From contig JABHIW010000149.1 in assembly GCA_018670825.1 (NCBI GenBank), positions 3,894 to 67,893 of the forward strand: a stretch of DNA of 64,000 nucleotides, in the 5' to 3' direction. The DNA is from Candidatus Scalindua sp. (GTDB lineage: Bacteria > Planctomycetota > Brocadiia > Brocadiales > Scalinduaceae). The notes below the pieces were generated by a model. It made no database searches. It saw only the letters and a list, made by a program, of their open reading frames with translations, and was not told the origin of the DNA. Of the stretch, positions 1 through 64,000 are shown piece after piece (the stretch's first letter is position 1; each line of letters opens with the position of its first letter). The position numbers and the translations under genes were made by a program.

Positions 1-1
1 C

Positions 2-391
2 GATACGGTAAAGAACTGTTTATCCATCCTGAAAGAGTTGATAAACAAGACGACTCTGAAACTTGACAATATGGAGAATAGCTGCAGAAAGGGGTTTCTG
101 GATGCTACGGTTTTAGCGGAATACCTTGTTGGAAAAGGGGTTCCTTTCCGTGAGGCCCATGAGATTGTTGGTAAACTGGTTGGAGTGTGCAGCAAAAGCG
201 GTAAGGAGTTAAGTGATGTAAGCTTGGAGGATTTTAAGAAACATTCGTCTTTGATTGGCAAAGATGTCTATAAAGTTCTGGGTGTGAAGAATTATATTAA
301 ACAATTTAAAAGCCACGGCTCGACTTCTCCTCAGTCGGTAAAGAAGCAGATAAGTGCGTGGGAGAAGAAGTTAAAAAAGCAGATGGCTTGA
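2..391 (+). CDS. argH: argininosuccinate lyase, C-terminal fragment (5-prime end outside window)
   Basis: Frame is open to the window start. Reads ...LDATVLAEYLVGKGVPFREAHEIVGKLVGVC...SHGSTSPQSV, typical of the ArgH C-terminus. lysA follows. Confidence 0.85.
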   Translation, partial: DTVKNCLSILKELINKTTLKLDNMENSCRKGFLDATVLAEYLVGKGVPFREAHEIVGKLVGVCSKSGKELSDVSLEDFKKHSSLIGKDVYKVLGVKNYIKQFKSHGSTSPQSVKKQISAWEKKLKKQMA

Positions 392-448
392 TTATAGAGA
401 AGTTGCAATTTAATATTTATTAATTTGAAGGTTGCTGCAAAATTATTG

Positions 449-516
449 GCGGGTATGGAAACCCGCCCTACAAATAGAATATATTTTTTATGTAGGTCGG
501 GTTTCTTACCCGACAT
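449..516. repeat. compound palindromic intergenic element (two hairpins: gcgggt..acccgc and gtcgggt..acccgac)
   Basis: Near-identical inverted copy at 3365-3430. Lies between argH and lysA. Confidence 0.7.
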
Positions 517-536
517 AACAAAACTTGGAGAAAAGA

Positions 537-1856
537 ATGACGACTAGTTTTGATTTTTTTAATTATCTGAATAATGAATTATACTGCGAAGACGTAAAGG
601 TAAAAGACATAGTAGAAAAGGTAGGATCACCGGCATATATTTACAGCAAAAATTCTATCCTGGAGCATTTTTTTGAAATCAGGGATGCATTTGCGGATGT
701 AAACCCTCTTATATGTTTCTCTGTTAAGGCCAATTCAAATTTGTCAGTTATTAAAGTGTTGGCCGATGCAGGTTCCGGGTTTGACGTCGTTTCCGGTGGT
801 GAACTTTACCGGGTACTGAAGATAGGTGTAAGTCCCGACAAGATTGTCTTTGCAGGAGTCGGTAAAACTTCTCAGGAGATTAAGTATGCGTTGGAAAATG
901 ATATCTTCATGTTCAACGTCGAGTCTCCGGCGGAACTGGCGAATATTGACAGAATAGCAAAGTCTCTTGGCAAAAGGGGGAGGGTGGCTCTGCGAATCAA
1001 TCCTGACATTGATGCCAAGACTCATGACAAGACAACTACCGGTAAGAAGGAGAATAAATTCGGCATCGACTTCGAAAGCGCCAGCCAGTTAATAAAGAAC
1101 ATTGATGATTATGAAAACATAGATCTGAAAGGTATACATGTGCACCTCGGCTCACCAATCTATTCAACCGGACCTTATGTACAGGGCCTTGAAAAAGTAT
1201 ATAATTTTGTTCAGGAAACACTCGACGAGAAGGGTAAACAGGGTATTGAATTCGTTAATATTGGAGGAGGATACTGTATATCATATACGGGTGAGCAGGT
1301 GAAGAGGCCACGTGATTATGCAACTGATATTATACCGTTAATAAAAAAGCTGGGTTGCAAAGTAGTAATGGAGCCCGGAAGATTTATTATCGGGAATGCG
1401 GGGATACTGGTAACTAAAACGACCTATATAAAGGTTGCTACCTGGGGGAAAAAATTTGTTATCTGTGACGCGGCGATGAACGACCTTGCTCGTCCATCCC
1501 TGTACGATGCCGTCCACAGAGCGTGGCCTGTTAATGCTGCGGTGCCGATGCCGGAAGTAGAGCTTCCCGGTGAAGAGAAGGGTGCGGATGATAGATTGGA
1601 ACTGGTGGATATCGTAGGCCCGGTATGTGAAAGCAGTGACGTTCTCGCAAAAGAGCGATGGTTTCCCGATGTAAAGGAAGGCGACCTGATCGCATTCTTC
1701 AGTGCAGGCGCATACGGCTTTACCATGAGTTCCAGTTACAACACAAGACCACGTACGTGTGAGATATTAGTGGACGGTGATAGCTTCACGACTATCAGGA
1801 GAAGAGAGACGTATGAAGACTTGATTACCGGAGAGAAAGAGTTTTTGACTGCATGA
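537..1856 (+). CDS. lysA: diaminopimelate decarboxylase
   Basis: Full-length match by eye to PLP-dependent Orn/DAP/Arg decarboxylase family 2 (YIYSK..., CFSVKAN, GGGY, EPGR, CESSD, GAYG). ATG at 537 preferred over the track TTG at 525. Confidence 0.9.
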   Translation: MTTSFDFFNYLNNELYCEDVKVKDIVEKVGSPAYIYSKNSILEHFFEIRDAFADVNPLICFSVKANSNLSVIKVLADAGSGFDVVSGGELYRVLKIGVSPDKIVFAGVGKTSQEIKYALENDIFMFNVESPAELANIDRIAKSLGKRGRVALRINPDIDAKTHDKTTTGKKENKFGIDFESASQLIKNIDDYENIDLKGIHVHLGSPIYSTGPYVQGLEKVYNFVQETLDEKGKQGIEFVNIGGGYCISYTGEQVKRPRDYATDIIPLIKKLGCKVVMEPGRFIIGNAGILVTKTTYIKVATWGKKFVICDAAMNDLARPSLYDAVHRAWPVNAAVPMPEVELPGEEKGADDRLELVDIVGPVCESSDVLAKERWFPDVKEGDLIAFFSAGAYGFTMSSSYNTRPRTCEILVDGDSFTTIRRRETYEDLITGEKEFLTA

Positions 1857-1970
1857 ATAGAAATAGAACGCGGATTTTCTCAGATAAATACAGGTTTGAT
1901 TATAAAGATTGCCTATAATCTGCATAATAATAAATGTACGTCGCCGACAAATTGGAAAGCATGGTAAAAC

Positions 1971-2407
1971 ATGAAAATCTATTTAGACAACTGTACTTTT
2001 AATCGGCCATTTGACGATCAATCTTCCATGCGCGTTAAACTTGAATCAGAAGCAAAACTCTTTATTCAAGAAAAAATAATGCTTGGAAATTACAATTAAT
2101 TTGGTCATATATTTTGGAATATGAAAACATCCAAAATCCGTTTATTGAAAGAAGAAATGCAATAATAGAATGGAAACAAATAGCGACCAGGAAAATTTCT
2201 GAATCTGAAAATGTTGTACCAAAAGCATCAACATACACATTGCTTGGAGTAAAACCCAAAGATGCACTTCACGTTGCATGTGCCATTGAAGGAAAGGCGG
2301 AATATTTCCTAACAACAGATGATATGCTTTTAAACAAATTGGTTGGATTCAAAGAACTGGTTGTGATTAATCCTGTTAATTTCATTCCTATATTGGAGGA
2401 AGCATAA
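1971..2407 (+). pseudogene. PIN-domain toxin gene split by a 1-nt frameshift
   Basis: ATG 1971 reads MKIYLDNCTFNRPFDDQSS...LGNYN then TAA at 2097-2099. The next frame continues LIWSYILEYENIQNPF...HVACAIEGKAEYFLTTDD (track ORF 2114-2407). One extra T near 2095 would join them. Confidence 0.7.
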
Positions 2408-2622
2408 TGATAACAGATACAGAGATTAAGCAAAAAGGTATAAAAGCATTAATTGCCGAGCTTGGCAATGTACAGGCTGAACGCTTCATATCTCTTATAA
2501 TAAGGGTGCCTTTTGATTATACGAAGTGGCAAAGAGATCTTTGGCCGGAAGAATCCGTAGAATCTCTCAGTAAGAAGGCTATGGAAGCAGTTCGGGAGAA
2601 AAACGAAAAACAAGGTGTTTGA
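2407..2622 (+). CDS. small protein coupled to the PIN gene (possible antitoxin partner)
   Basis: 71-aa ORF whose ATG overlaps the PIN stop (TAATG). No recognised motif. Confidence 0.45.
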   Translation: MITDTEIKQKGIKALIAELGNVQAERFISLIIRVPFDYTKWQRDLWPEESVESLSKKAMEAVREKNEKQGV

Positions 2623-2684
2623 TTTAATCGCAAAACCTCGGCAATTTTTCAACCATTTGTCACGCGTACAGTATTTATAGTAAC

Positions 2685-2705
2685 GTAGGGTGGGCATTGC
2701 CCACC
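2685..2705. repeat. GTAGGG-type palindromic hairpin (gtagggtgggcattgcccacc)
   Basis: Perfect ggtgggca/tgcccacc palindrome between convergent genes. Shares the GTAGGG(Y)GGG head with the 449/3365 elements. Confidence 0.45.
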
Positions 2706-2732
2706 AATAATCTAAATTCTTCAATCACTTAA

Positions 2733-3287
2733 TTAATAAGTGACCAGCATAGACTCTGCAATGTTCTTTGCCATTTGCTCTCCGTAGAGTGCTTCCACCA
2801 GTTTCAGGGCAAACTCCATAGCTGTTCCTGGTCCCTGGCTGGTTATACAATTATTATCTACTACTACCCGTGATTCAATAGATTCAGTATTTGGAAGCTG
2901 TTCTGCCATGCCCGGGTACGCAGTTGCCTTTCGATCTGCCAGAAGTCCGTGATGATGCAATACTATCGCAGGAGAAGCACATATTGCGGCAAACAATTTT
3001 CCATTTTGCTGCTGGCTCTCCAACATTTTCGTCAACTCTTTAGAATCACGTAGACGTTCTGCACCGGGCATGCCGCCAGGCAAAGCAATCAGATCATACG
3101 ATTCATTAACACATTCTGAAATTAATCGGTCTGCGACCAGTTTCATGCCTCTTGACGCAGTCACCTGCAACTTGCCAACTGATGCTACCGTTACATCAGC
3201 GTCCGCACGTCTCAGGACATCAATAATACATGCTGCTTCAATCTCTTCACAACCATCTGATATTGGTACCAGGACACTTTTTGACAT
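2733..3287 (-). CDS. DJ-1/PfpI family protein
   Basis: 184 aa. Shows ...DLIALPGGMPGAERL... and the nucleophile-elbow AAICASP motif typical of DJ-1/ThiJ. Confidence 0.85.
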   Translation of the reverse strand: MSKSVLVPISDGCEEIEAACIIDVLRRADADVTVASVGKLQVTASRGMKLVADRLISECVNESYDLIALPGGMPGAERLRDSKELTKMLESQQQNGKLFAAICASPAIVLHHHGLLADRKATAYPGMAEQLPNTESIESRVVVDNNCITSQGPGTAMEFALKLVEALYGEQMAKNIAESMLVTY

Positions 3288-3364
3288 AATATATTCCTTT
3301 CTAAAAAAGACAACAGGTTAAACTTTCGTCAAAATTATTATGCGTTCATTTTTTCTGATGAGGA

Positions 3365-3430
3365 ATGTCGGGTAAGAAACCCGACCTACTCATAAAATAA
3401 ATATTTTTGTAGGGCGGGTTTCTTACCCGC
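3365..3430. repeat. compound palindromic intergenic element, inverted copy of 449-516
   Basis: atgtcgggtaagaaacccgacctac...gtagggcgggtttcttacccgc is the reverse complement of 449-516 apart from a few spacer and loop changes. Confidence 0.7.
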
Positions 3431-3731
3431 TGGCTTTATAAAACCATACATTAAATTCAGGTATTACACAGAACAACATATTGGAGTACCTTGTCGTCCT
3501 GGGGGAGAATCCGATCGAAGAATTAAAATTAATTATAAAAGAAAAAAACAAATTGTCCAACCGGGAATTTATTTGCATCTTCAATGCTTTCGTTCTAACA
3601 TCAAATGAGATAATCTGGAACAAAAAGGGAGGTTGTTAAGCCTCCACATGCAATGGATTTAATACCAATTTAAATTTATGGTCGAAGGGTAATTTTTGTC
3701 GTGATAACGACCTGGCTTGTTAGGATAAATC

Positions 3732-4412
3732 ATGGAAGCAATCTATTCTACATTTGAAGATGCTGAAGAAATCCTCCTGAAAGAAGAAGAGAATATTCTT
3801 CGCATTATTTTTACCCGGCATGGAAGGACACATCTGAATGCGGAACGGAGATTTCAGCCCTGGACACCTGAAGGAGATCAATTGAATCCGGAAGGTGTGA
3901 CTTCGGCCAGGGATTTGGGGAAAAAGCTGAAATACGTTCCGATAAGAAAGATTTACTCGAGTGACTGGCACAGGGTTGTACATACGGCCCGATTAATCAA
4001 TGAAGAGCGGAATCCGCCATTGCAGGAAATACAAATTTCAAGAGGGTTGAGGGATTTTGATTTTGGTGCCTTATGCGGTGTCTCTGTAACCGATGCAGAC
4101 CGCCTGTATCCTGAACTGTCTGAGCAGAGAAGAAATAGTCTTCATACGTTTGAGGCTCCCGGAGGTGATACTTTTGTCGATTTTCACAACAGGAAAAAAG
4201 AAGAGTTGATCAGGATTATCAGTGAAAACAGTATGGGGAACATTCTGGTAGCTTCACATGCCTATGTCACAAAATGCCTGATTATGGCAGCACTTGACTT
4301 GACTGTGGAAGGGTACGCCGACAAAATTAATATTAAGAACACCTCCATCTCAATAGTTGAACTTAAGGATAGGGAAATTCCCGGCAGATTACTGGTATTA
4401 AACAATAAATAG
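3732..4412 (+). CDS. histidine phosphatase family protein (phosphoglycerate-mutase-like)
   Basis: N-terminal RHG motif (FTRHGRTHLN) and a distal SHA histidine (VASHAYV). Confidence 0.8.
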   Translation: MEAIYSTFEDAEEILLKEEENILRIIFTRHGRTHLNAERRFQPWTPEGDQLNPEGVTSARDLGKKLKYVPIRKIYSSDWHRVVHTARLINEERNPPLQEIQISRGLRDFDFGALCGVSVTDADRLYPELSEQRRNSLHTFEAPGGDTFVDFHNRKKEELIRIISENSMGNILVASHAYVTKCLIMAALDLTVEGYADKINIKNTSISIVELKDREIPGRLLVLNNK

Positions 4413-4470
4413 ACGGAAGTTGAATGGTTGAGGAACTTGCGAATGATCAATCATGAGTGACCAATGACTA

Positions 4471-5418
4471 TTGACTACTGACCAAACACCAATTACCAAT
4501 GGGCGGAGGAGCTTTTTTTTGATCATCAGCGCCAGCAGGAGAACTGACATCCCTGCATTTTATGCTCAGTGGTTTATTAATCGAATACGTGCAGGTCATT
4601 GTACCGTCCCGAACCCTTTCAACAGGAAACAAGTCTCTCATGTCTCGCTTCACACTGGAAATGTCGACATCATTGCCTTCTGGACAAGGAGTCCTCAGCC
4701 TTTAATCCCCTATTTAAAAGAGCTGGACCAGCTCGGCTACCGGTACTATTTCCAATATACCGTTATGAATAATCCTCGTCTGATAGACTCCAATGTTCCT
4801 TCGCTTTCTTCCTCGTTGAAAATGTTCAAAAAACTGTCTGATCTTATCGGGTCTGAAAGGATTATCTGGCGTTATGACCCTGTCATAATCAGCAATATTA
4901 CCGATATCAAATTTCACACGAATACATATAAACATATAGCAGAAACACTAAGAAATTATACTCAACGGTCCGTAATCAGCATCCTGGATATTTATCCTAA
5001 ACTGAAAAAACGCCTGAAAGCATTAAAAGATAAAGGTGTAGAGATAGTTGATCTTAATAAAGAATTTGATAAACGTTTTGATGAACTTATGTATACGTTA
5101 GCTGGAGTTGCAGAACAGAACAAGATGGAGATTGTCAGTTGTGCTGAAGATCCGGATATGACGAAATATAATATACAACCCGGAAAGTGCATAGATGACA
5201 ATTATATAGAAAGGGAGTTCGGGATAGATGTTACCCAAAAGAAAGATCCGTATCAAAGAGAGGCATGCGGTTGTGTAGTAAGCAAAGATATCGGCGTGTA
5301 CGATACATGCGTATTCGGCTGCCAATACTGTTATGCGACAAGCAGCTTTGAAAAGGCAAAAGTTTTGTACGAGAACCATAATCCGGAATCAACATCTATG
5401 GTCGATTATGATGATTAG
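4471..5418 (+). CDS. DUF1848-like protein
   Basis: IISASRRTDIPAFYAQWF near the N-terminus and the C-terminal Cys cluster CGCVVSKDIGVYDTCVFGCQYCYA. True start uncertain (TTG 4471 or TTG 4519). Confidence 0.7.
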   Translation: MTTDQTPITNGRRSFFLIISASRRTDIPAFYAQWFINRIRAGHCTVPNPFNRKQVSHVSLHTGNVDIIAFWTRSPQPLIPYLKELDQLGYRYYFQYTVMNNPRLIDSNVPSLSSSLKMFKKLSDLIGSERIIWRYDPVIISNITDIKFHTNTYKHIAETLRNYTQRSVISILDIYPKLKKRLKALKDKGVEIVDLNKEFDKRFDELMYTLAGVAEQNKMEIVSCAEDPDMTKYNIQPGKCIDDNYIEREFGIDVTQKKDPYQREACGCVVSKDIGVYDTCVFGCQYCYATSSFEKAKVLYENHNPESTSMVDYDD

Positions 5419-5581
5419 CGGTAATATGGAGTGCATCATCCGTGATGATGCGTATTAAAATAGTGACACGGTCACTGCACTCCAAAAAAACAACATAAGT
5501 ATTAATACTTTAGTGCTACCAGCATTTTGAAGATTATAGACCGGGGACTGTTTGTACCCTGTTGAAGGGCAAAGGTGTCAT

Positions 5582-5620
5582 ATAGGTGTCAAACAGGTAT
5601 CAATGACACCTATGTTTTTT
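5582..5620 (+). terminator. rho-independent terminator-like hairpin
   Basis: ataggtgtca (5582-5591) pairs with tgacacctat (5604-5613), followed by T6 (5615-5620). Confidence 0.45.
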
Positions 5621-5684
5621 ATAATTGTGCCTAAATCTTTGTTCAGAGGGAATAGCTTATATACGGCATATCTGTTACCGTCAA

Positions 5685-6188
5685 CTACAGCCATGGCCAT
5701 ACTTTAATCAGGATAGTATACCCTGCCGCACCCGTCACAACAGCATTAACAATTGTCCAGTACCCCGTAATCTTTGCTATTTTTATGCGCAGACTTAACA
5801 AGAGAAAGAACATGAACCACAGGCTTGCCCACATTAGCCAGAGTACGAGCATACCCATATCCGGTAAGGTAGTGAATGCAGTTGGCACCGCCACCACAGT
5901 AACCAGCAGGCAATACCACCCTAATCCGTCATCTTCAAGACTCCATATAGAGTTAATGCCTACCCATAAGTAGGTAAATCCGAACAGGAGAGACTGCATC
6001 GCATAAAAATAGGGTGTTATACCTTCCCCATGGAGCAGGACCGTTCTTATTGCTCCGACAACAATGAGCGTGCCGGTAAATAGATTCATGGGAATAACAT
6101 GGCTGGGCTTAAGCTTTCCAAGAGTCTTCAGGCCATTCATAAACAGTACAAAACCAACATATACCAGTGCGGCACCTAACATTCCCAT
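5685..6188 (-). CDS. AmiS/UreI family amide/urea channel
   Basis: 167-aa polytopic protein with LVYVGFVLFMNGL, LLFGFTYLWVG, GLGWYCLLV and LWFMFFLLLSL, matching AmiS/UreI blocks. Confidence 0.8.
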   Translation of the reverse strand: MGMLGAALVYVGFVLFMNGLKTLGKLKPSHVIPMNLFTGTLIVVGAIRTVLLHGEGITPYFYAMQSLLFGFTYLWVGINSIWSLEDDGLGWYCLLVTVVAVPTAFTTLPDMGMLVLWLMWASLWFMFFLLLSLRIKIAKITGYWTIVNAVVTGAAGYTILIKVWPWL

Positions 6189-6600
6189 AAAAACACCTTA
6201 GCTTATTTATTCAAAAATTTTATATGGTTTTTTCTACTCTCTGGATAGGTAATTGAAAAAACGGAACGGGATTATAGATGAAAAGAATACAAAAGGCAAG
6301 TGCCAACGGAAATGTACAGAGTCAGGCTGGTGAGTGGCACAAGGCTATACCCCATTTAGGGTAAGAACAGAAATTAATAAACAATTCTCTCTAAGATGCC
6401 TTTGCTCATAAGATACGTATTGACACAAAGATATTGTCTGGGTAGTTTACATGTAGGTGGATATAAGACTCTGTCTTTCAGTATCTCGGTATCAGGGAAA
6501 GAAAAGAGATGATGGTTAATACGGTAATCCTGATAGTGTCTATTCTGTCTGTATCAAAAGCAAATTTTAATAAACTTGAATAAGTTTGGAGTCAACTAAA

Positions 6601-7758
6601 ATGGCAAAGATTGAGTTTTTTACTTCAGAAAGCGTGACAGAAGGCCATCCTGATAAAATCTGTGATCAGATAAGCGATGCAATATTAGACGCTTTGTTGA
6701 AACAGGACAAAAACGCAAGGTGTGCCGCAGAGTGTTTGACAACAACAGGGCTCGTAATAGTTGCGGGAGAGATTTCAACAACAGGTTATGTTGAAATCCA
6801 GGATATTGTGAGAAACACCCTCAAAGAGATTGGATACACGAACCCTGAATTCGGTATCGATTGTGATGATGCCGGTGTGATGGTGAGTGTTCATGGCCAG
6901 AGTCGGGATATTGCGCTGGGAGTTGATGAAGGAGACGGGCGGGAACAGGGCGCCGGTGATCAGGGTATGATGTACGGATTTGCAACCAATGAAACTGATG
7001 AGCTTATGCCGTTACCGATAATAATAGCGCATAAGCTGGCAATGCGTCTTGCATATGTAAGAAAAGAGGGGATTTTAAAAGACCTTGGTCCTGATGGAAA
7101 GAGTCAGGTCTCCGTGGAATACCATGACGGAAAGCCTGTCAGATTAAGTACTGTTGTCATCGCCCAGCAGCATATTGACGGGACTTCGGAAGAAGAATTA
7201 AGAAAGGGGATTATTGAGCAGGTCATCAGGCCCGTTTGCGGTAATTTGCTGGATGATAAGACTAAGATTTACGTAAATGCTACGGGAAAGTTTGTAATAG
7301 GTGGCCCCGAGGGCGATACCGGTCTGACTGGCAGGAAAATAATTGTAGATACCTACGGCGGCCTGGGCAGACATGGTGGAGGCGCTTTTTCCGGAAAAGA
7401 TCCGAGCAAGGTTGACAGGTCCGGCGCGTACGCGGCAAGATGGATTGCAAAGAACATCGTTGCGGCCGGGCTGGCTGATAAGTGTGAAGTGCAGGTAAGC
7501 TATGCAATTGGTATTCCCGAACCGACATCCATAAATGTCGATACTTCAGGTACAAACAAGATACCGGAAGAGAAGATTGTGGAGCTTGTCAAAAAGAATT
7601 TTAGTCTCAATCCTCGCGAAATTATCAAAAGACTTGACCTGTTAAGGCCTATCTACAAAAAGACTGCAGCTTATGGTCACTTCGGGAGAAACGATCCGGA
7701 CTTCACATGGGAAAAGACGGATATGGCAGATACGCTCAGGAAAGAAGCTGGGATGTGA
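6601..7758 (+). CDS. metK: S-adenosylmethionine synthetase
   Basis: [51 protein letters not shown] 6601 preferred over the track TTG 6586. Confidence 0.95.
7714..7758 (+). repeat. direct repeat copy 1 (authentic metK 3-prime end)
   Basis: aagacggatatggcagatacgctcaggaaagaagctgggatgtga recurs at 8588-8634 with a few substitutions or indels. Confidence 0.8.
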
Positions 7759-7791
7759 GCTGAATTGAGCGGTTTTGTTTCTATTAGTAGC

Positions 7792-7812
7792 CGCAGGCTT
7801 TAGCCTGCGTTT
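7792..7812 (+). terminator. hairpin downstream of metK
   Basis: cgcaggc-ttta-gcctgcg followed by only ttta. The T tract is weak. Confidence 0.3.
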
Positions 7813-7963
7813 ATCACCATCCGATGAGTGTACGTGAATTGCCCGTAAGTTGTGCAACCTGAAGGACGTGACTACCAGCCCGGATGAATCCGTTCGCCAG
7901 CCCGACAAGGCTGTTCTGGCGGGGACGGGTCAAACATTGACAAGTTCTTCTCTTTGCTTCTCC

Positions 7964-8251
7964 TTATGCAGGTATGACCTTTTTTACCTTGATCCGTGAT
8001 GACCTCTTTTCCGCTTGTGCAAGATCATAGCCCATCTGTAAACCTAACCATACCTCTGGGGTGCTGCCGAAAGCTTTGGACAACCTGATAGCCATTTCCG
8101 GTGAAACACCGTTTTTACCATTTACAAGGTTGCTGAGAGTAAGGCGAGTTACACCAAGAATTTCAGCAGCCTTGGTTATGCTCAAATCTAATGGTTCCAG
8201 ACATTCGCACTTGATGATTCTTCCAGGGTGTGGAGGGTTCTTCATTTTCAT
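7964..8251 (-). CDS. higA: HigA-type antitoxin (XRE-family HTH)
   Basis: [66 protein letters not shown] is the canonical HigA/VapI pattern. Confidence 0.85.
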
Positions 8252-8260
8252 ATTGTTCTC

Positions 8261-8540
8261 CTAATGGTAGTCAATTAAATCAACGTCGTATACGTCACCG
8301 TTCTTGATCATGAAGACCACTCGCCAGTTTGCCCGTAGGGTGACTGACCAGAAACCTTTCATACTGCCCTTGAGGGGGGTGCAGGAGAAATCCAGGTAGA
8401 CCCATATCCTCAGGTTTTTTGGCATGGTTAAGAACGGCAAGTATATGTTCAAGCTTCTGTACATCTTGAGCGGAGACCTTACTGCGGTCAGCCTTTTCAA
8501 AAAGACGTTGCAGCCCTTTATGTCTGAAGCTCTCTATCAT
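8261..8540 (-). pseudogene. higB: HigB-type (RelE/ParE superfamily) toxin gene, frameshifted in a G6/C6 run
   Basis: N-terminal part MIESFRHKGLQRLF...DMGLPGFLLHP (track ORF 8295-8540) and C-terminal part LKGSMKGFWSVTLRANWRVVFMIKNGDVYDVDLIDYH (track ORF 8261-8500) lie in different frames. They join if the G6 run at 8374-8379 were G5. Confidence 0.75.
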
Positions 8541-8587
8541 TAAAGGAGTGTATATAGCATATATGCAATAGTCAAGTCAATGAGATA

Positions 8588-8634
8588 GAAAGGCGGATAT
8601 GGCAGATACTCTCAGGAAAGAAGCGGGATTGTAG
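8588..8634 (+). repeat. direct repeat copy 2 (orphan copy of the metK 3-prime end)
   Basis: aaaggcggatatggcagatactctcaggaaagaagcgggattgtag would encode ...[10 protein letters not shown], versus metK ...[10 protein letters not shown]. Confidence 0.8.
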
Positions 8635-8636
8635 AG

Positions 8637-8748
8637 AAAAGTTAAAAGTGACTAAAGTTTGAAGTGAGCTAAAGTTGCGGGAAAAAACAAATCTTTTATT
8701 TTTTCTAACTTTAGACACTTTAGTTCACTTAAGGCACTTTTAACTTTT
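8637..8748. repeat. long imperfect inverted repeat built from ctaaagt-type units
   Basis: Left arm aaaagttaaaagtgactaaagtttgaagtgagctaaagttg. Right arm ctaactttagacactttagttcacttaaggcacttttaactttt. The right arm recurs at 23985-24022. Confidence 0.55.
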
Positions 8749-9024
8749 TTTCTTTCTGGCCCCTTTAAGGGCAAAGGCTTTTACATCATCTGCGTGCAGC
8801 TCTTCATCTTCCTGAAAGAATTCATCCTGAAACATCCACCATCTCTGATTAGCATCCCCTTCTTCCATAACTTTCACCGGGTCACTGCTCTGCAGCTCTA
8901 ATAACTTGATATATTTGGATTTGGACAGCGCGCTTTTGCTAAAACTTTTTTCGGTAGTGAATTGGTATTTCATGGAAACAATACCGACCTCAAGGAACTC
9001 AGCTTTTTTATCTCTTTTTAACAT
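8740..9024 (-). CDS. hypothetical protein (94 aa)
   Basis: ORF only, preceded by the repeat-borne promoter-like region 9033-9179. No recognised motif. Confidence 0.4.
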   Translation of the reverse strand: MLKRDKKAEFLEVGIVSMKYQFTTEKSFSKSALSKSKYIKLLELQSSDPVKVMEEGDANQRWWMFQDEFFQEDEELHADDVKAFALKGARKKKS

Positions 9025-9032
9025 ATAGGTAA

Positions 9033-9179
9033 ACTCCGGGTTTTCTTACAGATTAATAATTAAGATACAATTCTGCAAAACATATGATGAGAAACATACC
9101 ATTTTTATCTCAAGATTTCTAGTCGTAAATTTGATGTGAGTTCATCGGAGAAAAACAGATGTAGGAAATAGAACAACCC
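9033..9179. repeat. ~150-bp direct repeat, copy 1
   Basis: Aligns with 10190-10340. Near-perfect core gatttctagtcgtaaatttgRtgtgagtt (9114-9142 vs 10274-10302). Confidence 0.75.
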
Positions 9180-9267
9180 TTTCTGTTAAATCCCCTCCAT
9201 CCAATCTATCTGATAATCCCTGACTTTTCTTGTTTTGGACTAATTCGTGTTGACTGCACTTTTCATC

Positions 9268-9294
9268 TTGACTTCAATAATTGGTATCTATAAT
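9268..9294 (+). promoter_or_regulatory. sigma70-like promoter candidate (TTGACT, 15-nt spacer, TATAAT)
   Basis: -35 at 9268-9273 and a consensus -10 at 9289-9294, about 160 nt upstream of the 9453 ATG. The spacer is short. Confidence 0.3.
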
Positions 9295-9452
9295 ATCATC
9301 TTATTCTACCTACATAAAAAGTTATACCATACCTTTGCTATGGATAATCTGTCTTTAATAAAGTGTTTTTTGCATGGACGTAAATTACATGAACTTTCTT
9401 ACCAAACATAACCGTTTTCAAATCATAATATCTTTTTAAGGAGGCATCTGAA

Positions 9453-10073
9453 ATGGCAAATAGAGAAGAAAGTGGACAGGGAATCCCACAATCATCCGAT
9501 CAGGTCAAGCAGGAAATGGATTTAGTTCAAAAAAGTATGCAGAATGCAAGGGAACAGTTCAGTGCGATACAGCTATCCGCACAACTACAGATCCAGGAAG
9601 AGGTTAAAAAGGCCGCAGCCCAGATAAAGAAATCACAGCAATTTATTTCCGAAAATGTGAAAATTTTGCAGCAAAATTCCAGTTCTATACAAGGAAAAGA
9701 CTTGCCTGCATATGACAACATGAAAGCGGCAACAGAAAAATCATCTTCTGGAATCTTGAATGAACTGCAAAGCACAGCGGCATCCATAAGAGCCGCCATG
9801 GAAGCAGCAAATGCTGCGACCAAGGACATAGAAAATAATGAAGAGGCTATAATGAAAGCAATGATGGAAGCAGAGTCCGTTTTGGCAGATCAGGTACCTA
9901 AGGCAGCAGCTCCTGCACCGCCTCAAGTAGCCGGGTTGCCTCCCATACCTGTGCAACAACCTGCAGTACAACCAGATGAAACTCCGCAAACGGAAGGTAA
10001 GTCGGCTTGGATGATTGGCATGGAAGAAGCGGATAAGGCTCAAATGGAGATTGATAATCTGTTGAGAGATTGA
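9453..10073 (+). CDS. hypothetical Q/A/S-rich helical protein with a proline-rich C-terminal segment
   Basis: 206-aa ORF with a strong SD (taaggagg, 8 nt upstream). Low-complexity sequence, PAPAPPQVAGLPPIPVQQPAVQP. No signal peptide seen. Confidence 0.6.
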   Translation: MANREESGQGIPQSSDQVKQEMDLVQKSMQNAREQFSAIQLSAQLQIQEEVKKAAAQIKKSQQFISENVKILQQNSSSIQGKDLPAYDNMKAATEKSSSGILNELQSTAASIRAAMEAANAATKDIENNEEAIMKAMMEAESVLADQVPKAAAPAPPQVAGLPPIPVQQPAVQPDETPQTEGKSAWMIGMEEADKAQMEIDNLLRD

Positions 10074-10189
10074 ATAATGACATCATAAATTGATAATTGA
10101 AGGAGAATAAATGTCTTTACAATAAACGGTTGTACCTGAGAGGCCGAATCTTTCAAAATGGCAAAATAATTCAGTCCTGTTGACTTTAT

Positions 10190-10340
10190 ACTCCGGGTTT
10201 TCATGACAGATTAGATAATTAAGATAAAATTTTGCAAAATATTCTGACAAAAAACAGACCACTTGCATCCCAGGATTTCTAGTCGTAAATTTGGTGTGAG
10301 TTTGTTGGAGAAAAAAGAAGCAGGAAATAGGAGCAATTGC
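10190..10340. repeat. ~150-bp direct repeat, copy 2
   Basis: See 9033-9179. A third partial copy (gggagaaaaaatagaagtagggaatagaa) lies at 10571-10605. Confidence 0.75.
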
Positions 10341-10979
10341 GGTACGTGATCTCTTCAATTGAATACGCTTGGCATGTGAAACTTGAGGCAATAGGAGGGG
10401 TAACTTATTACAGGCCAACAAACTGTCTGAGAATATACATTTTGTGGAATCTAACCCCACATGTTATTATCTTTGCCGAAGAATTAAATTATGTGAGAAG
10501 TGACTTGGCATGGATAAAATATATTCCTATCACATGCAGTCAAGGAAAGACTTGACCCCCTGCCAGAGTTTGCTGGGAGAAAAAATAGAAGTAGGGAATA
10601 GAAAAAATGAAAACAGTTGTTGTTCCTGGCTTCTTTTAACGATCGTTATGAACTACAAAAACGTTATAGACGTAATAAGGATTCTTGGAAGTAGAATACA
10701 CAACCATTCCATTTTCTTCGTTTGCTAAGCATACTCCACTTTTTCTACTAAAGTAGATCGGTTTATGGGGTAATTCCCAAATAATACTTGAGTTTTCTTA
10801 ACTATTTGACTACTCTTACTAAATCTTTAGAAAGCAATTTTCTATCATCAACAAAGGGGAAGCGAAAGAGTTTGAAAGCCAAAATCGGTCAACTGCCGGG
10901 ACGGGCTGTTTATTTTAAATCGGGGCTGGCGATTTTAACGGTCGCTGTTGTATGTATTCCGGATGGATAGGGATCAGAA

Positions 10980-12077
10980 ATGACAAGCGATAAAACTAAA
11001 AACATAGTTGCATATGATTTCTTTTGCGGTTGCGGAGGAACAAGCAGGGGGTTTCAGAACGCCGGTATAGATATTGCTTTTGCGCTGGATATAGATCCGG
11101 ATGCTAAGAACACCTTTACCCAAAACTTTCCCGAGACCATTTTTTGCAACAAAAGCATCACAAAGCTCACACCTTCTGACTTGCAACCAACGCTAGATAA
11201 ATATAAAGATAGTTACAAACTATTCTGCGGTTGTGCTCCTTGCCAGCCGTTTACCAAGCAAAATACGGAAAGCCCTAAGCGGGAGACACGTAAAAACTTA
11301 CTTTCTAAATTTGGACGAGTTATAGAGAGGCACCGACCCGATTTTGTTTTTGTTGAAAATGTTCCAGGGTTACAAAAGGTTCCCACATATAAGCGAGGGC
11401 CACTCCCCGAGTTTGAAGCATTACTGGGGAGACTTGATTACCATATTACGTATGGAATTGTTGCTGCCCAAGGTTATGGCGCTCCACAGCTACGCCGTCG
11501 TTTTGTTTTATTGGCAAGCAGACATGGTGAAATAAATATTCCCTTGCCCACTCATGGCAAAGATCATGGCGCCCCATACAAAACTGTTCGTGATGCGATT
11601 GTTGACCTTCCGGCCATTGCTGCTGGAGAGATATACAAAGAGCCTAAAGTACTAAACCACCGCGCCGCTAAATTATCAGAGTTGAATAGGAGAAGGATTA
11701 AATCATCTGATCATGACGGAGGAGGGCGCAACAACTGGCCCAAATATCTCGTACCCGGGTGTTACACACGGACTAATGAACATGGTGAAACTCATTCAGG
11801 GCATACTGACTGTTACGGCCGTCTATGGTGGGATAAGCCGGCAACGGGACTAACAACTCGCTGCATCAGTTATTCCAACGGAAGATTCGGACATCCGGAA
11901 CAAGATAGGGCCATAAGCGTTAGGGAAGCTGCGCGTCTCCAGGGTTTTGATGACGATTTTGAATTCACAGGGAATCTAAACTCCATGGCAAAGCAAATCG
12001 GCAACGCCGTTCCGGTCGATTTGGCACACGCAATGGGAAGTCACTTCATAAAACATATCGAGGCAATCAATGGCTAA
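10980..12077 (+). CDS. dcm: DNA (cytosine-5)-methyltransferase
   Basis: C5-MTase motifs in order: DFFCGCGG (I), CAPCQPFT (IV), FVFVENVPGL (VI), QLRRRFVLL (VIII), GNAVPV (X). Confidence 0.9.
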   Translation: MTSDKTKNIVAYDFFCGCGGTSRGFQNAGIDIAFALDIDPDAKNTFTQNFPETIFCNKSITKLTPSDLQPTLDKYKDSYKLFCGCAPCQPFTKQNTESPKRETRKNLLSKFGRVIERHRPDFVFVENVPGLQKVPTYKRGPLPEFEALLGRLDYHITYGIVAAQGYGAPQLRRRFVLLASRHGEINIPLPTHGKDHGAPYKTVRDAIVDLPAIAAGEIYKEPKVLNHRAAKLSELNRRRIKSSDHDGGGRNNWPKYLVPGCYTRTNEHGETHSGHTDCYGRLWWDKPATGLTTRCISYSNGRFGHPEQDRAISVREAARLQGFDDDFEFTGNLNSMAKQIGNAVPVDLAHAMGSHFIKHIEAING

Positions 12078-13308
12078 TTTCAAAGTACATGCCAGAGTTC
12101 TGGATCTCTTGGGGTCTGAGCAAATTGCCGATATGCCGACCGCAGTAAGCGAACTTTTCAAGAATGCATACGATGCCTATGCCGATAACGTGTCACTTGA
12201 GTTGTTTAGGCACAATCAGCATGCGATCCTTTGGGATGACGGCGTTGGGATGTCGCTTGATGACGTAGAGAATCGTTGGTTGGTCGTCGGAACACCAAGC
12301 AAGAAGTTGTCGCCGCCGACTGTGCGAGAGGGATATGAGAGTCGGCCGGTAATGGGTGAAAAGGGAATCGGCAGGTTAGCGGTTTCTACACTCGGCGACA
12401 CACTCCTTTTAATATCGAAGAAGAATTGTAGGCAGCCGGATTGCTTCACCGCTTTGTTTTTTAGCTGGAAGATCGTCCGTAACCACAAACTGATGCTTGG
12501 CGAATTTGAGGTTCCGGTGTTGCCATTTAGCTCACTTGATGATTTCACTGCTGACATATTCGGAATGCTGGTAGATGAATTTAGGCGCCAACTTGACGTT
12601 ACTTTTGAACGCGGGAAATGGGAAGGCTATGAGGATCTTCTGGCTCAGATCAGAAGCGAGGTGGATTCTTTCGATCCAGACCTGACCCTATTCCACCGCA
12701 CCGGAGCCTTCACTGGGGAGAGTGGCACAGCCTTCTATCTCGGAAACATGACTGATGAGGTGCAATGCCTGACAAAACTGAAAGATAGATTCGACACCAC
12801 TGATAAGAATGTCTACGACCAGACTGTTCTTTTACTCAGCAACTTTAGTATATCGCGAATAGTTTCTTCGGACGTTGCCCCTACATTAAAGTCAATAGAC
12901 GCTTTCTTCACGGATGTGCGTATTTGGGACGAAAAGTTGGTTGCTCCTAGTAGCATTTTCGAGGACAAGGTCCTTTTTCAACCAGATGATTTTGAAAAAT
13001 ATGACCATTACTTTGATATTCATTTTGACAAAGATGGTCGCTATTCAGGTGAGGCTTTTCGATATGGTGAGCACCTGGGCCTTCCAAAACCGGAACAACA
13101 ACCAGTCATTCGTGGATTGAAATGCGGGCCATTTGATTTTCGCTTTTGGTACTGGCAAGGTGAACCCAAGAACACTTTGCTTGATAATGATTCGAGGTTT
13201 CGAATCAATGAAAAGCTGATGTATTCGGGTGGAATAATGATCTATCGAGATGGGCTACGAGTACTACCCTATGGGATACCTGAAAACGACTGGTTAAATA
13301 TTGAGTAA
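12070..13308 (+). CDS. GHKL (MORC/MutL/Hsp90-type, HATPase_c_3-like) ATPase module
   Basis: Bergerat-fold motifs ELFKNAYDA (N box), DDGVGM (G1), GEKGIGRLA (G2). The ATG overlaps the dcm stop by 8 nt (ATGGCTAA). Ends at TAA 13306-13308, but the frame continues into the next ORF. Confidence 0.75.
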   Translation: MANFKVHARVLDLLGSEQIADMPTAVSELFKNAYDAYADNVSLELFRHNQHAILWDDGVGMSLDDVENRWLVVGTPSKKLSPPTVREGYESRPVMGEKGIGRLAVSTLGDTLLLISKKNCRQPDCFTALFFSWKIVRNHKLMLGEFEVPVLPFSSLDDFTADIFGMLVDEFRRQLDVTFERGKWEGYEDLLAQIRSEVDSFDPDLTLFHRTGAFTGESGTAFYLGNMTDEVQCLTKLKDRFDTTDKNVYDQTVLLLSNFSISRIVSSDVAPTLKSIDAFFTDVRIWDEKLVAPSSIFEDKVLFQPDDFEKYDHYFDIHFDKDGRYSGEAFRYGEHLGLPKPEQQPVIRGLKCGPFDFRFWYWQGEPKNTLLDNDSRFRINEKLMYSGGIMIYRDGLRVLPYGIPENDWLNIE

Positions 13309-13353
13309 AGGCGCAGTAAAGGCGCAGGCTTCTACCACTTCAGCTATCGCCGG

Positions 13354-15036
13354 ATGTTTGGCTATATTTCCATCGATGTAAAAAATAATCCTACCTTGAA
13401 AGACAAGGCTGGGCGAGAAGGGATGATTAAGAACGGAGCATACCGCGACCTCCGATCAACGTTAGAGACATTTCTTAAGCAGATCTCAACTCAATATTTC
13501 TATAAAAACCAAGAATTCCGGGCACAACAGGGTCAGATCCAAGTAGCAAGCAAAACATTGAAAGACCACAAGAAGGCTCTCACTGCGAGAAGAAATGATC
13601 TTCTTGAAGAACTCAATAAGTCGTTTTCCAATATCGAACCGCAACGATCCCGACTTATCACACTTAGAGATGAAGTTGTGCAAAATCTTAGTAACTCCGA
13701 CCTTTCGATCGAAGAATTAGAAGAAATAGTAAGTTCGTTTGAAAAGCGGGTGCAGCAACTACTGGGTGAATCAAAGGTTACAATTTCCAAAAACTTATCT
13801 CTCGGTCGAGGGCGTGAACTCAATCAGGTCGCTTTTGACTACCAGGGGGCCTACATGGCCTTGCGGGAGGACGCAGAATCAGCTCGCGAAGCGATCATGA
13901 CAAAAGTGGAAAAGGATTGCCCCTCCATTGAGAAACGCTTGGCGAGAAGAAAGCTATTAGAGAATATGTTGGCATCAGGGAAAATGCGTGTAGGTAAGGA
14001 ATTTTCGAAATTGAACAGTCTTATTGAGAAGCAAACTTCTTCCATTGCTTCCCAAATTGAGAAAATCAAGACTCATGCTTTGGCTCATGTTGAGTCATCA
14101 TTGCTCCAGGCCACAAAAACAACCTCCATTGAAGATGCGATTGGCTCTGAGGTAAATATTGAAGATGCCATTAAACTCACAATTGAGGCTGCGGATTCAG
14201 GAGAGAGTCAATGCTTGGAATTGCAGGAACGGCTTTCACATGTTTTTGGAAGTGCCCTCTCTGAAGATAATGCTCTGGTCATGTCTGTTCAGGATGACCG
14301 CATCGAGGAACTTGAGAAAAAGATTCAAGAGACCATTGAGTTGGCTCAGATTGGTCTATCGGTTGAGATGATCCAGCATGATCTCCACAATATGTATCGA
14401 GGGATTTCTGGTTCGATCCGCACCCTGAGACACATGTTCACCAAAATTCCGGAAGCAATGACTCACGTGAATTCCCTACAGACTTTATTTCAGCATCTTG
14501 AACTCCGATACCGGCAACTGGAACCCCTCTATCGTGCGAGCTATCGATCCAAGAAGCAGATCTCTGGGAAAAGCATCTTGCATTTCGTGAGACAATTCCT
14601 TGCTCATGATCTGGAGGTCGCAGGTGTGTCTTTAGAGGCTTCAGAGAAATTTCTCGAATTTCGTGTTCTGGAGGCTCCTTCGCTGATTCATCCTTCATTT
14701 GTTAATCTCGTCGATAATGCAATCTACTGGCTTCGTTCTGTTAATAGACGGGTAATACGATTCGACATTGTCAACGACGTAATTGTTGTGAATGATAGCG
14801 GCACAGGAATACATAAAACGATGCTGGAGAGAATTTTTGAAGCCTTTACTACAACTAAGCAAAATGGACGAGGGTTGGGGCTATACATTGCGCGACAGAG
14901 TTTGTCGTTAGCAAATCACGAGATCTGGGCCACTAATGATTCTGCCTATAAAGTGGAACCGGGAGCCTGTTTCTGCCTGAAGTTTAGTGAGAAAGCACGC
15001 AACCATAGAAATGAGGATGACGATGATACAAAGTAG
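13354..15036 (+). CDS. coiled-coil plus histidine-kinase-like module (DHp H-box and HATPase_c), same frame as 12070-13308
   Basis: H-box-like SVEMIQHDLHNMY. CA-domain boxes LVDNAIYW (N), NDSGTGI (G1), FTTTK (F), GRGLGLYIA (G2). The frame is open from 13309, so the ATG at 13354 is only a nominal start. Confidence 0.7.
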   Translation: MFGYISIDVKNNPTLKDKAGREGMIKNGAYRDLRSTLETFLKQISTQYFYKNQEFRAQQGQIQVASKTLKDHKKALTARRNDLLEELNKSFSNIEPQRSRLITLRDEVVQNLSNSDLSIEELEEIVSSFEKRVQQLLGESKVTISKNLSLGRGRELNQVAFDYQGAYMALREDAESAREAIMTKVEKDCPSIEKRLARRKLLENMLASGKMRVGKEFSKLNSLIEKQTSSIASQIEKIKTHALAHVESSLLQATKTTSIEDAIGSEVNIEDAIKLTIEAADSGESQCLELQERLSHVFGSALSEDNALVMSVQDDRIEELEKKIQETIELAQIGLSVEMIQHDLHNMYRGISGSIRTLRHMFTKIPEAMTHVNSLQTLFQHLELRYRQLEPLYRASYRSKKQISGKSILHFVRQFLAHDLEVAGVSLEASEKFLEFRVLEAPSLIHPSFVNLVDNAIYWLRSVNRRVIRFDIVNDVIVVNDSGTGIHKTMLERIFEAFTTTKQNGRGLGLYIARQSLSLANHEIWATNDSAYKVEPGACFCLKFSEKARNHRNEDDDDTK

Positions 15037-16684
15037 CTATAGTATGATTGCCGACAAAACGATCAGGAACTTCATTAAGGCCGTTGTACTCATTGATGAC
15101 CATTGGGCGGAGGCTCAGAATGCACCAGTTTTTGAGGATGTCGACCCCGCCCAACTCAATCTTGATTCGCAGTCGATACCGCCACAAGATGATGTTGATT
15201 CGGTCATTACACCCGGAGACGAAGAGAATTCCACCGTCTCGATGAGTTCGGCTGATCCAACCTACTTGCGAGAAATTGGAAAAGAAATCACAAAACAAGG
15301 ATTTCTTTTTACTGGTCTTGCTTATACAGATGCCCTCAAGGAAATCGCAATCAAGCTTGCATCAAAATCGGATATTTTGATCCTTGATTGGCTATTGGGA
15401 ACAGAAAGTCCTGAGCCAGCACTAGAACTGTTGACAAAGCTGAAGGATTCAGGCTCCCCACGTTTCGTCTTTATCCTCACAGATCAAACTGAATTGGATC
15501 GTGTCCGTGCGCAAATCAGCGAGAGGCTTTGCGAAGAAGCGGAGGGAGCAGCTCTCGTTTTCAGTTGCGGACCTTTTTCTTTTTCGTTGAAGAACAAGCC
15601 TCAGGCTGGCGGAAGCAATACTGTTCAGGCAGAAGCAATACTCGAAGAGGCAATTTTTGGCATTCGCGCACGGTTTGGAGGACTTCTCCAATTGGCTGCG
15701 CTTGAATTGTTGGGACAATATCGTGACTGTCTGCATGAAGTCCTTGATCACTTTCATGCGGATATGGATTTTCCCTTTATTCTGGAGTGGCTTGAGAAAG
15801 AAAGTCCAATCCGAGATAGTCACTCTTTCAATGCTCTCGCAATTGATGAGTGGACAGCAAGGGTCACTCGTCGCTTTCCAGCATCGGTAGCACAAACAAT
15901 AAAAGATGAGACAGTGTCTGCACTTCTTATAGAGTGGAATGAAACAATGACTTGCCCTGAAAATTTAGAGGAAAAGATGAAGGAGCTGTTCGCCGTTAAA
16001 GGCAAAGCATTTCCCAGCGATGAACAAAAAGTCACTGAATTAATGGAGAGTCTCGGAGAATGGTTGGCTTTATCGAATTCTTGTTGGCCAGGCAATTTGG
16101 AAGGTTCAAGTAATAGTACTCCATGGGGTAAATATGCGATACGTCTTTTGGCCATGAACTATTTAAGCATAAGGAAAGGCGTATCATCACCTATTGGAAC
16201 ATTGACAGTTTTGGATGCTCTTTTTCAATGCCATGCAAATTTGCCATCAAAGCTTCAGCAAGGAACGGTGCTAATGACCCCCGACGGTAACTATCTGATA
16301 TGTATAACACCTGCTTGTGACTGCAGTCGTCCTGCTCGAATAAGATATTGTTATGTTTTTCTTGAATCTAAAAAAATAGATATCTCAACGTTAAAGGATC
16401 ACCTAGAGGGTGCAGTTGTGGCGATCCGGACAAAAGAAGAGGACAGCATATTGCTGGCTGTAACCCCTAAACCAACATTTACCTATAAAATAGCCAATCC
16501 ATCACTTGAAAGCGACTTGCAAGTTTCTGTTACTTATGGCTCGGAGGATACCTTTGTTATCAAACCCATCGCACAGCTTCGACCTGCTCGCGTTCAGTCT
16601 CTGATTTCTTTGGCTGCGGGAAAAGCAATAGAGGTTGGTTTAGACAGATCAGAACTTCTTCGACAGCTCTGCAAACCAAACTGA
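15023..16684 (+). CDS. receiver (REC)-like domain protein with an uncharacterised C-terminal domain
   Basis: REC signature residues in order: VVLIDD, DILILDWLL, FVFILTDQ, LKNKP. The remaining ~350 aa show no motif I recognise. ATG 15023 has GAGGA 5 nt upstream and overlaps the upstream stop. The track ORF starts at GTG 14987. Confidence 0.65.
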   Translation: MIQSSYSMIADKTIRNFIKAVVLIDDHWAEAQNAPVFEDVDPAQLNLDSQSIPPQDDVDSVITPGDEENSTVSMSSADPTYLREIGKEITKQGFLFTGLAYTDALKEIAIKLASKSDILILDWLLGTESPEPALELLTKLKDSGSPRFVFILTDQTELDRVRAQISERLCEEAEGAALVFSCGPFSFSLKNKPQAGGSNTVQAEAILEEAIFGIRARFGGLLQLAALELLGQYRDCLHEVLDHFHADMDFPFILEWLEKESPIRDSHSFNALAIDEWTARVTRRFPASVAQTIKDETVSALLIEWNETMTCPENLEEKMKELFAVKGKAFPSDEQKVTELMESLGEWLALSNSCWPGNLEGSSNSTPWGKYAIRLLAMNYLSIRKGVSSPIGTLTVLDALFQCHANLPSKLQQGTVLMTPDGNYLICITPACDCSRPARIRYCYVFLESKKIDISTLKDHLEGAVVAIRTKEEDSILLAVTPKPTFTYKIANPSLESDLQVSVTYGSEDTFVIKPIAQLRPARVQSLISLAAGKAIEVGLDRSELLRQLCKPN

Positions 16685-16719
16685 ATCGGGGGGGCTACGC
16701 CTTAAAGCAAAGTGAAACA

Positions 16720-17478
16720 ATGCCTAGAAACTGGACAGCTCACGAACTTCTGATTGCGATGAATCTCTACTGCCGGCTCCCGTTTGGGCAGTTTGATCAG
16801 TCGAATAGGCATATTCGCGAAGTTGCCGAGAAGATGGATCGTACTCCCAGTTCTCTGTCGATGAAACTCTGTAATCTGGCATCACTCGATTCCTATCACC
16901 AAGACCGTGGTGTCGTCGGCCTAAAAGGTGCCAGCAATCTTGATCGAAAAGTTTGGGCCGACTTTCAGCAGGACTGGTCAGTAATGGCGGAGAAGAGTGA
17001 AGCTGCATTCGAAGTCTTGATGGGTGGAATAGGTTCGAAAGAACCTGCTTCAGAAGTTGAACAACCGAGCGGGCCCTCGGAGGCTGAGCGGATGGTAAAA
17101 ACTCGGCGTTTGCAAACATTTTTCCGAAATGCCATTTTGGCAAGTTACGAAAGTCGTTGCGCGCTTACGGGGATGGCAATTCCCCAACTATTAGTCGCTA
17201 GCCATATTATCCCGTGGAGCAAAAACGAGGAGCGTCGCGCCGACCCTACCAACGGCCTATGCCTGAATGTTCTCCACGACAAAGCATTTGATCGTCACTT
17301 GATTACGTTTGACGAAAATTACAGGTTGGTGGTTTCCAGTATCTTAAAGAAAGGCGACATTTCCGAATTCCAATCGTCAAACTTTGCCAAACTCGAAGGC
17401 ACGGCGATAGCACTCCCTCACCGTTTCGCACCGGATTCCAAAGCATTAGAAGAACACCGCAATGCCTTTGTTGCTTAA
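16720..17478 (+). CDS. HNH endonuclease (HNH_2 / COG3183-like)
   Basis: N-terminus MPRNWTAHELLIAMNLYCRLPFGQ... and C-terminal ASHIIPWS...DPTNGLCLNVLHDKAFDRHLITFD, the HNH_2 pattern. Confidence 0.85.
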   Translation: MPRNWTAHELLIAMNLYCRLPFGQFDQSNRHIREVAEKMDRTPSSLSMKLCNLASLDSYHQDRGVVGLKGASNLDRKVWADFQQDWSVMAEKSEAAFEVLMGGIGSKEPASEVEQPSGPSEAERMVKTRRLQTFFRNAILASYESRCALTGMAIPQLLVASHIIPWSKNEERRADPTNGLCLNVLHDKAFDRHLITFDENYRLVVSSILKKGDISEFQSSNFAKLEGTAIALPHRFAPDSKALEEHRNAFVA

Positions 17479-17570
17479 CAAGCCTTGCACTTTGCAAATA
17501 GAGCGGAAGTTCAAGGAAACAGACAAATAATATTTCTACGGCATTGGGAGAAACGAAAGCAATAATAATC

Positions 17571-18032
17571 ATGACTGACTTTATGACTTCCAAGCAACGC
17601 AGCCAAGCAATGTCCAAAGTCCGCGGATATAACACAAAACCGGAAAAGCGTATCCGTTCTCATTTGCATAGTCGGGGCTTCCGATTCAGAATTAATAGTC
17701 CAAATCTTCCGGGGAAGCCGGATATTGTGCTAAAAAAACATAATGCCATAATATTTGTTCACGGTTGTTTCTGGCATAATCATAAAGGATGTAAAAAGTC
17801 TAAACTACCCGGCACACGAAATGAATTCTGGAAAAATAAAATTGAGGGGACTGTTATGCGGGATCAAAGAAATATATCTGATCTCACTAAACAAGGATGG
17901 CGAATAGCGGTAGTCTGGGAATGTGGAACCAAAAAACAGGATGATTTGGGAAATATCATAAAAAAACTATCGAAATGGATAATTGAAGGGAAATCAAAGC
18001 GAATTGAACTGTCTGTTCAGAAGGCATTCTAA
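17571..18032 (+). CDS. vsr: very short patch repair endonuclease
   Basis: MTSKQRSQAMSKVRGYNTKPEKRIRSHLHSRGFRFRIN...LPGKPDIVLKKHNAIIFVHGCFWH...W is the canonical Vsr pattern. Start is ATG 17571 or 17583. Confidence 0.9.
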   Translation: MTDFMTSKQRSQAMSKVRGYNTKPEKRIRSHLHSRGFRFRINSPNLPGKPDIVLKKHNAIIFVHGCFWHNHKGCKKSKLPGTRNEFWKNKIEGTVMRDQRNISDLTKQGWRIAVVWECGTKKQDDLGNIIKKLSKWIIEGKSKRIELSVQKAF

Positions 18033-18230
18033 AAGAGAGGGGTTGTATTGCAAGACAAAAGACACTTAAGCCACAGACTTACACAGACTGACTCTGAAGT
18101 TAAAACAAAGGGAAAAAGAAGAAAAACAGGCTCACCGCTCCCCGGACAAAAAACGCCGAGGACTTTCCCCGGGCAAAAAGCGTCGAGGACAAGAAGGCGC
18201 AGATGCACGCAGAGGAAAGGTAGAGATCAG
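18031..18230. repeat. modular dispersed repeat, instance A
   Basis: Module X aaaagagaggggttgtattgcaagacaaaag. Module Y variants ccccggacaaaaaacgccgaggac and cgtcgaggacaag. Shared with instances B to D. Confidence 0.7.
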
Positions 18231-18276
18231 TTGGTAATCGCAGCAGAGACTGAACAAGTGTATAAGAAACCTTATT

Positions 18277-18984
18277 TCAATTTTTATGTCGTAAGTACCG
18301 CAAGAAATAGATTCCGGATATGATAAGAATTATTACTATCACAAGGACAATGGAAGCATAGGGGCCATATTCGGCAATCTTATCGTGGATTTTTCGAAGC
18401 AGCAGTGCCCAGCAGGCTACTGCCAGGCAAGTGCTTGATAACACTATAGTCAGGTTTTTCCAGGGACTAAGCCCCAAAAGATATCCTACCGCGCAGCCAA
18501 CCATTGGTCCGGTCATCCAGAAAGGAATCCACACGAACATAAAGAGCCCGATCAGTCCATATTTACGGATGGTATCCTGGTGGGCTTCCGCCGCGATACT
18601 TGTGCGTTCCATGATTCTTCTGAGCGGCTTGATTACCAGAATACTGTTCCAGCTGAATGCAAAAAGCGGATAAAAGATAAGTACTAAAATGGTTTCGATA
18701 ATTATATTTGTGCATATAACCAATACATTGGATAACCCAAAAGAGTAACCGAATGAAATTCCGGCTGCCCTGCCGAACAGGATATTTGTTGCACTCATCC
18801 CTATAAAGACATGGGCTTTCTCCTGGTAATAGATATAGCCCAGCCCCAGCACAGTAATAAAGAACAGGGCCATTATCAACCCTATCTCAAGAATGTGGCC
18901 TTCCGGTGTCGCGAGTAATTTTTTCCAAATGTGCTTTCCTTCACATGAGGTGATGCTCTCCAGCTCCTTCTTGCCTTTTGCCAT
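18277..18984 (-). CDS. polytopic membrane protein, possibly small multidrug export (COG2426-like) family
   Basis: 235 aa with 6-7 hydrophobic helices. IPFWMTGPMVGCAVGYLLGL resembles the Sm_multidrug_ex motif. Assignment is tentative. Confidence 0.4.
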   Translation of the reverse strand: MAKGKKELESITSCEGKHIWKKLLATPEGHILEIGLIMALFFITVLGLGYIYYQEKAHVFIGMSATNILFGRAAGISFGYSFGLSNVLVICTNIIIETILVLIFYPLFAFSWNSILVIKPLRRIMERTSIAAEAHQDTIRKYGLIGLFMFVWIPFWMTGPMVGCAVGYLLGLSPWKNLTIVLSSTCLAVACWALLLRKIHDKIAEYGPYASIVLVIVIILIISGIYFLRYLRHKN

Positions 18985-19095
18985 AATTAAATACTCTATG
19001 ATGATGTAAGGGGACTGTTCTCGTGCTTATCATTTGTGCCTTATCAAATTATGTTAATAACATATTGAATCTATGAAAAGCAAATCTTAACGCGA

Positions 19096-19224
19096 AGAGC
19101 GCAGAGGAAAGCAAAATGAAAGATTATTCACCGCAGAGGCGCAGAGAGCGCAAAGAAAAACAATAATTTAGGGAAAAAGATGGAAGATACGAATTTCCTC
19201 GGACAAAAGACGCCGAGGACAAGG
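19096..19224. repeat. modular dispersed repeat, instance B
   Basis: attattcaccgcagaggcgcagagagcgcaaagaaaaacaataatttagggaaaaagatggaagatacgaatttcctcggacaaaagacgccgaggacaagg. About 90 percent identical by eye to 21273-21374. Confidence 0.8.
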
Positions 19225-19298
19225 ATAGATACAGAAGTAAAAGCCGAGAAGCAAGATGCCAGAATTATGATTGTGGGATTTAGGTATTGAAGAATTGT

Positions 19299-20285
19299 TT
19301 ATACAAGCAGATTTAAAATAATCTTAATCATCATTTCTTTTTCCCTTGGCTTGCTTACTGCAATCATCAACGTCAGTGCAACAAGGGCGTTGTTATCAAT
19401 ACGTTGTGATCTATCCTTCCTGTATAATATGCCGTTTCTATCTAGAAAACATATAAACAAGGCTGCGGCGATTCGTTTATTGCCATCCACAAAACTGTGA
19501 TTCTTTGTAACAAAATATAACAAATGTGCAGCTTTTTCTTCAACTGTGGGATAAACATCCAGGCCGTCAAACGTTTGATAAATTGCACCCAGTGAACCTT
19601 GAAAACTCTTGTCCTTTTCTCTTCCAACAAGTGCGGAGCTCTTGAACTTTTCCCTCAACGCATCAATTATTTTACGGGCCTTTTCATATGTTAACTTGAA
19701 TTTTGAACGTTTTATACCTTTTGGTACGGAAAGCCGTTCATGGTCATAGTCATCCAGGACATCAAGTGCACGGCTGTACTGCGTGATAACTTCAATCAGG
19801 CCCTTTGCTTCGTCTGATACGCCATCAATGTGTACCACATTACTGAGAAGTTTTAAAGACTGCTTAAGCTGTTGATACTTGTGTTCAGAGGCTATTAAGC
19901 GCTTTTCATTAATCGTGTAACCGTCCACGAGGTGCTTTTTGAGCACGTTCGTCGCCCAAATCCTGAACTGCGTACCCCGTTTAGAATTAACCCGGTAACC
20001 AACAGAAATAATTGCATCCAGATTAAAATATTCTACCTGATATATTTTGCCATCCGCGGCAGTTGTTGCAGTTTTTGCAACAACTGAATTGCGGATTAAC
20101 TCTTTTCCGTTAAATATGTTACGCAAATGACGCGAAATAGCAGATTTGTCTCTTTCAAAAAGATCGGCCATCTGATTAAGGCTCAACCAGACGGTATCTT
20201 TTTCCAAAAGGACTTCTACCCGATTCCTGTAAACAAGCACCTTCCCCTTTGCCGGTGCTTTGTTCTCTTTCTTCTTGCCCGTCAT
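19299..20285 (-). CDS. RhuM-like N-terminal domain fused to a Fic/DOC domain protein
   Basis: N-terminus ...VWLSLNQMADLF...YFNLDAIISVGYRVNSKRGTQFRIWAT (RhuM family). C-terminal HSFVDGNKRIAAA (Fic/DOC HxFxDGNKR). ATG at 20285 preferred over the track start 20315. Confidence 0.8.
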   Translation of the reverse strand: MTGKKKENKAPAKGKVLVYRNRVEVLLEKDTVWLSLNQMADLFERDKSAISRHLRNIFNGKELIRNSVVAKTATTAADGKIYQVEYFNLDAIISVGYRVNSKRGTQFRIWATNVLKKHLVDGYTINEKRLIASEHKYQQLKQSLKLLSNVVHIDGVSDEAKGLIEVITQYSRALDVLDDYDHERLSVPKGIKRSKFKLTYEKARKIIDALREKFKSSALVGREKDKSFQGSLGAIYQTFDGLDVYPTVEEKAAHLLYFVTKNHSFVDGNKRIAAALFICFLDRNGILYRKDRSQRIDNNALVALTLMIAVSKPREKEMMIKIILNLLV

Positions 20286-20454
20286 ACAGCAATGTCTCCA
20301 ACTCATTAAAAACAATAATTAAATAATCAGGAACCACTCGCGAAAATAAATGCATGTGAAATCTTACTTGCGTAAACAAGTAAATTCAGTTTTTTGAGGA
20401 TATTTAAAATGTGTTAAAAATGATTTGTATCTGGTTTTTGCTGATGGTTATTAT

Positions 20455-20570
20455 AAAAGGGAGGGGTTGTTTTACAATATAAAAAATTATTCACCGCAGA
20501 GGCGCTCCCCGGACAAAAGGCGCCGAGGACAAGGAGATCGCAGAGGAAAGCAAAATGAAAGATAGAAATT
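20455..20570. repeat. modular dispersed repeat, instance C (internally deleted)
   Basis: ataaaagggaggggttgttttacaa, then attattcaccgcagaggcgc joined directly to tccccggacaaaaggcgccgaggacaagg, then cgcagaggaaagcaaaatgaaagat. Confidence 0.7.
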
Positions 20571-20659
20571 AACCACGGAAAACTACGGATTAACACTGAA
20601 GATAGAGGAGAGAAGTAAGATATTAGATGCTGGAAAGAGGATAGTATGTTATTGGTTAG

Positions 20660-20932
20660 TTAAGGGAAGATTCTATAAATATCTTTACGATGTGCTATTC
20701 GCTGGCAGATTAACAATTTTTGAGTCTTATCCATTGTAATGCCTATTCGATATCTTCCGATTCTGATTTTGTATTTGTCCGGATATCCTGTCATATGCTC
20801 AAGATATCCGAGTTCGAAGGGATCAGTTGACAATAGCTCATCAAAAACTATTTTTTCGGTGTGAGTTTGAACATCTTTGGGTAGTTTGGAGAGCTCTTTA
20901 AGGAATCGTTTGGTATACTCAACTTTCCACAT
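20660..20932 (-). CDS. RelE/ParE-family type II toxin
   Basis: 90 aa. MWKVEYTKRFLKELSKLPKDVQ...YKIRIGRYRIGITMD...LLICQRIAHRKDIYR is the classic RelE/YoeB-like pattern. Confidence 0.8.
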   Translation of the reverse strand: MWKVEYTKRFLKELSKLPKDVQTHTEKIVFDELLSTDPFELGYLEHMTGYPDKYKIRIGRYRIGITMDKTQKLLICQRIAHRKDIYRIFP

Positions 20933-20933
20933 T

Positions 20934-21128
20934 TTATTTCAAAGATTGATAATATTTCTTTGCATCCTTAACAGAAAGTTGTTCATCATGCGAGACTTCA
21001 TCTATTAATTTTGATAATCCATAATTTTCTATAATTTCTTCTAATTGCTCAAACTCCTTAATTGGAATTTGAACAGCAATTGGTTTCTGGCTTTCGTCCA
21101 ATACGATACTTTTATGGATTTTTAACAT
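20934..21128 (-). CDS. cognate antitoxin (small acidic protein)
   Basis: 64-aa ORF ending 1 nt before the toxin start. ...IPIKEFEQLEEIIENYGL... is typical of RelB/Phd-like partners. Confidence 0.6.
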   Translation of the reverse strand: MLKIHKSIVLDESQKPIAVQIPIKEFEQLEEIIENYGLSKLIDEVSHDEQLSVKDAKKYYQSLK

Positions 21129-21190
21129 TTTTAAACTCCTTATTACTGAGTATCTATGTCTTGTATATTCAACTAAATTTAGTTGGTATT

Positions 21191-21405
21191 ATAAAAGAGC
21201 GGGGTTGTTTTGCAAGGCAAAAGGCATTAGACGCGAATTTCACAGATTAACACTAAAAGAAAAAACAAGTAGATTATTCACCGCAGAGACACAGAGGGCG
21301 CAAAGAAAAACAATAATTTAGGGAAAAAGATGAAAGATACGAATTTCCCCGAACAAAAAGCGTCGAGGACAAGGCGCTAATGGAAAAACAGATAGATTAT
21401 TCATC
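21191..21405. repeat. modular dispersed repeat, instance D
   Basis: Module X ataaaagagcggggttgttttgcaaggcaaaag. Full module Y at 21273-21374. Partial restart agattattcatcg at 21393. Confidence 0.8.
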
Positions 21406-21554
21406 GTGCCCTGGGACGGGGCGGGTAAGGAGTCACAAAAATTACAGAGGGAAATGAGGTGATAATAAACAGCCGATAAGAAGCAAATGATCCCGGTGTT
21501 CTTAGATAAAACATGAACTTATAGCATTTTGTTTGTAAACGGCGGCAGTGGAAT

Positions 21555-22055
21555 TTAGTGGTCTTTTCGAGGGTCTATACCGCTTCTTCTGTCCAGCTTG
21601 CTTCTGCGCTCCTCGCCCTCACCCTGCTCCGTCTCTTCCTGGTTCACCGTTTCTTTCATAATTCCATTTTTTTTGAAACAGTCGACATACTTTTTATCAG
21701 TTTCCAAGACATGGTTAATTAGCCACTTACTTAAATAGTTCAGTATTTCGCTTGCAATATGATAATCGGCATTAATTATCCCATTTTCATATGCGCTTAT
21801 TTTAGTGACAAAATCGAGATGTTGTTCTTTGTGGTATTGATATTCCACATAATTAAACTTTACCATATAAAGCTCTTCTCTTGCGAAATGAGTTTGTACA
21901 TATTTTTTCATTTCGCTTAGTACTTCCATGAGCTCTTCTATGTCGTCATTGTGTTCCTTTGAAAGAATAGCTTTGTTGATAATACCAATTAATCTCTTAT
22001 GATCTTCGTCGATTATTGGTATGCCCAGGCTATATTTCTCGTCCCATTCAATCAT
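21555..22055 (-). CDS. hemerythrin-like (bacteriohemerythrin) protein with a charged C-terminal tail
   Basis: MIEWDEKYSLGIPIIDEDHKRLIGIIN...HFAREE...HKEQHLDF...H ligand pattern. Confidence 0.85.
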   Translation of the reverse strand: MIEWDEKYSLGIPIIDEDHKRLIGIINKAILSKEHNDDIEELMEVLSEMKKYVQTHFAREELYMVKFNYVEYQYHKEQHLDFVTKISAYENGIINADYHIASEILNYLSKWLINHVLETDKKYVDCFKKNGIMKETVNQEETEQGEGEERRSKLDRRSGIDPRKDH

Positions 22056-22159
22056 AAAGTGAATTGTAAAACTATAATGCTATTTACGTCAAGATTAAAA
22101 AATAGAGTAAGATAGTGGTAGGGGAAAGTGATTTGTCGCTACTTCTTGTATCCTGTTCT

Positions 22160-22930
22160 TCATTTAAGCGGTGATAGTTGTGATGATCCAGGCGCTCTTG
22201 CGGCTAGAAGCGTGCCTCCAACGACTGCTAATGGCAGTACAAAGCTTGATAAAAACGGAATTGCAAAAAGAAAGATAAATATTGCTCCGAAACCGGTACA
22301 GGCATAAATATGATGCCACAGGAATTTGGCCCCCTGCCTGAGGCCTATACTCCTCCTGGTTTGTGGATAACTGATATATTGGAATGTGACAAGCAGAAAA
22401 GCGAGTATAAACGCAAATATGTTTACAATCGGTACCCAACAAAATATTATAGCAAAGACAGCAGCAGTGAATGCGATTGCTGTCTTAAACAGATCGATCC
22501 CGATAAGTTTAATATGCGCTTTCAGCGTTTTTTTTGTAACCGGTGGCAATGGTATTTCAGTAACCCTTTCGGCCCTCTCTGCCAGTGTATCATTAAATGG
22601 GGAAGCTACGATACTGCTGGTAAAGATAAATGTCAAAGCCGCAACCATCCACAATGCCATTTTGCCAGACAACATAAAGAACCTGCCTATCAGGCTGGCA
22701 GGTTCGAAACCAAGGCTGGTAATGTACTCCCGAAGATGTGAAATTGCCCAATCCTGTAACTGGCTTATTCCGTAGATAAAAAGTATAAACGTCAAAGCCA
22801 GTGGAAGTGCACTCCAGAAAAGAAGAGATTTATTGGTAAATATCAACTTGAGTGCCTGGTATGGAAGAGTAAGCCCGAACCACAGGGATCGGGTCCTGGG
22901 AAAAAGTATTCTTGGTGGAATGGTATCCAT
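22160..22930 (-). CDS. polytopic membrane protein, possibly EI24/CysZ-like
   Basis: Hydrophobic profile and an N-terminal LPYQALKLIFTNKSLLFWSALPLALT segment. Internal ATG 22930 preferred over the track start 22993. Family call is tentative. Confidence 0.35.
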   Translation of the reverse strand: MDTIPPRILFPRTRSLWFGLTLPYQALKLIFTNKSLLFWSALPLALTFILFIYGISQLQDWAISHLREYITSLGFEPASLIGRFFMLSGKMALWMVAALTFIFTSSIVASPFNDTLAERAERVTEIPLPPVTKKTLKAHIKLIGIDLFKTAIAFTAAVFAIIFCWVPIVNIFAFILAFLLVTFQYISYPQTRRSIGLRQGAKFLWHHIYACTGFGAIFIFLFAIPFLSSFVLPLAVVGGTLLAARAPGSSQLSPLK

Positions 22931-23160
22931 TTCTATTTTTAATAATAACGGTATTGTGTTGATGATAATGAAGCAATACGGACAGTTTTCCATTTTACAA
23001 TCTTTGGGTATTCATATCTACTGTTAATAGCCATCATGTCATTGGCAAATCAGGAAAGTTCGTTTTGGCCGTGGAAATAAAGAAAAAATGGATAGTCCGG
23101 GGTGGCAATTTTAATGGTTTGCACTTGCTTAGACCTACTCCTTCTGGCTATAATTCTGCC

Positions 23161-23916
23161 ATGATTAAATGTTTAACCCTTACTCTCTGTGTCTGTCTCC
23201 TTCTTGCGGGATGTATAACTTCACCGTCTTCATCAAGAAATCATCATGAACGGGTTTCCCGGGAAATAGCTGAAATACTTGCTAAGGCGGAACAGGACGA
23301 TTCTATTGGGGATAACATCAAGATAACGGTGAATCTGTTGACTACAAGTGTGACAGACTATTTTGCTATCAATGCCCTGACGCAAAGAGTATACGGAGAT
23401 GTTACTATTACAAACCGCCCTGAAATCTTCACTGAATCTGGCTTGCAGATAGGCGTGGCCGGAGAAAACTTTCGCGCTCAGCTTGATATTGCAAAACGAA
23501 AACTCAAGTCGTCTCAAGATTCAGAGATTTTTCTGGTACTGGCTGATGGTGCGTCCGGCTCTATTAACATTGGGAAAGAGATTGCCGTGCCTCGGTTTTT
23601 CTACTTTGGCAGGTGGTACAATGGTATAGATTACGAATTTAGAAGGGCGGGCAGGTCTCTGGAAATCACTGCTCGAAAGCTTCCATCCGGTTTGATAGAA
23701 ATGGAGCTGACTCCCGTCTTCTCCCGGTTTCTAAATGATGGTGGCGATCTTGAAATGACTGAGCTTTCAACGACAGTAACAGCACGTCCGGACCAGACAC
23801 TTGTAATAGGCGGTGACACGTCTTCAGGCGAGAATGTCGCCAGCGCTATGCTGGGTTACCGTAAGATGGGAGAGATGAGAGAAACTCTGATTACTGTCAC
23901 ACCTCACATAAAGTAA
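23161..23916 (+). CDS. lipoprotein with a secretin-like C-terminal segment
   Basis: ATG 23161 gives MIKCLTLTLCVCLLLAGC (lipobox LAGC). C-terminal ...TTVTARPDQTLVIGGDTS... resembles a secretin-domain strand pattern. The track ORF start 23065 was rejected. Confidence 0.55.
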   Translation: MIKCLTLTLCVCLLLAGCITSPSSSRNHHERVSREIAEILAKAEQDDSIGDNIKITVNLLTTSVTDYFAINALTQRVYGDVTITNRPEIFTESGLQIGVAGENFRAQLDIAKRKLKSSQDSEIFLVLADGASGSINIGKEIAVPRFFYFGRWYNGIDYEFRRAGRSLEITARKLPSGLIEMELTPVFSRFLNDGGDLEMTELSTTVTARPDQTLVIGGDTSSGENVASAMLGYRKMGEMRETLITVTPHIK

Positions 23917-23984
23917 TGCTAGAGCTGTTTTTGAATCGACATGCCTGAGAACACGCGGGATAGTATTTCAAAATCGGAGTTTGC

Positions 23985-24022
23985 TTTAGGCACTTTAGTT
24001 CACTTAAGGCACTTCAAACTTG
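23985..24022. repeat. copy of the right arm of the 8637-8748 inverted repeat
   Basis: tttaggcactttagttcacttaaggcacttcaaacttg versus tttagacactttagttcacttaaggcacttttaacttt at 8711-8748. Confidence 0.65.
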
Positions 24023-24600
24023 ATGTCAATATGCTCCAGTGGATTACAAAGAGTGACAAGGTGGGAATTCCAAATTGTATCCCAATTGAGTTTCTTGCAG
24101 GGAAGTGATTTGTGGATCCATGCCATGGTAATATGGATATGCGGGAAGATTTTACTGTTCTCTGATAAGGCAGCAACTTCTGCAATAATATCCCCTTCAC
24201 GTACTCTCTTTTCCGTATTATCGCAATTCCGTGGAGTGGTATGCCCATATATAGTATGAAGCGTATTCCCGTCTTTGTCGTTGGTGCTATGTTTTACATA
24301 TATTGATTTTCCCAGAAAATCATCGTGGATGTGAACTATATCTCCGGTATACATTACCGGTATTTTTGTTCCATTATCAATACGTCTGACCTGCCCTCTG
24401 TTATCTCTGTAAAAGCAGAGATCTATCCCCTCATGAGGTGTGGGCCGGAGACCTTTATCTGCCCACCATGCCTCCGTATCATGAAATAACATTCCTGGGT
24501 AAAAGATCCACTCCTTGAATCCGTGTGTATGAAAATCATTATGCTTTGCAAAAAACGTGTTGAATGTTGATTCAGGTATCGTGCTTTCTTCGTGTTTCAT
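24004..24600 (-). CDS. M23-family metallopeptidase-like protein
   Basis: HEGIDL (HxxxD) and PHIHIT (HxH) motifs at the expected spacing. Confidence 0.65.
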   Translation of the reverse strand: MKHEESTIPESTFNTFFAKHNDFHTHGFKEWIFYPGMLFHDTEAWWADKGLRPTPHEGIDLCFYRDNRGQVRRIDNGTKIPVMYTGDIVHIHDDFLGKSIYVKHSTNDKDGNTLHTIYGHTTPRNCDNTEKRVREGDIIAEVAALSENSKIFPHIHITMAWIHKSLPCKKLNWDTIWNSHLVTLCNPLEHIDIKFEVP

Positions 24601-24669
24601 AGAAATTAACTACAAAGGGAGTTTTGCAAAATTCGGTTGGCAATAGGCAACAAAACAAGAATAGCTTGT

Positions 24670-25236
24670 TTAAAAGAAAGGATTGCTGGTTTTCTCGATT
24701 CCCACCGTAGTCATTGGGCCATGGGCAGGGAATACCAGGGTCTCATCCGGCAGGGTAAAGATGTATTTGTGGATATGCTCGATCTGGCATTGTGCAGCTT
24801 TTGAAGAGATTGTTCCTCCGATCGAACCGCACATAAGAGCGTCGCCCGTAAACACACAGCCGTGTCCATAAAACGACATTCCGTGTGGGGTATGGCCCTG
24901 TATAGAAATAGCCTGGAATTTTAAGTTTCCGACCTCGATCATTTCACCTCCCTGTAACTGGTGTTCTGCATCCTGGACTTCTCCCTGTCCGGCATAGCTC
25001 TCGGTTTTATAACGGCTGTTGAAATCAGGCAGGCCTTCAGTATGGTCCCAGTGGCCGTGTGTAAAAAAGAGAGAATTGAGCTGTATCTTTTGCTCTTGAA
25101 TAAAGTCATCTATCTCGGTACTGAAACCGCCCGGGTCAATAAACGCTCCGATTCGTGTCTCCGGGTCTGCTACCAGGAATCCATTGATTCCATAGCCTCC
25201 CACGGTAAAACGCTTGAATATGAAGTTGGTCATCAT
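24670..25236 (-). CDS. MBL-fold metallo-hydrolase
   Basis: THGHWDHTEG (HxHxDH) plus downstream His and Asp ligands. Confidence 0.85.
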   Translation of the reverse strand: MMTNFIFKRFTVGGYGINGFLVADPETRIGAFIDPGGFSTEIDDFIQEQKIQLNSLFFTHGHWDHTEGLPDFNSRYKTESYAGQGEVQDAEHQLQGGEMIEVGNLKFQAISIQGHTPHGMSFYGHGCVFTGDALMCGSIGGTISSKAAQCQIEHIHKYIFTLPDETLVFPAHGPMTTVGIEKTSNPFF

Positions 25237-25285
25237 GATGATAAATTGTTTATATATATAATTTTAAAGTTAATAAAAAATGAGC

Positions 25286-25924
25286 CTAATCATATCTAAC
25301 CTCTTCCAGGTTGGCTGCCTGGTGAATATCGGTTTCAATCCATTCTGTATCAATAAACCGGGCTTTGTGAAATACTGAGTCGGTAAGGTCGCAACTTTCA
25401 AAAGTACAGCGTATAAAAGTTGCCGCCCTGAAAATAGCCTTTTGCAGGCGGCACTTTGTAAATTGAGTATCAATAAAAACAGAGGAGGGAAAGCGTACAA
25501 AGAAGTAGTCTTCATTCTCAAATCGGCAGGCTTGCCACCATGATCCACTAAAGGATATTTCACTGAAACGGGATTCCTTGAACTTGCAGTCGTAGAAGGT
25601 AGATAAACCAAAGGAACTTAGTTTTCCTTCCGATTTTTCAAACCTGCATCCGGAGAAATGGCTCTCAGTAATAAAGGAGTCCTGTATCTGTAAGTTCCCC
25701 CAATTACAGTCCTGGTAATATCCTTTATCGCACAGGGCCTGATCAATTGATACATTTTGAAAGCGGGTATTCTGCGCCCTCAGAAACCGGCAACGAGCAT
25801 CCTGTAGCCTTATTGACTGGACAGTGCTGCCGACCAGGCATTTGCCGGACATATCTTTCTGTTTCAAATCCCTGCCGGGAAGGGTCTCGTGAATGAGGAC
25901 TTTTCTTTTTGGACTTTCCTGCAT
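25286..25924 (-). CDS. pentapeptide-repeat protein
   Basis: Repetitive A(D/N)LxX-type pentads through most of the 212 aa (e.g. CRFEKSEGKLSSFGLSTFYDCKFKESRFSEISFSGS). Confidence 0.7.
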   Translation of the reverse strand: MQESPKRKVLIHETLPGRDLKQKDMSGKCLVGSTVQSIRLQDARCRFLRAQNTRFQNVSIDQALCDKGYYQDCNWGNLQIQDSFITESHFSGCRFEKSEGKLSSFGLSTFYDCKFKESRFSEISFSGSWWQACRFENEDYFFVRFPSSVFIDTQFTKCRLQKAIFRAATFIRCTFESCDLTDSVFHKARFIDTEWIETDIHQAANLEEVRYD

Positions 25925-25944
25925 ATTTTTTTTAACCTCTTGCT

Positions 25945-26778
25945 TTATCCGCTAATAGCTTCTATCAGTTGTATATCGTCGTCTTTGAGTTCAAAGTCCA
26001 TTGCCTGAAGATCTTCCTTCATGTGCTGCTCGCTTGTTGTTCCCGTAAGAGGGGTCATTCCCACTTGCATGGAAAATCGGAATACAACCTGTTCCGGGGT
26101 CCTTCCCAATTCTCCGGCAATTGACTGGACTTCAGGGTTTTGCATAACAAATGGATTTGCGGTTAATAATGAAAACCCTTCATAGACAATCTGGTGTTCC
26201 TTGCAAAATTCCCTGACTTCTCTGTCCCATCCCCGATTCGCAAAGCATCTGTTTTGGACAACCATAGGTTTCACTTCCGCTTTTTCTGTCAAGAGTTTCA
26301 ACTGTATAATGTTCACATTGCTGATGCCAATGAATCTGGCTTTCCCTGTTTTGTAAAACTCTTCAATGGTACGCCATACTTCCCAGTCCTCATTTCCCAG
26401 GCCAGGTTGAGAATAGGGGCCATGCAGGAGATAAGAATCCAGATGATCTGTATGCAGATTTTTCAATGTATTCTCAAAAGACTGTCTCACTTGTGTGGTA
26501 AGGTCCAAAGAGGGATCATAAGGGATCCTGTGATCATGCCCATTAACCGGAGTAAATTTTGACTGGAGAAACAACTCATCACGGCTTATTCCATTTCTGG
26601 CTAATTTCAATAATGCCTCACCCGTCAGGTGTTCCTGATAATGTCTGGGTTGGTTTGCGGTATCGATAGCGGAAAATCCGGCAGAAACTGCCATCTCAAC
26701 CAGATTTGTTGTCGCATCTTCTTTCCAGGCAGTACCATAGATAAATGAAGGAAATGTATTGTTATTTTCAGTAGCCAT
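25945..26778 (-). CDS. aldo/keto reductase
   Basis: YGTAWK..., IDTA..Y, LDSYLLHGP, GISN motifs. Confidence 0.85.
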   Translation of the reverse strand: MATENNNTFPSFIYGTAWKEDATTNLVEMAVSAGFSAIDTANQPRHYQEHLTGEALLKLARNGISRDELFLQSKFTPVNGHDHRIPYDPSLDLTTQVRQSFENTLKNLHTDHLDSYLLHGPYSQPGLGNEDWEVWRTIEEFYKTGKARFIGISNVNIIQLKLLTEKAEVKPMVVQNRCFANRGWDREVREFCKEHQIVYEGFSLLTANPFVMQNPEVQSIAGELGRTPEQVVFRFSMQVGMTPLTGTTSEQHMKEDLQAMDFELKDDDIQLIEAISG

Positions 26779-26959
26779 CCTTTTTTTCTCCCAAATCTTC
26801 CGGTTTTTTATTTCGACAATTACATTTCAAATAGACCAGAACATAATGCTTTATAGTGTCTATTATGTTTTTTTATTTGTTTGCGATCCAGCTACACTAT
26901 CAGTTATATATAATATACAAAACAATTCAAGTAGGGATTTTAGAAAATGGGTTATACAC

Positions 26960-27583
26960 ATGTCAAAGTTTTATCCAATACATTTGGATGTTAAAAGTAA
27001 AAAATGCGTAATTGTCGGTGGTGGGAAGGTGGCATACCGTAAAGCATGTAGATTGAAAGAGTCTGGTGCTGACGTTGTAGTGGTCAGCCCCGAAGTCTGT
27101 TCTGAGATGGTTAATGAAGAGGGGCTTGTTTTAATAAAGAAAGAGTATGAGGAGCGCTTTTTAGATGATGCTTTGCTGGTAATTGCTGCAACGGATAACG
27201 AGGTGGTTAACAAAAAGGTAACGTCGGATGCTGAAAAGAGGAGCATAATGGTAAATGTGGTTGATTATCCTGAACGCTGTTCCTTTATCGTCCCTTCAAC
27301 AATTAACAGGGGAGATCTTTGTATAAGTGTTTCAACCGGAGGCGCAAGTCCTGCTGTTGCGAAAAGAGTTAGAGAAGAGTTAGAGACTGCCTTTGGTAAA
27401 GAGTATGAGGAGTATCTGGATTTGTTGACTAAAATGCGCAGTTTGGCAATGTCCACTGTAGAAGACAGCGTAAAGCGCAGGAAAATACTCCAGCGTCTGG
27501 CGGAAAAAGATATTTTTGATACGGTGAAGGATGAAGGAGTTGAGAGCGCTGAGACGAAAATGAGGGTGATTATTTCCGGGTAA
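26960..27583 (+). CDS. sirC: precorrin-2 dehydrogenase / sirohydrochlorin ferrochelatase (siroheme synthase N-terminal type)
   Basis: MSKFYPIHLDVKSKKCVIVGGGKVAYRKACRLKESGADVVVVSPE is the CysG-N/SirC/Met8 pattern. The 67-codon hydrophobic extension in the track ORF (from 26759) was rejected. Confidence 0.8.
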   Translation: MSKFYPIHLDVKSKKCVIVGGGKVAYRKACRLKESGADVVVVSPEVCSEMVNEEGLVLIKKEYEERFLDDALLVIAATDNEVVNKKVTSDAEKRSIMVNVVDYPERCSFIVPSTINRGDLCISVSTGGASPAVAKRVREELETAFGKEYEEYLDLLTKMRSLAMSTVEDSVKRRKILQRLAEKDIFDTVKDEGVESAETKMRVIISG

Positions 27584-27833
27584 ATGAGGTTCGGATTGCA
27601 TGAATATGAGAGCAAGGTGCTGTCGCTTGCCAGATTTATACGAATATATCGTTTCGTTCGGGGTGGTGTTTTGCCAGTTTGAAAAACAAGTTTTGCGGCC
27701 AAAATGGTACTGTTTCCTCTCTGTGGACAAGGATTTTTCTGCTTGAAACAAATTTTTTAAGTGATAATATGAAATTTCGCAATATTGCGATTTTTTATAA
27801 ATTATACTATTTATGAGGTTTAAGGAGCATTTG

Positions 27834-28724
27834 ATGTCTGAGAAAAAGAGTGCAGAAAGAGTTGATTTTAATGAATTGAAAACCGGCGGTTTTATTAAAC
27901 AGAACCAGAAAGACCTTTTTACGGTTCGTTTAAGAGTCCCGGGAGGCAGACTTGACGTCGATAAGATGTCCAAGATTGCGGCAGTCGCTAAGAAATATAG
28001 TAAAATGGGTTATTGCCACCTTAGTTTCAGGCAGTCGGTTGAGATTATTGGTGTACATATAGATGATTTTGATGCAGCGGTAAAAGAGTTGGCAGCATTT
28101 GGGCAGCCAATAGCATCCTGCGGTCCCAGAATTCGTGTTCCGACAGCTTGCGGCGGTAATGAATATAATCCTAACGGAGTTATGGATGCACAGAAAAAAG
28201 CGCTGGAGGTAGACAAAGTGCTTTTTGGTACAAAATGCCCTCATAAATTTAAGATTTCATTTTCAGCCTGTCCGATCGACTGTGCCAGGACAAGGGGAAT
28301 GGATTTAGGGTTTCAAGGTGTTGTAGATCCAAATTATGAGGACGATCCGTGTACGGGATGTACTCTATGTGAAAAGGCGTGTCTGGAGGGAGCAATAGTT
28401 TCAGATGAAGATGGAAAGCCTGTTTTCGATAGAGAAAAATGTGTATTTTGTGGTGATTGTATAAAGGCGTGTCCTACTGATGCATGGACCCCAAAGCGAA
28501 AAGGATGGGCTGTTCGTGCAGGAGGAAAGCATGGAAGACATCCAAGGAAGGCAGATAACATTATGCTGTTCCTGCCGGATGAAAAGGTGTTGGACTACAT
28601 TAGCAAGACCGTCGAATGGTATAATGCAAATGGTGAGAGAGGGGAGAGGATCGGGACAACTTTTGACCGTGTCGGAGTGGAAAAATACAAAGAAGAGGTT
28701 GCGGGTCTTTTTGGTGACAGTTAA
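27834..28724 (+). CDS. small sulfite/nitrite-reductase-like protein with an inserted 2x[4Fe-4S] ferredoxin domain
   Basis: NIR/SIR ferredoxin-like half domain (TVRLRVPGGRL...), SFSACPIDCARTRG (CxxxC) and CTGCTLCEKAC...CVFCGDCIKACP. ATG 27834 has AAGGAG 6 nt upstream. Confidence 0.7.
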   Translation: MSEKKSAERVDFNELKTGGFIKQNQKDLFTVRLRVPGGRLDVDKMSKIAAVAKKYSKMGYCHLSFRQSVEIIGVHIDDFDAAVKELAAFGQPIASCGPRIRVPTACGGNEYNPNGVMDAQKKALEVDKVLFGTKCPHKFKISFSACPIDCARTRGMDLGFQGVVDPNYEDDPCTGCTLCEKACLEGAIVSDEDGKPVFDREKCVFCGDCIKACPTDAWTPKRKGWAVRAGGKHGRHPRKADNIMLFLPDEKVLDYISKTVEWYNANGERGERIGTTFDRVGVEKYKEEVAGLFGDS

Positions 28725-29141
28725 ATGGAAGAGAAGAAATTTGTATTATTTCTGCATAGCGGTAATTACGAAAAGTTATATCAGGCAGTGATGCTTGCCA
28801 TAACCGCCGCATCTATGGGGAGCAAGGTTCACATATTTTTGTTCTTCTGGGCTTTGAAGAAATTTGCGACTGATAAGCTGGATGTTATTGAGTTTCCTGC
28901 AGGGATGAATGACGAAGACAAGCGGTTGTTAGAAGCCGTACCGCAGGGGCAATCCAATATGCTGAAGGAGTTGTTAAGCGAAGTAGGTCAGATGGGAAAT
29001 TTGGAAATTTATGCCTGCAGCGGTGCGGTAAAATTAATGGGACTGGACGAAGAGCTGGTAAAAAGTAAAGTCGATGACATTATAGGATTGCCTACAATGT
29101 TGAAGATGGCTGAAGGCGCTGAAACTCAGTTGTTTATTTAA
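28725..29141 (+). CDS. DsrE/DsrF-like (DrsE_2) family protein
   Basis: KFVLFLHSGNYEKLYQAVMLAITAASMGSKVHIFLFFWAL...IYACSG pattern. Start abuts the upstream stop. Confidence 0.7.
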   Translation: MEEKKFVLFLHSGNYEKLYQAVMLAITAASMGSKVHIFLFFWALKKFATDKLDVIEFPAGMNDEDKRLLEAVPQGQSNMLKELLSEVGQMGNLEIYACSGAVKLMGLDEELVKSKVDDIIGLPTMLKMAEGAETQLFI

Positions 29142-29173
29142 CATTGGTAGTAAATTAGTTATTAAAGAAAATT

Positions 29174-29845
29174 GTGATCCACATTAATCGGCATTTAGAA
29201 AACCGGATGTTAAAAGAGGCGAAGACTGCCTACCCTCATGAATGTTGCGGTTTGCTTGTAGGTAATAGTAATGATTCTGGGAAAATAATACATGAGGTTT
29301 ATCCGGTTGAGAATAAAAATAAGGTAAGGGCTGCAGACAGGTACGAAATAGACCCTAAAGAGTTTGACAGAATAGATCGGGAGGCAACTAAAAAAGGATG
29401 GAATATAACAGGTATTTATCATTCACATCCGGATCATCCGGCGGAGCCGTCAGCATTTGATAAAGATTGTGCGTCTGTATGGACTGAGTATTCGTATATA
29501 ATCATATCCGTTAAAGATGGTATTGATGATGAGTTGAGATGTTGGCGTTTTGATGTCGAAAAGCAGGATGTTGAGGAAGAAGAAGTAAAGATAAGTAGGC
29601 GAGACTTTTTAATTGGCATGTCGTTTATCGTGTTTAGCTTTGTAGTCTATTTCGGCTTGTTCTCGATTCCGCTTTTCCCATTGACAAAAAAGGAAATGGC
29701 CAGTGCTGCTACTATAGGTTATCTGTTTAGCTGGGCTTTGACTGGGATAGGTATATTTTTCACGGGTAAGGAAGGTTATGAGTTTCTGAAGGAAAAATTT
29801 TTAAAGGGTTTTTTTAGAAAAATGTTAGGTAGAAAAGAAAAATGA
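29174..29845 (+). CDS. JAMM/MPN+ metalloprotease domain with two C-terminal transmembrane helices
   Basis: PHECCGLLVG and GIYHSHPDHPAEPSAFD (JAMM motif). C-terminal FLIGMSFIVFSFVVYFGLF and IGYLFSWALTGIGIFFTG. Confidence 0.8.
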   Translation: MIHINRHLENRMLKEAKTAYPHECCGLLVGNSNDSGKIIHEVYPVENKNKVRAADRYEIDPKEFDRIDREATKKGWNITGIYHSHPDHPAEPSAFDKDCASVWTEYSYIIISVKDGIDDELRCWRFDVEKQDVEEEEVKISRRDFLIGMSFIVFSFVVYFGLFSIPLFPLTKKEMASAATIGYLFSWALTGIGIFFTGKEGYEFLKEKFLKGFFRKMLGRKEK

Positions 29846-30078
29846 GTGAAAACGTTGCAGATGAAAAAATTGATTTGAGAGGGGTCCTTTGTCCGATTAA
29901 TTTTGTTAAGACAAAATTAAAGCTCGAAATGATGGAGGATGGGCAGGTTCTGGAAATCGCCCTGGATGATGGTGAGCCAATGAGAAACGTTCCGAGAAGT
30001 ATAAAAGAGGAAGGGCACAAAGTGGTGGCGGTTGAAAAAGTTGACGACGGATACAAGATATTTGTTAAAAAGAGCTAA
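29842..30078 (+). CDS. tusA: TusA/SirA-like sulfur carrier protein
   Basis: DLRGVLCPINFVKTKLKLEMMEDGQVLEIALDD... The ATG overlaps the JAMM stop (ATGA). Confidence 0.75.
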   Translation: MSENVADEKIDLRGVLCPINFVKTKLKLEMMEDGQVLEIALDDGEPMRNVPRSIKEEGHKVVAVEKVDDGYKIFVKKS

Positions 30079-30115
30079 TAGCTTTTTATGTTCGGCTTCA
30101 GTCAGGATCTATTAT

Positions 30116-30157
30116 GCAAAACAGCGAGTTTATTGCGTACTGCTGATTTGCGTTTTT
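30116..30157 (+). terminator. rho-independent terminator-like hairpin after the tusA-like gene
   Basis: gcaaaacagc (30116-30125) pairs 9/10 with gctgatttgc (30142-30151), followed by gttttt. Confidence 0.45.
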
Positions 30158-30344
30158 AATTCTCCTTTTTTTTGATAAGCTATTTGTAAATTTAATTAGA
30201 TGTGCTTCAGAAATAGTAGAATGATTATAGTGTGATTCTGGGCGAAGGGCTTGGGCTCCTTGGGCTGCTGTAGATATCGTAAAACTATCTGTCAAAGGTT
30301 CAGATGTGCTGGCAGATTTGTGATAATTTTTTTCAAATTAAATG

Positions 30345-30373
30345 TTGCGTTAATGGCAGATTATTGCTAGTAT
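30345..30373 (+). promoter_or_regulatory. sigma70-like promoter candidate for the Rieske/cyt b operon
   Basis: TTGCGT (30345-30350), 17-nt spacer, TAGTAT (30368-30373). Pattern match only. Confidence 0.25.
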
Positions 30374-30539
30374 GTGCGCGGTTATGTGTCACTCTTTTGT
30401 GTTCAAGAGAGTTTTATTATTGTTCCTTGCTATGCCGAAGTATTTGGGTCTAGGCCTTGCTTAGTTAAATAGTTCCGCAAATAAAGCAGAGAAAAGTAAA
30501 ATCGTTGATACCGTATCATCAATAATGGGGGTCTGAAAC

Positions 30540-31052
30540 ATGGCTAGTGATTTAAAAGAAAAAGAAGCTTCCAGTGGTAATATTTGGATAGGCAAGAGAG
30601 ATTTTTTTAGCTTGGCAGGCTGGGCAGTATTTCTTGTGACTGGCTTGGTCTATACTTTGAAATTGATGGGGCCAAAAAAGATGGGAGGATTTTTCTTCCC
30701 TACTGTTCTCTTTGAGCCGTCTCCTGTCTTTTCTGTTGGTTTGCCGGTGGACTTTCTGCCAGGTACCGTAACAACATTAAAGGCCAGGAAGGTCTTTATT
30801 GTCCGTGAGGGCAACAGCTTTAAGGCGATATCCGTTATATGTCAACACCTTGGCTGTGCAGTGCATTGGACAAAAGAAAAGAATATATTTGAGTGCCCAT
30901 GTCATGGAAGTAAATATTATAAGAGCGGAGTAAACTTTGCCGGTCCGGCTCCTAAGCCACTATACCATTACGATGTTAGTATGGCTGATGATGGTAAGCT
31001 GGTCGTGGATACAGAGAAGATAGTGCCTATAAATACTGAGTTGGTTGTTTAA
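30540..31052 (+). CDS. Rieske [2Fe-2S] subunit
   Basis: N-terminal TM helix. CQHLGCAVHW and CPCHGSKY Rieske boxes. Confidence 0.9.
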   Translation: MASDLKEKEASSGNIWIGKRDFFSLAGWAVFLVTGLVYTLKLMGPKKMGGFFFPTVLFEPSPVFSVGLPVDFLPGTVTTLKARKVFIVREGNSFKAISVICQHLGCAVHWTKEKNIFECPCHGSKYYKSGVNFAGPAPKPLYHYDVSMADDGKLVVDTEKIVPINTELVV

Positions 31053-31098
31053 TTGTCTTTAGTTCATGCTATTGGAAATTTATGTGAAAGGCGTGTAG

Positions 31099-32865
31099 AT
31101 GAGTCAATCAGCAGTTTCCGAGCAGGGGAATCGGGTCTCCCTTGAATTGGATTGGTTAGAAAAAAATATTCGTTGTCAGCATCGTTGTCCAGCACATATG
31201 GACATACCTGGTTACATACGCCTGATAAGTCAGGGTAAGTATCTGGAATCATACAAACTGATGCTGGAAACAAACCCGTTTCCTACCGTTTGTGGATATG
31301 TTTGTCCACGCCCCTGTGAGTCCAAATGTAAACGTGGTGATTTCGACAAACCTGTGTCAATCGACAACCTTAAAAGGTTTGTTACCGATTATATATACAA
31401 AAATAAAGTAAAGATTCCTGTCCCTGAGATAAAAAAGAGAGATGAAAAGGTTGCTATAATTGGAGCGGGTCCTGCCGGTTTAACAGCGGCAAACGATCTC
31501 GCTGGAATGGGATACCAGGTGACTGTATTTGAGAAGGAATCCAGGGTTGGTGGTATGATGATGTGGGCTATACCGTCTTACCGTCTGCCGCGCGATCAGA
31601 TAATGTTTGATGTGAGTAATATAGAGGCTCGTGGTGTTGAGATAAAGCTGAATACGCATTTTGGGAGTCCTGATAAAACAATTTCCGGGCTGTTGGAAGA
31701 AGGGTATAACGCAGTGTTTCTGGCTGTTGGCGCACAGAGAGGAAGGAAGCTTGAGGTTCCCGGAGAAGAGGGGACAGAGGGCGTCATGGATTGTCTTGAC
31801 TTTTTAAAGAATGTGAGTGCCGGTGACCTCAAAAGCCCTGGTAAAACAGTGGCGGTGATTGGAGGTGGTAACTCTGCGGTGGATGCTGCCAGAACGGCCA
31901 AAAGAATAACACCCGATGTTTATATAGTCTATAGAAGGACGCGAAATGAGATGCCGGCCCTCAAGCATGAGATTGAAGAGGCAGAGCTTGAAGGTGTTAA
32001 CTTTCACTATCTGGTTGCACCGGTGAAAGTTATTACTGAAAATGGGAAGGCAAAGGGACTTGAATGTGTCAAGATGGCACTGGGCGAGCCTGACAGCAGT
32101 GGAAGGCGAAGGCCTGAACCAATTCCTGGCTCAGAATTTGTAATTGATACAGACTGTATTATAACGGCGCTTAGTCAGGAGGCAGATTTGGAATTTCTAG
32201 GCGACGACAGTGGAATAGAGGCTACAAAGTGGGGAACACTTGTTGTGGACGATGGATTGCAAACCGCTAAAAAAGGTGTCTTTGCGGGTGGTGATGTGGC
32301 GTTGGGACCAAGTACGATTATTGAATGCATCGCTCAGGGGCATCTGGCATCTAAATCGATAGATTGCTACTTGAAAGGGGAAGACTTTAAGGAGTCCAAG
32401 GATAAAACATGGGTTACCCTGATAGAAGGAGATTATATCCAGGAGAGAGAAAGCAATTTTGACAGTACTCCTCGTGAGGAAATGGTAACAATACCTAAGT
32501 CGCAACGAGGGTCATTTGATCTGGTTGAGCTTGGATTTGCAGAGTCACAGGCGAAGATAGAGGCCGAACGATGTTTGAAATGTGATCTCAGTATCCAGGT
32601 TGTGGCTGAAGATTGTATACTCTGTGGCCGTTGCAGTAGTGTGTGTCCGGTTGATGCGCTGGAGCAGGTTGATGCAGATACAGGAGGTGATTATAAGCCT
32701 CATGTTAGTAGAGACGGGGTTGTGATAAGGCATACCGATGTGTGTATCAGATGCGGGAATTGCAAAGATTGCCCTGTGGATGCAATTAACATGAAGCGCG
32801 TATTTTGGGAGCCTAATGAAGAAATTAATAAATCACCTAAAGCACAAGTAGCTAGTAGTGATTAG
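31099..32865 (+). CDS. GltD-like NAD(P)H/FAD oxidoreductase subunit with N-terminal Fe-S region and C-terminal 2x[4Fe-4S] ferredoxin
   Basis: CGYVCPRPCESKC, VAIIGAGPAGLTAA, VAVIGGGNSAVDAA, FAGGD, and C-terminal CILCGRCSSVCP / CIRCGNCKDCP. Confidence 0.85.
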   Translation: MSQSAVSEQGNRVSLELDWLEKNIRCQHRCPAHMDIPGYIRLISQGKYLESYKLMLETNPFPTVCGYVCPRPCESKCKRGDFDKPVSIDNLKRFVTDYIYKNKVKIPVPEIKKRDEKVAIIGAGPAGLTAANDLAGMGYQVTVFEKESRVGGMMMWAIPSYRLPRDQIMFDVSNIEARGVEIKLNTHFGSPDKTISGLLEEGYNAVFLAVGAQRGRKLEVPGEEGTEGVMDCLDFLKNVSAGDLKSPGKTVAVIGGGNSAVDAARTAKRITPDVYIVYRRTRNEMPALKHEIEEAELEGVNFHYLVAPVKVITENGKAKGLECVKMALGEPDSSGRRRPEPIPGSEFVIDTDCIITALSQEADLEFLGDDSGIEATKWGTLVVDDGLQTAKKGVFAGGDVALGPSTIIECIAQGHLASKSIDCYLKGEDFKESKDKTWVTLIEGDYIQERESNFDSTPREEMVTIPKSQRGSFDLVELGFAESQAKIEAERCLKCDLSIQVVAEDCILCGRCSSVCPVDALEQVDADTGGDYKPHVSRDGVVIRHTDVCIRCGNCKDCPVDAINMKRVFWEPNEEINKSPKAQVASSD

Positions 32866-32924
32866 GGCGTTGGTTTAATGAAGTGGATTTGTTTAATAAG
32901 TGATATTAAAAAGGGGACGCATAA

Positions 32925-33695
32925 ATGAATTTAATCTTATATTTGATCAGGAAGCTTACGGAAACTGAAGTATGGAAATCGGTATTTCGGCATGGCTATA
33001 CAGATACTCCCAGGAACAGGGCGCTTCAGACTATAAGCAATGTATGGTTGCATTTGCATCCCGTAAAGGTTCCAAAGCACGCGGTTAAAATTCGGTATAC
33101 ATGGTGTCTGGGCGGGCTAACATTCTTCATTTTTCTTTATTTAACAGTAACGGGTGTCCTGCTGATGTTTTATTATGTTCCGGATGTTAATCGGGCATAT
33201 GCGGATATGATTGATCTGATGTATGTTGTTCCTTTAGGTCGTTTGCTAAGAACATCGCATCGCTGGGCGGGACATGCCATGGTAATAACCGTTTGTTTTC
33301 ATATGTTGAGGGTGTTTCTTACCGGTTCTTATAAGGCCCCGCGCCAATTTAACTGGGTTTTGGGTGTACTGTTGTTAGTGCTAACATTCCTATTGAGCTT
33401 TACCGGATATTTGTTGCCGTGGGATCAGCTTGGATACTGGGCAATAATGGTGGGGACAAACATGGGAGCGGCAACTCCTGTTATGGGTTACCAGGGTCCC
33501 TTTGCAGAGATGTTAGGTGTTAAGATTAATAACGATATTCGTTTTGCTCTCTTAGGTGGTACACAAATTGATGCTCCGTCTTTGCTGCGAGCGTACGTGT
33601 GGCATTGCATCGGAATACCGATAATTTCGGGAGCGTTGATGATTCTTCATTTTTGGCGTGTTAGAAAAGACGGTGGTATTTCAGGGCCTCTATAA
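32925..33695 (+). CDS. cytochrome b (b6-like N-terminal half)
   Basis: Four-helix core with a RxxHRWxxHxM-type segment ([24 protein letters not shown]) and [11 protein letters not shown]. Confidence 0.85.
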
Positions 33696-33714
33696 ATAGT
33701 TGGGAGAATTTTTT

Positions 33715-34437
33715 ATGTCAAATAATGCAGATGCGCAAGTAGCAAAGAATAATAAAACAGAGAAAGTCTTTTCGTGGCCAAACTTGGTGGCGAAGGAGTT
33801 TATAGCAGCAATTCTATGTACCGTTATATTGCTTGCTTATTCATACTATGTTGATGCTCCGCTGAGGGAGCTTGCCAATCCGGGAGAGCCTGAGAATCCA
33901 GCAAAAGCACCATGGTATTTTTTAGGATTGCAGGAGATTCTCGTCTATTTTGATCCATGGATTGCAGGTGTTGTTGTTCCCAGTATTATACTTATGGGGT
34001 TGATGGCAATCCCGTATATAGATACGAATCCTAAGGGGAATGGGGGTTACTGCTTCTGGGATAGAAGATTTGCGATAACGGTTTTCTTGTTTGGATTTAT
34101 TTTTTGGTATGCTCTTATAGTGGTGGGTACGTACATGAGAGGGCCGTTCTGGTCGTTTTTCTGGCCTTGGGAGACATGGAGTTTTGATTTTCCAACCCCT
34201 CCGCCGTCGATAAGCTTACCAAACTGGCTGGGTATTCCTGCTCTTCTTGCCTATTTTGGATTTGGAATGTTGGTGCCTGCAGTCTTATTCTGGAAATTTG
34301 CTAAACAGCTCGGCTTTATCAGATATAACATCACGATGAGTCTATTATTGTTGATGATAGGAGTTCTTGTGAAAATTGCTTTAAGGCTTATGTTTAACAT
34401 TAAGTATATATTACAGACTCCTTGGTTTAACATTTAA
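33715..34437 (+). CDS. cytochrome b C-terminal half / subunit IV-like membrane protein
   Basis: PAKAPWYFLGLQEIL (PEWY-region equivalent) and several TM helices. ATG 33715 preferred over TTG 33700. Confidence 0.7.
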   Translation: MSNNADAQVAKNNKTEKVFSWPNLVAKEFIAAILCTVILLAYSYYVDAPLRELANPGEPENPAKAPWYFLGLQEILVYFDPWIAGVVVPSIILMGLMAIPYIDTNPKGNGGYCFWDRRFAITVFLFGFIFWYALIVVGTYMRGPFWSFFWPWETWSFDFPTPPPSISLPNWLGIPALLAYFGFGMLVPAVLFWKFAKQLGFIRYNITMSLLLLMIGVLVKIALRLMFNIKYILQTPWFNI

Positions 34438-34495
34438 ATATTCCGAACACGAGGATTGATTTATTTTTTTCTATTTTTTCGAGAGAAGTAAACAA

Positions 34496-35602
34496 ATGAA
34501 AAAGAAATTATTTTTGTTATCCAGTATATTACTGCTAGTTATCACTTTCATGTGGGTTAAGAATATGTTGGAACCAGAATGGAAGCAATATCAGGTTGAG
34601 TATTATGAACAACAGCGAAAAGCGGTAGAGAAAAAGCTGCAAAGCGCAACTGACGAAGAAGAAATCGCAACATTGGAAAATAAGCTCGCTAAGTTACAAA
34701 AACCTAAGTATGAAATTAAGCAGATTCTTCTAAAAGGAGATTATGGTTGGGCTCAACAGAGTAACGGGCAGAAAACCGATAGATGTATGACTTGTCATAT
34801 TGATGAAGCAAAGTTGACTGCGTCTCATGAAACGGTAGTTAAAAGCTTCCCGTTTGATATTTATGGATGTACAGTATGTCACGGTGGATCAGGTCGATCA
34901 CTTGAAGAGAAACACGCACATCACGGTATTTTCAAACATAAGAGGGCGATGCGCCAAAGGTTAGATCATGCTGATGTTCTTTTTGATATGTGGGAAGAGA
35001 TGGCTACTCTTTCGCTCGAAGAGGGTACAGAGTGGGCTAGTTTTAAAGATCGTACCATAACAGGTGAGAAGGCTATATATATGGGTAGTGGCAAATGTAT
35101 GAGGTGTCATACTGGCCTGACAGCGCCACATGTAGAGCGATGGAAGAGAGTTAAATTCGAAAGCTTTAATGTTATCAAAGAAGCACCGGATTTCATTAAA
35201 GGAGATGAAGAGTATAGGAAAAAATGTTATGAGTGCCACACGACAGGCTATAACAAGGAAACGGGTACGTACGAAGAAGAGGGGATAACCTGTGAGGCAT
35301 GTCACGGTCCTGGTGAGGTGTTTGCGACCTTCATGGACATTGGTAAGGCAACTGAAGGGCAGAAAATAGCTAAAATAACACCCGCCTATAATAAATGTGG
35401 AGGAACTGAAGGGTGTCACAGAAGTAGAAGGCATGAGATGAGGGTCAAATTCTTCAGAGACAGTAAAGAGCATGATCCGTATGAGTGGTTTAAGCCAAAG
35501 TATAAAAGGATTGTGACTGAGGCATTACAGAAAAAGAAAAGTGGTACCAACAAAAAGAGTGATCCCACATTGCCAAAGCATAATATTCGCTTTGTTAGAT
35601 AG
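34496..35602 (+). CDS. membrane-anchored multihaem cytochrome c (5 CxxCH plus one CX5CH candidate)
   Basis: N-terminal TM anchor. CMTCH, CTVCH, CMRCH, CYECH, CEACH, and CGGTEGCH. Confidence 0.85.
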   Translation: MKKKLFLLSSILLLVITFMWVKNMLEPEWKQYQVEYYEQQRKAVEKKLQSATDEEEIATLENKLAKLQKPKYEIKQILLKGDYGWAQQSNGQKTDRCMTCHIDEAKLTASHETVVKSFPFDIYGCTVCHGGSGRSLEEKHAHHGIFKHKRAMRQRLDHADVLFDMWEEMATLSLEEGTEWASFKDRTITGEKAIYMGSGKCMRCHTGLTAPHVERWKRVKFESFNVIKEAPDFIKGDEEYRKKCYECHTTGYNKETGTYEEEGITCEACHGPGEVFATFMDIGKATEGQKIAKITPAYNKCGGTEGCHRSRRHEMRVKFFRDSKEHDPYEWFKPKYKRIVTEALQKKKSGTNKKSDPTLPKHNIRFVR

Positions 35603-35728
35603 ATCAGTGTGGTTTTATGCTAAAAAAGTGATAGCTTAATAATGTAATTAGTTTGTTGTTCAAATATATACTTTTGAATGTTTATGTTTCGTTGTAATTT
35701 TAGATAAAAGAAAGGGAGGATTTTCATA

Positions 35729-37570
35729 ATGGATCTTCTGAAAACGTGTGCGGTTGTAGTTCTCTTTTCAGTTGTTTGTTTGCTGAGTTCAGGAAAAGCA
35801 AATGCATCAACTGAACTGGATTATATGGGCTCAGATACGGGCGAATTAGACTATGTGGGTGCTGAAGCTGGCAAAGGAGCCTCCGCAGACGGTGTTGGAG
35901 GTCCTGGTTTAGAACCTATCACCAAGAAACAGCATGAAAGAGCTAAGAATTTTTATAACAGCGTTTATACTTCTGCTGCGGCGAGGGCTCTGTATAGTGA
36001 TAATGTTGGATTAGAAAAAGGTGCGGGTCCTTGGCAGGATTTTTATAAGCCAAAACCGATGCATATGTACTGGTTTCCATCACGTCACTATGTAAGACCG
36101 GAAGGAACATATTATGATCAGCTCCTGGAGAAGTATAAGAAAGATCAGTGTATTGAGTGTCACGAAGAGGTTACTCCCGGTATCGTTCATGACTGGAGAG
36201 ACTCAACGCATGCAGATCCGAAAAAGAATAATTTCTTCGCTGTAAGGACAAGACAGATTGAGGAGCTTATTGAAAGAGATCTGGATAAAGTTGGCTGTAA
36301 TGAGTGTCACGGTGAAGACCATGACGAACTTCATATGCCAACTCCGGATATATGTGGTAATTGCCATCCTAAACAGGTAAATGAATACTTAGATGAAATG
36401 GAGTATGGGCGACCTAACCATGTGGACACATTTACAGCTAATGTTGTTCCTCCATGGTATCCTGAAGCTGCAAGACAGGGCTATTTAACATCAATGTTTG
36501 GATGTGACTACTGTCACGGGACTACTGAGAAGTGTGATATCTGTCACACAAGGCATAAGTTCACAGCGAAAGAGGGCAGAAGGCCTGAGGCGTGCATGAG
36601 TTGTCACATGGGATTTGACCATCCGGATGCTGAGTCATATGGCGAGTCCAAGATGGGAATGATTTATCATATGGAAGGAGAAGAGTGGGACTGGGGCAAA
36701 CCTCTTGGTGAGATAGTACCAGGTAAGGATTATAGAACCCCGACCTGTCAATACTGCCATATGTATCAGGCAGAGGGAAAATTCACACATACACTTGCCG
36801 CTAAGGGTATATGGAGAATGGGTACAGTTCCACCAAAAAGCTACGAGTTTGAATCTTCATTAAAAGCTTATCCTTATGGTGTGAAATTACCACCATTAGA
36901 TAAAAAACTGGATATATATTCAGAAGCAAACAGAAAGAAAAGGGAGCAATGGATAGAGATGTGCTCAAATTGCCATAGCCCAAGATGGGGAAGGCTTTAT
37001 CTGGAGAATCTGGATGACATGATGTTTGAGATGTGGAAAATACAGGACAGAGCACATTTGATTATGGATAATTTGGCGGCGGCAGATGCTTTTGACCCTC
37101 CGGTATCAGAACGAGATCCTTTCCCAATGGGTGAAGTATTAGCGGACGCACTAGGCCCTGGATTGCTGGGAGAAGGTATTTACAATGCATTTAAGGCCAC
37201 TGGAGGTAAGTTGCCGGTGTATGGGCCAATACTAGGTGTATACACTGTCTTTATGGCGGGAAGGAATAATCCTTCTGTAATTGAGAATATATATACCAAC
37301 ATGTGGTTTGGTGATAAGGCGCATGCCTATAAAGGTACAGCACATGTGCAGCAGGATATATCTTGGTGGTACGGAGCATCAAAGGCATTCCAGGCTGTAA
37401 ATGCAATGGAAAGTGAGGCTCAGAAGCTTTATCGTGCTAAAGAGATTGACAACCTTTTGGGTAAGAAAGATAGAAAAAGATCAGCGGGAATGGTAGGCGG
37501 TATTATTGTATTCGCCGGTCTTTTACTCGTGGGAGTTGTAGTAGCAGTCAGGATGAGAAGAAAAGATTAA
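35729..37570 (+). CDS. hydroxylamine-oxidoreductase-like octahaem cytochrome c with a C-terminal TM anchor
   Basis: Signal peptide (..SSGKANA/ST). Eight CxxCH: CIECH, CNECH, CGNCH, CDYCH, CDICH, CMSCH, CQYCH, CSNCH. C-terminal GGIIVFAGLLLVGVVVAV. Confidence 0.9.
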   Translation: MDLLKTCAVVVLFSVVCLLSSGKANASTELDYMGSDTGELDYVGAEAGKGASADGVGGPGLEPITKKQHERAKNFYNSVYTSAAARALYSDNVGLEKGAGPWQDFYKPKPMHMYWFPSRHYVRPEGTYYDQLLEKYKKDQCIECHEEVTPGIVHDWRDSTHADPKKNNFFAVRTRQIEELIERDLDKVGCNECHGEDHDELHMPTPDICGNCHPKQVNEYLDEMEYGRPNHVDTFTANVVPPWYPEAARQGYLTSMFGCDYCHGTTEKCDICHTRHKFTAKEGRRPEACMSCHMGFDHPDAESYGESKMGMIYHMEGEEWDWGKPLGEIVPGKDYRTPTCQYCHMYQAEGKFTHTLAAKGIWRMGTVPPKSYEFESSLKAYPYGVKLPPLDKKLDIYSEANRKKREQWIEMCSNCHSPRWGRLYLENLDDMMFEMWKIQDRAHLIMDNLAAADAFDPPVSERDPFPMGEVLADALGPGLLGEGIYNAFKATGGKLPVYGPILGVYTVFMAGRNNPSVIENIYTNMWFGDKAHAYKGTAHVQQDISWWYGASKAFQAVNAMESEAQKLYRAKEIDNLLGKKDRKRSAGMVGGIIVFAGLLLVGVVVAVRMRRKD

Positions 37571-37620
37571 TAAAATAGAGTAATTATGAAAAATTACTTA
37601 CTATTCAGTATATAAAGAGA

Positions 37621-37649
37621 GGCGCTCGATATCGAGCGCCTTTTTTTTT
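37621..37649 (+). terminator. strong rho-independent terminator
   Basis: Perfect palindrome ggcgctcgatatcgagcgcc followed by T9. Confidence 0.85.
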
Positions 37650-37888
37650 GCAATAATTTGGATTTTGACAAATGGTCAGATTCAAAGAAAAGAACTAATT
37701 CGTACCATGTAATATTGCAAATATTAACAGGATGAAAAGGTATATTAAAAATACTGGTATTAATATACACGAGAGAGTTTGTGACGGTATAAGCATTTGC
37801 ACATAGATTTATTAGACTTGATTTTTATAATAAATGCTAATATAGTCCAAAATATAGAATTATAGGATTATTAATAAACGATTAACAA

Positions 37889-39268
37889 ATGAATAATAGC
37901 AATTTATTACTTAAGAATGGTTCTAAAATTGCAATAATAGGAGGTGGACCCGGGGGTAGTTTTTTTGCCCATTTTGCGTCTCGTTATGCGAAAGAGGCTG
38001 GTATTGATATATCTATAAAGATATACGACAGAAAGAGCTTTTGTCAAAGAGGCCCACGTGGCTGTAATATGTGCGCCGGAGTTATTTCTGAGAATCTTTT
38101 TAATAACCTGGAAAAAGAGGGAATTCATATTGCAGATTTTTGCGTACAAAGAAAAATAGAAGGATATTGCCTACAGACACAAGATGAGAGTGTCTCTCTT
38201 CACCATCCGGTTCCGGGACATACACCAAAGATTGTTACTGTATTTCGAGGAAATGGTCCATTGCAGTCGTCACACGAGGGTAATGTCAGTTTTGATGACT
38301 ATCTATTAAATCATGTTAAGGGGCAGGGAGCGGAGATAGTTTTTGAAGTAGTTAAAGATTTTAAAATGCCAGCAAGAAAAGAAGAACCGGTAATAGTAAT
38401 TAGTGGTGAGGGGGATTTTAAAACTGAATTTGAAGCAGACCTTGTAGTAGGAGCTTTTGGTGTAAATACCGGGATGATGGAAAGGGTTGGTAATATGGGA
38501 TTTGGATATAAGCCACCGAAGACTGTTCGGACATGTCAGTGTGAAATAATGCTCAGTCAGGAACATATAGAACAAACGTTTGGCAACAATGTTATTGTTT
38601 TTGCTTTAGGTAAAAGTGAGCTTAAATTTGCTTCCATTACACCAAAAGCAAATTACGTTACTGTTAATCTGGTAGGCAGAAAGGATTTAACAAGAAACAA
38701 CTTGATTAACTTCCTTGACCATCCAACAGTAAGGCAATGGATGCCAGAAAAATGGAGAATTCCTAATAGTTTTTGTATGTGTATTTCTAAAATTCCTATC
38801 ACTTATGCAAAACATCCTTTTGCAGACAGATTAGTTATATTAGGTGATGCAAGTATTTCAAGATCCTATAAAAGCGGAATAGAGTCTGCATTCAATATGG
38901 CAAAAATGTCCGCTTATACAGCTTTTAAGAATGGAGTGTCGGCAAAATCATTTATGAATGGTTACTTTAAGCCGGCAAAAAGGCTTCTGGCCAGGGACAA
39001 CCTCTATGGGCTTATGATGCTCAAGATCAATGATTATATTTTCTCTAACAGGAAATTAGCGAACAGACAAGTAAGATTTATAAAATCCAACGATGATCAG
39101 AAAACTACAAGTCTAATTAATGAGATACTATGGAACATGCTTACCGGAAATGTGTCATACAAAGAAATATTTGTTAAAGCGATTAACTTACGTCTTATAT
39201 CAAAAACGTTGCCGCTTAATCCTCTTTTCTGGATAAGAAGAAAGAGTGATGTTATAAAAAACGTATAG
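37889..39268 (+). CDS. FAD-dependent geranylgeranyl-reductase-like oxidoreductase (module 1)
   Basis: IAIIGGGPGGSFFA dinucleotide fold. CQRGPRGCNMCAGVIS replaces the usual CGG(A/G)IS motif. LGDASIS near the C-terminal FAD contact. Confidence 0.7.
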   Translation: MNNSNLLLKNGSKIAIIGGGPGGSFFAHFASRYAKEAGIDISIKIYDRKSFCQRGPRGCNMCAGVISENLFNNLEKEGIHIADFCVQRKIEGYCLQTQDESVSLHHPVPGHTPKIVTVFRGNGPLQSSHEGNVSFDDYLLNHVKGQGAEIVFEVVKDFKMPARKEEPVIVISGEGDFKTEFEADLVVGAFGVNTGMMERVGNMGFGYKPPKTVRTCQCEIMLSQEHIEQTFGNNVIVFALGKSELKFASITPKANYVTVNLVGRKDLTRNNLINFLDHPTVRQWMPEKWRIPNSFCMCISKIPITYAKHPFADRLVILGDASISRSYKSGIESAFNMAKMSAYTAFKNGVSAKSFMNGYFKPAKRLLARDNLYGLMMLKINDYIFSNRKLANRQVRFIKSNDDQKTTSLINEILWNMLTGNVSYKEIFVKAINLRLISKTLPLNPLFWIRRKSDVIKNV

Positions 39269-39286
39269 TAGTATATTGAGAGTCCA

Positions 39287-42019
39287 ATGAAAGATAGAGA
39301 TTATTATATAAAAGATGGATCAAAGATTGCGATAATTGGCGGTGGACCTGCCGGGAGCTTTTTTGCATATTTTGCGTTAAAAAATGCTAAGCAAAAAGGT
39401 ATAAAAATTGACATAACTATTTTCGAGGGGAAAAACTTTTGTCAAAAAGGGCCTAGGGGTTGCAATATGTGTCCAGGGGTTATATCAGAAAAACTTTATG
39501 TAGAATTAAGGGAAAACAATCTGCTTCCACCAGAAAGGTGTGTGCAGAAAGAGGTCAAAGGTTACTATTTTCATACTCATGATGGCTGCGTAGAAGTTCA
39601 GAATCCTAACCCATCTGCAGACAAAAAAATATTAACTGTTTTTAGAGGCGATGGACCCATGTTTTCAGAAGAATCTGAAAGTAAGAGTTTTGACAACTTT
39701 CTTCTACGGCAAGTACAAAGCATGGGGGCCAGCATTAGTACTGACATTGTAAGTAATGTAATTTTACCGTCAAATAAGAAAGAACAGGTAAAAATATATT
39801 TCGGAAAGCAGGGTTCTTGGAGAATTATGAATGCAGACTTGGTGGTGGGTGCATTCGGCTTGAATACAGGTATGTTGGAAAAAACAAAGAGGCTGGGGTT
39901 TGGTTATGTTCCTCCTCGTACGGTCAGGGCATGTCAGGCGGAGATTTATGTCGGTGGAAGGAATGGAAATAAATACCAGGATAACAGGATACACGTTTTT
40001 TCATTAGGCATAAAGCCGATAACGTATGCTTCTTTTACACCAAGAGGAGACTATATAACGGTCACTCTGGTTGGCAAAAATGATTTGAATAAGGATCACT
40101 TGATAGAATTCCTTAATCACCCCGTTGTACGTCGTACTTTTCCTGAAGAAGGTTGGACTCTTCCAAAGAATTATTGTATCTGTTTCCCCAAGATAAACAT
40201 TACCCAGGCCAAACGCCTATTTGCTGATAGATTTGTTGTTATAGGCAGTGCAGGTATTTCGAGATATTATAAGCATGGTATTGAGTCTGCTTTTGTTTCC
40301 TCCAGAATAGCAGCAAACAGTGCGTTTGAATCGGGTGTCTCTGAAAGTGCATTTAGAAATGGTTATTATAAACCTGTGATGAAGCTTTTTGGGTCTGACA
40401 ATTTGTATGGAAGATTGGTTTTTGGGCTTAACGATTATATTACTTCCAGAAGGCGTATTTCAGCCGGCTACTTTTCATTCCTAAAATCAGACAAGAAATT
40501 GCCGGTGGCAAAAATGCAGTTAGAATTCATATGGAATATGTTTACAGGGAGTATACCCTTTAAGAAGTTATTTGTTAAGGTGTTTGATCCAATTTTGCAG
40601 ATCAGATTACTTCCTGTTACTGTGATAGTCTGGAATAAACAGGCGTTTGAGTCTCTTGTTGGTGGTGGGAAATTTAGACACAAAAAGATATTAAAGAGTT
40701 TGGCGAATAAAGGGCTTGGTCCTCTTGAAGATGGCCAGACAGTGGTTGTCATTGGTGGAGGCCCAGGTGGGACAAGTTGTGCAATTACCCTCAGCAGATT
40801 GGCAAAAAGGCGTAATATAAATTTGAACATAGTATTGTATGAAGGTAAAGATTTTGGAAAAGATGAACAGTTTAATCCGTGTGTAGGAGTGCTGTCTCCA
40901 CCTATAGAAGAAATATTAGAAAAAAAATTAGGAATTCCCTTTCCACATGAACTTATATTGGAAAAAATACCTGCATATTATCTGCATTCTGATAACGAAG
41001 ACATTAAGTTAGAAGGCGATGGTCAAGTCTCATGTGCGGTACATCGAATGTTATTTGATAATTACCTTTTGCATTGCGCGAAAGATGCAGGAGTAAAAGT
41101 AATACATGGTAGAGTGACAAATATTGATATCGAGCGAAGTGGCGCAATGGTTTACAGTGAAAAGGATAATAGGCGGGCGGATGTAGTCGTCGGAGCATTT
41201 GGCCTGGATGAAGGGGCTTGCAAAGTTTTCGAAACGGCAACTCATTATCGAACTGGCCGTTATATGAGTACCATTTTAACCAAGTTTTATCCGGAAAAAG
41301 AGGAAATGGAAAAGTTTGGTAACTGTATACACGCATTTCTTCCCTCGGTGAAAGGGATAGAGTTTGGTGCCATAACCCCCAAGGTCGATCATCTTGATAT
41401 TAATATTGCCGGTTCAAAGATTAATTGGCGTTGGATGGATAACTTTCTTTTAATGCCTCAGGTTACCAGGGTTTTGCCATCTAATTTTGCTATGCAGAGG
41501 CACGAATTATTTTATAGCCGGTGGCAGTTTCCGACTTCTCCGGCAAAAAATCTCTTTGGGGATAGATATGTCACTGTAGGCGATGCTGCCGGTATTATTC
41601 GTGCATTCAAGGGTAAGGGCGTGAATACTGCCTGTACAACAGGGATAAGGGCGGCAGAGGTCATGATGGATGTGGGTATCTCAAAAGAAGCATTTAAGGA
41701 TTATTATGATAGCTTTTCTGATATAACCAGCGATCTTCCTTATGGAAAAATCATTAGAATGCTTGCGGGTTTTAGTGCGCGTTGTGGGCTGTTTACCCCC
41801 ATGCTTCAATTGGCAAAGGAAGATAAGAAATTTAGAGCAGCTTTTTTCGATTCAGTTGCAGGCAGCAGGATGTTTAAAGAAATAATTTTTGAAACTATTA
41901 GCTTGCAATTGTCCTGGAAAGTTGTGAAAATTCTTATAATGTGGTTCTTTAAGCAGTTCTCTTTTATGTCATGGGTAATAAAACCCATTAGCAAGGCTAT
42001 AACTAATAAGCGAACATGA
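39287..42019 (+). CDS. tandem fusion of two GGR-like FAD-dependent oxidoreductase modules (modules 2 and 3)
   Basis: Residues 1 to ~470 parallel the 37889 product (IAIIGGGPAGSFFA, CQKGPRGCNMCPGVIS). A second fold starts at VVVIGGGPGGTSCA with NPCVGVLSPP and VGDAAG. Hydrophobic C-terminus. Confidence 0.7.
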   Translation: MKDRDYYIKDGSKIAIIGGGPAGSFFAYFALKNAKQKGIKIDITIFEGKNFCQKGPRGCNMCPGVISEKLYVELRENNLLPPERCVQKEVKGYYFHTHDGCVEVQNPNPSADKKILTVFRGDGPMFSEESESKSFDNFLLRQVQSMGASISTDIVSNVILPSNKKEQVKIYFGKQGSWRIMNADLVVGAFGLNTGMLEKTKRLGFGYVPPRTVRACQAEIYVGGRNGNKYQDNRIHVFSLGIKPITYASFTPRGDYITVTLVGKNDLNKDHLIEFLNHPVVRRTFPEEGWTLPKNYCICFPKINITQAKRLFADRFVVIGSAGISRYYKHGIESAFVSSRIAANSAFESGVSESAFRNGYYKPVMKLFGSDNLYGRLVFGLNDYITSRRRISAGYFSFLKSDKKLPVAKMQLEFIWNMFTGSIPFKKLFVKVFDPILQIRLLPVTVIVWNKQAFESLVGGGKFRHKKILKSLANKGLGPLEDGQTVVVIGGGPGGTSCAITLSRLAKRRNINLNIVLYEGKDFGKDEQFNPCVGVLSPPIEEILEKKLGIPFPHELILEKIPAYYLHSDNEDIKLEGDGQVSCAVHRMLFDNYLLHCAKDAGVKVIHGRVTNIDIERSGAMVYSEKDNRRADVVVGAFGLDEGACKVFETATHYRTGRYMSTILTKFYPEKEEMEKFGNCIHAFLPSVKGIEFGAITPKVDHLDINIAGSKINWRWMDNFLLMPQVTRVLPSNFAMQRHELFYSRWQFPTSPAKNLFGDRYVTVGDAAGIIRAFKGKGVNTACTTGIRAAEVMMDVGISKEAFKDYYDSFSDITSDLPYGKIIRMLAGFSARCGLFTPMLQLAKEDKKFRAAFFDSVAGSRMFKEIIFETISLQLSWKVVKILIMWFFKQFSFMSWVIKPISKAITNKRT

Positions 42020-42028
42020 GGGTAAAAA

Positions 42029-44512
42029 ATGGATAAAAAAGGAATTTATATTTTAGAAATATTTAAGAAAAAAGGGCCTTTATCTATAATCCTTGGACAG
42101 TTAAACTCTTCGTTGAAGGCTTTCGAAATCAAATCAATAAAAAAGAAAATGATACTTGTGTTTTTAATACTGGCACTTATTCCGTTATTGGCAATGAGGT
42201 TAGTTGTTTATCCTAAAGCACAGGATGCATTACAAACATCTTTAATACAAAATCTGCAAAGTGTCGGACACAAGCAAGCGGAACTCATTAAAGGTTGGAC
42301 AGAAGAAAGAAAGGGTGACGTAAGGGTTATTGCTGAAAATCCTTTTACGCTTCTTGCTTCCAGAGTAAACATGAACGATAAACGGTTCTGGCGTCTTTTA
42401 AGGTATACTCACTACATAAGATACGAGTATGACTATAAGGAGGTTCTTATAAGTGATGCGGAAGGTATTATTCATGTCTCTACCCAAAAGGGTAGAATCG
42501 GTGCAGATATCTCTGAATTGGAATATTTTAAAAAGGCGATGGACGGAGAAACATTTGCATCACAGATATATCCTTCAATAGAGCTTGTTGAAAATAAATA
42601 CGGCAGAATGGAAACAGGTGTTCCAACCATGGTTGTTGCGTCTCCAATTACTGATCGAAATAAAATAATGGGTGTTGCGTGTCTCAGGGTTGACGTCGAG
42701 AAAATAAGCGAATTTATGAAAAGTATAAAGTTAGGCGCAAGCGGTGAAACGTATCTTGTTAATAAACAGGGTTATATGATAACGGAGTCCCGGTTTGCAA
42801 CTGATTTAAGGAATGAGGGACTGATAGAAGGTGGAACTACTCTTGAGATTAAACTAGTCAATCCAGAGGCAGGGAAATTGACAAAATCTGTTTCGGAATG
42901 TTTGAAAGGACACACAGGTTCTGATGGAGAGGGTTATTTAGATTATCGTGGTGTAAAGGTAATTGGCTTCTGGCAATGGATCCCGGAGCTGGATTGGGGT
43001 GTAATTGCTGAGATTGATTATGACGAAGGATATATAGAAGTAAACAGACTACGTAAAAACGTTAATACAATTATGATTATCGTTTCTTTAGGAGTGGTGG
43101 TGCTTGCCGTTTTTATGGGTCAAAGGATGGTAGCTCCAATTCTTTATCTTACAGATGCAACAAGGAAAATGAATGCAGGTGATCTTACTCAAGAAGTTAA
43201 TATTCGCACCAGGGATGAAATTGGTGAACTTGCAGTCTCTTTTAACATGATGACCAGGACCTTAAAAAACAGAAATGAGGAACTTCAATCGTCAAACCTT
43301 TTTATGGAATCAATGTTTGATGCCATAAGAGATCCGATGACAGTCCTGGACAAAGATGGGACTATTAAGCAGGTCAATAGGGTTGCAATGGATACTTACG
43401 GAGAGAATATTGTCGGGGAAAAATGCTATTGCGTATATAAAGGTCGGGAATCTATTTGTGATCACTGTCCCACAATGAAGTCAATTGAAACATTATTGCC
43501 TGAGACGGCAGAGCACTATGTGGAAAGAGATAAAAAATATGTATTCATCGCCTCTTATCCTATCTTAAATAAAGAAGGAAAACTAGAATCAATAATAAAA
43601 CTGGTGAGAGACATCACTGAACAGAAAAAGCTTGAAAAAGAACTCCAGGATTATACTGCAAATCTGGAAAAGACCGTTGAGGAGAGGACAATAGATCTGA
43701 AATCAACAAATGAAGAACTGAAGCAACGAAGCGTCGAGATAGAAAGAGCCAATGAGGAATTGCGTAGCCTTGATAAGATGAAAGACGTAATGATCCGAGA
43801 TGTGACCCATGAATTAAAATCACCGGTAGCGCAGGTCCAAATGGCAATTGGTCTTTGGACTAGTGAGGCCGCTAAGGAAAAAGTAGATAAAGAGAAGGGG
43901 AAAAAATTAAGCAAAATAATTGATGATAACATACAAAGGCTAAAGAAAACTATTCAAAGTATATTGGATTTATCAGTATTAGAGTCTGGCCGTGTTGCAT
44001 ATCAAAAGGAGAATTTGAATCTGGAGGAAATAGTACACCAAACGGAAGAGGGATTAAAATTAATAGCGGAGAAGAAAGGGTTGACATTAACTATAAGAAT
44101 TCCTGACAGACTTCCGGAAGTATTTGGAGATAGAACAGAGATTACAAGGGTCGTTTCCAACCTAATAGACAATGCCATCAAATACTCTGAAACCGGAGAA
44201 ATTATAGTGTCCGCTCTGAGGAGGCCTAAGGATATAGAAATATCAGTTAAGGATCAAGGGATTGGCTTGATTACGCCTAAGGGAAGTTTTGACAAACTCT
44301 TTAGTCGGTTCTACCAGGAAAGGGCAAGTGCTGATGGTTCCGGGGTTGGTCTCGCTATCTGTAAGAAGATTATAAATGCCCATGGTGGGAAAATTTGGGT
44401 TGAAAGTGACGGAAAGGGAAAAGGCACAACATTCAAGTTTACATTACCAGTAATCTCTGATGGGGGAAAAGATCCTGATACCCTATCTTCAAATCCGGAA
44501 GAGGTAGCGTGA
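42029..44512 (+). CDS. sensor histidine kinase (periplasmic Cache-like, HAMP, PAS, HisKA, HATPase_c)
   Basis: Two TM segments flank a ~300-aa extracytoplasmic domain. HAMP (DEIGELAVSFNMM), PAS, H-box THELKSPV, and NLIDNAIKY / DQGIGL / GSGVGLAI. Confidence 0.85.
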   Translation: MDKKGIYILEIFKKKGPLSIILGQLNSSLKAFEIKSIKKKMILVFLILALIPLLAMRLVVYPKAQDALQTSLIQNLQSVGHKQAELIKGWTEERKGDVRVIAENPFTLLASRVNMNDKRFWRLLRYTHYIRYEYDYKEVLISDAEGIIHVSTQKGRIGADISELEYFKKAMDGETFASQIYPSIELVENKYGRMETGVPTMVVASPITDRNKIMGVACLRVDVEKISEFMKSIKLGASGETYLVNKQGYMITESRFATDLRNEGLIEGGTTLEIKLVNPEAGKLTKSVSECLKGHTGSDGEGYLDYRGVKVIGFWQWIPELDWGVIAEIDYDEGYIEVNRLRKNVNTIMIIVSLGVVVLAVFMGQRMVAPILYLTDATRKMNAGDLTQEVNIRTRDEIGELAVSFNMMTRTLKNRNEELQSSNLFMESMFDAIRDPMTVLDKDGTIKQVNRVAMDTYGENIVGEKCYCVYKGRESICDHCPTMKSIETLLPETAEHYVERDKKYVFIASYPILNKEGKLESIIKLVRDITEQKKLEKELQDYTANLEKTVEERTIDLKSTNEELKQRSVEIERANEELRSLDKMKDVMIRDVTHELKSPVAQVQMAIGLWTSEAAKEKVDKEKGKKLSKIIDDNIQRLKKTIQSILDLSVLESGRVAYQKENLNLEEIVHQTEEGLKLIAEKKGLTLTIRIPDRLPEVFGDRTEITRVVSNLIDNAIKYSETGEIIVSALRRPKDIEISVKDQGIGLITPKGSFDKLFSRFYQERASADGSGVGLAICKKIINAHGGKIWVESDGKGKGTTFKFTLPVISDGGKDPDTLSSNPEEVA

Positions 44513-44663
44513 TTTTAAAGATGGAAATTTCTATTATGAATTGTATAGTATAGTGTTGTATTTGAAGATAAGGAGGTGTTGTGTTGAGATACCTTGCCAG
44601 TAATAAAGATAGAAGAGTTAAATGGACGCAAATTTGTGAACTGATGAAAGGAGAATAGGGAAT

Positions 44664-45029
44664 ATGGGTAAGACGATAATGATAGTTGAGGATGAACAGG
44701 CATTTCATGATCTTTATACTATGATGCTGGAAGACACGGATTATGATATCGTGCGTGCATACGACGGAGATGAAGCACTGGCTAAATTAGAGGAAAAGAA
44801 GCCGGATTTGATTATCCTTGATATACTCTTGGATCTGGTAACCGGAGATACATTTTTTCTTTATATAAAGGGTATGCCAGAATATTCTGATATTCCGGTT
44901 ATTATATGTAGCAGTTTCTCACAAAAGGCATATAAAAATTTGAAGGACATGGATCCGGATCTTGTATTTCTTGAAAAGCCATTTACAAAAGAAAAAATGA
45001 TTGAAGAAATCACGGCTAAGATAGGCTAA
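44664..45029 (+). CDS. single-domain response regulator (CheY-like)
   Basis: IMIVEDE, DLIILDILL, VIICSS, EKPF. Confidence 0.85.
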   Translation: MGKTIMIVEDEQAFHDLYTMMLEDTDYDIVRAYDGDEALAKLEEKKPDLIILDILLDLVTGDTFFLYIKGMPEYSDIPVIICSSFSQKAYKNLKDMDPDLVFLEKPFTKEKMIEEITAKIG

Positions 45030-45139
45030 GGACGTTTGGAGTGCCTGTCGTTTTAGTAAGCAAAGGCTTTCTTGTTTCAGATAATCTAGTTTACTTTACA
45101 CTTGAGACTATTTGGTATTGGCTTTGCCGTACAATAGTA

Positions 45140-45658
45140 TTAAGCCTTATTAGAGAGCTGTTTGAGATAGCTGATAAGCTTGAAGCAAAAGCTTATCAGT
45201 CTTGCGTAAAAAGCACAGCTGGGATTTTCAGCCGTTATTTTGTCGCCAACATGTAGCGCTCCGCCTTTAATGATCCTGCAGCGGATGCCGCCTCTGTCAT
45301 CCATTGCGTTCTTAGCCCCAGGACCTATATTATTTTCCATTTTCTTGCACGGATTACATTTGGTTTCAACACGAACAAGTATTTTGCCAATGCGTAAATT
45401 TCTGCCAATCAACTCATTCAGTTTCACATCTTTAACCACAACTTGACGTCTGCTTGAACCGGCAGGTACACCATAGCCAAGTTTCTGGGATATTGCGTCA
45501 ATTGTTTCAGCTTCTATCAAAGTGATTTGTCCAATCTGAAATTTTTCAGAACGATAATCACCTACAATTCCAAAATTAGAACGCACTATGACGTGGTTAC
45601 AAGATTCCGCAGCAGTATTTCGCTTTCGAACAATATGAATTGAAGTAATTTCAGCCAT
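45140..45658 (-). CDS. MOSC domain protein
   Basis: ...GDYRS...QITLIEAE...RRQVVV...LRIGKILVRVETKCNPCKKM... is the MOSC pattern with the conserved Cys. Confidence 0.8.
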   Translation of the reverse strand: MAEITSIHIVRKRNTAAESCNHVIVRSNFGIVGDYRSEKFQIGQITLIEAETIDAISQKLGYGVPAGSSRRQVVVKDVKLNELIGRNLRIGKILVRVETKCNPCKKMENNIGPGAKNAMDDRGGIRCRIIKGGALHVGDKITAENPSCAFYARLISFCFKLISYLKQLSNKA

Positions 45659-46046
45659 ATTTGTTTTCGCCTCTTTTCGGTTTTATAATGGACCAACCTG
45701 CAAAGCAACCGATAATATAATGAGGGAAGTCCCACCACGCAAAGGTGCTTCCAATTAAGGTATTGCCTATAAAGGTAGAACGGATAGATTCAAGAAATAA
45801 AGGATTCCATAATTGCAGGCATTCAAGAAAACAGGTAATTCCCAGCACTAAGCATGCTATCCAAAAGGCACTAGCATATGGAAAGACAAGGGTTACTACA
45901 AAACACCAGAACATTTCGTAAAGGATACCACCGGCATAATTATTAAGCCACCATGCACCTGGCCCAGTGTAAAATTTACTGGTAAAGCCAAGTGGAGTTA
46001 CTATGAGAAGTAATATGAAACTGCGTAAGCGCAGTGTACTAAGCAC
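45651..46046 (-). CDS. DUF2809-like membrane protein
   Basis: FTSKFYTGPGAWWLNNYAGGILYEMFW pattern and 4 TM helices. Confidence 0.6.
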   Translation of the reverse strand: MLSTLRLRSFILLLIVTPLGFTSKFYTGPGAWWLNNYAGGILYEMFWCFVVTLVFPYASAFWIACLVLGITCFLECLQLWNPLFLESIRSTFIGNTLIGSTFAWWDFPHYIIGCFAGWSIIKPKRGENKYG

Positions 46047-46167
46047 TTCTGGTGTCCTCCATAGACTTTACTTTACGATTGGTGCTCGAAGAAATAGAGA
46101 TTAAAATTGGCAGCTTCTTTTGACCTACGTCTCTCTTTTATTAAGAAATGCAGATATGCTTTCTCTC

Positions 46168-46425
46168 TCATCTCCGGTAACCCCCTTCTTGCATTGATTG
46201 TTCAGCCATAATATAGTAAGCCGTTGCAAGTACTAACCCTAAAATAAAAGTAACATCTACTATTACTCGGAACTCAGTCATTTCTCCATCAACAATTTTT
46301 GCTTTTTGGCTTACTATTTCCAAGCCTGTTAAGTCTCTAATCGTTTTGTTTGCCCTATTTGTTGCCTCTTAAACAGCGTCTTTCCAACTGGTTGGTGATT
46401 GACTTGTACTACCATGAGAAATCAC
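46168..46425 (-). pseudogene. dodecin-like gene remnant with an in-frame TAA and no clear start
   Basis: Minus strand reads EVISHGSTSQSPTSWKDAV*EATNRANKTIRDLTGLEIVSQKAKIVDGEMTEFRVIVDVTFIL, matching the dodecin G(T/S)S..S...A...A..A.KT(L/I)R.L...E(V/I) ... F.V...V.F pattern. The stop lies at 46369-46371. Confidence 0.5.
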
Positions 46426-46767
46426 CTCCTCTCTTGCATTTTTGAAGTTATCAAAAAGCACAATGCGAGAGGTTCCATTATATCGTGTGAGGCGTAATTC
46501 CGGAAAATCATTTTTTAATTATATTTAAATAATTTTAATGAAATGTTAATACATGTTTCTCTGCTTGATAAGTCTCTTAAGATGATTGTACAAGGTAAAA
46601 TTTAACATGAAATATGTCTGCCGGTATAGTGGAATGCTGCAAAACCATATAGGTTCATTGTTCTACTCGTTTGGTGCGAGGTAATTAATTTTTCTTGTTG
46701 ATTCATAGATAAGGTTTATTTAGAATCAGGATATAAGTATTGATTAAAAACTTTTTAATATAGATTA

Positions 46768-46977
46768 ATGGGAAAAATCGTAATTCAGGAAGGTCGATGC
46801 AAAGGATGCGAACTTTGTATCGATGCATGTCCTTACGGACTTTTGAAAATGTCTGCTGAGGTAAATCATTTTGGTTATCATACTGCGCAATTTGTAAACG
46901 GTAATGGTAAAAAATGTACCGCGTGTAAATTTTGCGGGATGATGTGCCCAGACTACGCTATTGATGTTTACGAATAA
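46768..46977 (+). CDS. 2x[4Fe-4S] ferredoxin
   Basis: CKGCELCIDACP and CTACKFCGMMCP. Confidence 0.8.
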   Translation: MGKIVIQEGRCKGCELCIDACPYGLLKMSAEVNHFGYHTAQFVNGNGKKCTACKFCGMMCPDYAIDVYE

Positions 46978-47155
46978 CGTTGCTTCTTATAATTTTTCAA
47001 TTACGGGAGTACCATTTCGATTAAGTAAAACAGCCCATCCCTAATTTCCCATATTATGTGCCTCGTCGAAATCTGTTCTTTTTAGTAAAAGTTTCTTGCC
47101 TTGCTAATATTTGCTGATATGATTGCTTATAAATATTACTTTTTAGGTACTTTAA

Positions 47156-47686
47156 ATGTTTAAAGCGACAACCATATTATCGGTAAAACATAACGGCTCT
47201 ATCGCCATAGGTGGTGATGGGCAGGTTACTATGGGTTCTTTTGTAGTTAAAAAAGAAGCTTGCAAGATACGTAAATTGTATCATGAGAAGGTTTTTGTCG
47301 GGTTTGCCGGGTCAGCGGCAGATGCCTTTGCTCTAATGGAAAGATTTGAAACGAAACTGGAAAAATATCAGGGTAATATTCTCAGGAGCGCGCATGAACT
47401 TGCGAAGGACTGGCGTACAGATAAAATATTGAGACGGTTAGAGTCATTGTTAATAGCGGTAGACAAGAGTTGTACCCTCCTCGTTTCTGGTAACGGAGAG
47501 ATAATTGAACCTGATGATGGGATATTAGGTATAGGTTCTGGTGGGCAGTATGCTACTGCCGCTGCAAGGGCTCTTGTAAAACATTCGGAACTTAGTGCCA
47601 AACAGATAGTAGAGGAGGCATTGAAGATAACGGCTGATATATGTGTATATACAAATGCAAATATACGTGTGGAGGAAATTAAGTGA
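47156..47686 (+). CDS. hslV: ATP-dependent protease subunit HslV
   Basis: [25 protein letters not shown]... (N-terminal Thr after processing). Followed by hslU with a GTGA overlap. Confidence 0.95.
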
Positions 47687-49056
47687 GGGAGTTGACACCA
47701 AGAAAGATAGTAGAGGCATTAGATAAATATATCGTCGGTCAAAATGAGGCAAAGAGGGCGGTTGCTATAGCAATAAGGAACCGATGGAGAAGGTTGCAGC
47801 TTTCTGACGAATTGCGTGAGGAGGTTATGCCTAAAAATATTATAATGATAGGTCCTACTGGTGTCGGAAAGACTGAGATTGCACGGAGAATAGCAAATTT
47901 AGTAAAGGCCCCTTTCTTGAAGGTAGAGGCATCTAAGTATACGGAGGTTGGTTATCACGGACGTGATGTGGAGTCTATGATAAGAGATATCGTAGAGATA
48001 GCCGTTAATATGGTGCGAACAGAGCAGATGGAAAAAGTCAGTGAAAAGGCAGAGATAAATACTGAGGAACGGTTGCTGGATTTACTGCTTCCATTACCTG
48101 AAACAAAAGAAGAGGCAGAAGTTGTTAGAGGGGAAGGTGTAGATGGGGATGGAGATAAGATAGTCGTAGTCGCCGAAAAGCAGGAAACAACTCGTGAGAA
48201 ATTCAAGAATAAGTTGCGGCAAGGCAAACTTGAAGATCGCATGGTAGAAATTAAAACACAGGAAAAACCTGTCGTTATGCAGGGAATTATTGCCGGAATA
48301 GAGGAAATAGGAGTAGATTTTCAAAATGTAATTGAAAAGATGATACCGGCGAAAACGCAGGTAAAAAAATCTCCAATAAGTGAGGCGCGGAAAATTATTA
48401 AGCAGGAAGAAGCTGAGAAGCTGATTGATAAAGAGGAGCTTATGAAGGACGCGTTATATCGTGCTGAGAATATGGGGATAATATTTATAGATGAGTTGGA
48501 CAAAGTTGCAAGTCGTGAATCAGGTCACGGGCCTGATATATCTCGTGAAGGAGTGCAGAGGGATATATTGCCCATTGTGGAGGGTTCTACCGTTGTGACT
48601 AGATATGGCATGGTTAAGACGGACAGGATCCTGTTTATAGCTGCTGGAGCATTTCATGTCTCAAAGCCTTCAGATTTAATACCTGAACTTCAAGGCAGAT
48701 TCCCAATAAGGGTTGAGTTGAAAGATTTAGGCAAAGAAGAGTTTATAAGAATACTTACGGAGCCTAAAAATGCACTGATAAAACAATATACTGAACTGCT
48801 GAAAACGGAGAAAGTAAACCTCCAATTTAAAAAAGACGCAATTGAAGAAATAACCGATATGGCGGTCAAAATAAACAAAAGAAGTCAAAGTATCGGTGCA
48901 AGAAGACTGCATACGGTTATGGAAAAATTATTAGAAGATGCTTCTTTTGATGCCCCAGACTTAGATGATAAGGATATTGTAGTTGATGCTGAATACGTGC
49001 GGGATAAGATGAAAGATATTGTTAAAGATGAAGATTTAACAAAATATATTCTATGA
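47683..49056 (+). CDS. hslU: ATP-dependent protease ATPase subunit HslU
   Basis: [58 protein letters not shown], and the C-terminal [13 protein letters not shown]. Confidence 0.95.
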
Positions 49057-49414
49057 TTTCCAGGTGTCTCATATTTCCGCATTATAGTGTCCATTAAGCA
49101 TTTGCCGGTTCTACAAATTCCTTAAACCACAAATTTACCATAATACACGCCCATGTCTATTCTGCTGAAACAATCGGACGAATATGTGCGTTTCCTACCG
49201 GAGTTCCTGAAGTAATCTATCACCTCATAGTGCTTATTAATACGATTATAGGTTATCATTTCATTGAATTGTCCTTGTTACTGAAAGAGGAATCGGAGTC
49301 ATAGAGATAGTAAGTTGGTTTTCTAGCCAGGCTAAAAGTTTAATGCCAAATTAATGATTGTTAAGAAATACGCCGTTCCTGTGTTCTGCTAAGGGAAAGT
49401 AAAAGGTAAGAATA

Positions 49415-50395
49415 TTGAAAAGAATTATCAAGATACTTTTAATATTTGCGGTATCATTCTATTCGTTATCAGGCATTTCTATAATTTACCTCCATTCTGA
49501 AATAAATGATTATGCTAAAGATAAGGAATATATTACGGCAAACGATGATAATATCTGTATTATTGCCGCACATCAGGATGACGGCGTAATAATGGCTAGC
49601 GGTTATGCAATGCAGACAATAAAAAATGGTGGAAGTGTGGATGTTTTTCTTATGTTCGATGGTGAAGCAGGAAATGGGAGAAAAAGAAATAAAATAAGGG
49701 CGAGTGAATCGATCAGGGCATGGGAACTGATCGGGGTAGAGAGAAAGAGGATTCATTTTCTTGACTAAGATGATTTTTATGGACTTATTGATGAAGAAGA
49801 AATAAAGGAATGTATCGGAGAGGTGACAGATCTGTTAAGAAAGTGCAATTACGATATAATTTTCGTACCGTTATATGAGGGTGGGCATTATCAACATGAC
49901 ATGACAAATTTTATAGTATCCAGGGCATGCATAAAGAGCGGGACTAAAAGTTTGCTTTACGAATGTCCTGAATATAACGCCTTTTATTCTTTAAAAAATA
50001 CTCCAGGAAAAATCCTTTCACTGATTTCAAAGCTAATACCTTTTTTCGAATTTAATTCACCACCTTCATTTATAAGAAACGGAAACAGATTGTACCTGGA
50101 TATGAGTGATGAGGAGCTCGCTTTAAAGAGACATATGCTTCAGTTATTTGTATCGCAGGATGTTAAAGGATTATTAGATTTATATGGACATAAGGATAGT
50201 TACCAGATATACACCGATTATGATTATTCTAAGCCACCATTTGGCTACGATGGGTCAATTGCAGAGCATGTCAATAGTCTTAAAACGATTCCGGTATTGA
50301 GATCTTTCCTCTGGTGGATTTTTGGCAAGACAAAGACGCGGCACCCTGATCCTGATTATATGATAACAAAGATAAAAATAGATACAGAAGGTTGA
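49415..50395 (+). pseudogene. PIG-L/LmbE-family deacetylase-like gene interrupted by an in-frame TAA
   Basis: ICIIAAHQDDGVI (family HPDD-type motif) ...RIHFLD*DDFYGLIDEEE...GGHYQHD. Track ORFs 49415-49768 and 49823-50395 share a frame. Stop at 49766-49768. Confidence 0.6.
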
Positions 50396-50397
50396 AA

Positions 50398-51426
50398 TCA
50401 GCGTTTCCCAATTGCCTTCAACATTTCTTCTATTCTATGTACCCATGTATGTTTTGCTAAAACCTCTTTACGTCCATTATTTGCAATTTCCTCACGCTTC
50501 TGATGATTCCCCAGATACTCTTTTACCAGATCTTTTACCTCGCAGATTTTCTTGAAACAAACAAGATGTTCGCCGGAATTGAAAAGTGAGACTACGTCCT
50601 TCTTTGAGTCAACTATTTGAAAACTGCCACAGGAAAGAGTTTCAAAAACCCTCGGACTCGCCTGAGTAATTTTGACCTCATCAACATCCGTACTATAGCG
50701 TCCCATGTAATTAATGACGATCTTTGACGCATTGTATATCTTCACCCATGTATCCGGAGTAGTGGGACCTCCCCTGATATGCTTTTTCAAAGGTGAGTTA
50801 TTATCGAGCTTATCCCATCCCGGACCCCAAATGCCTAAATCAAAGTCAGTAAGTGTTTCAAATAGATCAACTCTTTCTGGATACATAGAGCCTACAAAAC
50901 ATATATCAGATCCGTATTTCACCTTTTCTTCTGAAGATAAATTTAGCGGTTTGTGTATGTCAGGATCACATGCTGCGTTTAACTGCATTCCTCCCTTGTT
51001 TCCATGCTGTTCATGGGCTTTGAGGGCATCTGTACTCTGTGCAAAAAAGAAGTCATATGCGGGTACAACCTTAAGTGCTGTTTCCAGTACACCAGCCCCT
51101 CCGGGAAAATCTGAAAGCCAGTTTATCGTGATGGTGTTAAATCGTTCGTGTATCTCAGTGATTGTTTCCGAAAATAATGTACCACCACAATTTACCAGGA
51201 ATATATCCGGCTTGAACTGATTGACCAGCTTTATTAGTCCATTATTCAGTCTCTTCATATCCCATTGGTAGAGGAAGGGTAATTTACTGCTTATTCGATA
51301 AGGAATAATATGCTGTCTATAATCATGCGTTTCGAGTTCATGCCCTAATTGCAAAATAGCTCTTTCCACATATTCTGTTTGGGCCATGTTACTAGGGTTG
51401 TGGTAACCGGAGAATAAAATTTTCAT
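50398..51426 (-). CDS. CgeB-like / DUF3880-type glycosyltransferase family protein
   Basis: MKILFSGYHNP...LGHELETHDY N-terminus and a GT-B-like C-terminal half. Tentative. Confidence 0.45.
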   Translation of the reverse strand: MKILFSGYHNPSNMAQTEYVERAILQLGHELETHDYRQHIIPYRISSKLPFLYQWDMKRLNNGLIKLVNQFKPDIFLVNCGGTLFSETITEIHERFNTITINWLSDFPGGAGVLETALKVVPAYDFFFAQSTDALKAHEQHGNKGGMQLNAACDPDIHKPLNLSSEEKVKYGSDICFVGSMYPERVDLFETLTDFDLGIWGPGWDKLDNNSPLKKHIRGGPTTPDTWVKIYNASKIVINYMGRYSTDVDEVKITQASPRVFETLSCGSFQIVDSKKDVVSLFNSGEHLVCFKKICEVKDLVKEYLGNHQKREEIANNGRKEVLAKHTWVHRIEEMLKAIGKR

Positions 51427-51654
51427 TATTAAAGCACTGTTCTCTGTTAAAATTCCCTAAGATAAAGTTTTATACATCCTGCTTCTCTCCCTCAATCGTT
51501 TAATAGTATTGTCCTTTGTCGTATATCTTTGGCGGTAAAGCATCCGAAATATAAACAACTCTTGCAATTCATGCGATAATAGATATTCTTTATCATTTAT
51601 AGTTGCACTTTTCAACAAAAATGAAGTTTCTCCAATTATATAGGAATAACTATA

Positions 51655-53241
51655 TTGTCTGAATCCACTTCGAAAAAAATTATCAGAAATACTGTTTTCA
51701 GTTCAGCAGGTTTCTTTTGGAGCTATCTCCTAAGCTTCCTTCTTACACCGTTTATTATTCACAGAATTGGCATCGAAGCATTTGGGATTTGGGCAATCGC
51801 GAACACTGCCATCAATTTCTTTACATTTCTTGATCCTGGCTTTGGCTCGTCTTATGTTAAATATATTGCTGAATATAATACTAAGAAAGACTATAAAACG
51901 GTTAATAACGTTATTAATACGGGACTCATATTTTCGTTGCTATTTTGTGTGGGTGTGGTTGGTATCTACCTGCTTTTAAAGAATTTTATTATTGGTTTTC
52001 TTAAGTTTTCACCTGAACATTACGAAGATATTTTGTTTACATTCTTTGGTATATTGATGGTGTTTATTATAAATTACGCTTTTACTGTTTTTAAATCAAC
52101 TCTGACTGGATTACAAAGGATGGATATAACAAATACTATTTTTGTTATCGTGTCTATTCCGGGTTCCATAGGCATAATTATATTTCTAAGCCTTGGATAT
52201 GGGCTGAAGGGCCTGGTATGCAACAGTATATTGGTTGCATTGGTTACTGTCATTTCCTATGCGATTTGTGCTTATAGAATATTTCCGCAAATGTCTATTC
52301 ATCCGAAATTTTTTTGTTCGAAAATATTAAAAAAATTATGGAGATTCGGATATAAAGTACAAATAGCAGGATTATCAGAGTTTATAAACAGACAACTTGA
52401 TAAAATATTGTTGGGCTATTTGCTGAATGTAAGATTAGTGGGTTTTTATGAGCTTGGTTCTAAGATGGCGCTTACGGTTGGTAATCTGCCGGCAGTTTTT
52501 CTGCAGGCAATTGAGCCTGCGTCATCTGAGTTGGATGCGGCGAAGGACACGAGGGCATTAAATGCTCTCTACACAAGAGGTACAAAGTATCTTGTATTCC
52601 TTACTTTCCCTCTTTCAATATTTGTTATTACCAATGCGTCTCCCATCATGCATTTCTGGATGAGTGGGCCGGGGTATGAAAAATCGGTCCTTACAATTCA
52701 AATTTTAACAATTGGTTATTCCTTTTTTCTAATAAACAGCGTGGGGCGACTAATGGCAAGGGGTATGGGCATGCCACAATATGAAATGGTTTCTGCCTTA
52801 ATAATTCTGGGTTTGAATATTTTACTCAGTGTCAGCCTCATTATTTTATTAGGTTACATTGGCGCTCTTATAGGAACAAGTGCATCCGCTATTATAGGGT
52901 CATCAATTTTTATGATCAGGTTTCATAAGTTTATAAAAAGGACAATAATATCTTTTTTAAAAGATGTATGCCTTAAACCATTCTTAGCCTGTTTTGTTGC
53001 TGTTCCGGTATCATTTGTGATAGATTTATTATTTTATTTAATCAATTTTTTTCCATCAGAGAGAATAGGCTGTTTTGTGTACCTTTGCCTTAAAGGTGTT
53101 GTTTTTTCAGTAACGTACCTGCTGTGTATTCTTACCACCAGATACCTTGACGAATATGATAAGAAGGTTTTTTTCTCGACAGTACAGAGGCCACTGCAAA
53201 AATTAGGGTTTGTTAGAAAATTATGCGAACAAAATAACTGA
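51655..53241 (+). CDS. oligosaccharide flippase (Wzx/MOP superfamily)
   Basis: 528 aa, about 14 TM helices, IIRNTVFSSAGFFWSYLLSFLLTPFIIHRIGIEAFGIWAI N-terminus. TTG start. Confidence 0.75.
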   Translation: MSESTSKKIIRNTVFSSAGFFWSYLLSFLLTPFIIHRIGIEAFGIWAIANTAINFFTFLDPGFGSSYVKYIAEYNTKKDYKTVNNVINTGLIFSLLFCVGVVGIYLLLKNFIIGFLKFSPEHYEDILFTFFGILMVFIINYAFTVFKSTLTGLQRMDITNTIFVIVSIPGSIGIIIFLSLGYGLKGLVCNSILVALVTVISYAICAYRIFPQMSIHPKFFCSKILKKLWRFGYKVQIAGLSEFINRQLDKILLGYLLNVRLVGFYELGSKMALTVGNLPAVFLQAIEPASSELDAAKDTRALNALYTRGTKYLVFLTFPLSIFVITNASPIMHFWMSGPGYEKSVLTIQILTIGYSFFLINSVGRLMARGMGMPQYEMVSALIILGLNILLSVSLIILLGYIGALIGTSASAIIGSSIFMIRFHKFIKRTIISFLKDVCLKPFLACFVAVPVSFVIDLLFYLINFFPSERIGCFVYLCLKGVVFSVTYLLCILTTRYLDEYDKKVFFSTVQRPLQKLGFVRKLCEQNN

Positions 53242-53340
53242 TAAAAATAGTAAATAAATAATAGAAATTATAACTTAAAAACAGGTGCGATATAGCAGGT
53301 CTATAAGGCATAACTTTGCAAGTCGATTCATGGGGTTAAA

Positions 53341-54465
53341 ATGAAAACCAATGTTGTTCATCTTGTTGAAAAACTGGGGATTGGTGGCCTTGAACGCGTC
53401 TTGACGACGATAGCATTAAATTTGAACAAAGAAAAATACCATGTCTCTGTATGGTGCCTGAGTAAAGGAGGTTTCTTTGCTGATAAGCTGATCGAAGAGG
53501 GGGTTGATGTTAAAATACTCAATATTTCTACTTCCCGAAATCCTGTTGGCATTTATAAATTGTACAAACTACTTAAATACCACAGAATTGATTTAATCCA
53601 TACCCATGCGTACTCTGCCGGAACAATAGGAAGGATAAGCGCATTCCTTGCCGGAGTTTCAGTAATTATATCGCACAATCATAGTGTTCATGATTATTAT
53701 AATAAGTATTATCACTTTGTTGAGTGGCTCCTGAGTCTCATCACTGATAGAATAATTTGTGTTTCCGACACGGTAAAAAGATTTACCAGTGAAACTCAGG
53801 GAATAAGTGCTAAAAGGTTGGTAACCATTCACAATGGTATAAACGATGTTTGTTCTGTTTCGGGAAAGGCAATCGTTGATCTTAAAGAAGAGCTGGGTAT
53901 TCTTCCTGAATATACGGTCATAGGAACAGTAACTCACATGGAAGAACACAAAGGAATTCTCTATTTAATACAAGCAGCTTCCCATTTGTTAAGATCCAGA
54001 AAAGATTTAATCTTTTTATTAGTTGGAGATGGGGCACAAGAGGAAGAGCTAAAAAAACTTTGTGTTAATCTTAAGATTGAAAAAAATGTAATTTTTACCG
54101 GAGAACGTAGTGATATACCTGAGATGCTGTCATTAATAGATATTTTTGTTCTACCATCTGTAAGAGAAGGATTGGGCTTAAGTATTCTTGAGGCAATGGC
54201 ATGTGGCAAGCCCGTCATCGCAACAAATGTAGGGGGTATTCCTGAAGTGGTAGAGGATGGGGTAAGTGGAATACTTGTTCCACCAAAAGAACCTGATACG
54301 CTTCATGGCGCAATAGTTGAACTCCTGGATGATAAAGGGAAACGAGACGTAATGGGATTAAATGGTAAGCGAATATGTGACGAAAGTTTTAATGTTAGAA
54401 CTATGGTAGATAAAATAGAAGAATTGTACGATTTGTTTATAAGAGGAAGTGATAAAAAAGCATGA
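53341..54465 (+). CDS. glycosyltransferase family 4 (GT-B)
   Basis: GGLERV N-terminus and EGLGLSILEAMACGKPVIATNVGGIPEVVEDGVSGILV. Confidence 0.85.
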   Translation: MKTNVVHLVEKLGIGGLERVLTTIALNLNKEKYHVSVWCLSKGGFFADKLIEEGVDVKILNISTSRNPVGIYKLYKLLKYHRIDLIHTHAYSAGTIGRISAFLAGVSVIISHNHSVHDYYNKYYHFVEWLLSLITDRIICVSDTVKRFTSETQGISAKRLVTIHNGINDVCSVSGKAIVDLKEELGILPEYTVIGTVTHMEEHKGILYLIQAASHLLRSRKDLIFLLVGDGAQEEELKKLCVNLKIEKNVIFTGERSDIPEMLSLIDIFVLPSVREGLGLSILEAMACGKPVIATNVGGIPEVVEDGVSGILVPPKEPDTLHGAIVELLDDKGKRDVMGLNGKRICDESFNVRTMVDKIEELYDLFIRGSDKKA

Positions 54466-55640
54466 AAATAGATATCAATTCTATTCCGGTCGTCATTTTA
54501 AAATCACACTTTGGCAGTCTGGGCATTGCCCGTAGCTTGGGGCGATTGGGTGTGCCGGTTTACGCTGTCCACTCGGATGCGAATGACCCAACTCTTGCCT
54601 CTAAATATTACAGGAAGGCCATGATTTGGGATATCGACAAACAGCCGGTAGCTGAGTCATTGAAACTTTTAGATGATCTTGGTTGTCAATTGGACCGATC
54701 AGCCATTTTAATATCAACTTCTGATGCTACAACCGCCTTTGTATCCTATAATGCTGAGAAACTAAAAAAGCATTATATGTTTCCCAGTCAACCGCCAGAG
54801 TTAGTAACATCCCTTATTGACAAAAAGAAAATGTGTTCTCTCGCGAAGGAACATAATATTCCGATTCCTTTGACAATGTTTCCTCAATCAAAAGATGAGT
54901 TAATGGATAATCTTAAAGAATTTCAATTTCCTTTGTTATTTAAGTGTATTAATGGAACCCGTTTGACAGCTAATAAAGAACCTAAAATGATTAAAGTTAA
55001 TAATGAAACGGAATTGATAGAAGCGCATGATCAGTGGGAAGTTTCAGATAAGCCAAACTTCATGCTTCAAGAGTATATCCCCGGAGGAGAAGATTCATCC
55101 TGGATATTTAATGGTTTTTTTGACGGGAACTCTCATTGTGTTATAGGCTTTACCGGCAAAAAAATTCGTCAACACCCGGCCTATATGGGTGCCGCTTCTT
55201 TAGGGGTTTGCCTGCAAAACGATGAGCTTAATCACATAACCTGTCGTTTTATGAAAGCCATCGGTTATCAAGGTGTCCTGGATATTGATTACTGTTATGA
55301 CTACCGCGACGGTAAGTATAAGGTATTGGACGTCAATCCACGCATTGGTTCTTCTTTCCGCTTGTTTGTTGATAGAAACGGGATGGATGTTGCAAGGGCT
55401 CTTTACCTGTCTTTAACAAACCAACCGGTATTGCCATTGACCATTCATGAAGGTCGCAAGTGGGTGGTTGAGAACCAGGATATATCTTCTTGTTTAGTGT
55501 ATCGAAAAGACGGGAATTTAACCCTAAAGGAGTTCCTTGCTTCGTTCAAGGGTTTAAAGGAAACAGCATGGATTGCTTCTGATGATATGCAACCATTCCT
55601 GAAATTGTGTAAGTCTTACTTTAAAAAGTTATTTGTCTGA
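54462..55640 (+). CDS. ATP-grasp domain protein (carboxylate-amine ligase-like)
   Basis: ATP-grasp layout (..PLLFKCINGT.., MLQEYIPGGED, DIDYCYD..D.KYKVLDVNPR). ATGA overlap with the GT4 gene. Confidence 0.7.
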   Translation: MKIDINSIPVVILKSHFGSLGIARSLGRLGVPVYAVHSDANDPTLASKYYRKAMIWDIDKQPVAESLKLLDDLGCQLDRSAILISTSDATTAFVSYNAEKLKKHYMFPSQPPELVTSLIDKKKMCSLAKEHNIPIPLTMFPQSKDELMDNLKEFQFPLLFKCINGTRLTANKEPKMIKVNNETELIEAHDQWEVSDKPNFMLQEYIPGGEDSSWIFNGFFDGNSHCVIGFTGKKIRQHPAYMGAASLGVCLQNDELNHITCRFMKAIGYQGVLDIDYCYDYRDGKYKVLDVNPRIGSSFRLFVDRNGMDVARALYLSLTNQPVLPLTIHEGRKWVVENQDISSCLVYRKDGNLTLKEFLASFKGLKETAWIASDDMQPFLKLCKSYFKKLFV

Positions 55641-55753
55641 AAAAAATAGTTTACATTTTGCGTTGACATATTTAACAAGAGGGGCTTGCTCTTATGACGT
55701 CTTACACATCAAGGTATCTGGCCAGAGATGAGTACAGGAGATGAGTACCGTTA

Positions 55754-56695
55754 GTGTTGCAATCACCTAACTATAACATATTTGACACTACACTCTGGCT
55801 TGATACTTTATCTTCCGTCTTAAAGAGTGGCATTAAGATTTTAGGGGTATTCAAGAAGGAAGAACTCATTGGCGGTGTGGTATTCAACGTAATTAAAAGG
55901 CTGGGAATTAAGATTGCCAACACTCCACCAATGAATTTTTACAATTCTCTGCATTATATTCCAAGAGACACGCAACATAAAGATAGGCTGGGGAGATATA
56001 TAAATGATATTCTAGTCGCCATAGCTGAGAGGCTGCAAAATGATTTCCATTATGTTGTAATAACAAATCACCATGAATGTAAAGATATCAGAGGTTTAAA
56101 GAATAGGAATTGGCGGCAAAATATACATTATTATTATCGGGTAGACCTTGATAGTGTCGATTTGTCATTAATATCAGCATCGAAGAGAAGGCAGGTAAAA
56201 AAGGCACAGAAAAAGCTGATTGCCTTCGAAGACGTTAAAGAAGTATCACATATTTATAATATTATAAAAAATACGTATCTTAGAGAGGGGTTAAAATGTC
56301 CATTAACTTTAGATGAAATGTCAGGGATATGCGAAAGAATGGGAGACAATATTATGATTAGAGCTGTTAGAGAACAAGGTAGTGTTGGTTACAAAGCCGT
56401 TATTGTTTGTTTTGTCGACTATAGAACAAGATGTGTTTACAATTTGTTTAATGGATATATGCCTGCCATTCCCGATTCCGGCATTAATACCCTTTTAATA
56501 TGGAAAGTGATAAAGTTTTTTAAGGATAAAGGTTTCGAATGCCTTGATTTGGGAATGGCAGGAAGTCAGTCAAAAGCCAATTTTAAGAGTGAGTTTAATA
56601 CTGACGTAGTACCACATTATCAGTTATCAAAATCTAAGTTCCGCTTTAAGTTTCTTTGGCATTTGACTAAAGGAAGAATTATTCAGACTCAGTGA
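55754..56695 (+). CDS. FemAB-like / Acetyltransf_6-type GNAT protein
   Basis: SPNYNIFDTTLWLDTL..., KRRQVKKAQKK, and a C-terminal GNAT-like region (...KFFKDKGFECLDLGMAG). Start uncertain (see findings). Confidence 0.55.
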   Translation: MLQSPNYNIFDTTLWLDTLSSVLKSGIKILGVFKKEELIGGVVFNVIKRLGIKIANTPPMNFYNSLHYIPRDTQHKDRLGRYINDILVAIAERLQNDFHYVVITNHHECKDIRGLKNRNWRQNIHYYYRVDLDSVDLSLISASKRRQVKKAQKKLIAFEDVKEVSHIYNIIKNTYLREGLKCPLTLDEMSGICERMGDNIMIRAVREQGSVGYKAVIVCFVDYRTRCVYNLFNGYMPAIPDSGINTLLIWKVIKFFKDKGFECLDLGMAGSQSKANFKSEFNTDVVPHYQLSKSKFRFKFLWHLTKGRIIQTQ

Positions 56696-56996
56696 TAATA
56701 GAATTAAGTTTATTGCACTATTCACGTCAGGGAGTGTCGCCTATAATTCAAATCTATTTTTGAAATATTTACTCACAAGACGGATTGAAGGAAGTGTGCA
56801 AAATTGATAATAATCTAGTTGAGGAATTTTGTTTACATATTAATTCAGTCTGATAGCATGCTGTGTAGAATGCGTAGCATATCGGTTAAAGTCTGTCTAT
56901 TGGGATTCAGCAATATGGCCATGTAGTTTGAAGCGGACACTATTTATCATTTGGTAGATTATCTCGTAAACTAGTTTCTTTAGGGGTTTTACTTAA

Positions 56997-57695
56997 ATGG
57001 ATATCATATTTAAACCAAAACAGGTAACCAAAATTTTCGCTTATACTGTTATATGCCTCACCTTAGCTCATATTGTAGGACAATGCATTGCCTTTTACCT
57101 TGGATATACAAGCAAATTTAAACCTATTGTTTCCTGGCTTGATTTAGATGTGGAGCAAAGTATTCCAACATTTTACTCTTCGATAGCATTGCTATTTTGT
57201 TCATCACTCCTTGCCATTATCACCATTGCCAAAAAAAAGAATGGTGAGCGGTATATATATTGGATGGGGCTAGCAATCATTTTCCTTTTTTTGTCAGTAG
57301 ATGAATCACTCACGATTCATGAAAGTTTGACTGACAAGGTACGGACTGCACTGAATACATCTGGATTACTTTATTGTTTTGCTTGGATTATCCCCTATAG
57401 TATTGCATTAATTATTTCTTTATTGGTGTATGTAAAATTTGTACTCAATCTTCCATCCAAAATACGTATTCTATTTATTACTGCGGGATTAATTTATGTC
57501 TCAGGTGCTATAGGTGTTGAGCTGGTAGGGGGGAAATATTCAGAATTGCACAGTTATAATGTAACTTTTTTAGTTATCACTACGGTTGAAGAATTACTAG
57601 AGATGACGGGTGTAGTAATTTTTATTTTTGCCCTCACCTCATATATAGATATAGAGTTTAAAGGTCTGCGACTAGGTATAAAATCATCAAATTAA
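56997..57695 (+). CDS. hypothetical polytopic membrane protein
   Basis: 232-aa ORF with about 6 hydrophobic helices. No recognised motif. Confidence 0.5.
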   Translation: MDIIFKPKQVTKIFAYTVICLTLAHIVGQCIAFYLGYTSKFKPIVSWLDLDVEQSIPTFYSSIALLFCSSLLAIITIAKKKNGERYIYWMGLAIIFLFLSVDESLTIHESLTDKVRTALNTSGLLYCFAWIIPYSIALIISLLVYVKFVLNLPSKIRILFITAGLIYVSGAIGVELVGGKYSELHSYNVTFLVITTVEELLEMTGVVIFIFALTSYIDIEFKGLRLGIKSSN

Positions 57696-57738
57696 TAACT
57701 TCTTATAAGCTCGTTCTATGTACACGGAGAATATACAA

Positions 57739-58830
57739 CTACTTATACCTTTTCATTTTATGGTAAAGTTTTCTAATTAGAAGATATATTTTAGCTTTAA
57801 AGGAGTTTGATATAAAGATATCCATATCTTCTCTTTTCTTATCAGTCAGCCGGCTTTTATAATCTTCAGTTCCGCGTAAGAAATCATACTCTGAATATCC
57901 GTTATTTATTGCATCTTCTATTACAAGATTTGTCAGTATATTCCCCACGCGTTCCCTGGCCCACTCCGGGCCCCACCCTCCTTGATAGTAAAAGAGTTTG
58001 TTATTATATTTGAATGTATACAATGCGGCCGCATCCTTCCCCTGTATCCTGAGAAAGTATAGTCTTAACATGTCGGATTTCAAAAATATTCTGGCAATAT
58101 TCTTATGAAATCTCCTGACATTACTTTTGATAAAATTGCCTTTGTATTTCACAGCCATCCATCGTTTTTCGTGTAGTTCGAACAGCCGTTCCATTGCACT
58201 GTCCATTCCATCAGATTCCTCACATGTTATTACCTCAAAGCCATCATATTTTTTTTGTAAATTGCGCCTCATTCTCTTTATCGTGTTTCTTGTATTTCCA
58301 CTTAAGGAAGAATAATAGTCTTCGACTCTGGTTGGTAAAGGTATATAGGGGCAAACCTGAGATATCTCTGCGTGAAATGGTCTGTTTCCCATAATTCCTC
58401 TAAACAATTTGGCAGTTAAGGAAGAGATGGGTATATTGCTTAAAAGGCATAAGTCCCACTTAATTTTCTGAAACAGATAATCGACTATTGCCTTAAGAGT
58501 TTCCCCTTCTCTCCCTTTATTTATGATGAAATCAAGATGGTCGGAAGAGATAGGCATCGTTCCCAGGAATCGCATATATTTTAAGACGGTAATGCCGGCT
58601 GTCTTCTTCTTATCCATGCACAATGGTGCAATACCAATCAAAATTTCTTTTCCATCATATACGGTCAGGAGGAAGAGTTGCTTGTTATCTTTAAAACATT
58701 CCCACCAAGTGTACATCCATTCCCAGGTAAGGAAGATCGTGTCACTTCTGCTCTTTTTCAAGAGAGACGTCCAATCTTCTTTTAGTTTTGAAAATTCATT
58801 TTGGGTATTAACTTTTTTAATTGATAGCAT
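57739..58830 (-). CDS. GNAT family acetyltransferase (CelD/BioF2-like, Acetyltransf_6)
   Basis: ...DWTSLLKKSRSDTIFLTWEWMYTWWECF... N-terminus and ...YFLRIQGKDAAALYTFKYNNKLFYYQGGWGPEW.... Confidence 0.6.
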   Translation of the reverse strand: MLSIKKVNTQNEFSKLKEDWTSLLKKSRSDTIFLTWEWMYTWWECFKDNKQLFLLTVYDGKEILIGIAPLCMDKKKTAGITVLKYMRFLGTMPISSDHLDFIINKGREGETLKAIVDYLFQKIKWDLCLLSNIPISSLTAKLFRGIMGNRPFHAEISQVCPYIPLPTRVEDYYSSLSGNTRNTIKRMRRNLQKKYDGFEVITCEESDGMDSAMERLFELHEKRWMAVKYKGNFIKSNVRRFHKNIARIFLKSDMLRLYFLRIQGKDAAALYTFKYNNKLFYYQGGWGPEWARERVGNILTNLVIEDAINNGYSEYDFLRGTEDYKSRLTDKKREDMDIFISNSFKAKIYLLIRKLYHKMKRYK

Positions 58831-58893
58831 TGATAGCTGGTCGATATTTTAATAAAAGATAAGATTCCAATTCTTTAAACTTATGAAAAAATG

Positions 58894-61308
58894 CTATTTG
58901 TCTCGTAATTTCAGGTAGTACGGATGTATAAAATTTGTGGAAACTGAGACGATCAAAAATGCGCATCCTATGATAAACGAGAACCCGAAAAGAATTGTCA
59001 GTTTAGTAAATAGATTCCAGGGGTATTCGATAAAGGTAGAAGAAGCCCATATTGTTAAGCTTATACCGATCCCAAACACTATCGGAAAAATGGTAATAGA
59101 AAACATTGATAACAGCGACATACGCGGAGCTGTCTGCTTCACCATCCAGATAAGAATGGTTGTCGGAATGATATACCTGCTGGCAATTACCAAGGCTGTC
59201 AATTCTATCTGTTTGGTTACAGCAGAACCAAGAATAAATTTATCTCGCAGTTCCAGTATCTTCAGGTCAAATTCGTTTCCGGGTAAAAGGAATAGTGTCC
59301 AGATTGCTAAAGATATCATACTTCCTTGCGTTAATGCAGATGCCTTTTTAGAAAGAGACCATACCGCCAACAATAGAGGTAAGGCAACTATATGGGATAG
59401 ATGATTGATATTACTGGATGTTCCAAGGTAGAAAAAGACAATCCACAAGGCCAGCAATACATCGGATATTTTTGGTATCCGCCGACTCACAAAAATCAAT
59501 GGAATCAGGCTTAAGAGTAGTAGTATGACTTTCACCCCCGCACTGGACGGCCATGCGATTACCACGATACACGGAAGTACTCCGATTATCCCATATCCCA
59601 CAATGGGCACTCTGTTTTTGTCATGTCGTAATCTCCACAGGAGAAATGCAATTCCGATAAATAGGACCATTAACGAGAAAGCCCATCTGTCCGGCATAGT
59701 TATGTGATGGTAAACGTTATAAAATGTTAACCGTCTGATAGACATACCGGCTAATATTGCAAAGAAAATTACCAACCATGCCGGATGACGTGTTACTCCC
59801 CATGAGAATAAAGGTATACATACAATTGTCCAGTTTAGAGGATGATAAGGGTTAGTTACTATTAAAGCTATTGAAAATATGAGTGTTAAAAAAAACGGTA
59901 GAGCAACATTTCCTGAATGGGTCTCTACCGTTTTGGTAATTTTCCCGTAATATATCGGAAGGATTACCATGAGAATAAAGGCCAGGACGATCTTTATGGG
60001 ATTATCAAGAATATTGTTAGCGCTGAATGGGAAGTTATCGGATATGTAGTCTAATATTCCGAAATATAATTCCATACCTGTCAATGCGCAGAGGCCGAAG
60101 ATCCCGAGCATAATATATTTCATCTTAGGGCTTATTATTCCAGAATAGTCGTTACTGGAAAGAGCGACAAAAGCGAAGAGTATTAGAGAGCAAAGAGTCG
60201 CCAGTACAATAAGTATACATAAGGCAGGTGAACTCTTTCTTTCCATCTTAGTGAGACGTATTTTACGAAGTTCATCCAGGCTTGATATATTAGAGTTGCC
60301 GGTAATTCTTTTAGAGAACGTTCTTATTAAACCAGAGCTATATTCAGGAGGTAGCGAAAGTAAATCAATGGCTGGTAAAGCCGGAGACGCGTAAAACGGA
60401 GAAACACCGGCTAATAGAGAAAGAGTAGGTGCCCAATCGATTTGGAGGACTTCTTTCGGTCCACCTTTATTGATCCCGGGACCAGTAAGGATAAATGGAG
60501 TTTCTATTACAAATTCAGTGCGGTCAACATGGAAACCGTTGTCATCCATACCATGCTCAGAGGTAATTAAAACTATATCCTCATCAGTAGTTAATTCCAC
60601 AAGCTGACGCACATAATTATCAAGCAGTTTAAGCTCTGGTATATAATCAGGAGAATGTGGCGTTTCAAGGTGGCCGATAAAATCCATTGTTATAAATTGG
60701 ACCGCTGCAAGATCCCATTCTTTTTGCTTAAGGAAATCGTATGTCTGGTCAAAAAGATATTTTGCGTCTTCCCGATACTGACTGAAAAGGAAGTTTTTAG
60801 GCACAAATGCAGAAAAATCTGTATATTTACCATAAGCACCACGAAGACAATGAGAACTAAAAATTATTGCACGCTTGTTTTGCAGGGTTACACGTTTGAA
60901 AAGGTTGTCGTAAGCAGAAGGCTTTCCTGAAAAATCATCAAGAAAAGAGAAAGGGCCTGATACGACACCTGAGAATATTGCGTTATCTCCTGCAACTGAT
61001 AAGGGGGTAGAAATTACCCGGGAAATGCCCCAGGCGCCTTTTTCTCTGAGGTTGGAAATATAGGGCATGTTTTCACTAAACATGGAATCCTTACGTGTGG
61101 AGTCTAGGAGAAATATGAGTACGCGACCATTAAACGGAGACAACAATGGAGGACTGTTTATTTCCTGATAATCTTCTTTTCCTTTAACCGATAGCAATTG
61201 TATGCTGGTATAAATTGCTGTGGAAAAAAAGATTAACAGCGCCAGTACAAAAAAAACGATTTTTGAATAGTTAACCTGTGAAAAATTGTTTATGAGTGGA
61301 GATTTCAA
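58894..61308 (-). CDS. alkaline-phosphatase-superfamily (phosphodiesterase / phosphoethanolamine-transferase-like) domain fused to a C-terminal polytopic membrane domain
   Basis: N-terminal TM, then VLIFLLDSTRKD (metal/nucleophile site) and ITSEHGMDDNGFH. The following ~450 aa form about 12-14 TM helices. Confidence 0.6.
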   Translation of the reverse strand: MKSPLINNFSQVNYSKIVFFVLALLIFFSTAIYTSIQLLSVKGKEDYQEINSPPLLSPFNGRVLIFLLDSTRKDSMFSENMPYISNLREKGAWGISRVISTPLSVAGDNAIFSGVVSGPFSFLDDFSGKPSAYDNLFKRVTLQNKRAIIFSSHCLRGAYGKYTDFSAFVPKNFLFSQYREDAKYLFDQTYDFLKQKEWDLAAVQFITMDFIGHLETPHSPDYIPELKLLDNYVRQLVELTTDEDIVLITSEHGMDDNGFHVDRTEFVIETPFILTGPGINKGGPKEVLQIDWAPTLSLLAGVSPFYASPALPAIDLLSLPPEYSSGLIRTFSKRITGNSNISSLDELRKIRLTKMERKSSPALCILIVLATLCSLILFAFVALSSNDYSGIISPKMKYIMLGIFGLCALTGMELYFGILDYISDNFPFSANNILDNPIKIVLAFILMVILPIYYGKITKTVETHSGNVALPFFLTLIFSIALIVTNPYHPLNWTIVCIPLFSWGVTRHPAWLVIFFAILAGMSIRRLTFYNVYHHITMPDRWAFSLMVLFIGIAFLLWRLRHDKNRVPIVGYGIIGVLPCIVVIAWPSSAGVKVILLLLSLIPLIFVSRRIPKISDVLLALWIVFFYLGTSSNINHLSHIVALPLLLAVWSLSKKASALTQGSMISLAIWTLFLLPGNEFDLKILELRDKFILGSAVTKQIELTALVIASRYIIPTTILIWMVKQTAPRMSLLSMFSITIFPIVFGIGISLTIWASSTFIEYPWNLFTKLTILFGFSFIIGCAFLIVSVSTNFIHPYYLKLRDK

Positions 61309-61673
61309 TTTTAATCTTTAAAAGATTATTTGGTAAAGAATGGTTTGCTGCACTTTGTTAGTAGGCTATAGGGGTAATGATAGTATTACAACCAGGAAAA
61401 AACAATATCTTTTTCTCGTCTTGGGTTTCAATTGATTTTAACCTTTTTAATTGACGGATGTTCTCCTCCCACCTAAAATAACCTTTGTTCATGATCCTGC
61501 TTCCAATACCGCCCAAGGCGAAACATCATATGTAAGTGGATCGAACAGGGATAATAACTTTTGTCCTGAAGTTTCTATAAATAGATTTCTTACCAGAAAG
61601 TTTCTAAAGATTCAAAGTACCTTCAAGAACGTGGCATCTACACAAATCTCAATAAGAATAATTATTCTAAATT

Positions 61674-62369
61674 ATGAAAAAAGATAGAATTATATTCTCG
61701 GGTACGATTCTGCTTGGTATGGTCTTGGCTTTAGCTGGATTTATTATTCCACCGGATAAAATGGTACCGATTATAGGTAAGTACTATGCGCACACAGAAC
61801 TGGATGCCGCTATAAGAGAGGCATATATTCAGAAAATAAGAGTGTTGGAAATAGATATTATTATCATTGGTATTATCATTTCAGGCGCTGCATTCAAGCT
61901 CTCTTACCTGATGGAGAAATTGTCAAAATTAATAGATTATATAAAAACAGAGAATAAACGAACAGCAAAGGCCTTGATTATTCTTGTTTGTATCTATTTT
62001 CTGTTTTCCAGTCTGGTTACGTTCGTGCCGGAGATACTGAGTATGCAATACAATATCTTGTATAAAAGCGGCCTGACAGATGAAGAAAAAAGAGGGATGG
62101 TTGAGGGGGAGTTTTATGAATTTATCAGGAGGTGCAGGCAGTTAATTCCTGAGGATGCGCATGTGCTTTTACTTGACAACACGAAACACAAACACGGTGT
62201 CACCAGCTACTATCTTTACCCGCGCAAACTTTACTTCAACCAATCAGACGTTACCACTCTTGATGGGATTAGCCATGATTGGATCAAGGAAAATAATATT
62301 ACCTGGTACATTAATTATGCTCCTGTCAACTTTGACCTTAATCATGCAGAGATAGGAAAAGTGGAATAA
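61674..62369 (+). CDS. hypothetical membrane protein
   Basis: 231-aa ORF with 3 hydrophobic helices in the N-terminal half. No recognised motif. Confidence 0.4.
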   Translation: MKKDRIIFSGTILLGMVLALAGFIIPPDKMVPIIGKYYAHTELDAAIREAYIQKIRVLEIDIIIIGIIISGAAFKLSYLMEKLSKLIDYIKTENKRTAKALIILVCIYFLFSSLVTFVPEILSMQYNILYKSGLTDEEKRGMVEGEFYEFIRRCRQLIPEDAHVLLLDNTKHKHGVTSYYLYPRKLYFNQSDVTTLDGISHDWIKENNITWYINYAPVNFDLNHAEIGKVE

Positions 62370-62378
62370 AGTATTAGT

Positions 62379-64000
62379 CTACTCAAATTGGGGGGGGTGG
62401 TATGAAGAATAGACTTCAGGTTGAGTATAATAAGATAACTGGGCATTTTTCCATTCATCAAATCTTTCTTTCAGTTCCGAAACGACGTCCTTATTCTCTA
62501 ATGCATGATTGACTTTTTCCAGTGGATCGGTTTCTAAATTATAGAGTTCCAACTCTTCCCCCGGATAACTTCGCAGCAATTTCCATGGCCAGCGGATTAT
62601 TCCATCATATCTTCCCATCGCGTCCGCATAAAGATAGATGTCCTTCCGCTTCTGCTTGAATGGTGAAATTCCCTGAAAACTGTATGGTTGGGGAACGTTC
62701 AACACATCCAGGATTCCACTTATCAGGTCAATGTGACTTACCGGAAATGGGATAGTTGCTTTTTTAATATCAACTGTCTCGGGAGGTTTCATGAAAGCAA
62801 ATGTCCGCGAGACCTCATCATGCATAGCTCCGGCGTGATTAGGGTAGCCGTGTTCATAAAATGCTTCGCCATTATCCCCGACAACCAGAAACAAACAATC
62901 ATCCCAAATTTCTTCTTCCTTTAGAAATAGGACAAAATTTTCTATTAATTTATCCAGATTATAGAATGAGTTCAAGTATCGATTACGGACAATTTCCAGG
63001 TTTGCTCTGGGCCAGGTGCCAAACAAACCTTGAAATTCTTTCATCGGTTGGAAAGGCGTTTCGGCGTCTTCCGGTAAATAGTAGCTATAATGAGGGTCTT
63101 GAAGGTTTATTCCCAGAACAAACTGTTGCTTGTCGTGTAAATTTGTGATCCATTGGCGAGCGACTTCAAGTGTTTCAACATCCGGGATTGCCCCAACCGT
63201 TTTGACTTTCTTTGCGAAGCCCGCAAGGCCAGAGTCCTTTTCGTCTATGTACGTTTTTCCCTGATGGTCTGGTGCGTGGTAAAAGAAATCAACTCCAGGG
63301 TTTTTCATCCAATTAATCATTTTGCCCCATGATTCGTTCTGTGAAGAGATATAGGCGGTTTTGTAGTTCAACGCCTTAAATACTTCAAAGAGAGAGGTCC
63401 CCCGATGCAGAGAATCCTTGCGGTAAAAATAGAACTTTGGAGACCTTAGGGGGAATTGTGAATACCAGAAGCTTACATCAGCGTAATTGGAATGTGATGA
63501 AACTGCGTAAGCTCTCTCAAAGAATATACTCTGAGGTATCAGTGACTTCAGGTAGGGAATCGGTGACGGTTCATATCCGGCTAAATCATAACGCATTGAT
63601 TCAACGTATAAAACAATAACCGGGGTTTCAATCGAAAGGTTTGTATAACTCACTCTCCTCTCTCTGGGAATTAACGAATAGTCTCCCACCACATCGATTT
63701 TCTTGTATTTAGTCATCGAAGAACTCACCATGGCAATGATGCCGGATTTTCGATATTGCCATGGTTGTTTCAGCCAGACATTAAACACAATAATATATAC
63801 AATAGTTGCGATACTCAGCATCTTAACTATTTTAGGGGAAAAGAAGAGGTTTCTTCTGTGAAAGGTTTTCACAAGCCCCCATTGTATTAAAGACAATATT
63901 CCTATAGCAGCTATTACGAAAAACAAAAGTGAAGAGGGAGAGGATTGCTCAAGAAACCATGATACATAACCTAACTGTTGAAGTCCGAATATTATCAGCT
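62379..64000 (-). CDS. sulfatase / LtaS-like membrane-anchored transferase (5-prime end probably outside window)
   Basis: Sulfatase-fold motifs (VVGDNGEAFYEHGYPNHAG; SSHSNYADV). The frame stays open upstream of the track start (TTG 63926) to the window end. Confidence 0.7.
   Translation of the reverse strand, partial: LIIFGLQQLGYVSWFLEQSSPSSLLFFVIAAIGILSLIQWGLVKTFHRRNLFFSPKIVKMLSIATIVYIIVFNVWLKQPWQYRKSGIIAMVSSSMTKYKKIDVVGDYSLIPRERRVSYTNLSIETPVIVLYVESMRYDLAGYEPSPIPYLKSLIPQSIFFERAYAVSSHSNYADVSFWYSQFPLRSPKFYFYRKDSLHRGTSLFEVFKALNYKTAYISSQNESWGKMINWMKNPGVDFFYHAPDHQGKTYIDEKDSGLAGFAKKVKTVGAIPDVETLEVARQWITNLHDKQQFVLGINLQDPHYSYYLPEDAETPFQPMKEFQGLFGTWPRANLEIVRNRYLNSFYNLDKLIENFVLFLKEEEIWDDCLFLVVGDNGEAFYEHGYPNHAGAMHDEVSRTFAFMKPPETVDIKKATIPFPVSHIDLISGILDVLNVPQPYSFQGISPFKQKRKDIYLYADAMGRYDGIIRWPWKLLRSYPGEELELYNLETDPLEKVNHALENKDVVSELKERFDEWKNAQLSYYTQPEVYSSYHPPQFE

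Follow-up and report, generated by a model that had tools for sequence, protein, structure and literature searches.

The operon at positions 10980-18032 of the window (the whole 64,000-nucleotide stretch of Candidatus Scalindua sp. [quoted passage not shown] It would be a distant relative of the Ambrosia anti-phage system and a form of phosphorelay-driven restriction, of which the sensor is broken in this copy. Its mechanistic part draws on domain architecture and on analogy with Ambrosia. Five genes lie on the forward strand in the order dcm, paraMORC-GHKL/histidine-kinase gene, receiver gene, HNH_2 gene and vsr:

10980..12077, + strand: C5 cytosine DNA methyltransferase (Dcm-type), 365 aa, apparently intact; Pfam DNA_methylase (PF00145) 6.3e-58, TIGR00675 dcm 2.1e-43, PADLOC MTase_II 1.2e-87
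12070..15036, + strand: paraMORC-GHKL/histidine-kinase gene, whole (988 aa, split by a stop); HATPase_c_3, HEF_HK and HATPase_c in order in one frame
12070..13308, + strand: N-terminal part of the kinase gene, 412 codons, ending at the premature TAA; HATPase_c_3 1.6e-13, collinear with residues 1-412 of intact homologues
13306..13308, + strand: nonsense codon TAA, ancestrally GAA (Glu), as shown by aligning the protein with L002 and L003 and the DNA with L011, L002 and L003
13306..13327, + strand: perfect 11-nt tandem repeat, TAAAGGCGCAG x2, made perfect in part by the G-to-T nonsense change
13309..15036, + strand: C-terminal part of the kinase gene in the same frame, with coiled-coil region, HEF_HK (DHp/H-box; 3.2e-14) and HATPase_c (2e-13)
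15023..16684, + strand: receiver-domain protein (Response_reg_2), 553 aa, intact; PF19192 2.2e-15, 57.7 bits against a cut-off of 27
16720..17478, + strand: HNH_2 endonuclease, 252 aa; HNH_2 8.8e-14, PADLOC HNH PDLC04132 2.8e-89, 'Type II restriction enzyme' HNH model 1.6e-40
17571..18032, + strand: Vsr very-short-patch repair endonuclease, 153 aa from the ATG at 17571 (alternative TTG start at 17544); Pfam Vsr 5.1e-28, TIGR00632 7.4e-41, PADLOC Vsr 8.7e-36

The genes are tightly packed. The dcm stop and the start of the kinase gene share 8 nt (12070-12077), and the kinase stop TAG (15034-15036) and the receiver ATG (15023) define a 14-nt overlap. The receiver stop (16684) is followed after 35 nt by the HNH start (16720), and the HNH stop (17478) after 92 nt by the vsr ATG (65 nt to the alternative TTG). 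A recheck of coordinates confirmed all these junctions as originally predicted, the last having been put at about 90 nt. The motifs quoted at that stage are likewise all present: ELFKNAYDA, DDGVGM and GEKGIGRLA; IQHDLHNMY with N, G1, F and G2 boxes; and VVLIDD, ILILDW, FILTDQ and LKNKP. Profile searches upheld the domain calls, with Pfam matches above curated cut-offs for DNA_methylase, HATPase_c_3, HEF_HK, HATPase_c, Response_reg_2, HNH_2 and Vsr. The arrangement is no chance juxtaposition: the kinase gene stands directly 5' of the receiver gene in every related locus whose contig is long enough to show it. The operon has a GC content of 44-47%, as against 36-38% on either side, with toxin-antitoxin and Fic genes in the vicinity; the locus thus sits in a variable island.

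The gene set corresponds to one already described. HEF_HK (PF19191) and Response_reg_2 (PF19192) were defined in 2021 from the same neighbourhood, in a purely computational study that reported 91.6% linkage of the two across 644 regions (Bellieny-Rabelo, Pretorius & Moleleki, Genome Biol Evol, PMC8011034). In the published neighbourhood a C5-methyltransferase precedes the pair, the nuclease found most often is HNH_2, and Vsr adjoins on the downstream side (PMC8011034); here, too, a C5 methylase lies directly upstream, HNH_2 is present and Vsr follows downstream. The kinase gene encodes the three domains of the 'group 1' architecture of that study, HATPase_c_3, HEF_HK and HATPase_c, in order and in one frame, but its ORF is interrupted by the TAA at 13306-13308. 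The HEF_HK match, in which an acidic residue follows the core His, scores 53.6 bits against a cut-off of 24.1, and the adjoining HATPase_c scores 51.2 bits. As in the published elements, the receiver protein carries Response_reg_2 without any other known domain, both proteins are soluble, and the kinase and receiver genes neighbour each other (within three genes in the published definition, overlapping by 14 nt here); Deltaproteobacteria are among the published hosts. Gene content shows no difference, and what sets this copy apart is the nonsense mutation that splits its kinase. The original prediction had placed the gene set outside the type I-IV R-M layouts. Novelty is not supported, given a largely gene-for-gene match with the 2021 description, from which both Pfam families were built (PMC8011034): the locus is a rediscovery of a published association and opens no new category.

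Related loci delimit the part of the operon that is conserved. The neighbourhood survey made here included L002, L003/L004, L007, L010, L011, L012, L013, L014, L015 and the P0010 contig. Methylase, kinase and receiver genes (Dcm-HK-RR) with overlapping ORFs recur at 25-79% receiver identity in L002, L003/L004, L010, L011, L012, L013 and the P0010 contig. On all contigs long enough to show it, dcm immediately precedes the kinase gene, except in L007, where it is inverted and downstream. In L014 and L015, tblastn found no receiver similarity, and the third gene counts as a receiver by annotation alone ('response regulator receiver domain'). HNH_2 is restricted to a close clade; L012, L013, L014 and L015 carry Dcm-HK-RR with or without Vsr and no separate nuclease. 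The conserved core is Dcm-HK-RR, with HNH_2 outside it. Of the linkage originally expected for kinase and receiver homologues, that with the methyltransferase held, that with HNH_2 extends to the close clade only, and Vsr is variably present.

The intact homologues of the kinase are single proteins of 988-990 aa, and three of them (L011, L002 and L003) read Glu (GAA) where this copy has TAA, which establishes the in-frame stop at 13306 as real. The stop falls inside the conserved segment LNIE-E-RRSKGAG, at a site where the nearest relative, L011, reads GAAAGGCGCAG TAAAAGCGCAG in place of the perfect repeat. The GHKL motifs upstream of the break, once assigned to a second, MORC/MutL-type ATPase preceding the kinase, are indeed present. 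They belong not to a separate protein but to the N-terminal domain of one 988-990-aa kinase, which looks like two proteins here because the nonsense mutation divides it. This N-terminus resembles the BbrUII/HgiDII restriction enzymes (NF050001, 5e-22), and both the GHKL domain with ATP-binding motifs and the R-M context of a paraMORC protein are found; for the presumed S5 domain (kinase residues 138-412) no Pfam match was found. The C-terminal part resembles solved histidine kinases, FixL and HK853 among them, and has the H-box IQHDLHNMY at 14371-14397 (QHD at 14374-14382) and the N, G1, F and G2 boxes of HATPase_c at 14704-14892. The 412-aa truncated product occurs on 73 contigs and the identical receiver protein on 72, so the whole sampled lineage carries the stop. 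To judge from these genes, the split sensor has probably disabled or weakened the phosphorelay in this Desulfobacula-like lineage, with the other four genes intact.

Ambrosia (AbrR-AbrA-AbrB-AbrC-AbrD), reported in a 2025 preprint, is an experimentally validated anti-phage system (bioRxiv 10.1101/2025.09.30.679545). Its operon is induced on infection, and mutating any one of the GHKL Asn (N40A), the receiver Asp (D60A), the methylase or the HNH abolishes defence (10.1101/2025.09.30.679545). It shares with the present locus the gene order methylase, GHKL/histidine-kinase, receiver and HNH, and the principle of placing an R-M-like module under phosphorelay control. AbrB and the kinase are homologous: BLASTP with the 399 residues of AbrB that the supplement prints, run against L003 as an intact homologue, gives 26% identity (E 2e-23), collinear with the N-terminal ~400-450 residues and including the stop segment. 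The differences are considerable. AbrB has 747 aa against 988 here; AbrA is an N6-adenine methylase, whereas the methylase here is of the C5 cytosine type (PF00145); and the AbrC receiver has 209 aa, against 553 aa with a large extra module, a generic REC fold alone being common. Alignment of AbrC with the receiver by hhalign detects no similarity (probability 0.5%). AbrD belongs to the HNH/HNH_4 (PtuB-like) family, unlike the HNH_2 protein, to which no similarity was found. Ambrosia lacks Vsr and has an XRE regulator, AbrR, which is absent here; no HTH gene adjoins the operon, the nearest being at 7964-8251 on the reverse strand. That gene pairs with a small ORF at 8295-8540 and has the look of a HigB/HigA-type toxin-antitoxin. 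Detectable homology with Ambrosia, as far as these alignments reach, is limited to the kinase.

Two other systems invite comparison. The paraMORC/MORC GHKL ATPases of R-M systems, including the BbrUII/HgiDII type, have the same N-terminal Bergerat-fold ATPase motifs and keep the company of cytosine methylases, HNH nucleases and Vsr (Iyer, Abhiman & Aravind 2008, PMC2292703). The C-terminal domains of those proteins are nucleases or of other kinds, or the proteins act together with helicases (PMC2292703), whereas the protein here is a fusion to a complete histidine-kinase core and is paired with a receiver. Neither the kinase core nor the receiver has a family in PADLOC-DB 2.0.0, a release that may lack models for Detocs (DtcA/DtcB/DtcC). 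Detocs likewise defends by means of a histidine kinase and a receiver-domain effector; this effector is a nucleoside phosphorylase domain, and Detocs is not known to have a methylase, GHKL-MORC domain, HNH or Vsr.

The receiver protein comprises a REC domain (~1-200) with a disordered insert (31-77), a helical domain (203-402) and a beta-rich domain (415-519). In the AF2 model (pLDDT 80) the N-terminus adopts a REC fold (Foldseek: 3lte, 2b4a, TM ~0.71), and D25, D26, D122, T153 and K190/K192 are invariant among 27 homologues. A CITPxCDCxRP motif in the beta-rich domain (16301-16333) is also invariant. Residues 200-553 have no Pfam match, and checks including Foldseek of the AF2 model give the output module no recognisable fold beyond a weak MazF/CcdB-like resemblance. 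The module (350 residues) is nonetheless conserved and matches 346 clusters (50% identity) in a representative library. One tentative proposal is that the minimal system consists of overlapping Dcm, paraMORC-kinase and receiver, with the receiver C-terminal module, made up of a helical domain and a beta-barrel, itself serving as a phosphorylation-activated effector (a toxin or nuclease of unrecognised fold) and HNH_2 as a clade-specific addition. If so, the family would represent a new class, in which a phosphorelay triggers restriction or abortive infection, and not a regulated type II R-M.

A conventional type II R-M system, with Dcm as methylase, HNH_2 as restriction enzyme, Vsr for repair and a kinase/receiver pair that times or tunes expression like a C protein, is an unlikely description of the locus. 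The HNH protein does match PADLOC models built from type II restriction enzymes (REase_II), the catalytic motifs of Dcm are complete (FFCGCGG, PCQ, ENV and QIGNAVP), and kinase loss is tolerated in this lineage with Dcm and HNH intact. However, the nearest solved structure to the HNH protein is 6yex (2.7e-14, HNH domain only), which we take to be the modification-dependent enzyme VcaM4I. The HNH domain spans residues 120-250, behind an N-terminal stretch of 120 residues. The distant loci L012, L013, L014 and L015 retain the core without a separate nuclease, so the kinase/receiver pair is no accessory of an HNH-based R-M. Transcriptional control is favoured by the authors of both PMC8011034 and the Ambrosia preprint, but no DNA-binding output domain was detected in the receiver protein. 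In Ambrosia, moreover, methylation gave phage DNA no protection (10.1101/2025.09.30.679545), which also leaves the earlier suggestion that Dcm marks self unproven.

The operon might instead be a decaying remnant, unused in this lineage and with its other genes intact only through recent inactivation. The lineage-wide stop in a conserved segment fits such decay, and so does the fact that neither of the downstream start codons (ATG at 13354 and 13423) has a Shine-Dalgarno-like sequence at normal distance. It is nevertheless distinctly improbable as a full account: the 7 kb of the operon hold no other frameshift or stop, and pairwise dN/dS is 0.10-0.35 for all genes, both kinase halves included. 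The values for these halves (0.16-0.21) show past constraint only. The family naturally includes kinases that have no N-terminal GHKL (group 2, 34/222; PMC8011034), so a restarted C-terminal product could still signal. Decay overlaps with the preferred explanation and does not exclude it. Very little weight falls on a non-defence role, in which a MORC-like epigenetic or repair module would sense methylation state or T:G mismatches and signal to the cell. In E. coli, Vsr works together with MutL, itself a GHKL ATPase, and Dcm-HK-RR-Vsr loci contain no obvious nuclease. MORC and paraMORC proteins are tied to epigenetic marks (PMC2292703), and the Pectobacterium homologues were found through in planta induction (PMC8011034). 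Against these points, the genomic surroundings have the character of defence islands, with a BREX-like PglZ/SNF2 pair, Eco29kI R-M, type I HsdR, toxin-antitoxins and Fic, and the distribution is patchy and mobile.

For the preferred reading, a phosphorelay-driven restriction system, the most likely mechanism can be sketched from domain logic and from Ambrosia. (i) The MORC-like GHKL ATPase at the kinase N-terminus would engage DNA or sense an infection-linked state. (ii) Sensing would drive autophosphorylation of the H-box His. (iii) The phosphate would pass from this His to receiver Asp122. (iv) The receiver C-terminal module would then turn on restriction, via the HNH, its own output domain or transcription of the operon; this effector step is a guess, since the module resembles nothing recognisable apart from the weak MazF-like match. 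(v) Dcm would modify host DNA, and Vsr would repair T:G mismatches arising from deamination of 5-methylcytosine. In this copy, the GAA-to-TAA change cuts the sensor polypeptide after residue 412, and with its sensor gene broken the locus may do nothing at present. The original idea of an ATPase/kinase sensor in a phosphorelay defence agrees with the published R-M linkage (PMC8011034) and with the Ambrosia mutants; its novelty, the separate ATPase and the place of the HNH in the core have fallen away.

The family joins a MORC-like DNA ATPase, a His-Asp phosphorelay and a DNA methylase, and is widespread; the only experimental data come from one distant relative, the Ambrosia of the preprint. 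The locus adds a marine, Desulfobacula-like member to this family and is a natural experiment within it, with a sensor nonsense mutation lineage-wide and methylase, receiver, HNH and Vsr intact. Since these four genes persist beside the broken sensor, the locus suggests that the HNH nuclease is either non-lethal or inactive without its kinase.

The operon at 10980-18032 is a further member of a kinase-receiver family published in 2021, from a Desulfobacula-like marine bacterium, and its local sensor is broken. The ORF map of the window gives five co-directional genes:

10980-12077, + strand: dcm (Pfam DNA_methylase)
12070-15036, + strand: GHKL/histidine-kinase (HK) frame (HATPase_c_3, HEF_HK and HATPase_c), with a TAA inside at 13306-13308
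15023-16684, + strand: receiver-domain (RR) gene (Response_reg_2), starting at ATG 15023, with GTG 14987 also possible
16720-17478, + strand: HNH gene (Pfam HNH_2)
17571-18032, + strand: vsr (Pfam Vsr), starting at ATG 17571 or TTG 17544

In order, the genes are joined by an 8-nt overlap, a 14-nt overlap, a gap of 35 nt and a gap of about 92 nt. The junctions described in the original prediction were confirmed by this map and a coordinate recheck, and all the motifs it quoted were found in place. Profile searches were run against Pfam and PADLOC, as it proposed, and against NCBIfam. Every Pfam assignment of the operon domains exceeds the curated threshold. NCBIfam and PADLOC are concordant with Pfam and add a similarity of the GHKL N-terminus to that of BbrUII/HgiDII-type restriction enzymes. 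At the level of sequence, the domains are those described, the predicted catalytic and phospho-acceptor residues are intact, synteny is conserved with overlapping ORFs, and the kinase has a homologue in a validated defence system. In the PADLOC model search, the kinase core and the receiver are covered by no named system.

The architecture is a known one. In a purely computational study, Bellieny-Rabelo et al. (2021; PMC8011034) reported 91.6% linkage of the kinase and receiver families (HEF_HK, PF19191; Response_reg_2, PF19192) over 644 regions in 628 strains. HATPase_c_3 + HEF_HK + HATPase_c is the commonest kinase architecture. C5 methylases lie upstream, HNH_2 is the best-represented nuclease, and the direct downstream neighbour of the receiver gene is most often Vsr. 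The authors proposed an origin in paraMORC ATPases (Iyer et al. 2008; PMC2292703). The window matches this published architecture gene for gene, so the suggestion that the gene set is novel is not borne out.

Ambrosia, an anti-phage system validated in Pseudomonas aeruginosa, is described in a 2025 preprint (bioRxiv 10.1101/2025.09.30.679545). It comprises an XRE regulator (AbrR), the N6-adenine methylase AbrA, the HATPase/histidine kinase AbrB, the receiver AbrC and the HNH protein AbrD. [quoted passage not shown] Its Table S1 annotates another protein of AbrB's family number (1964) as HEF_HK. A residue count in this analysis makes N40 of AbrB the Bergerat Asn in its N-terminal GHKL domain. 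The Abr and window proteins were compared using the sequences printed in the preprint supplement. AbrB is collinear with the N-terminal 450 residues of an intact kinase homologue (26% identity, E 2e-23), a span that includes the segment of the window's stop. In contrast, similarity between AbrC (209 aa) and the 553-aa receiver is not detectable, and AbrD is without similarity to the window's HNH_2 protein. Since AbrB aligns whereas AbrC and AbrD do not, the window's system is, as judged from these alignments, a relative of Ambrosia via its kinase and layout and not a member by component definitions.

Gene neighbourhoods were surveyed from 33 receiver homologues (all PF19192), remoter relatives from a profile search and two megaplasmid examples, which were placed on contigs; the loci were re-scored by tblastn. 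In the surveyed loci the direct upstream neighbour of the receiver gene is always the kinase gene. Wherever the locus extends far enough, dcm lies directly upstream of the kinase, with the exception of locus L007, in which it is inverted and downstream. Loci L012 and L013 read Dcm-HK-RR-Vsr, L014 (Pseudoalteromonas) and L015 (Pantoea) hold the triad only, and at L010 the HNH position is taken by an unrelated 199-aa gene. The linkage of the kinase-receiver pair to a C5 methylase expected in the original prediction is therefore kept, whereas HNH_2 is limited to a close clade (the window, loci L002, L003/L004, L008 and L011, and the P0010 contig). For this reason Dcm-HK-RR is, from gene order, the conserved and translationally coupled core and HNH_2 is accessory; the presence of Vsr is explained by that of the C5 methylase. 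The receiver protein gave no match at 1e-5 in plasmid and phage collections; with the kinase as query, Dcm-HK-RR triads turned up on megaplasmids of Pseudoalteromonas and Pantoea. A peptide-pattern scan of genome contigs recovered three loci only, the patterns being too specific.

Other defence genes adjoin several homologous Dcm-HK-RR loci (L010 6614-12187; L002 1-3566 and 10825-12680; the P0010 contig). By kind, these modules are a BREX-like pair of PglZ and an SNF2 helicase, a HEPN-SNF2 helicase accompanied by Eco29kI R-M, and a type I HsdR together with an SLFN/AlbA_2 ATPase. In public gene calls, vsr is missing or shortened. At L001 10522-11010, the same vsr as the window's (17544-18032), the JGI call is 58 aa only, and at L008 3874-4326 vsr is without any gene call, yet is found by tblastn at 81% identity. 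Counts of Vsr beside these systems are therefore too low in surveys that rely on annotation.

The kinase halves share one reading frame. In intact homologues the kinase is one protein of 988-990 aa with Glu at the position of the window's TAA (LNIE-E-RRSKGAG), and DNA comparison gives the change as GAA to TAA, a G to T at 13306. This substitution perfects an 11-nt quasi-repeat, TAAAGGCGCAG standing twice in tandem at 13306-13327; the nearest intact relative has GAAAGGCGCAG TAAAAGCGCAG at the equivalent place, and the neighbouring repeat unit may have served as template. Over 17.6 kb the window is matched at 100% identity by a JGI metagenome contig. The 412-aa kinase fragment is recorded from 73 contigs and the receiver protein, in identical form, from 72. 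The stop is thus a real allele throughout the sampled lineage, not an assembly error. Proteins of at least 90% identity carry the label Desulfobacula sp. Nothing suggests programmed read-through or recoding at this TAA; the homologues simply have a Glu codon there. No Shine-Dalgarno-like sequence is seen at the usual spacing upstream of the ATGs at 13354 and 13423; translational re-initiation after the stop is possible but unsupported. Because the sensor is split, the relay in the window's genome is probably non-functional.

The operon has a GC content of 44-47%, versus 36-38% in the flanks, and its surroundings are, by gene content, those of a typical variable island. This lies between metK (6586-7758) and housekeeping genes and is marked by toxin-antitoxin pairs on both sides of the operon and a Fic gene downstream. 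A likely HigB/HigA-type pair (7964-8540, - strand; an 81-aa ORF and a 95-aa HTH_3 protein) is located 2.4 kb upstream of dcm. A RhuM-Fic/DOC fusion protein (19299-20315) and a ParE/RelB pair (20660-21128), both on the - strand, are encoded close downstream. Between the HigB/HigA-like pair and dcm lies a 206-aa Gln/Ala/Glu-rich ORF without a Pfam match (9453-10073, + strand). Further along, positive GC skew (0.17-0.35) is sustained from 27000 to 50000 over a + strand gene run, with ORFs of 910 and 827 aa at 39287-44512. An XRE/C-protein regulator of the AbrR kind was sought beside the operon and none is adjacent. A scan for promoters and terminators gave nothing informative, promoter-like sites being no more numerous than the shuffled expectation.

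The AlphaFold2 model of the receiver protein, built from 27 homologues (pLDDT 80, pTM 0.74), comprises a REC domain with a disordered insert (31-77), a helical domain (203-402), a beta-rich domain (415-519) and a long terminal helix. Foldseek confirmed the REC fold, with 3lte and 2b4a matching at a TM of about 0.71. Beyond REC, the full model had no Foldseek match under 1e-3, the best being MazF (E 0.02, TM 0.59); a cropped model was poorer (pLDDT 58) and gave weak MazF matches only. A MazF fold is not claimed for the C-terminal module, as hhalign against a hand-made MazF/Kid alignment gave a probability of 0.2% and the cropped model was no stronger. Searches for this module found no Pfam family at E values up to 10, and nothing under E 0.4 in a PDB sequence-profile search. 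Many of its polar residues are invariant, including C427, C432, D433, C434, R439, E462, R469, Q518, R520 and R523. Across the 150 best-ranked of 346 representative clusters, the module occupies about residues 200-560 of 530-670-aa proteins, always behind this REC domain; shorter entries look like fragments, and no swapping onto other N-terminal domains was seen.

In the proposed mechanism, the paraMORC GHKL module would act as sensor of DNA or an infection cue. Sensing would lead to His autophosphorylation and transfer of the phosphate to Asp122, and the receiver output module would then license restriction, whether by the HNH protein, by the output module itself or through operon transcription. 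Host DNA would be modified by Dcm, for which protection of self in the type II manner is no more than a possibility in view of the AbrA result, and Vsr would curb 5mC-driven mutation. A plain type II R-M system with a regulatory two-component system is an unlikely alternative, if the strongest of those considered. Somewhat less probable still is a decaying remnant. Between the window and L011, the closest intact relative (GCA_024449835.1), dN/dS values are 0.16 and 0.21 in the N- and C-terminal parts of the kinase respectively, 0.10 in dcm and 0.35 in the receiver, and no sign of decay was found besides the one nonsense change. The dS values of the same pair over 10980-16684 are very uneven (dcm 0.61, kinase N-part 0.32, kinase C-part 0.11, receiver 0.35), which suggests recombination inside the operon. 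A non-defence epigenetic or repair module is highly improbable.

As to phosphorelay-controlled restriction, the original prediction was accurate in its observations and reasonable in its functional inference; what did not stand was the newness of the system, its family having been published in 2021 and a relative validated in 2025. The interest left lies in the output domain formed by the receiver C-terminal module, and in Dcm-HK-RR, not HNH, as the conserved unit.
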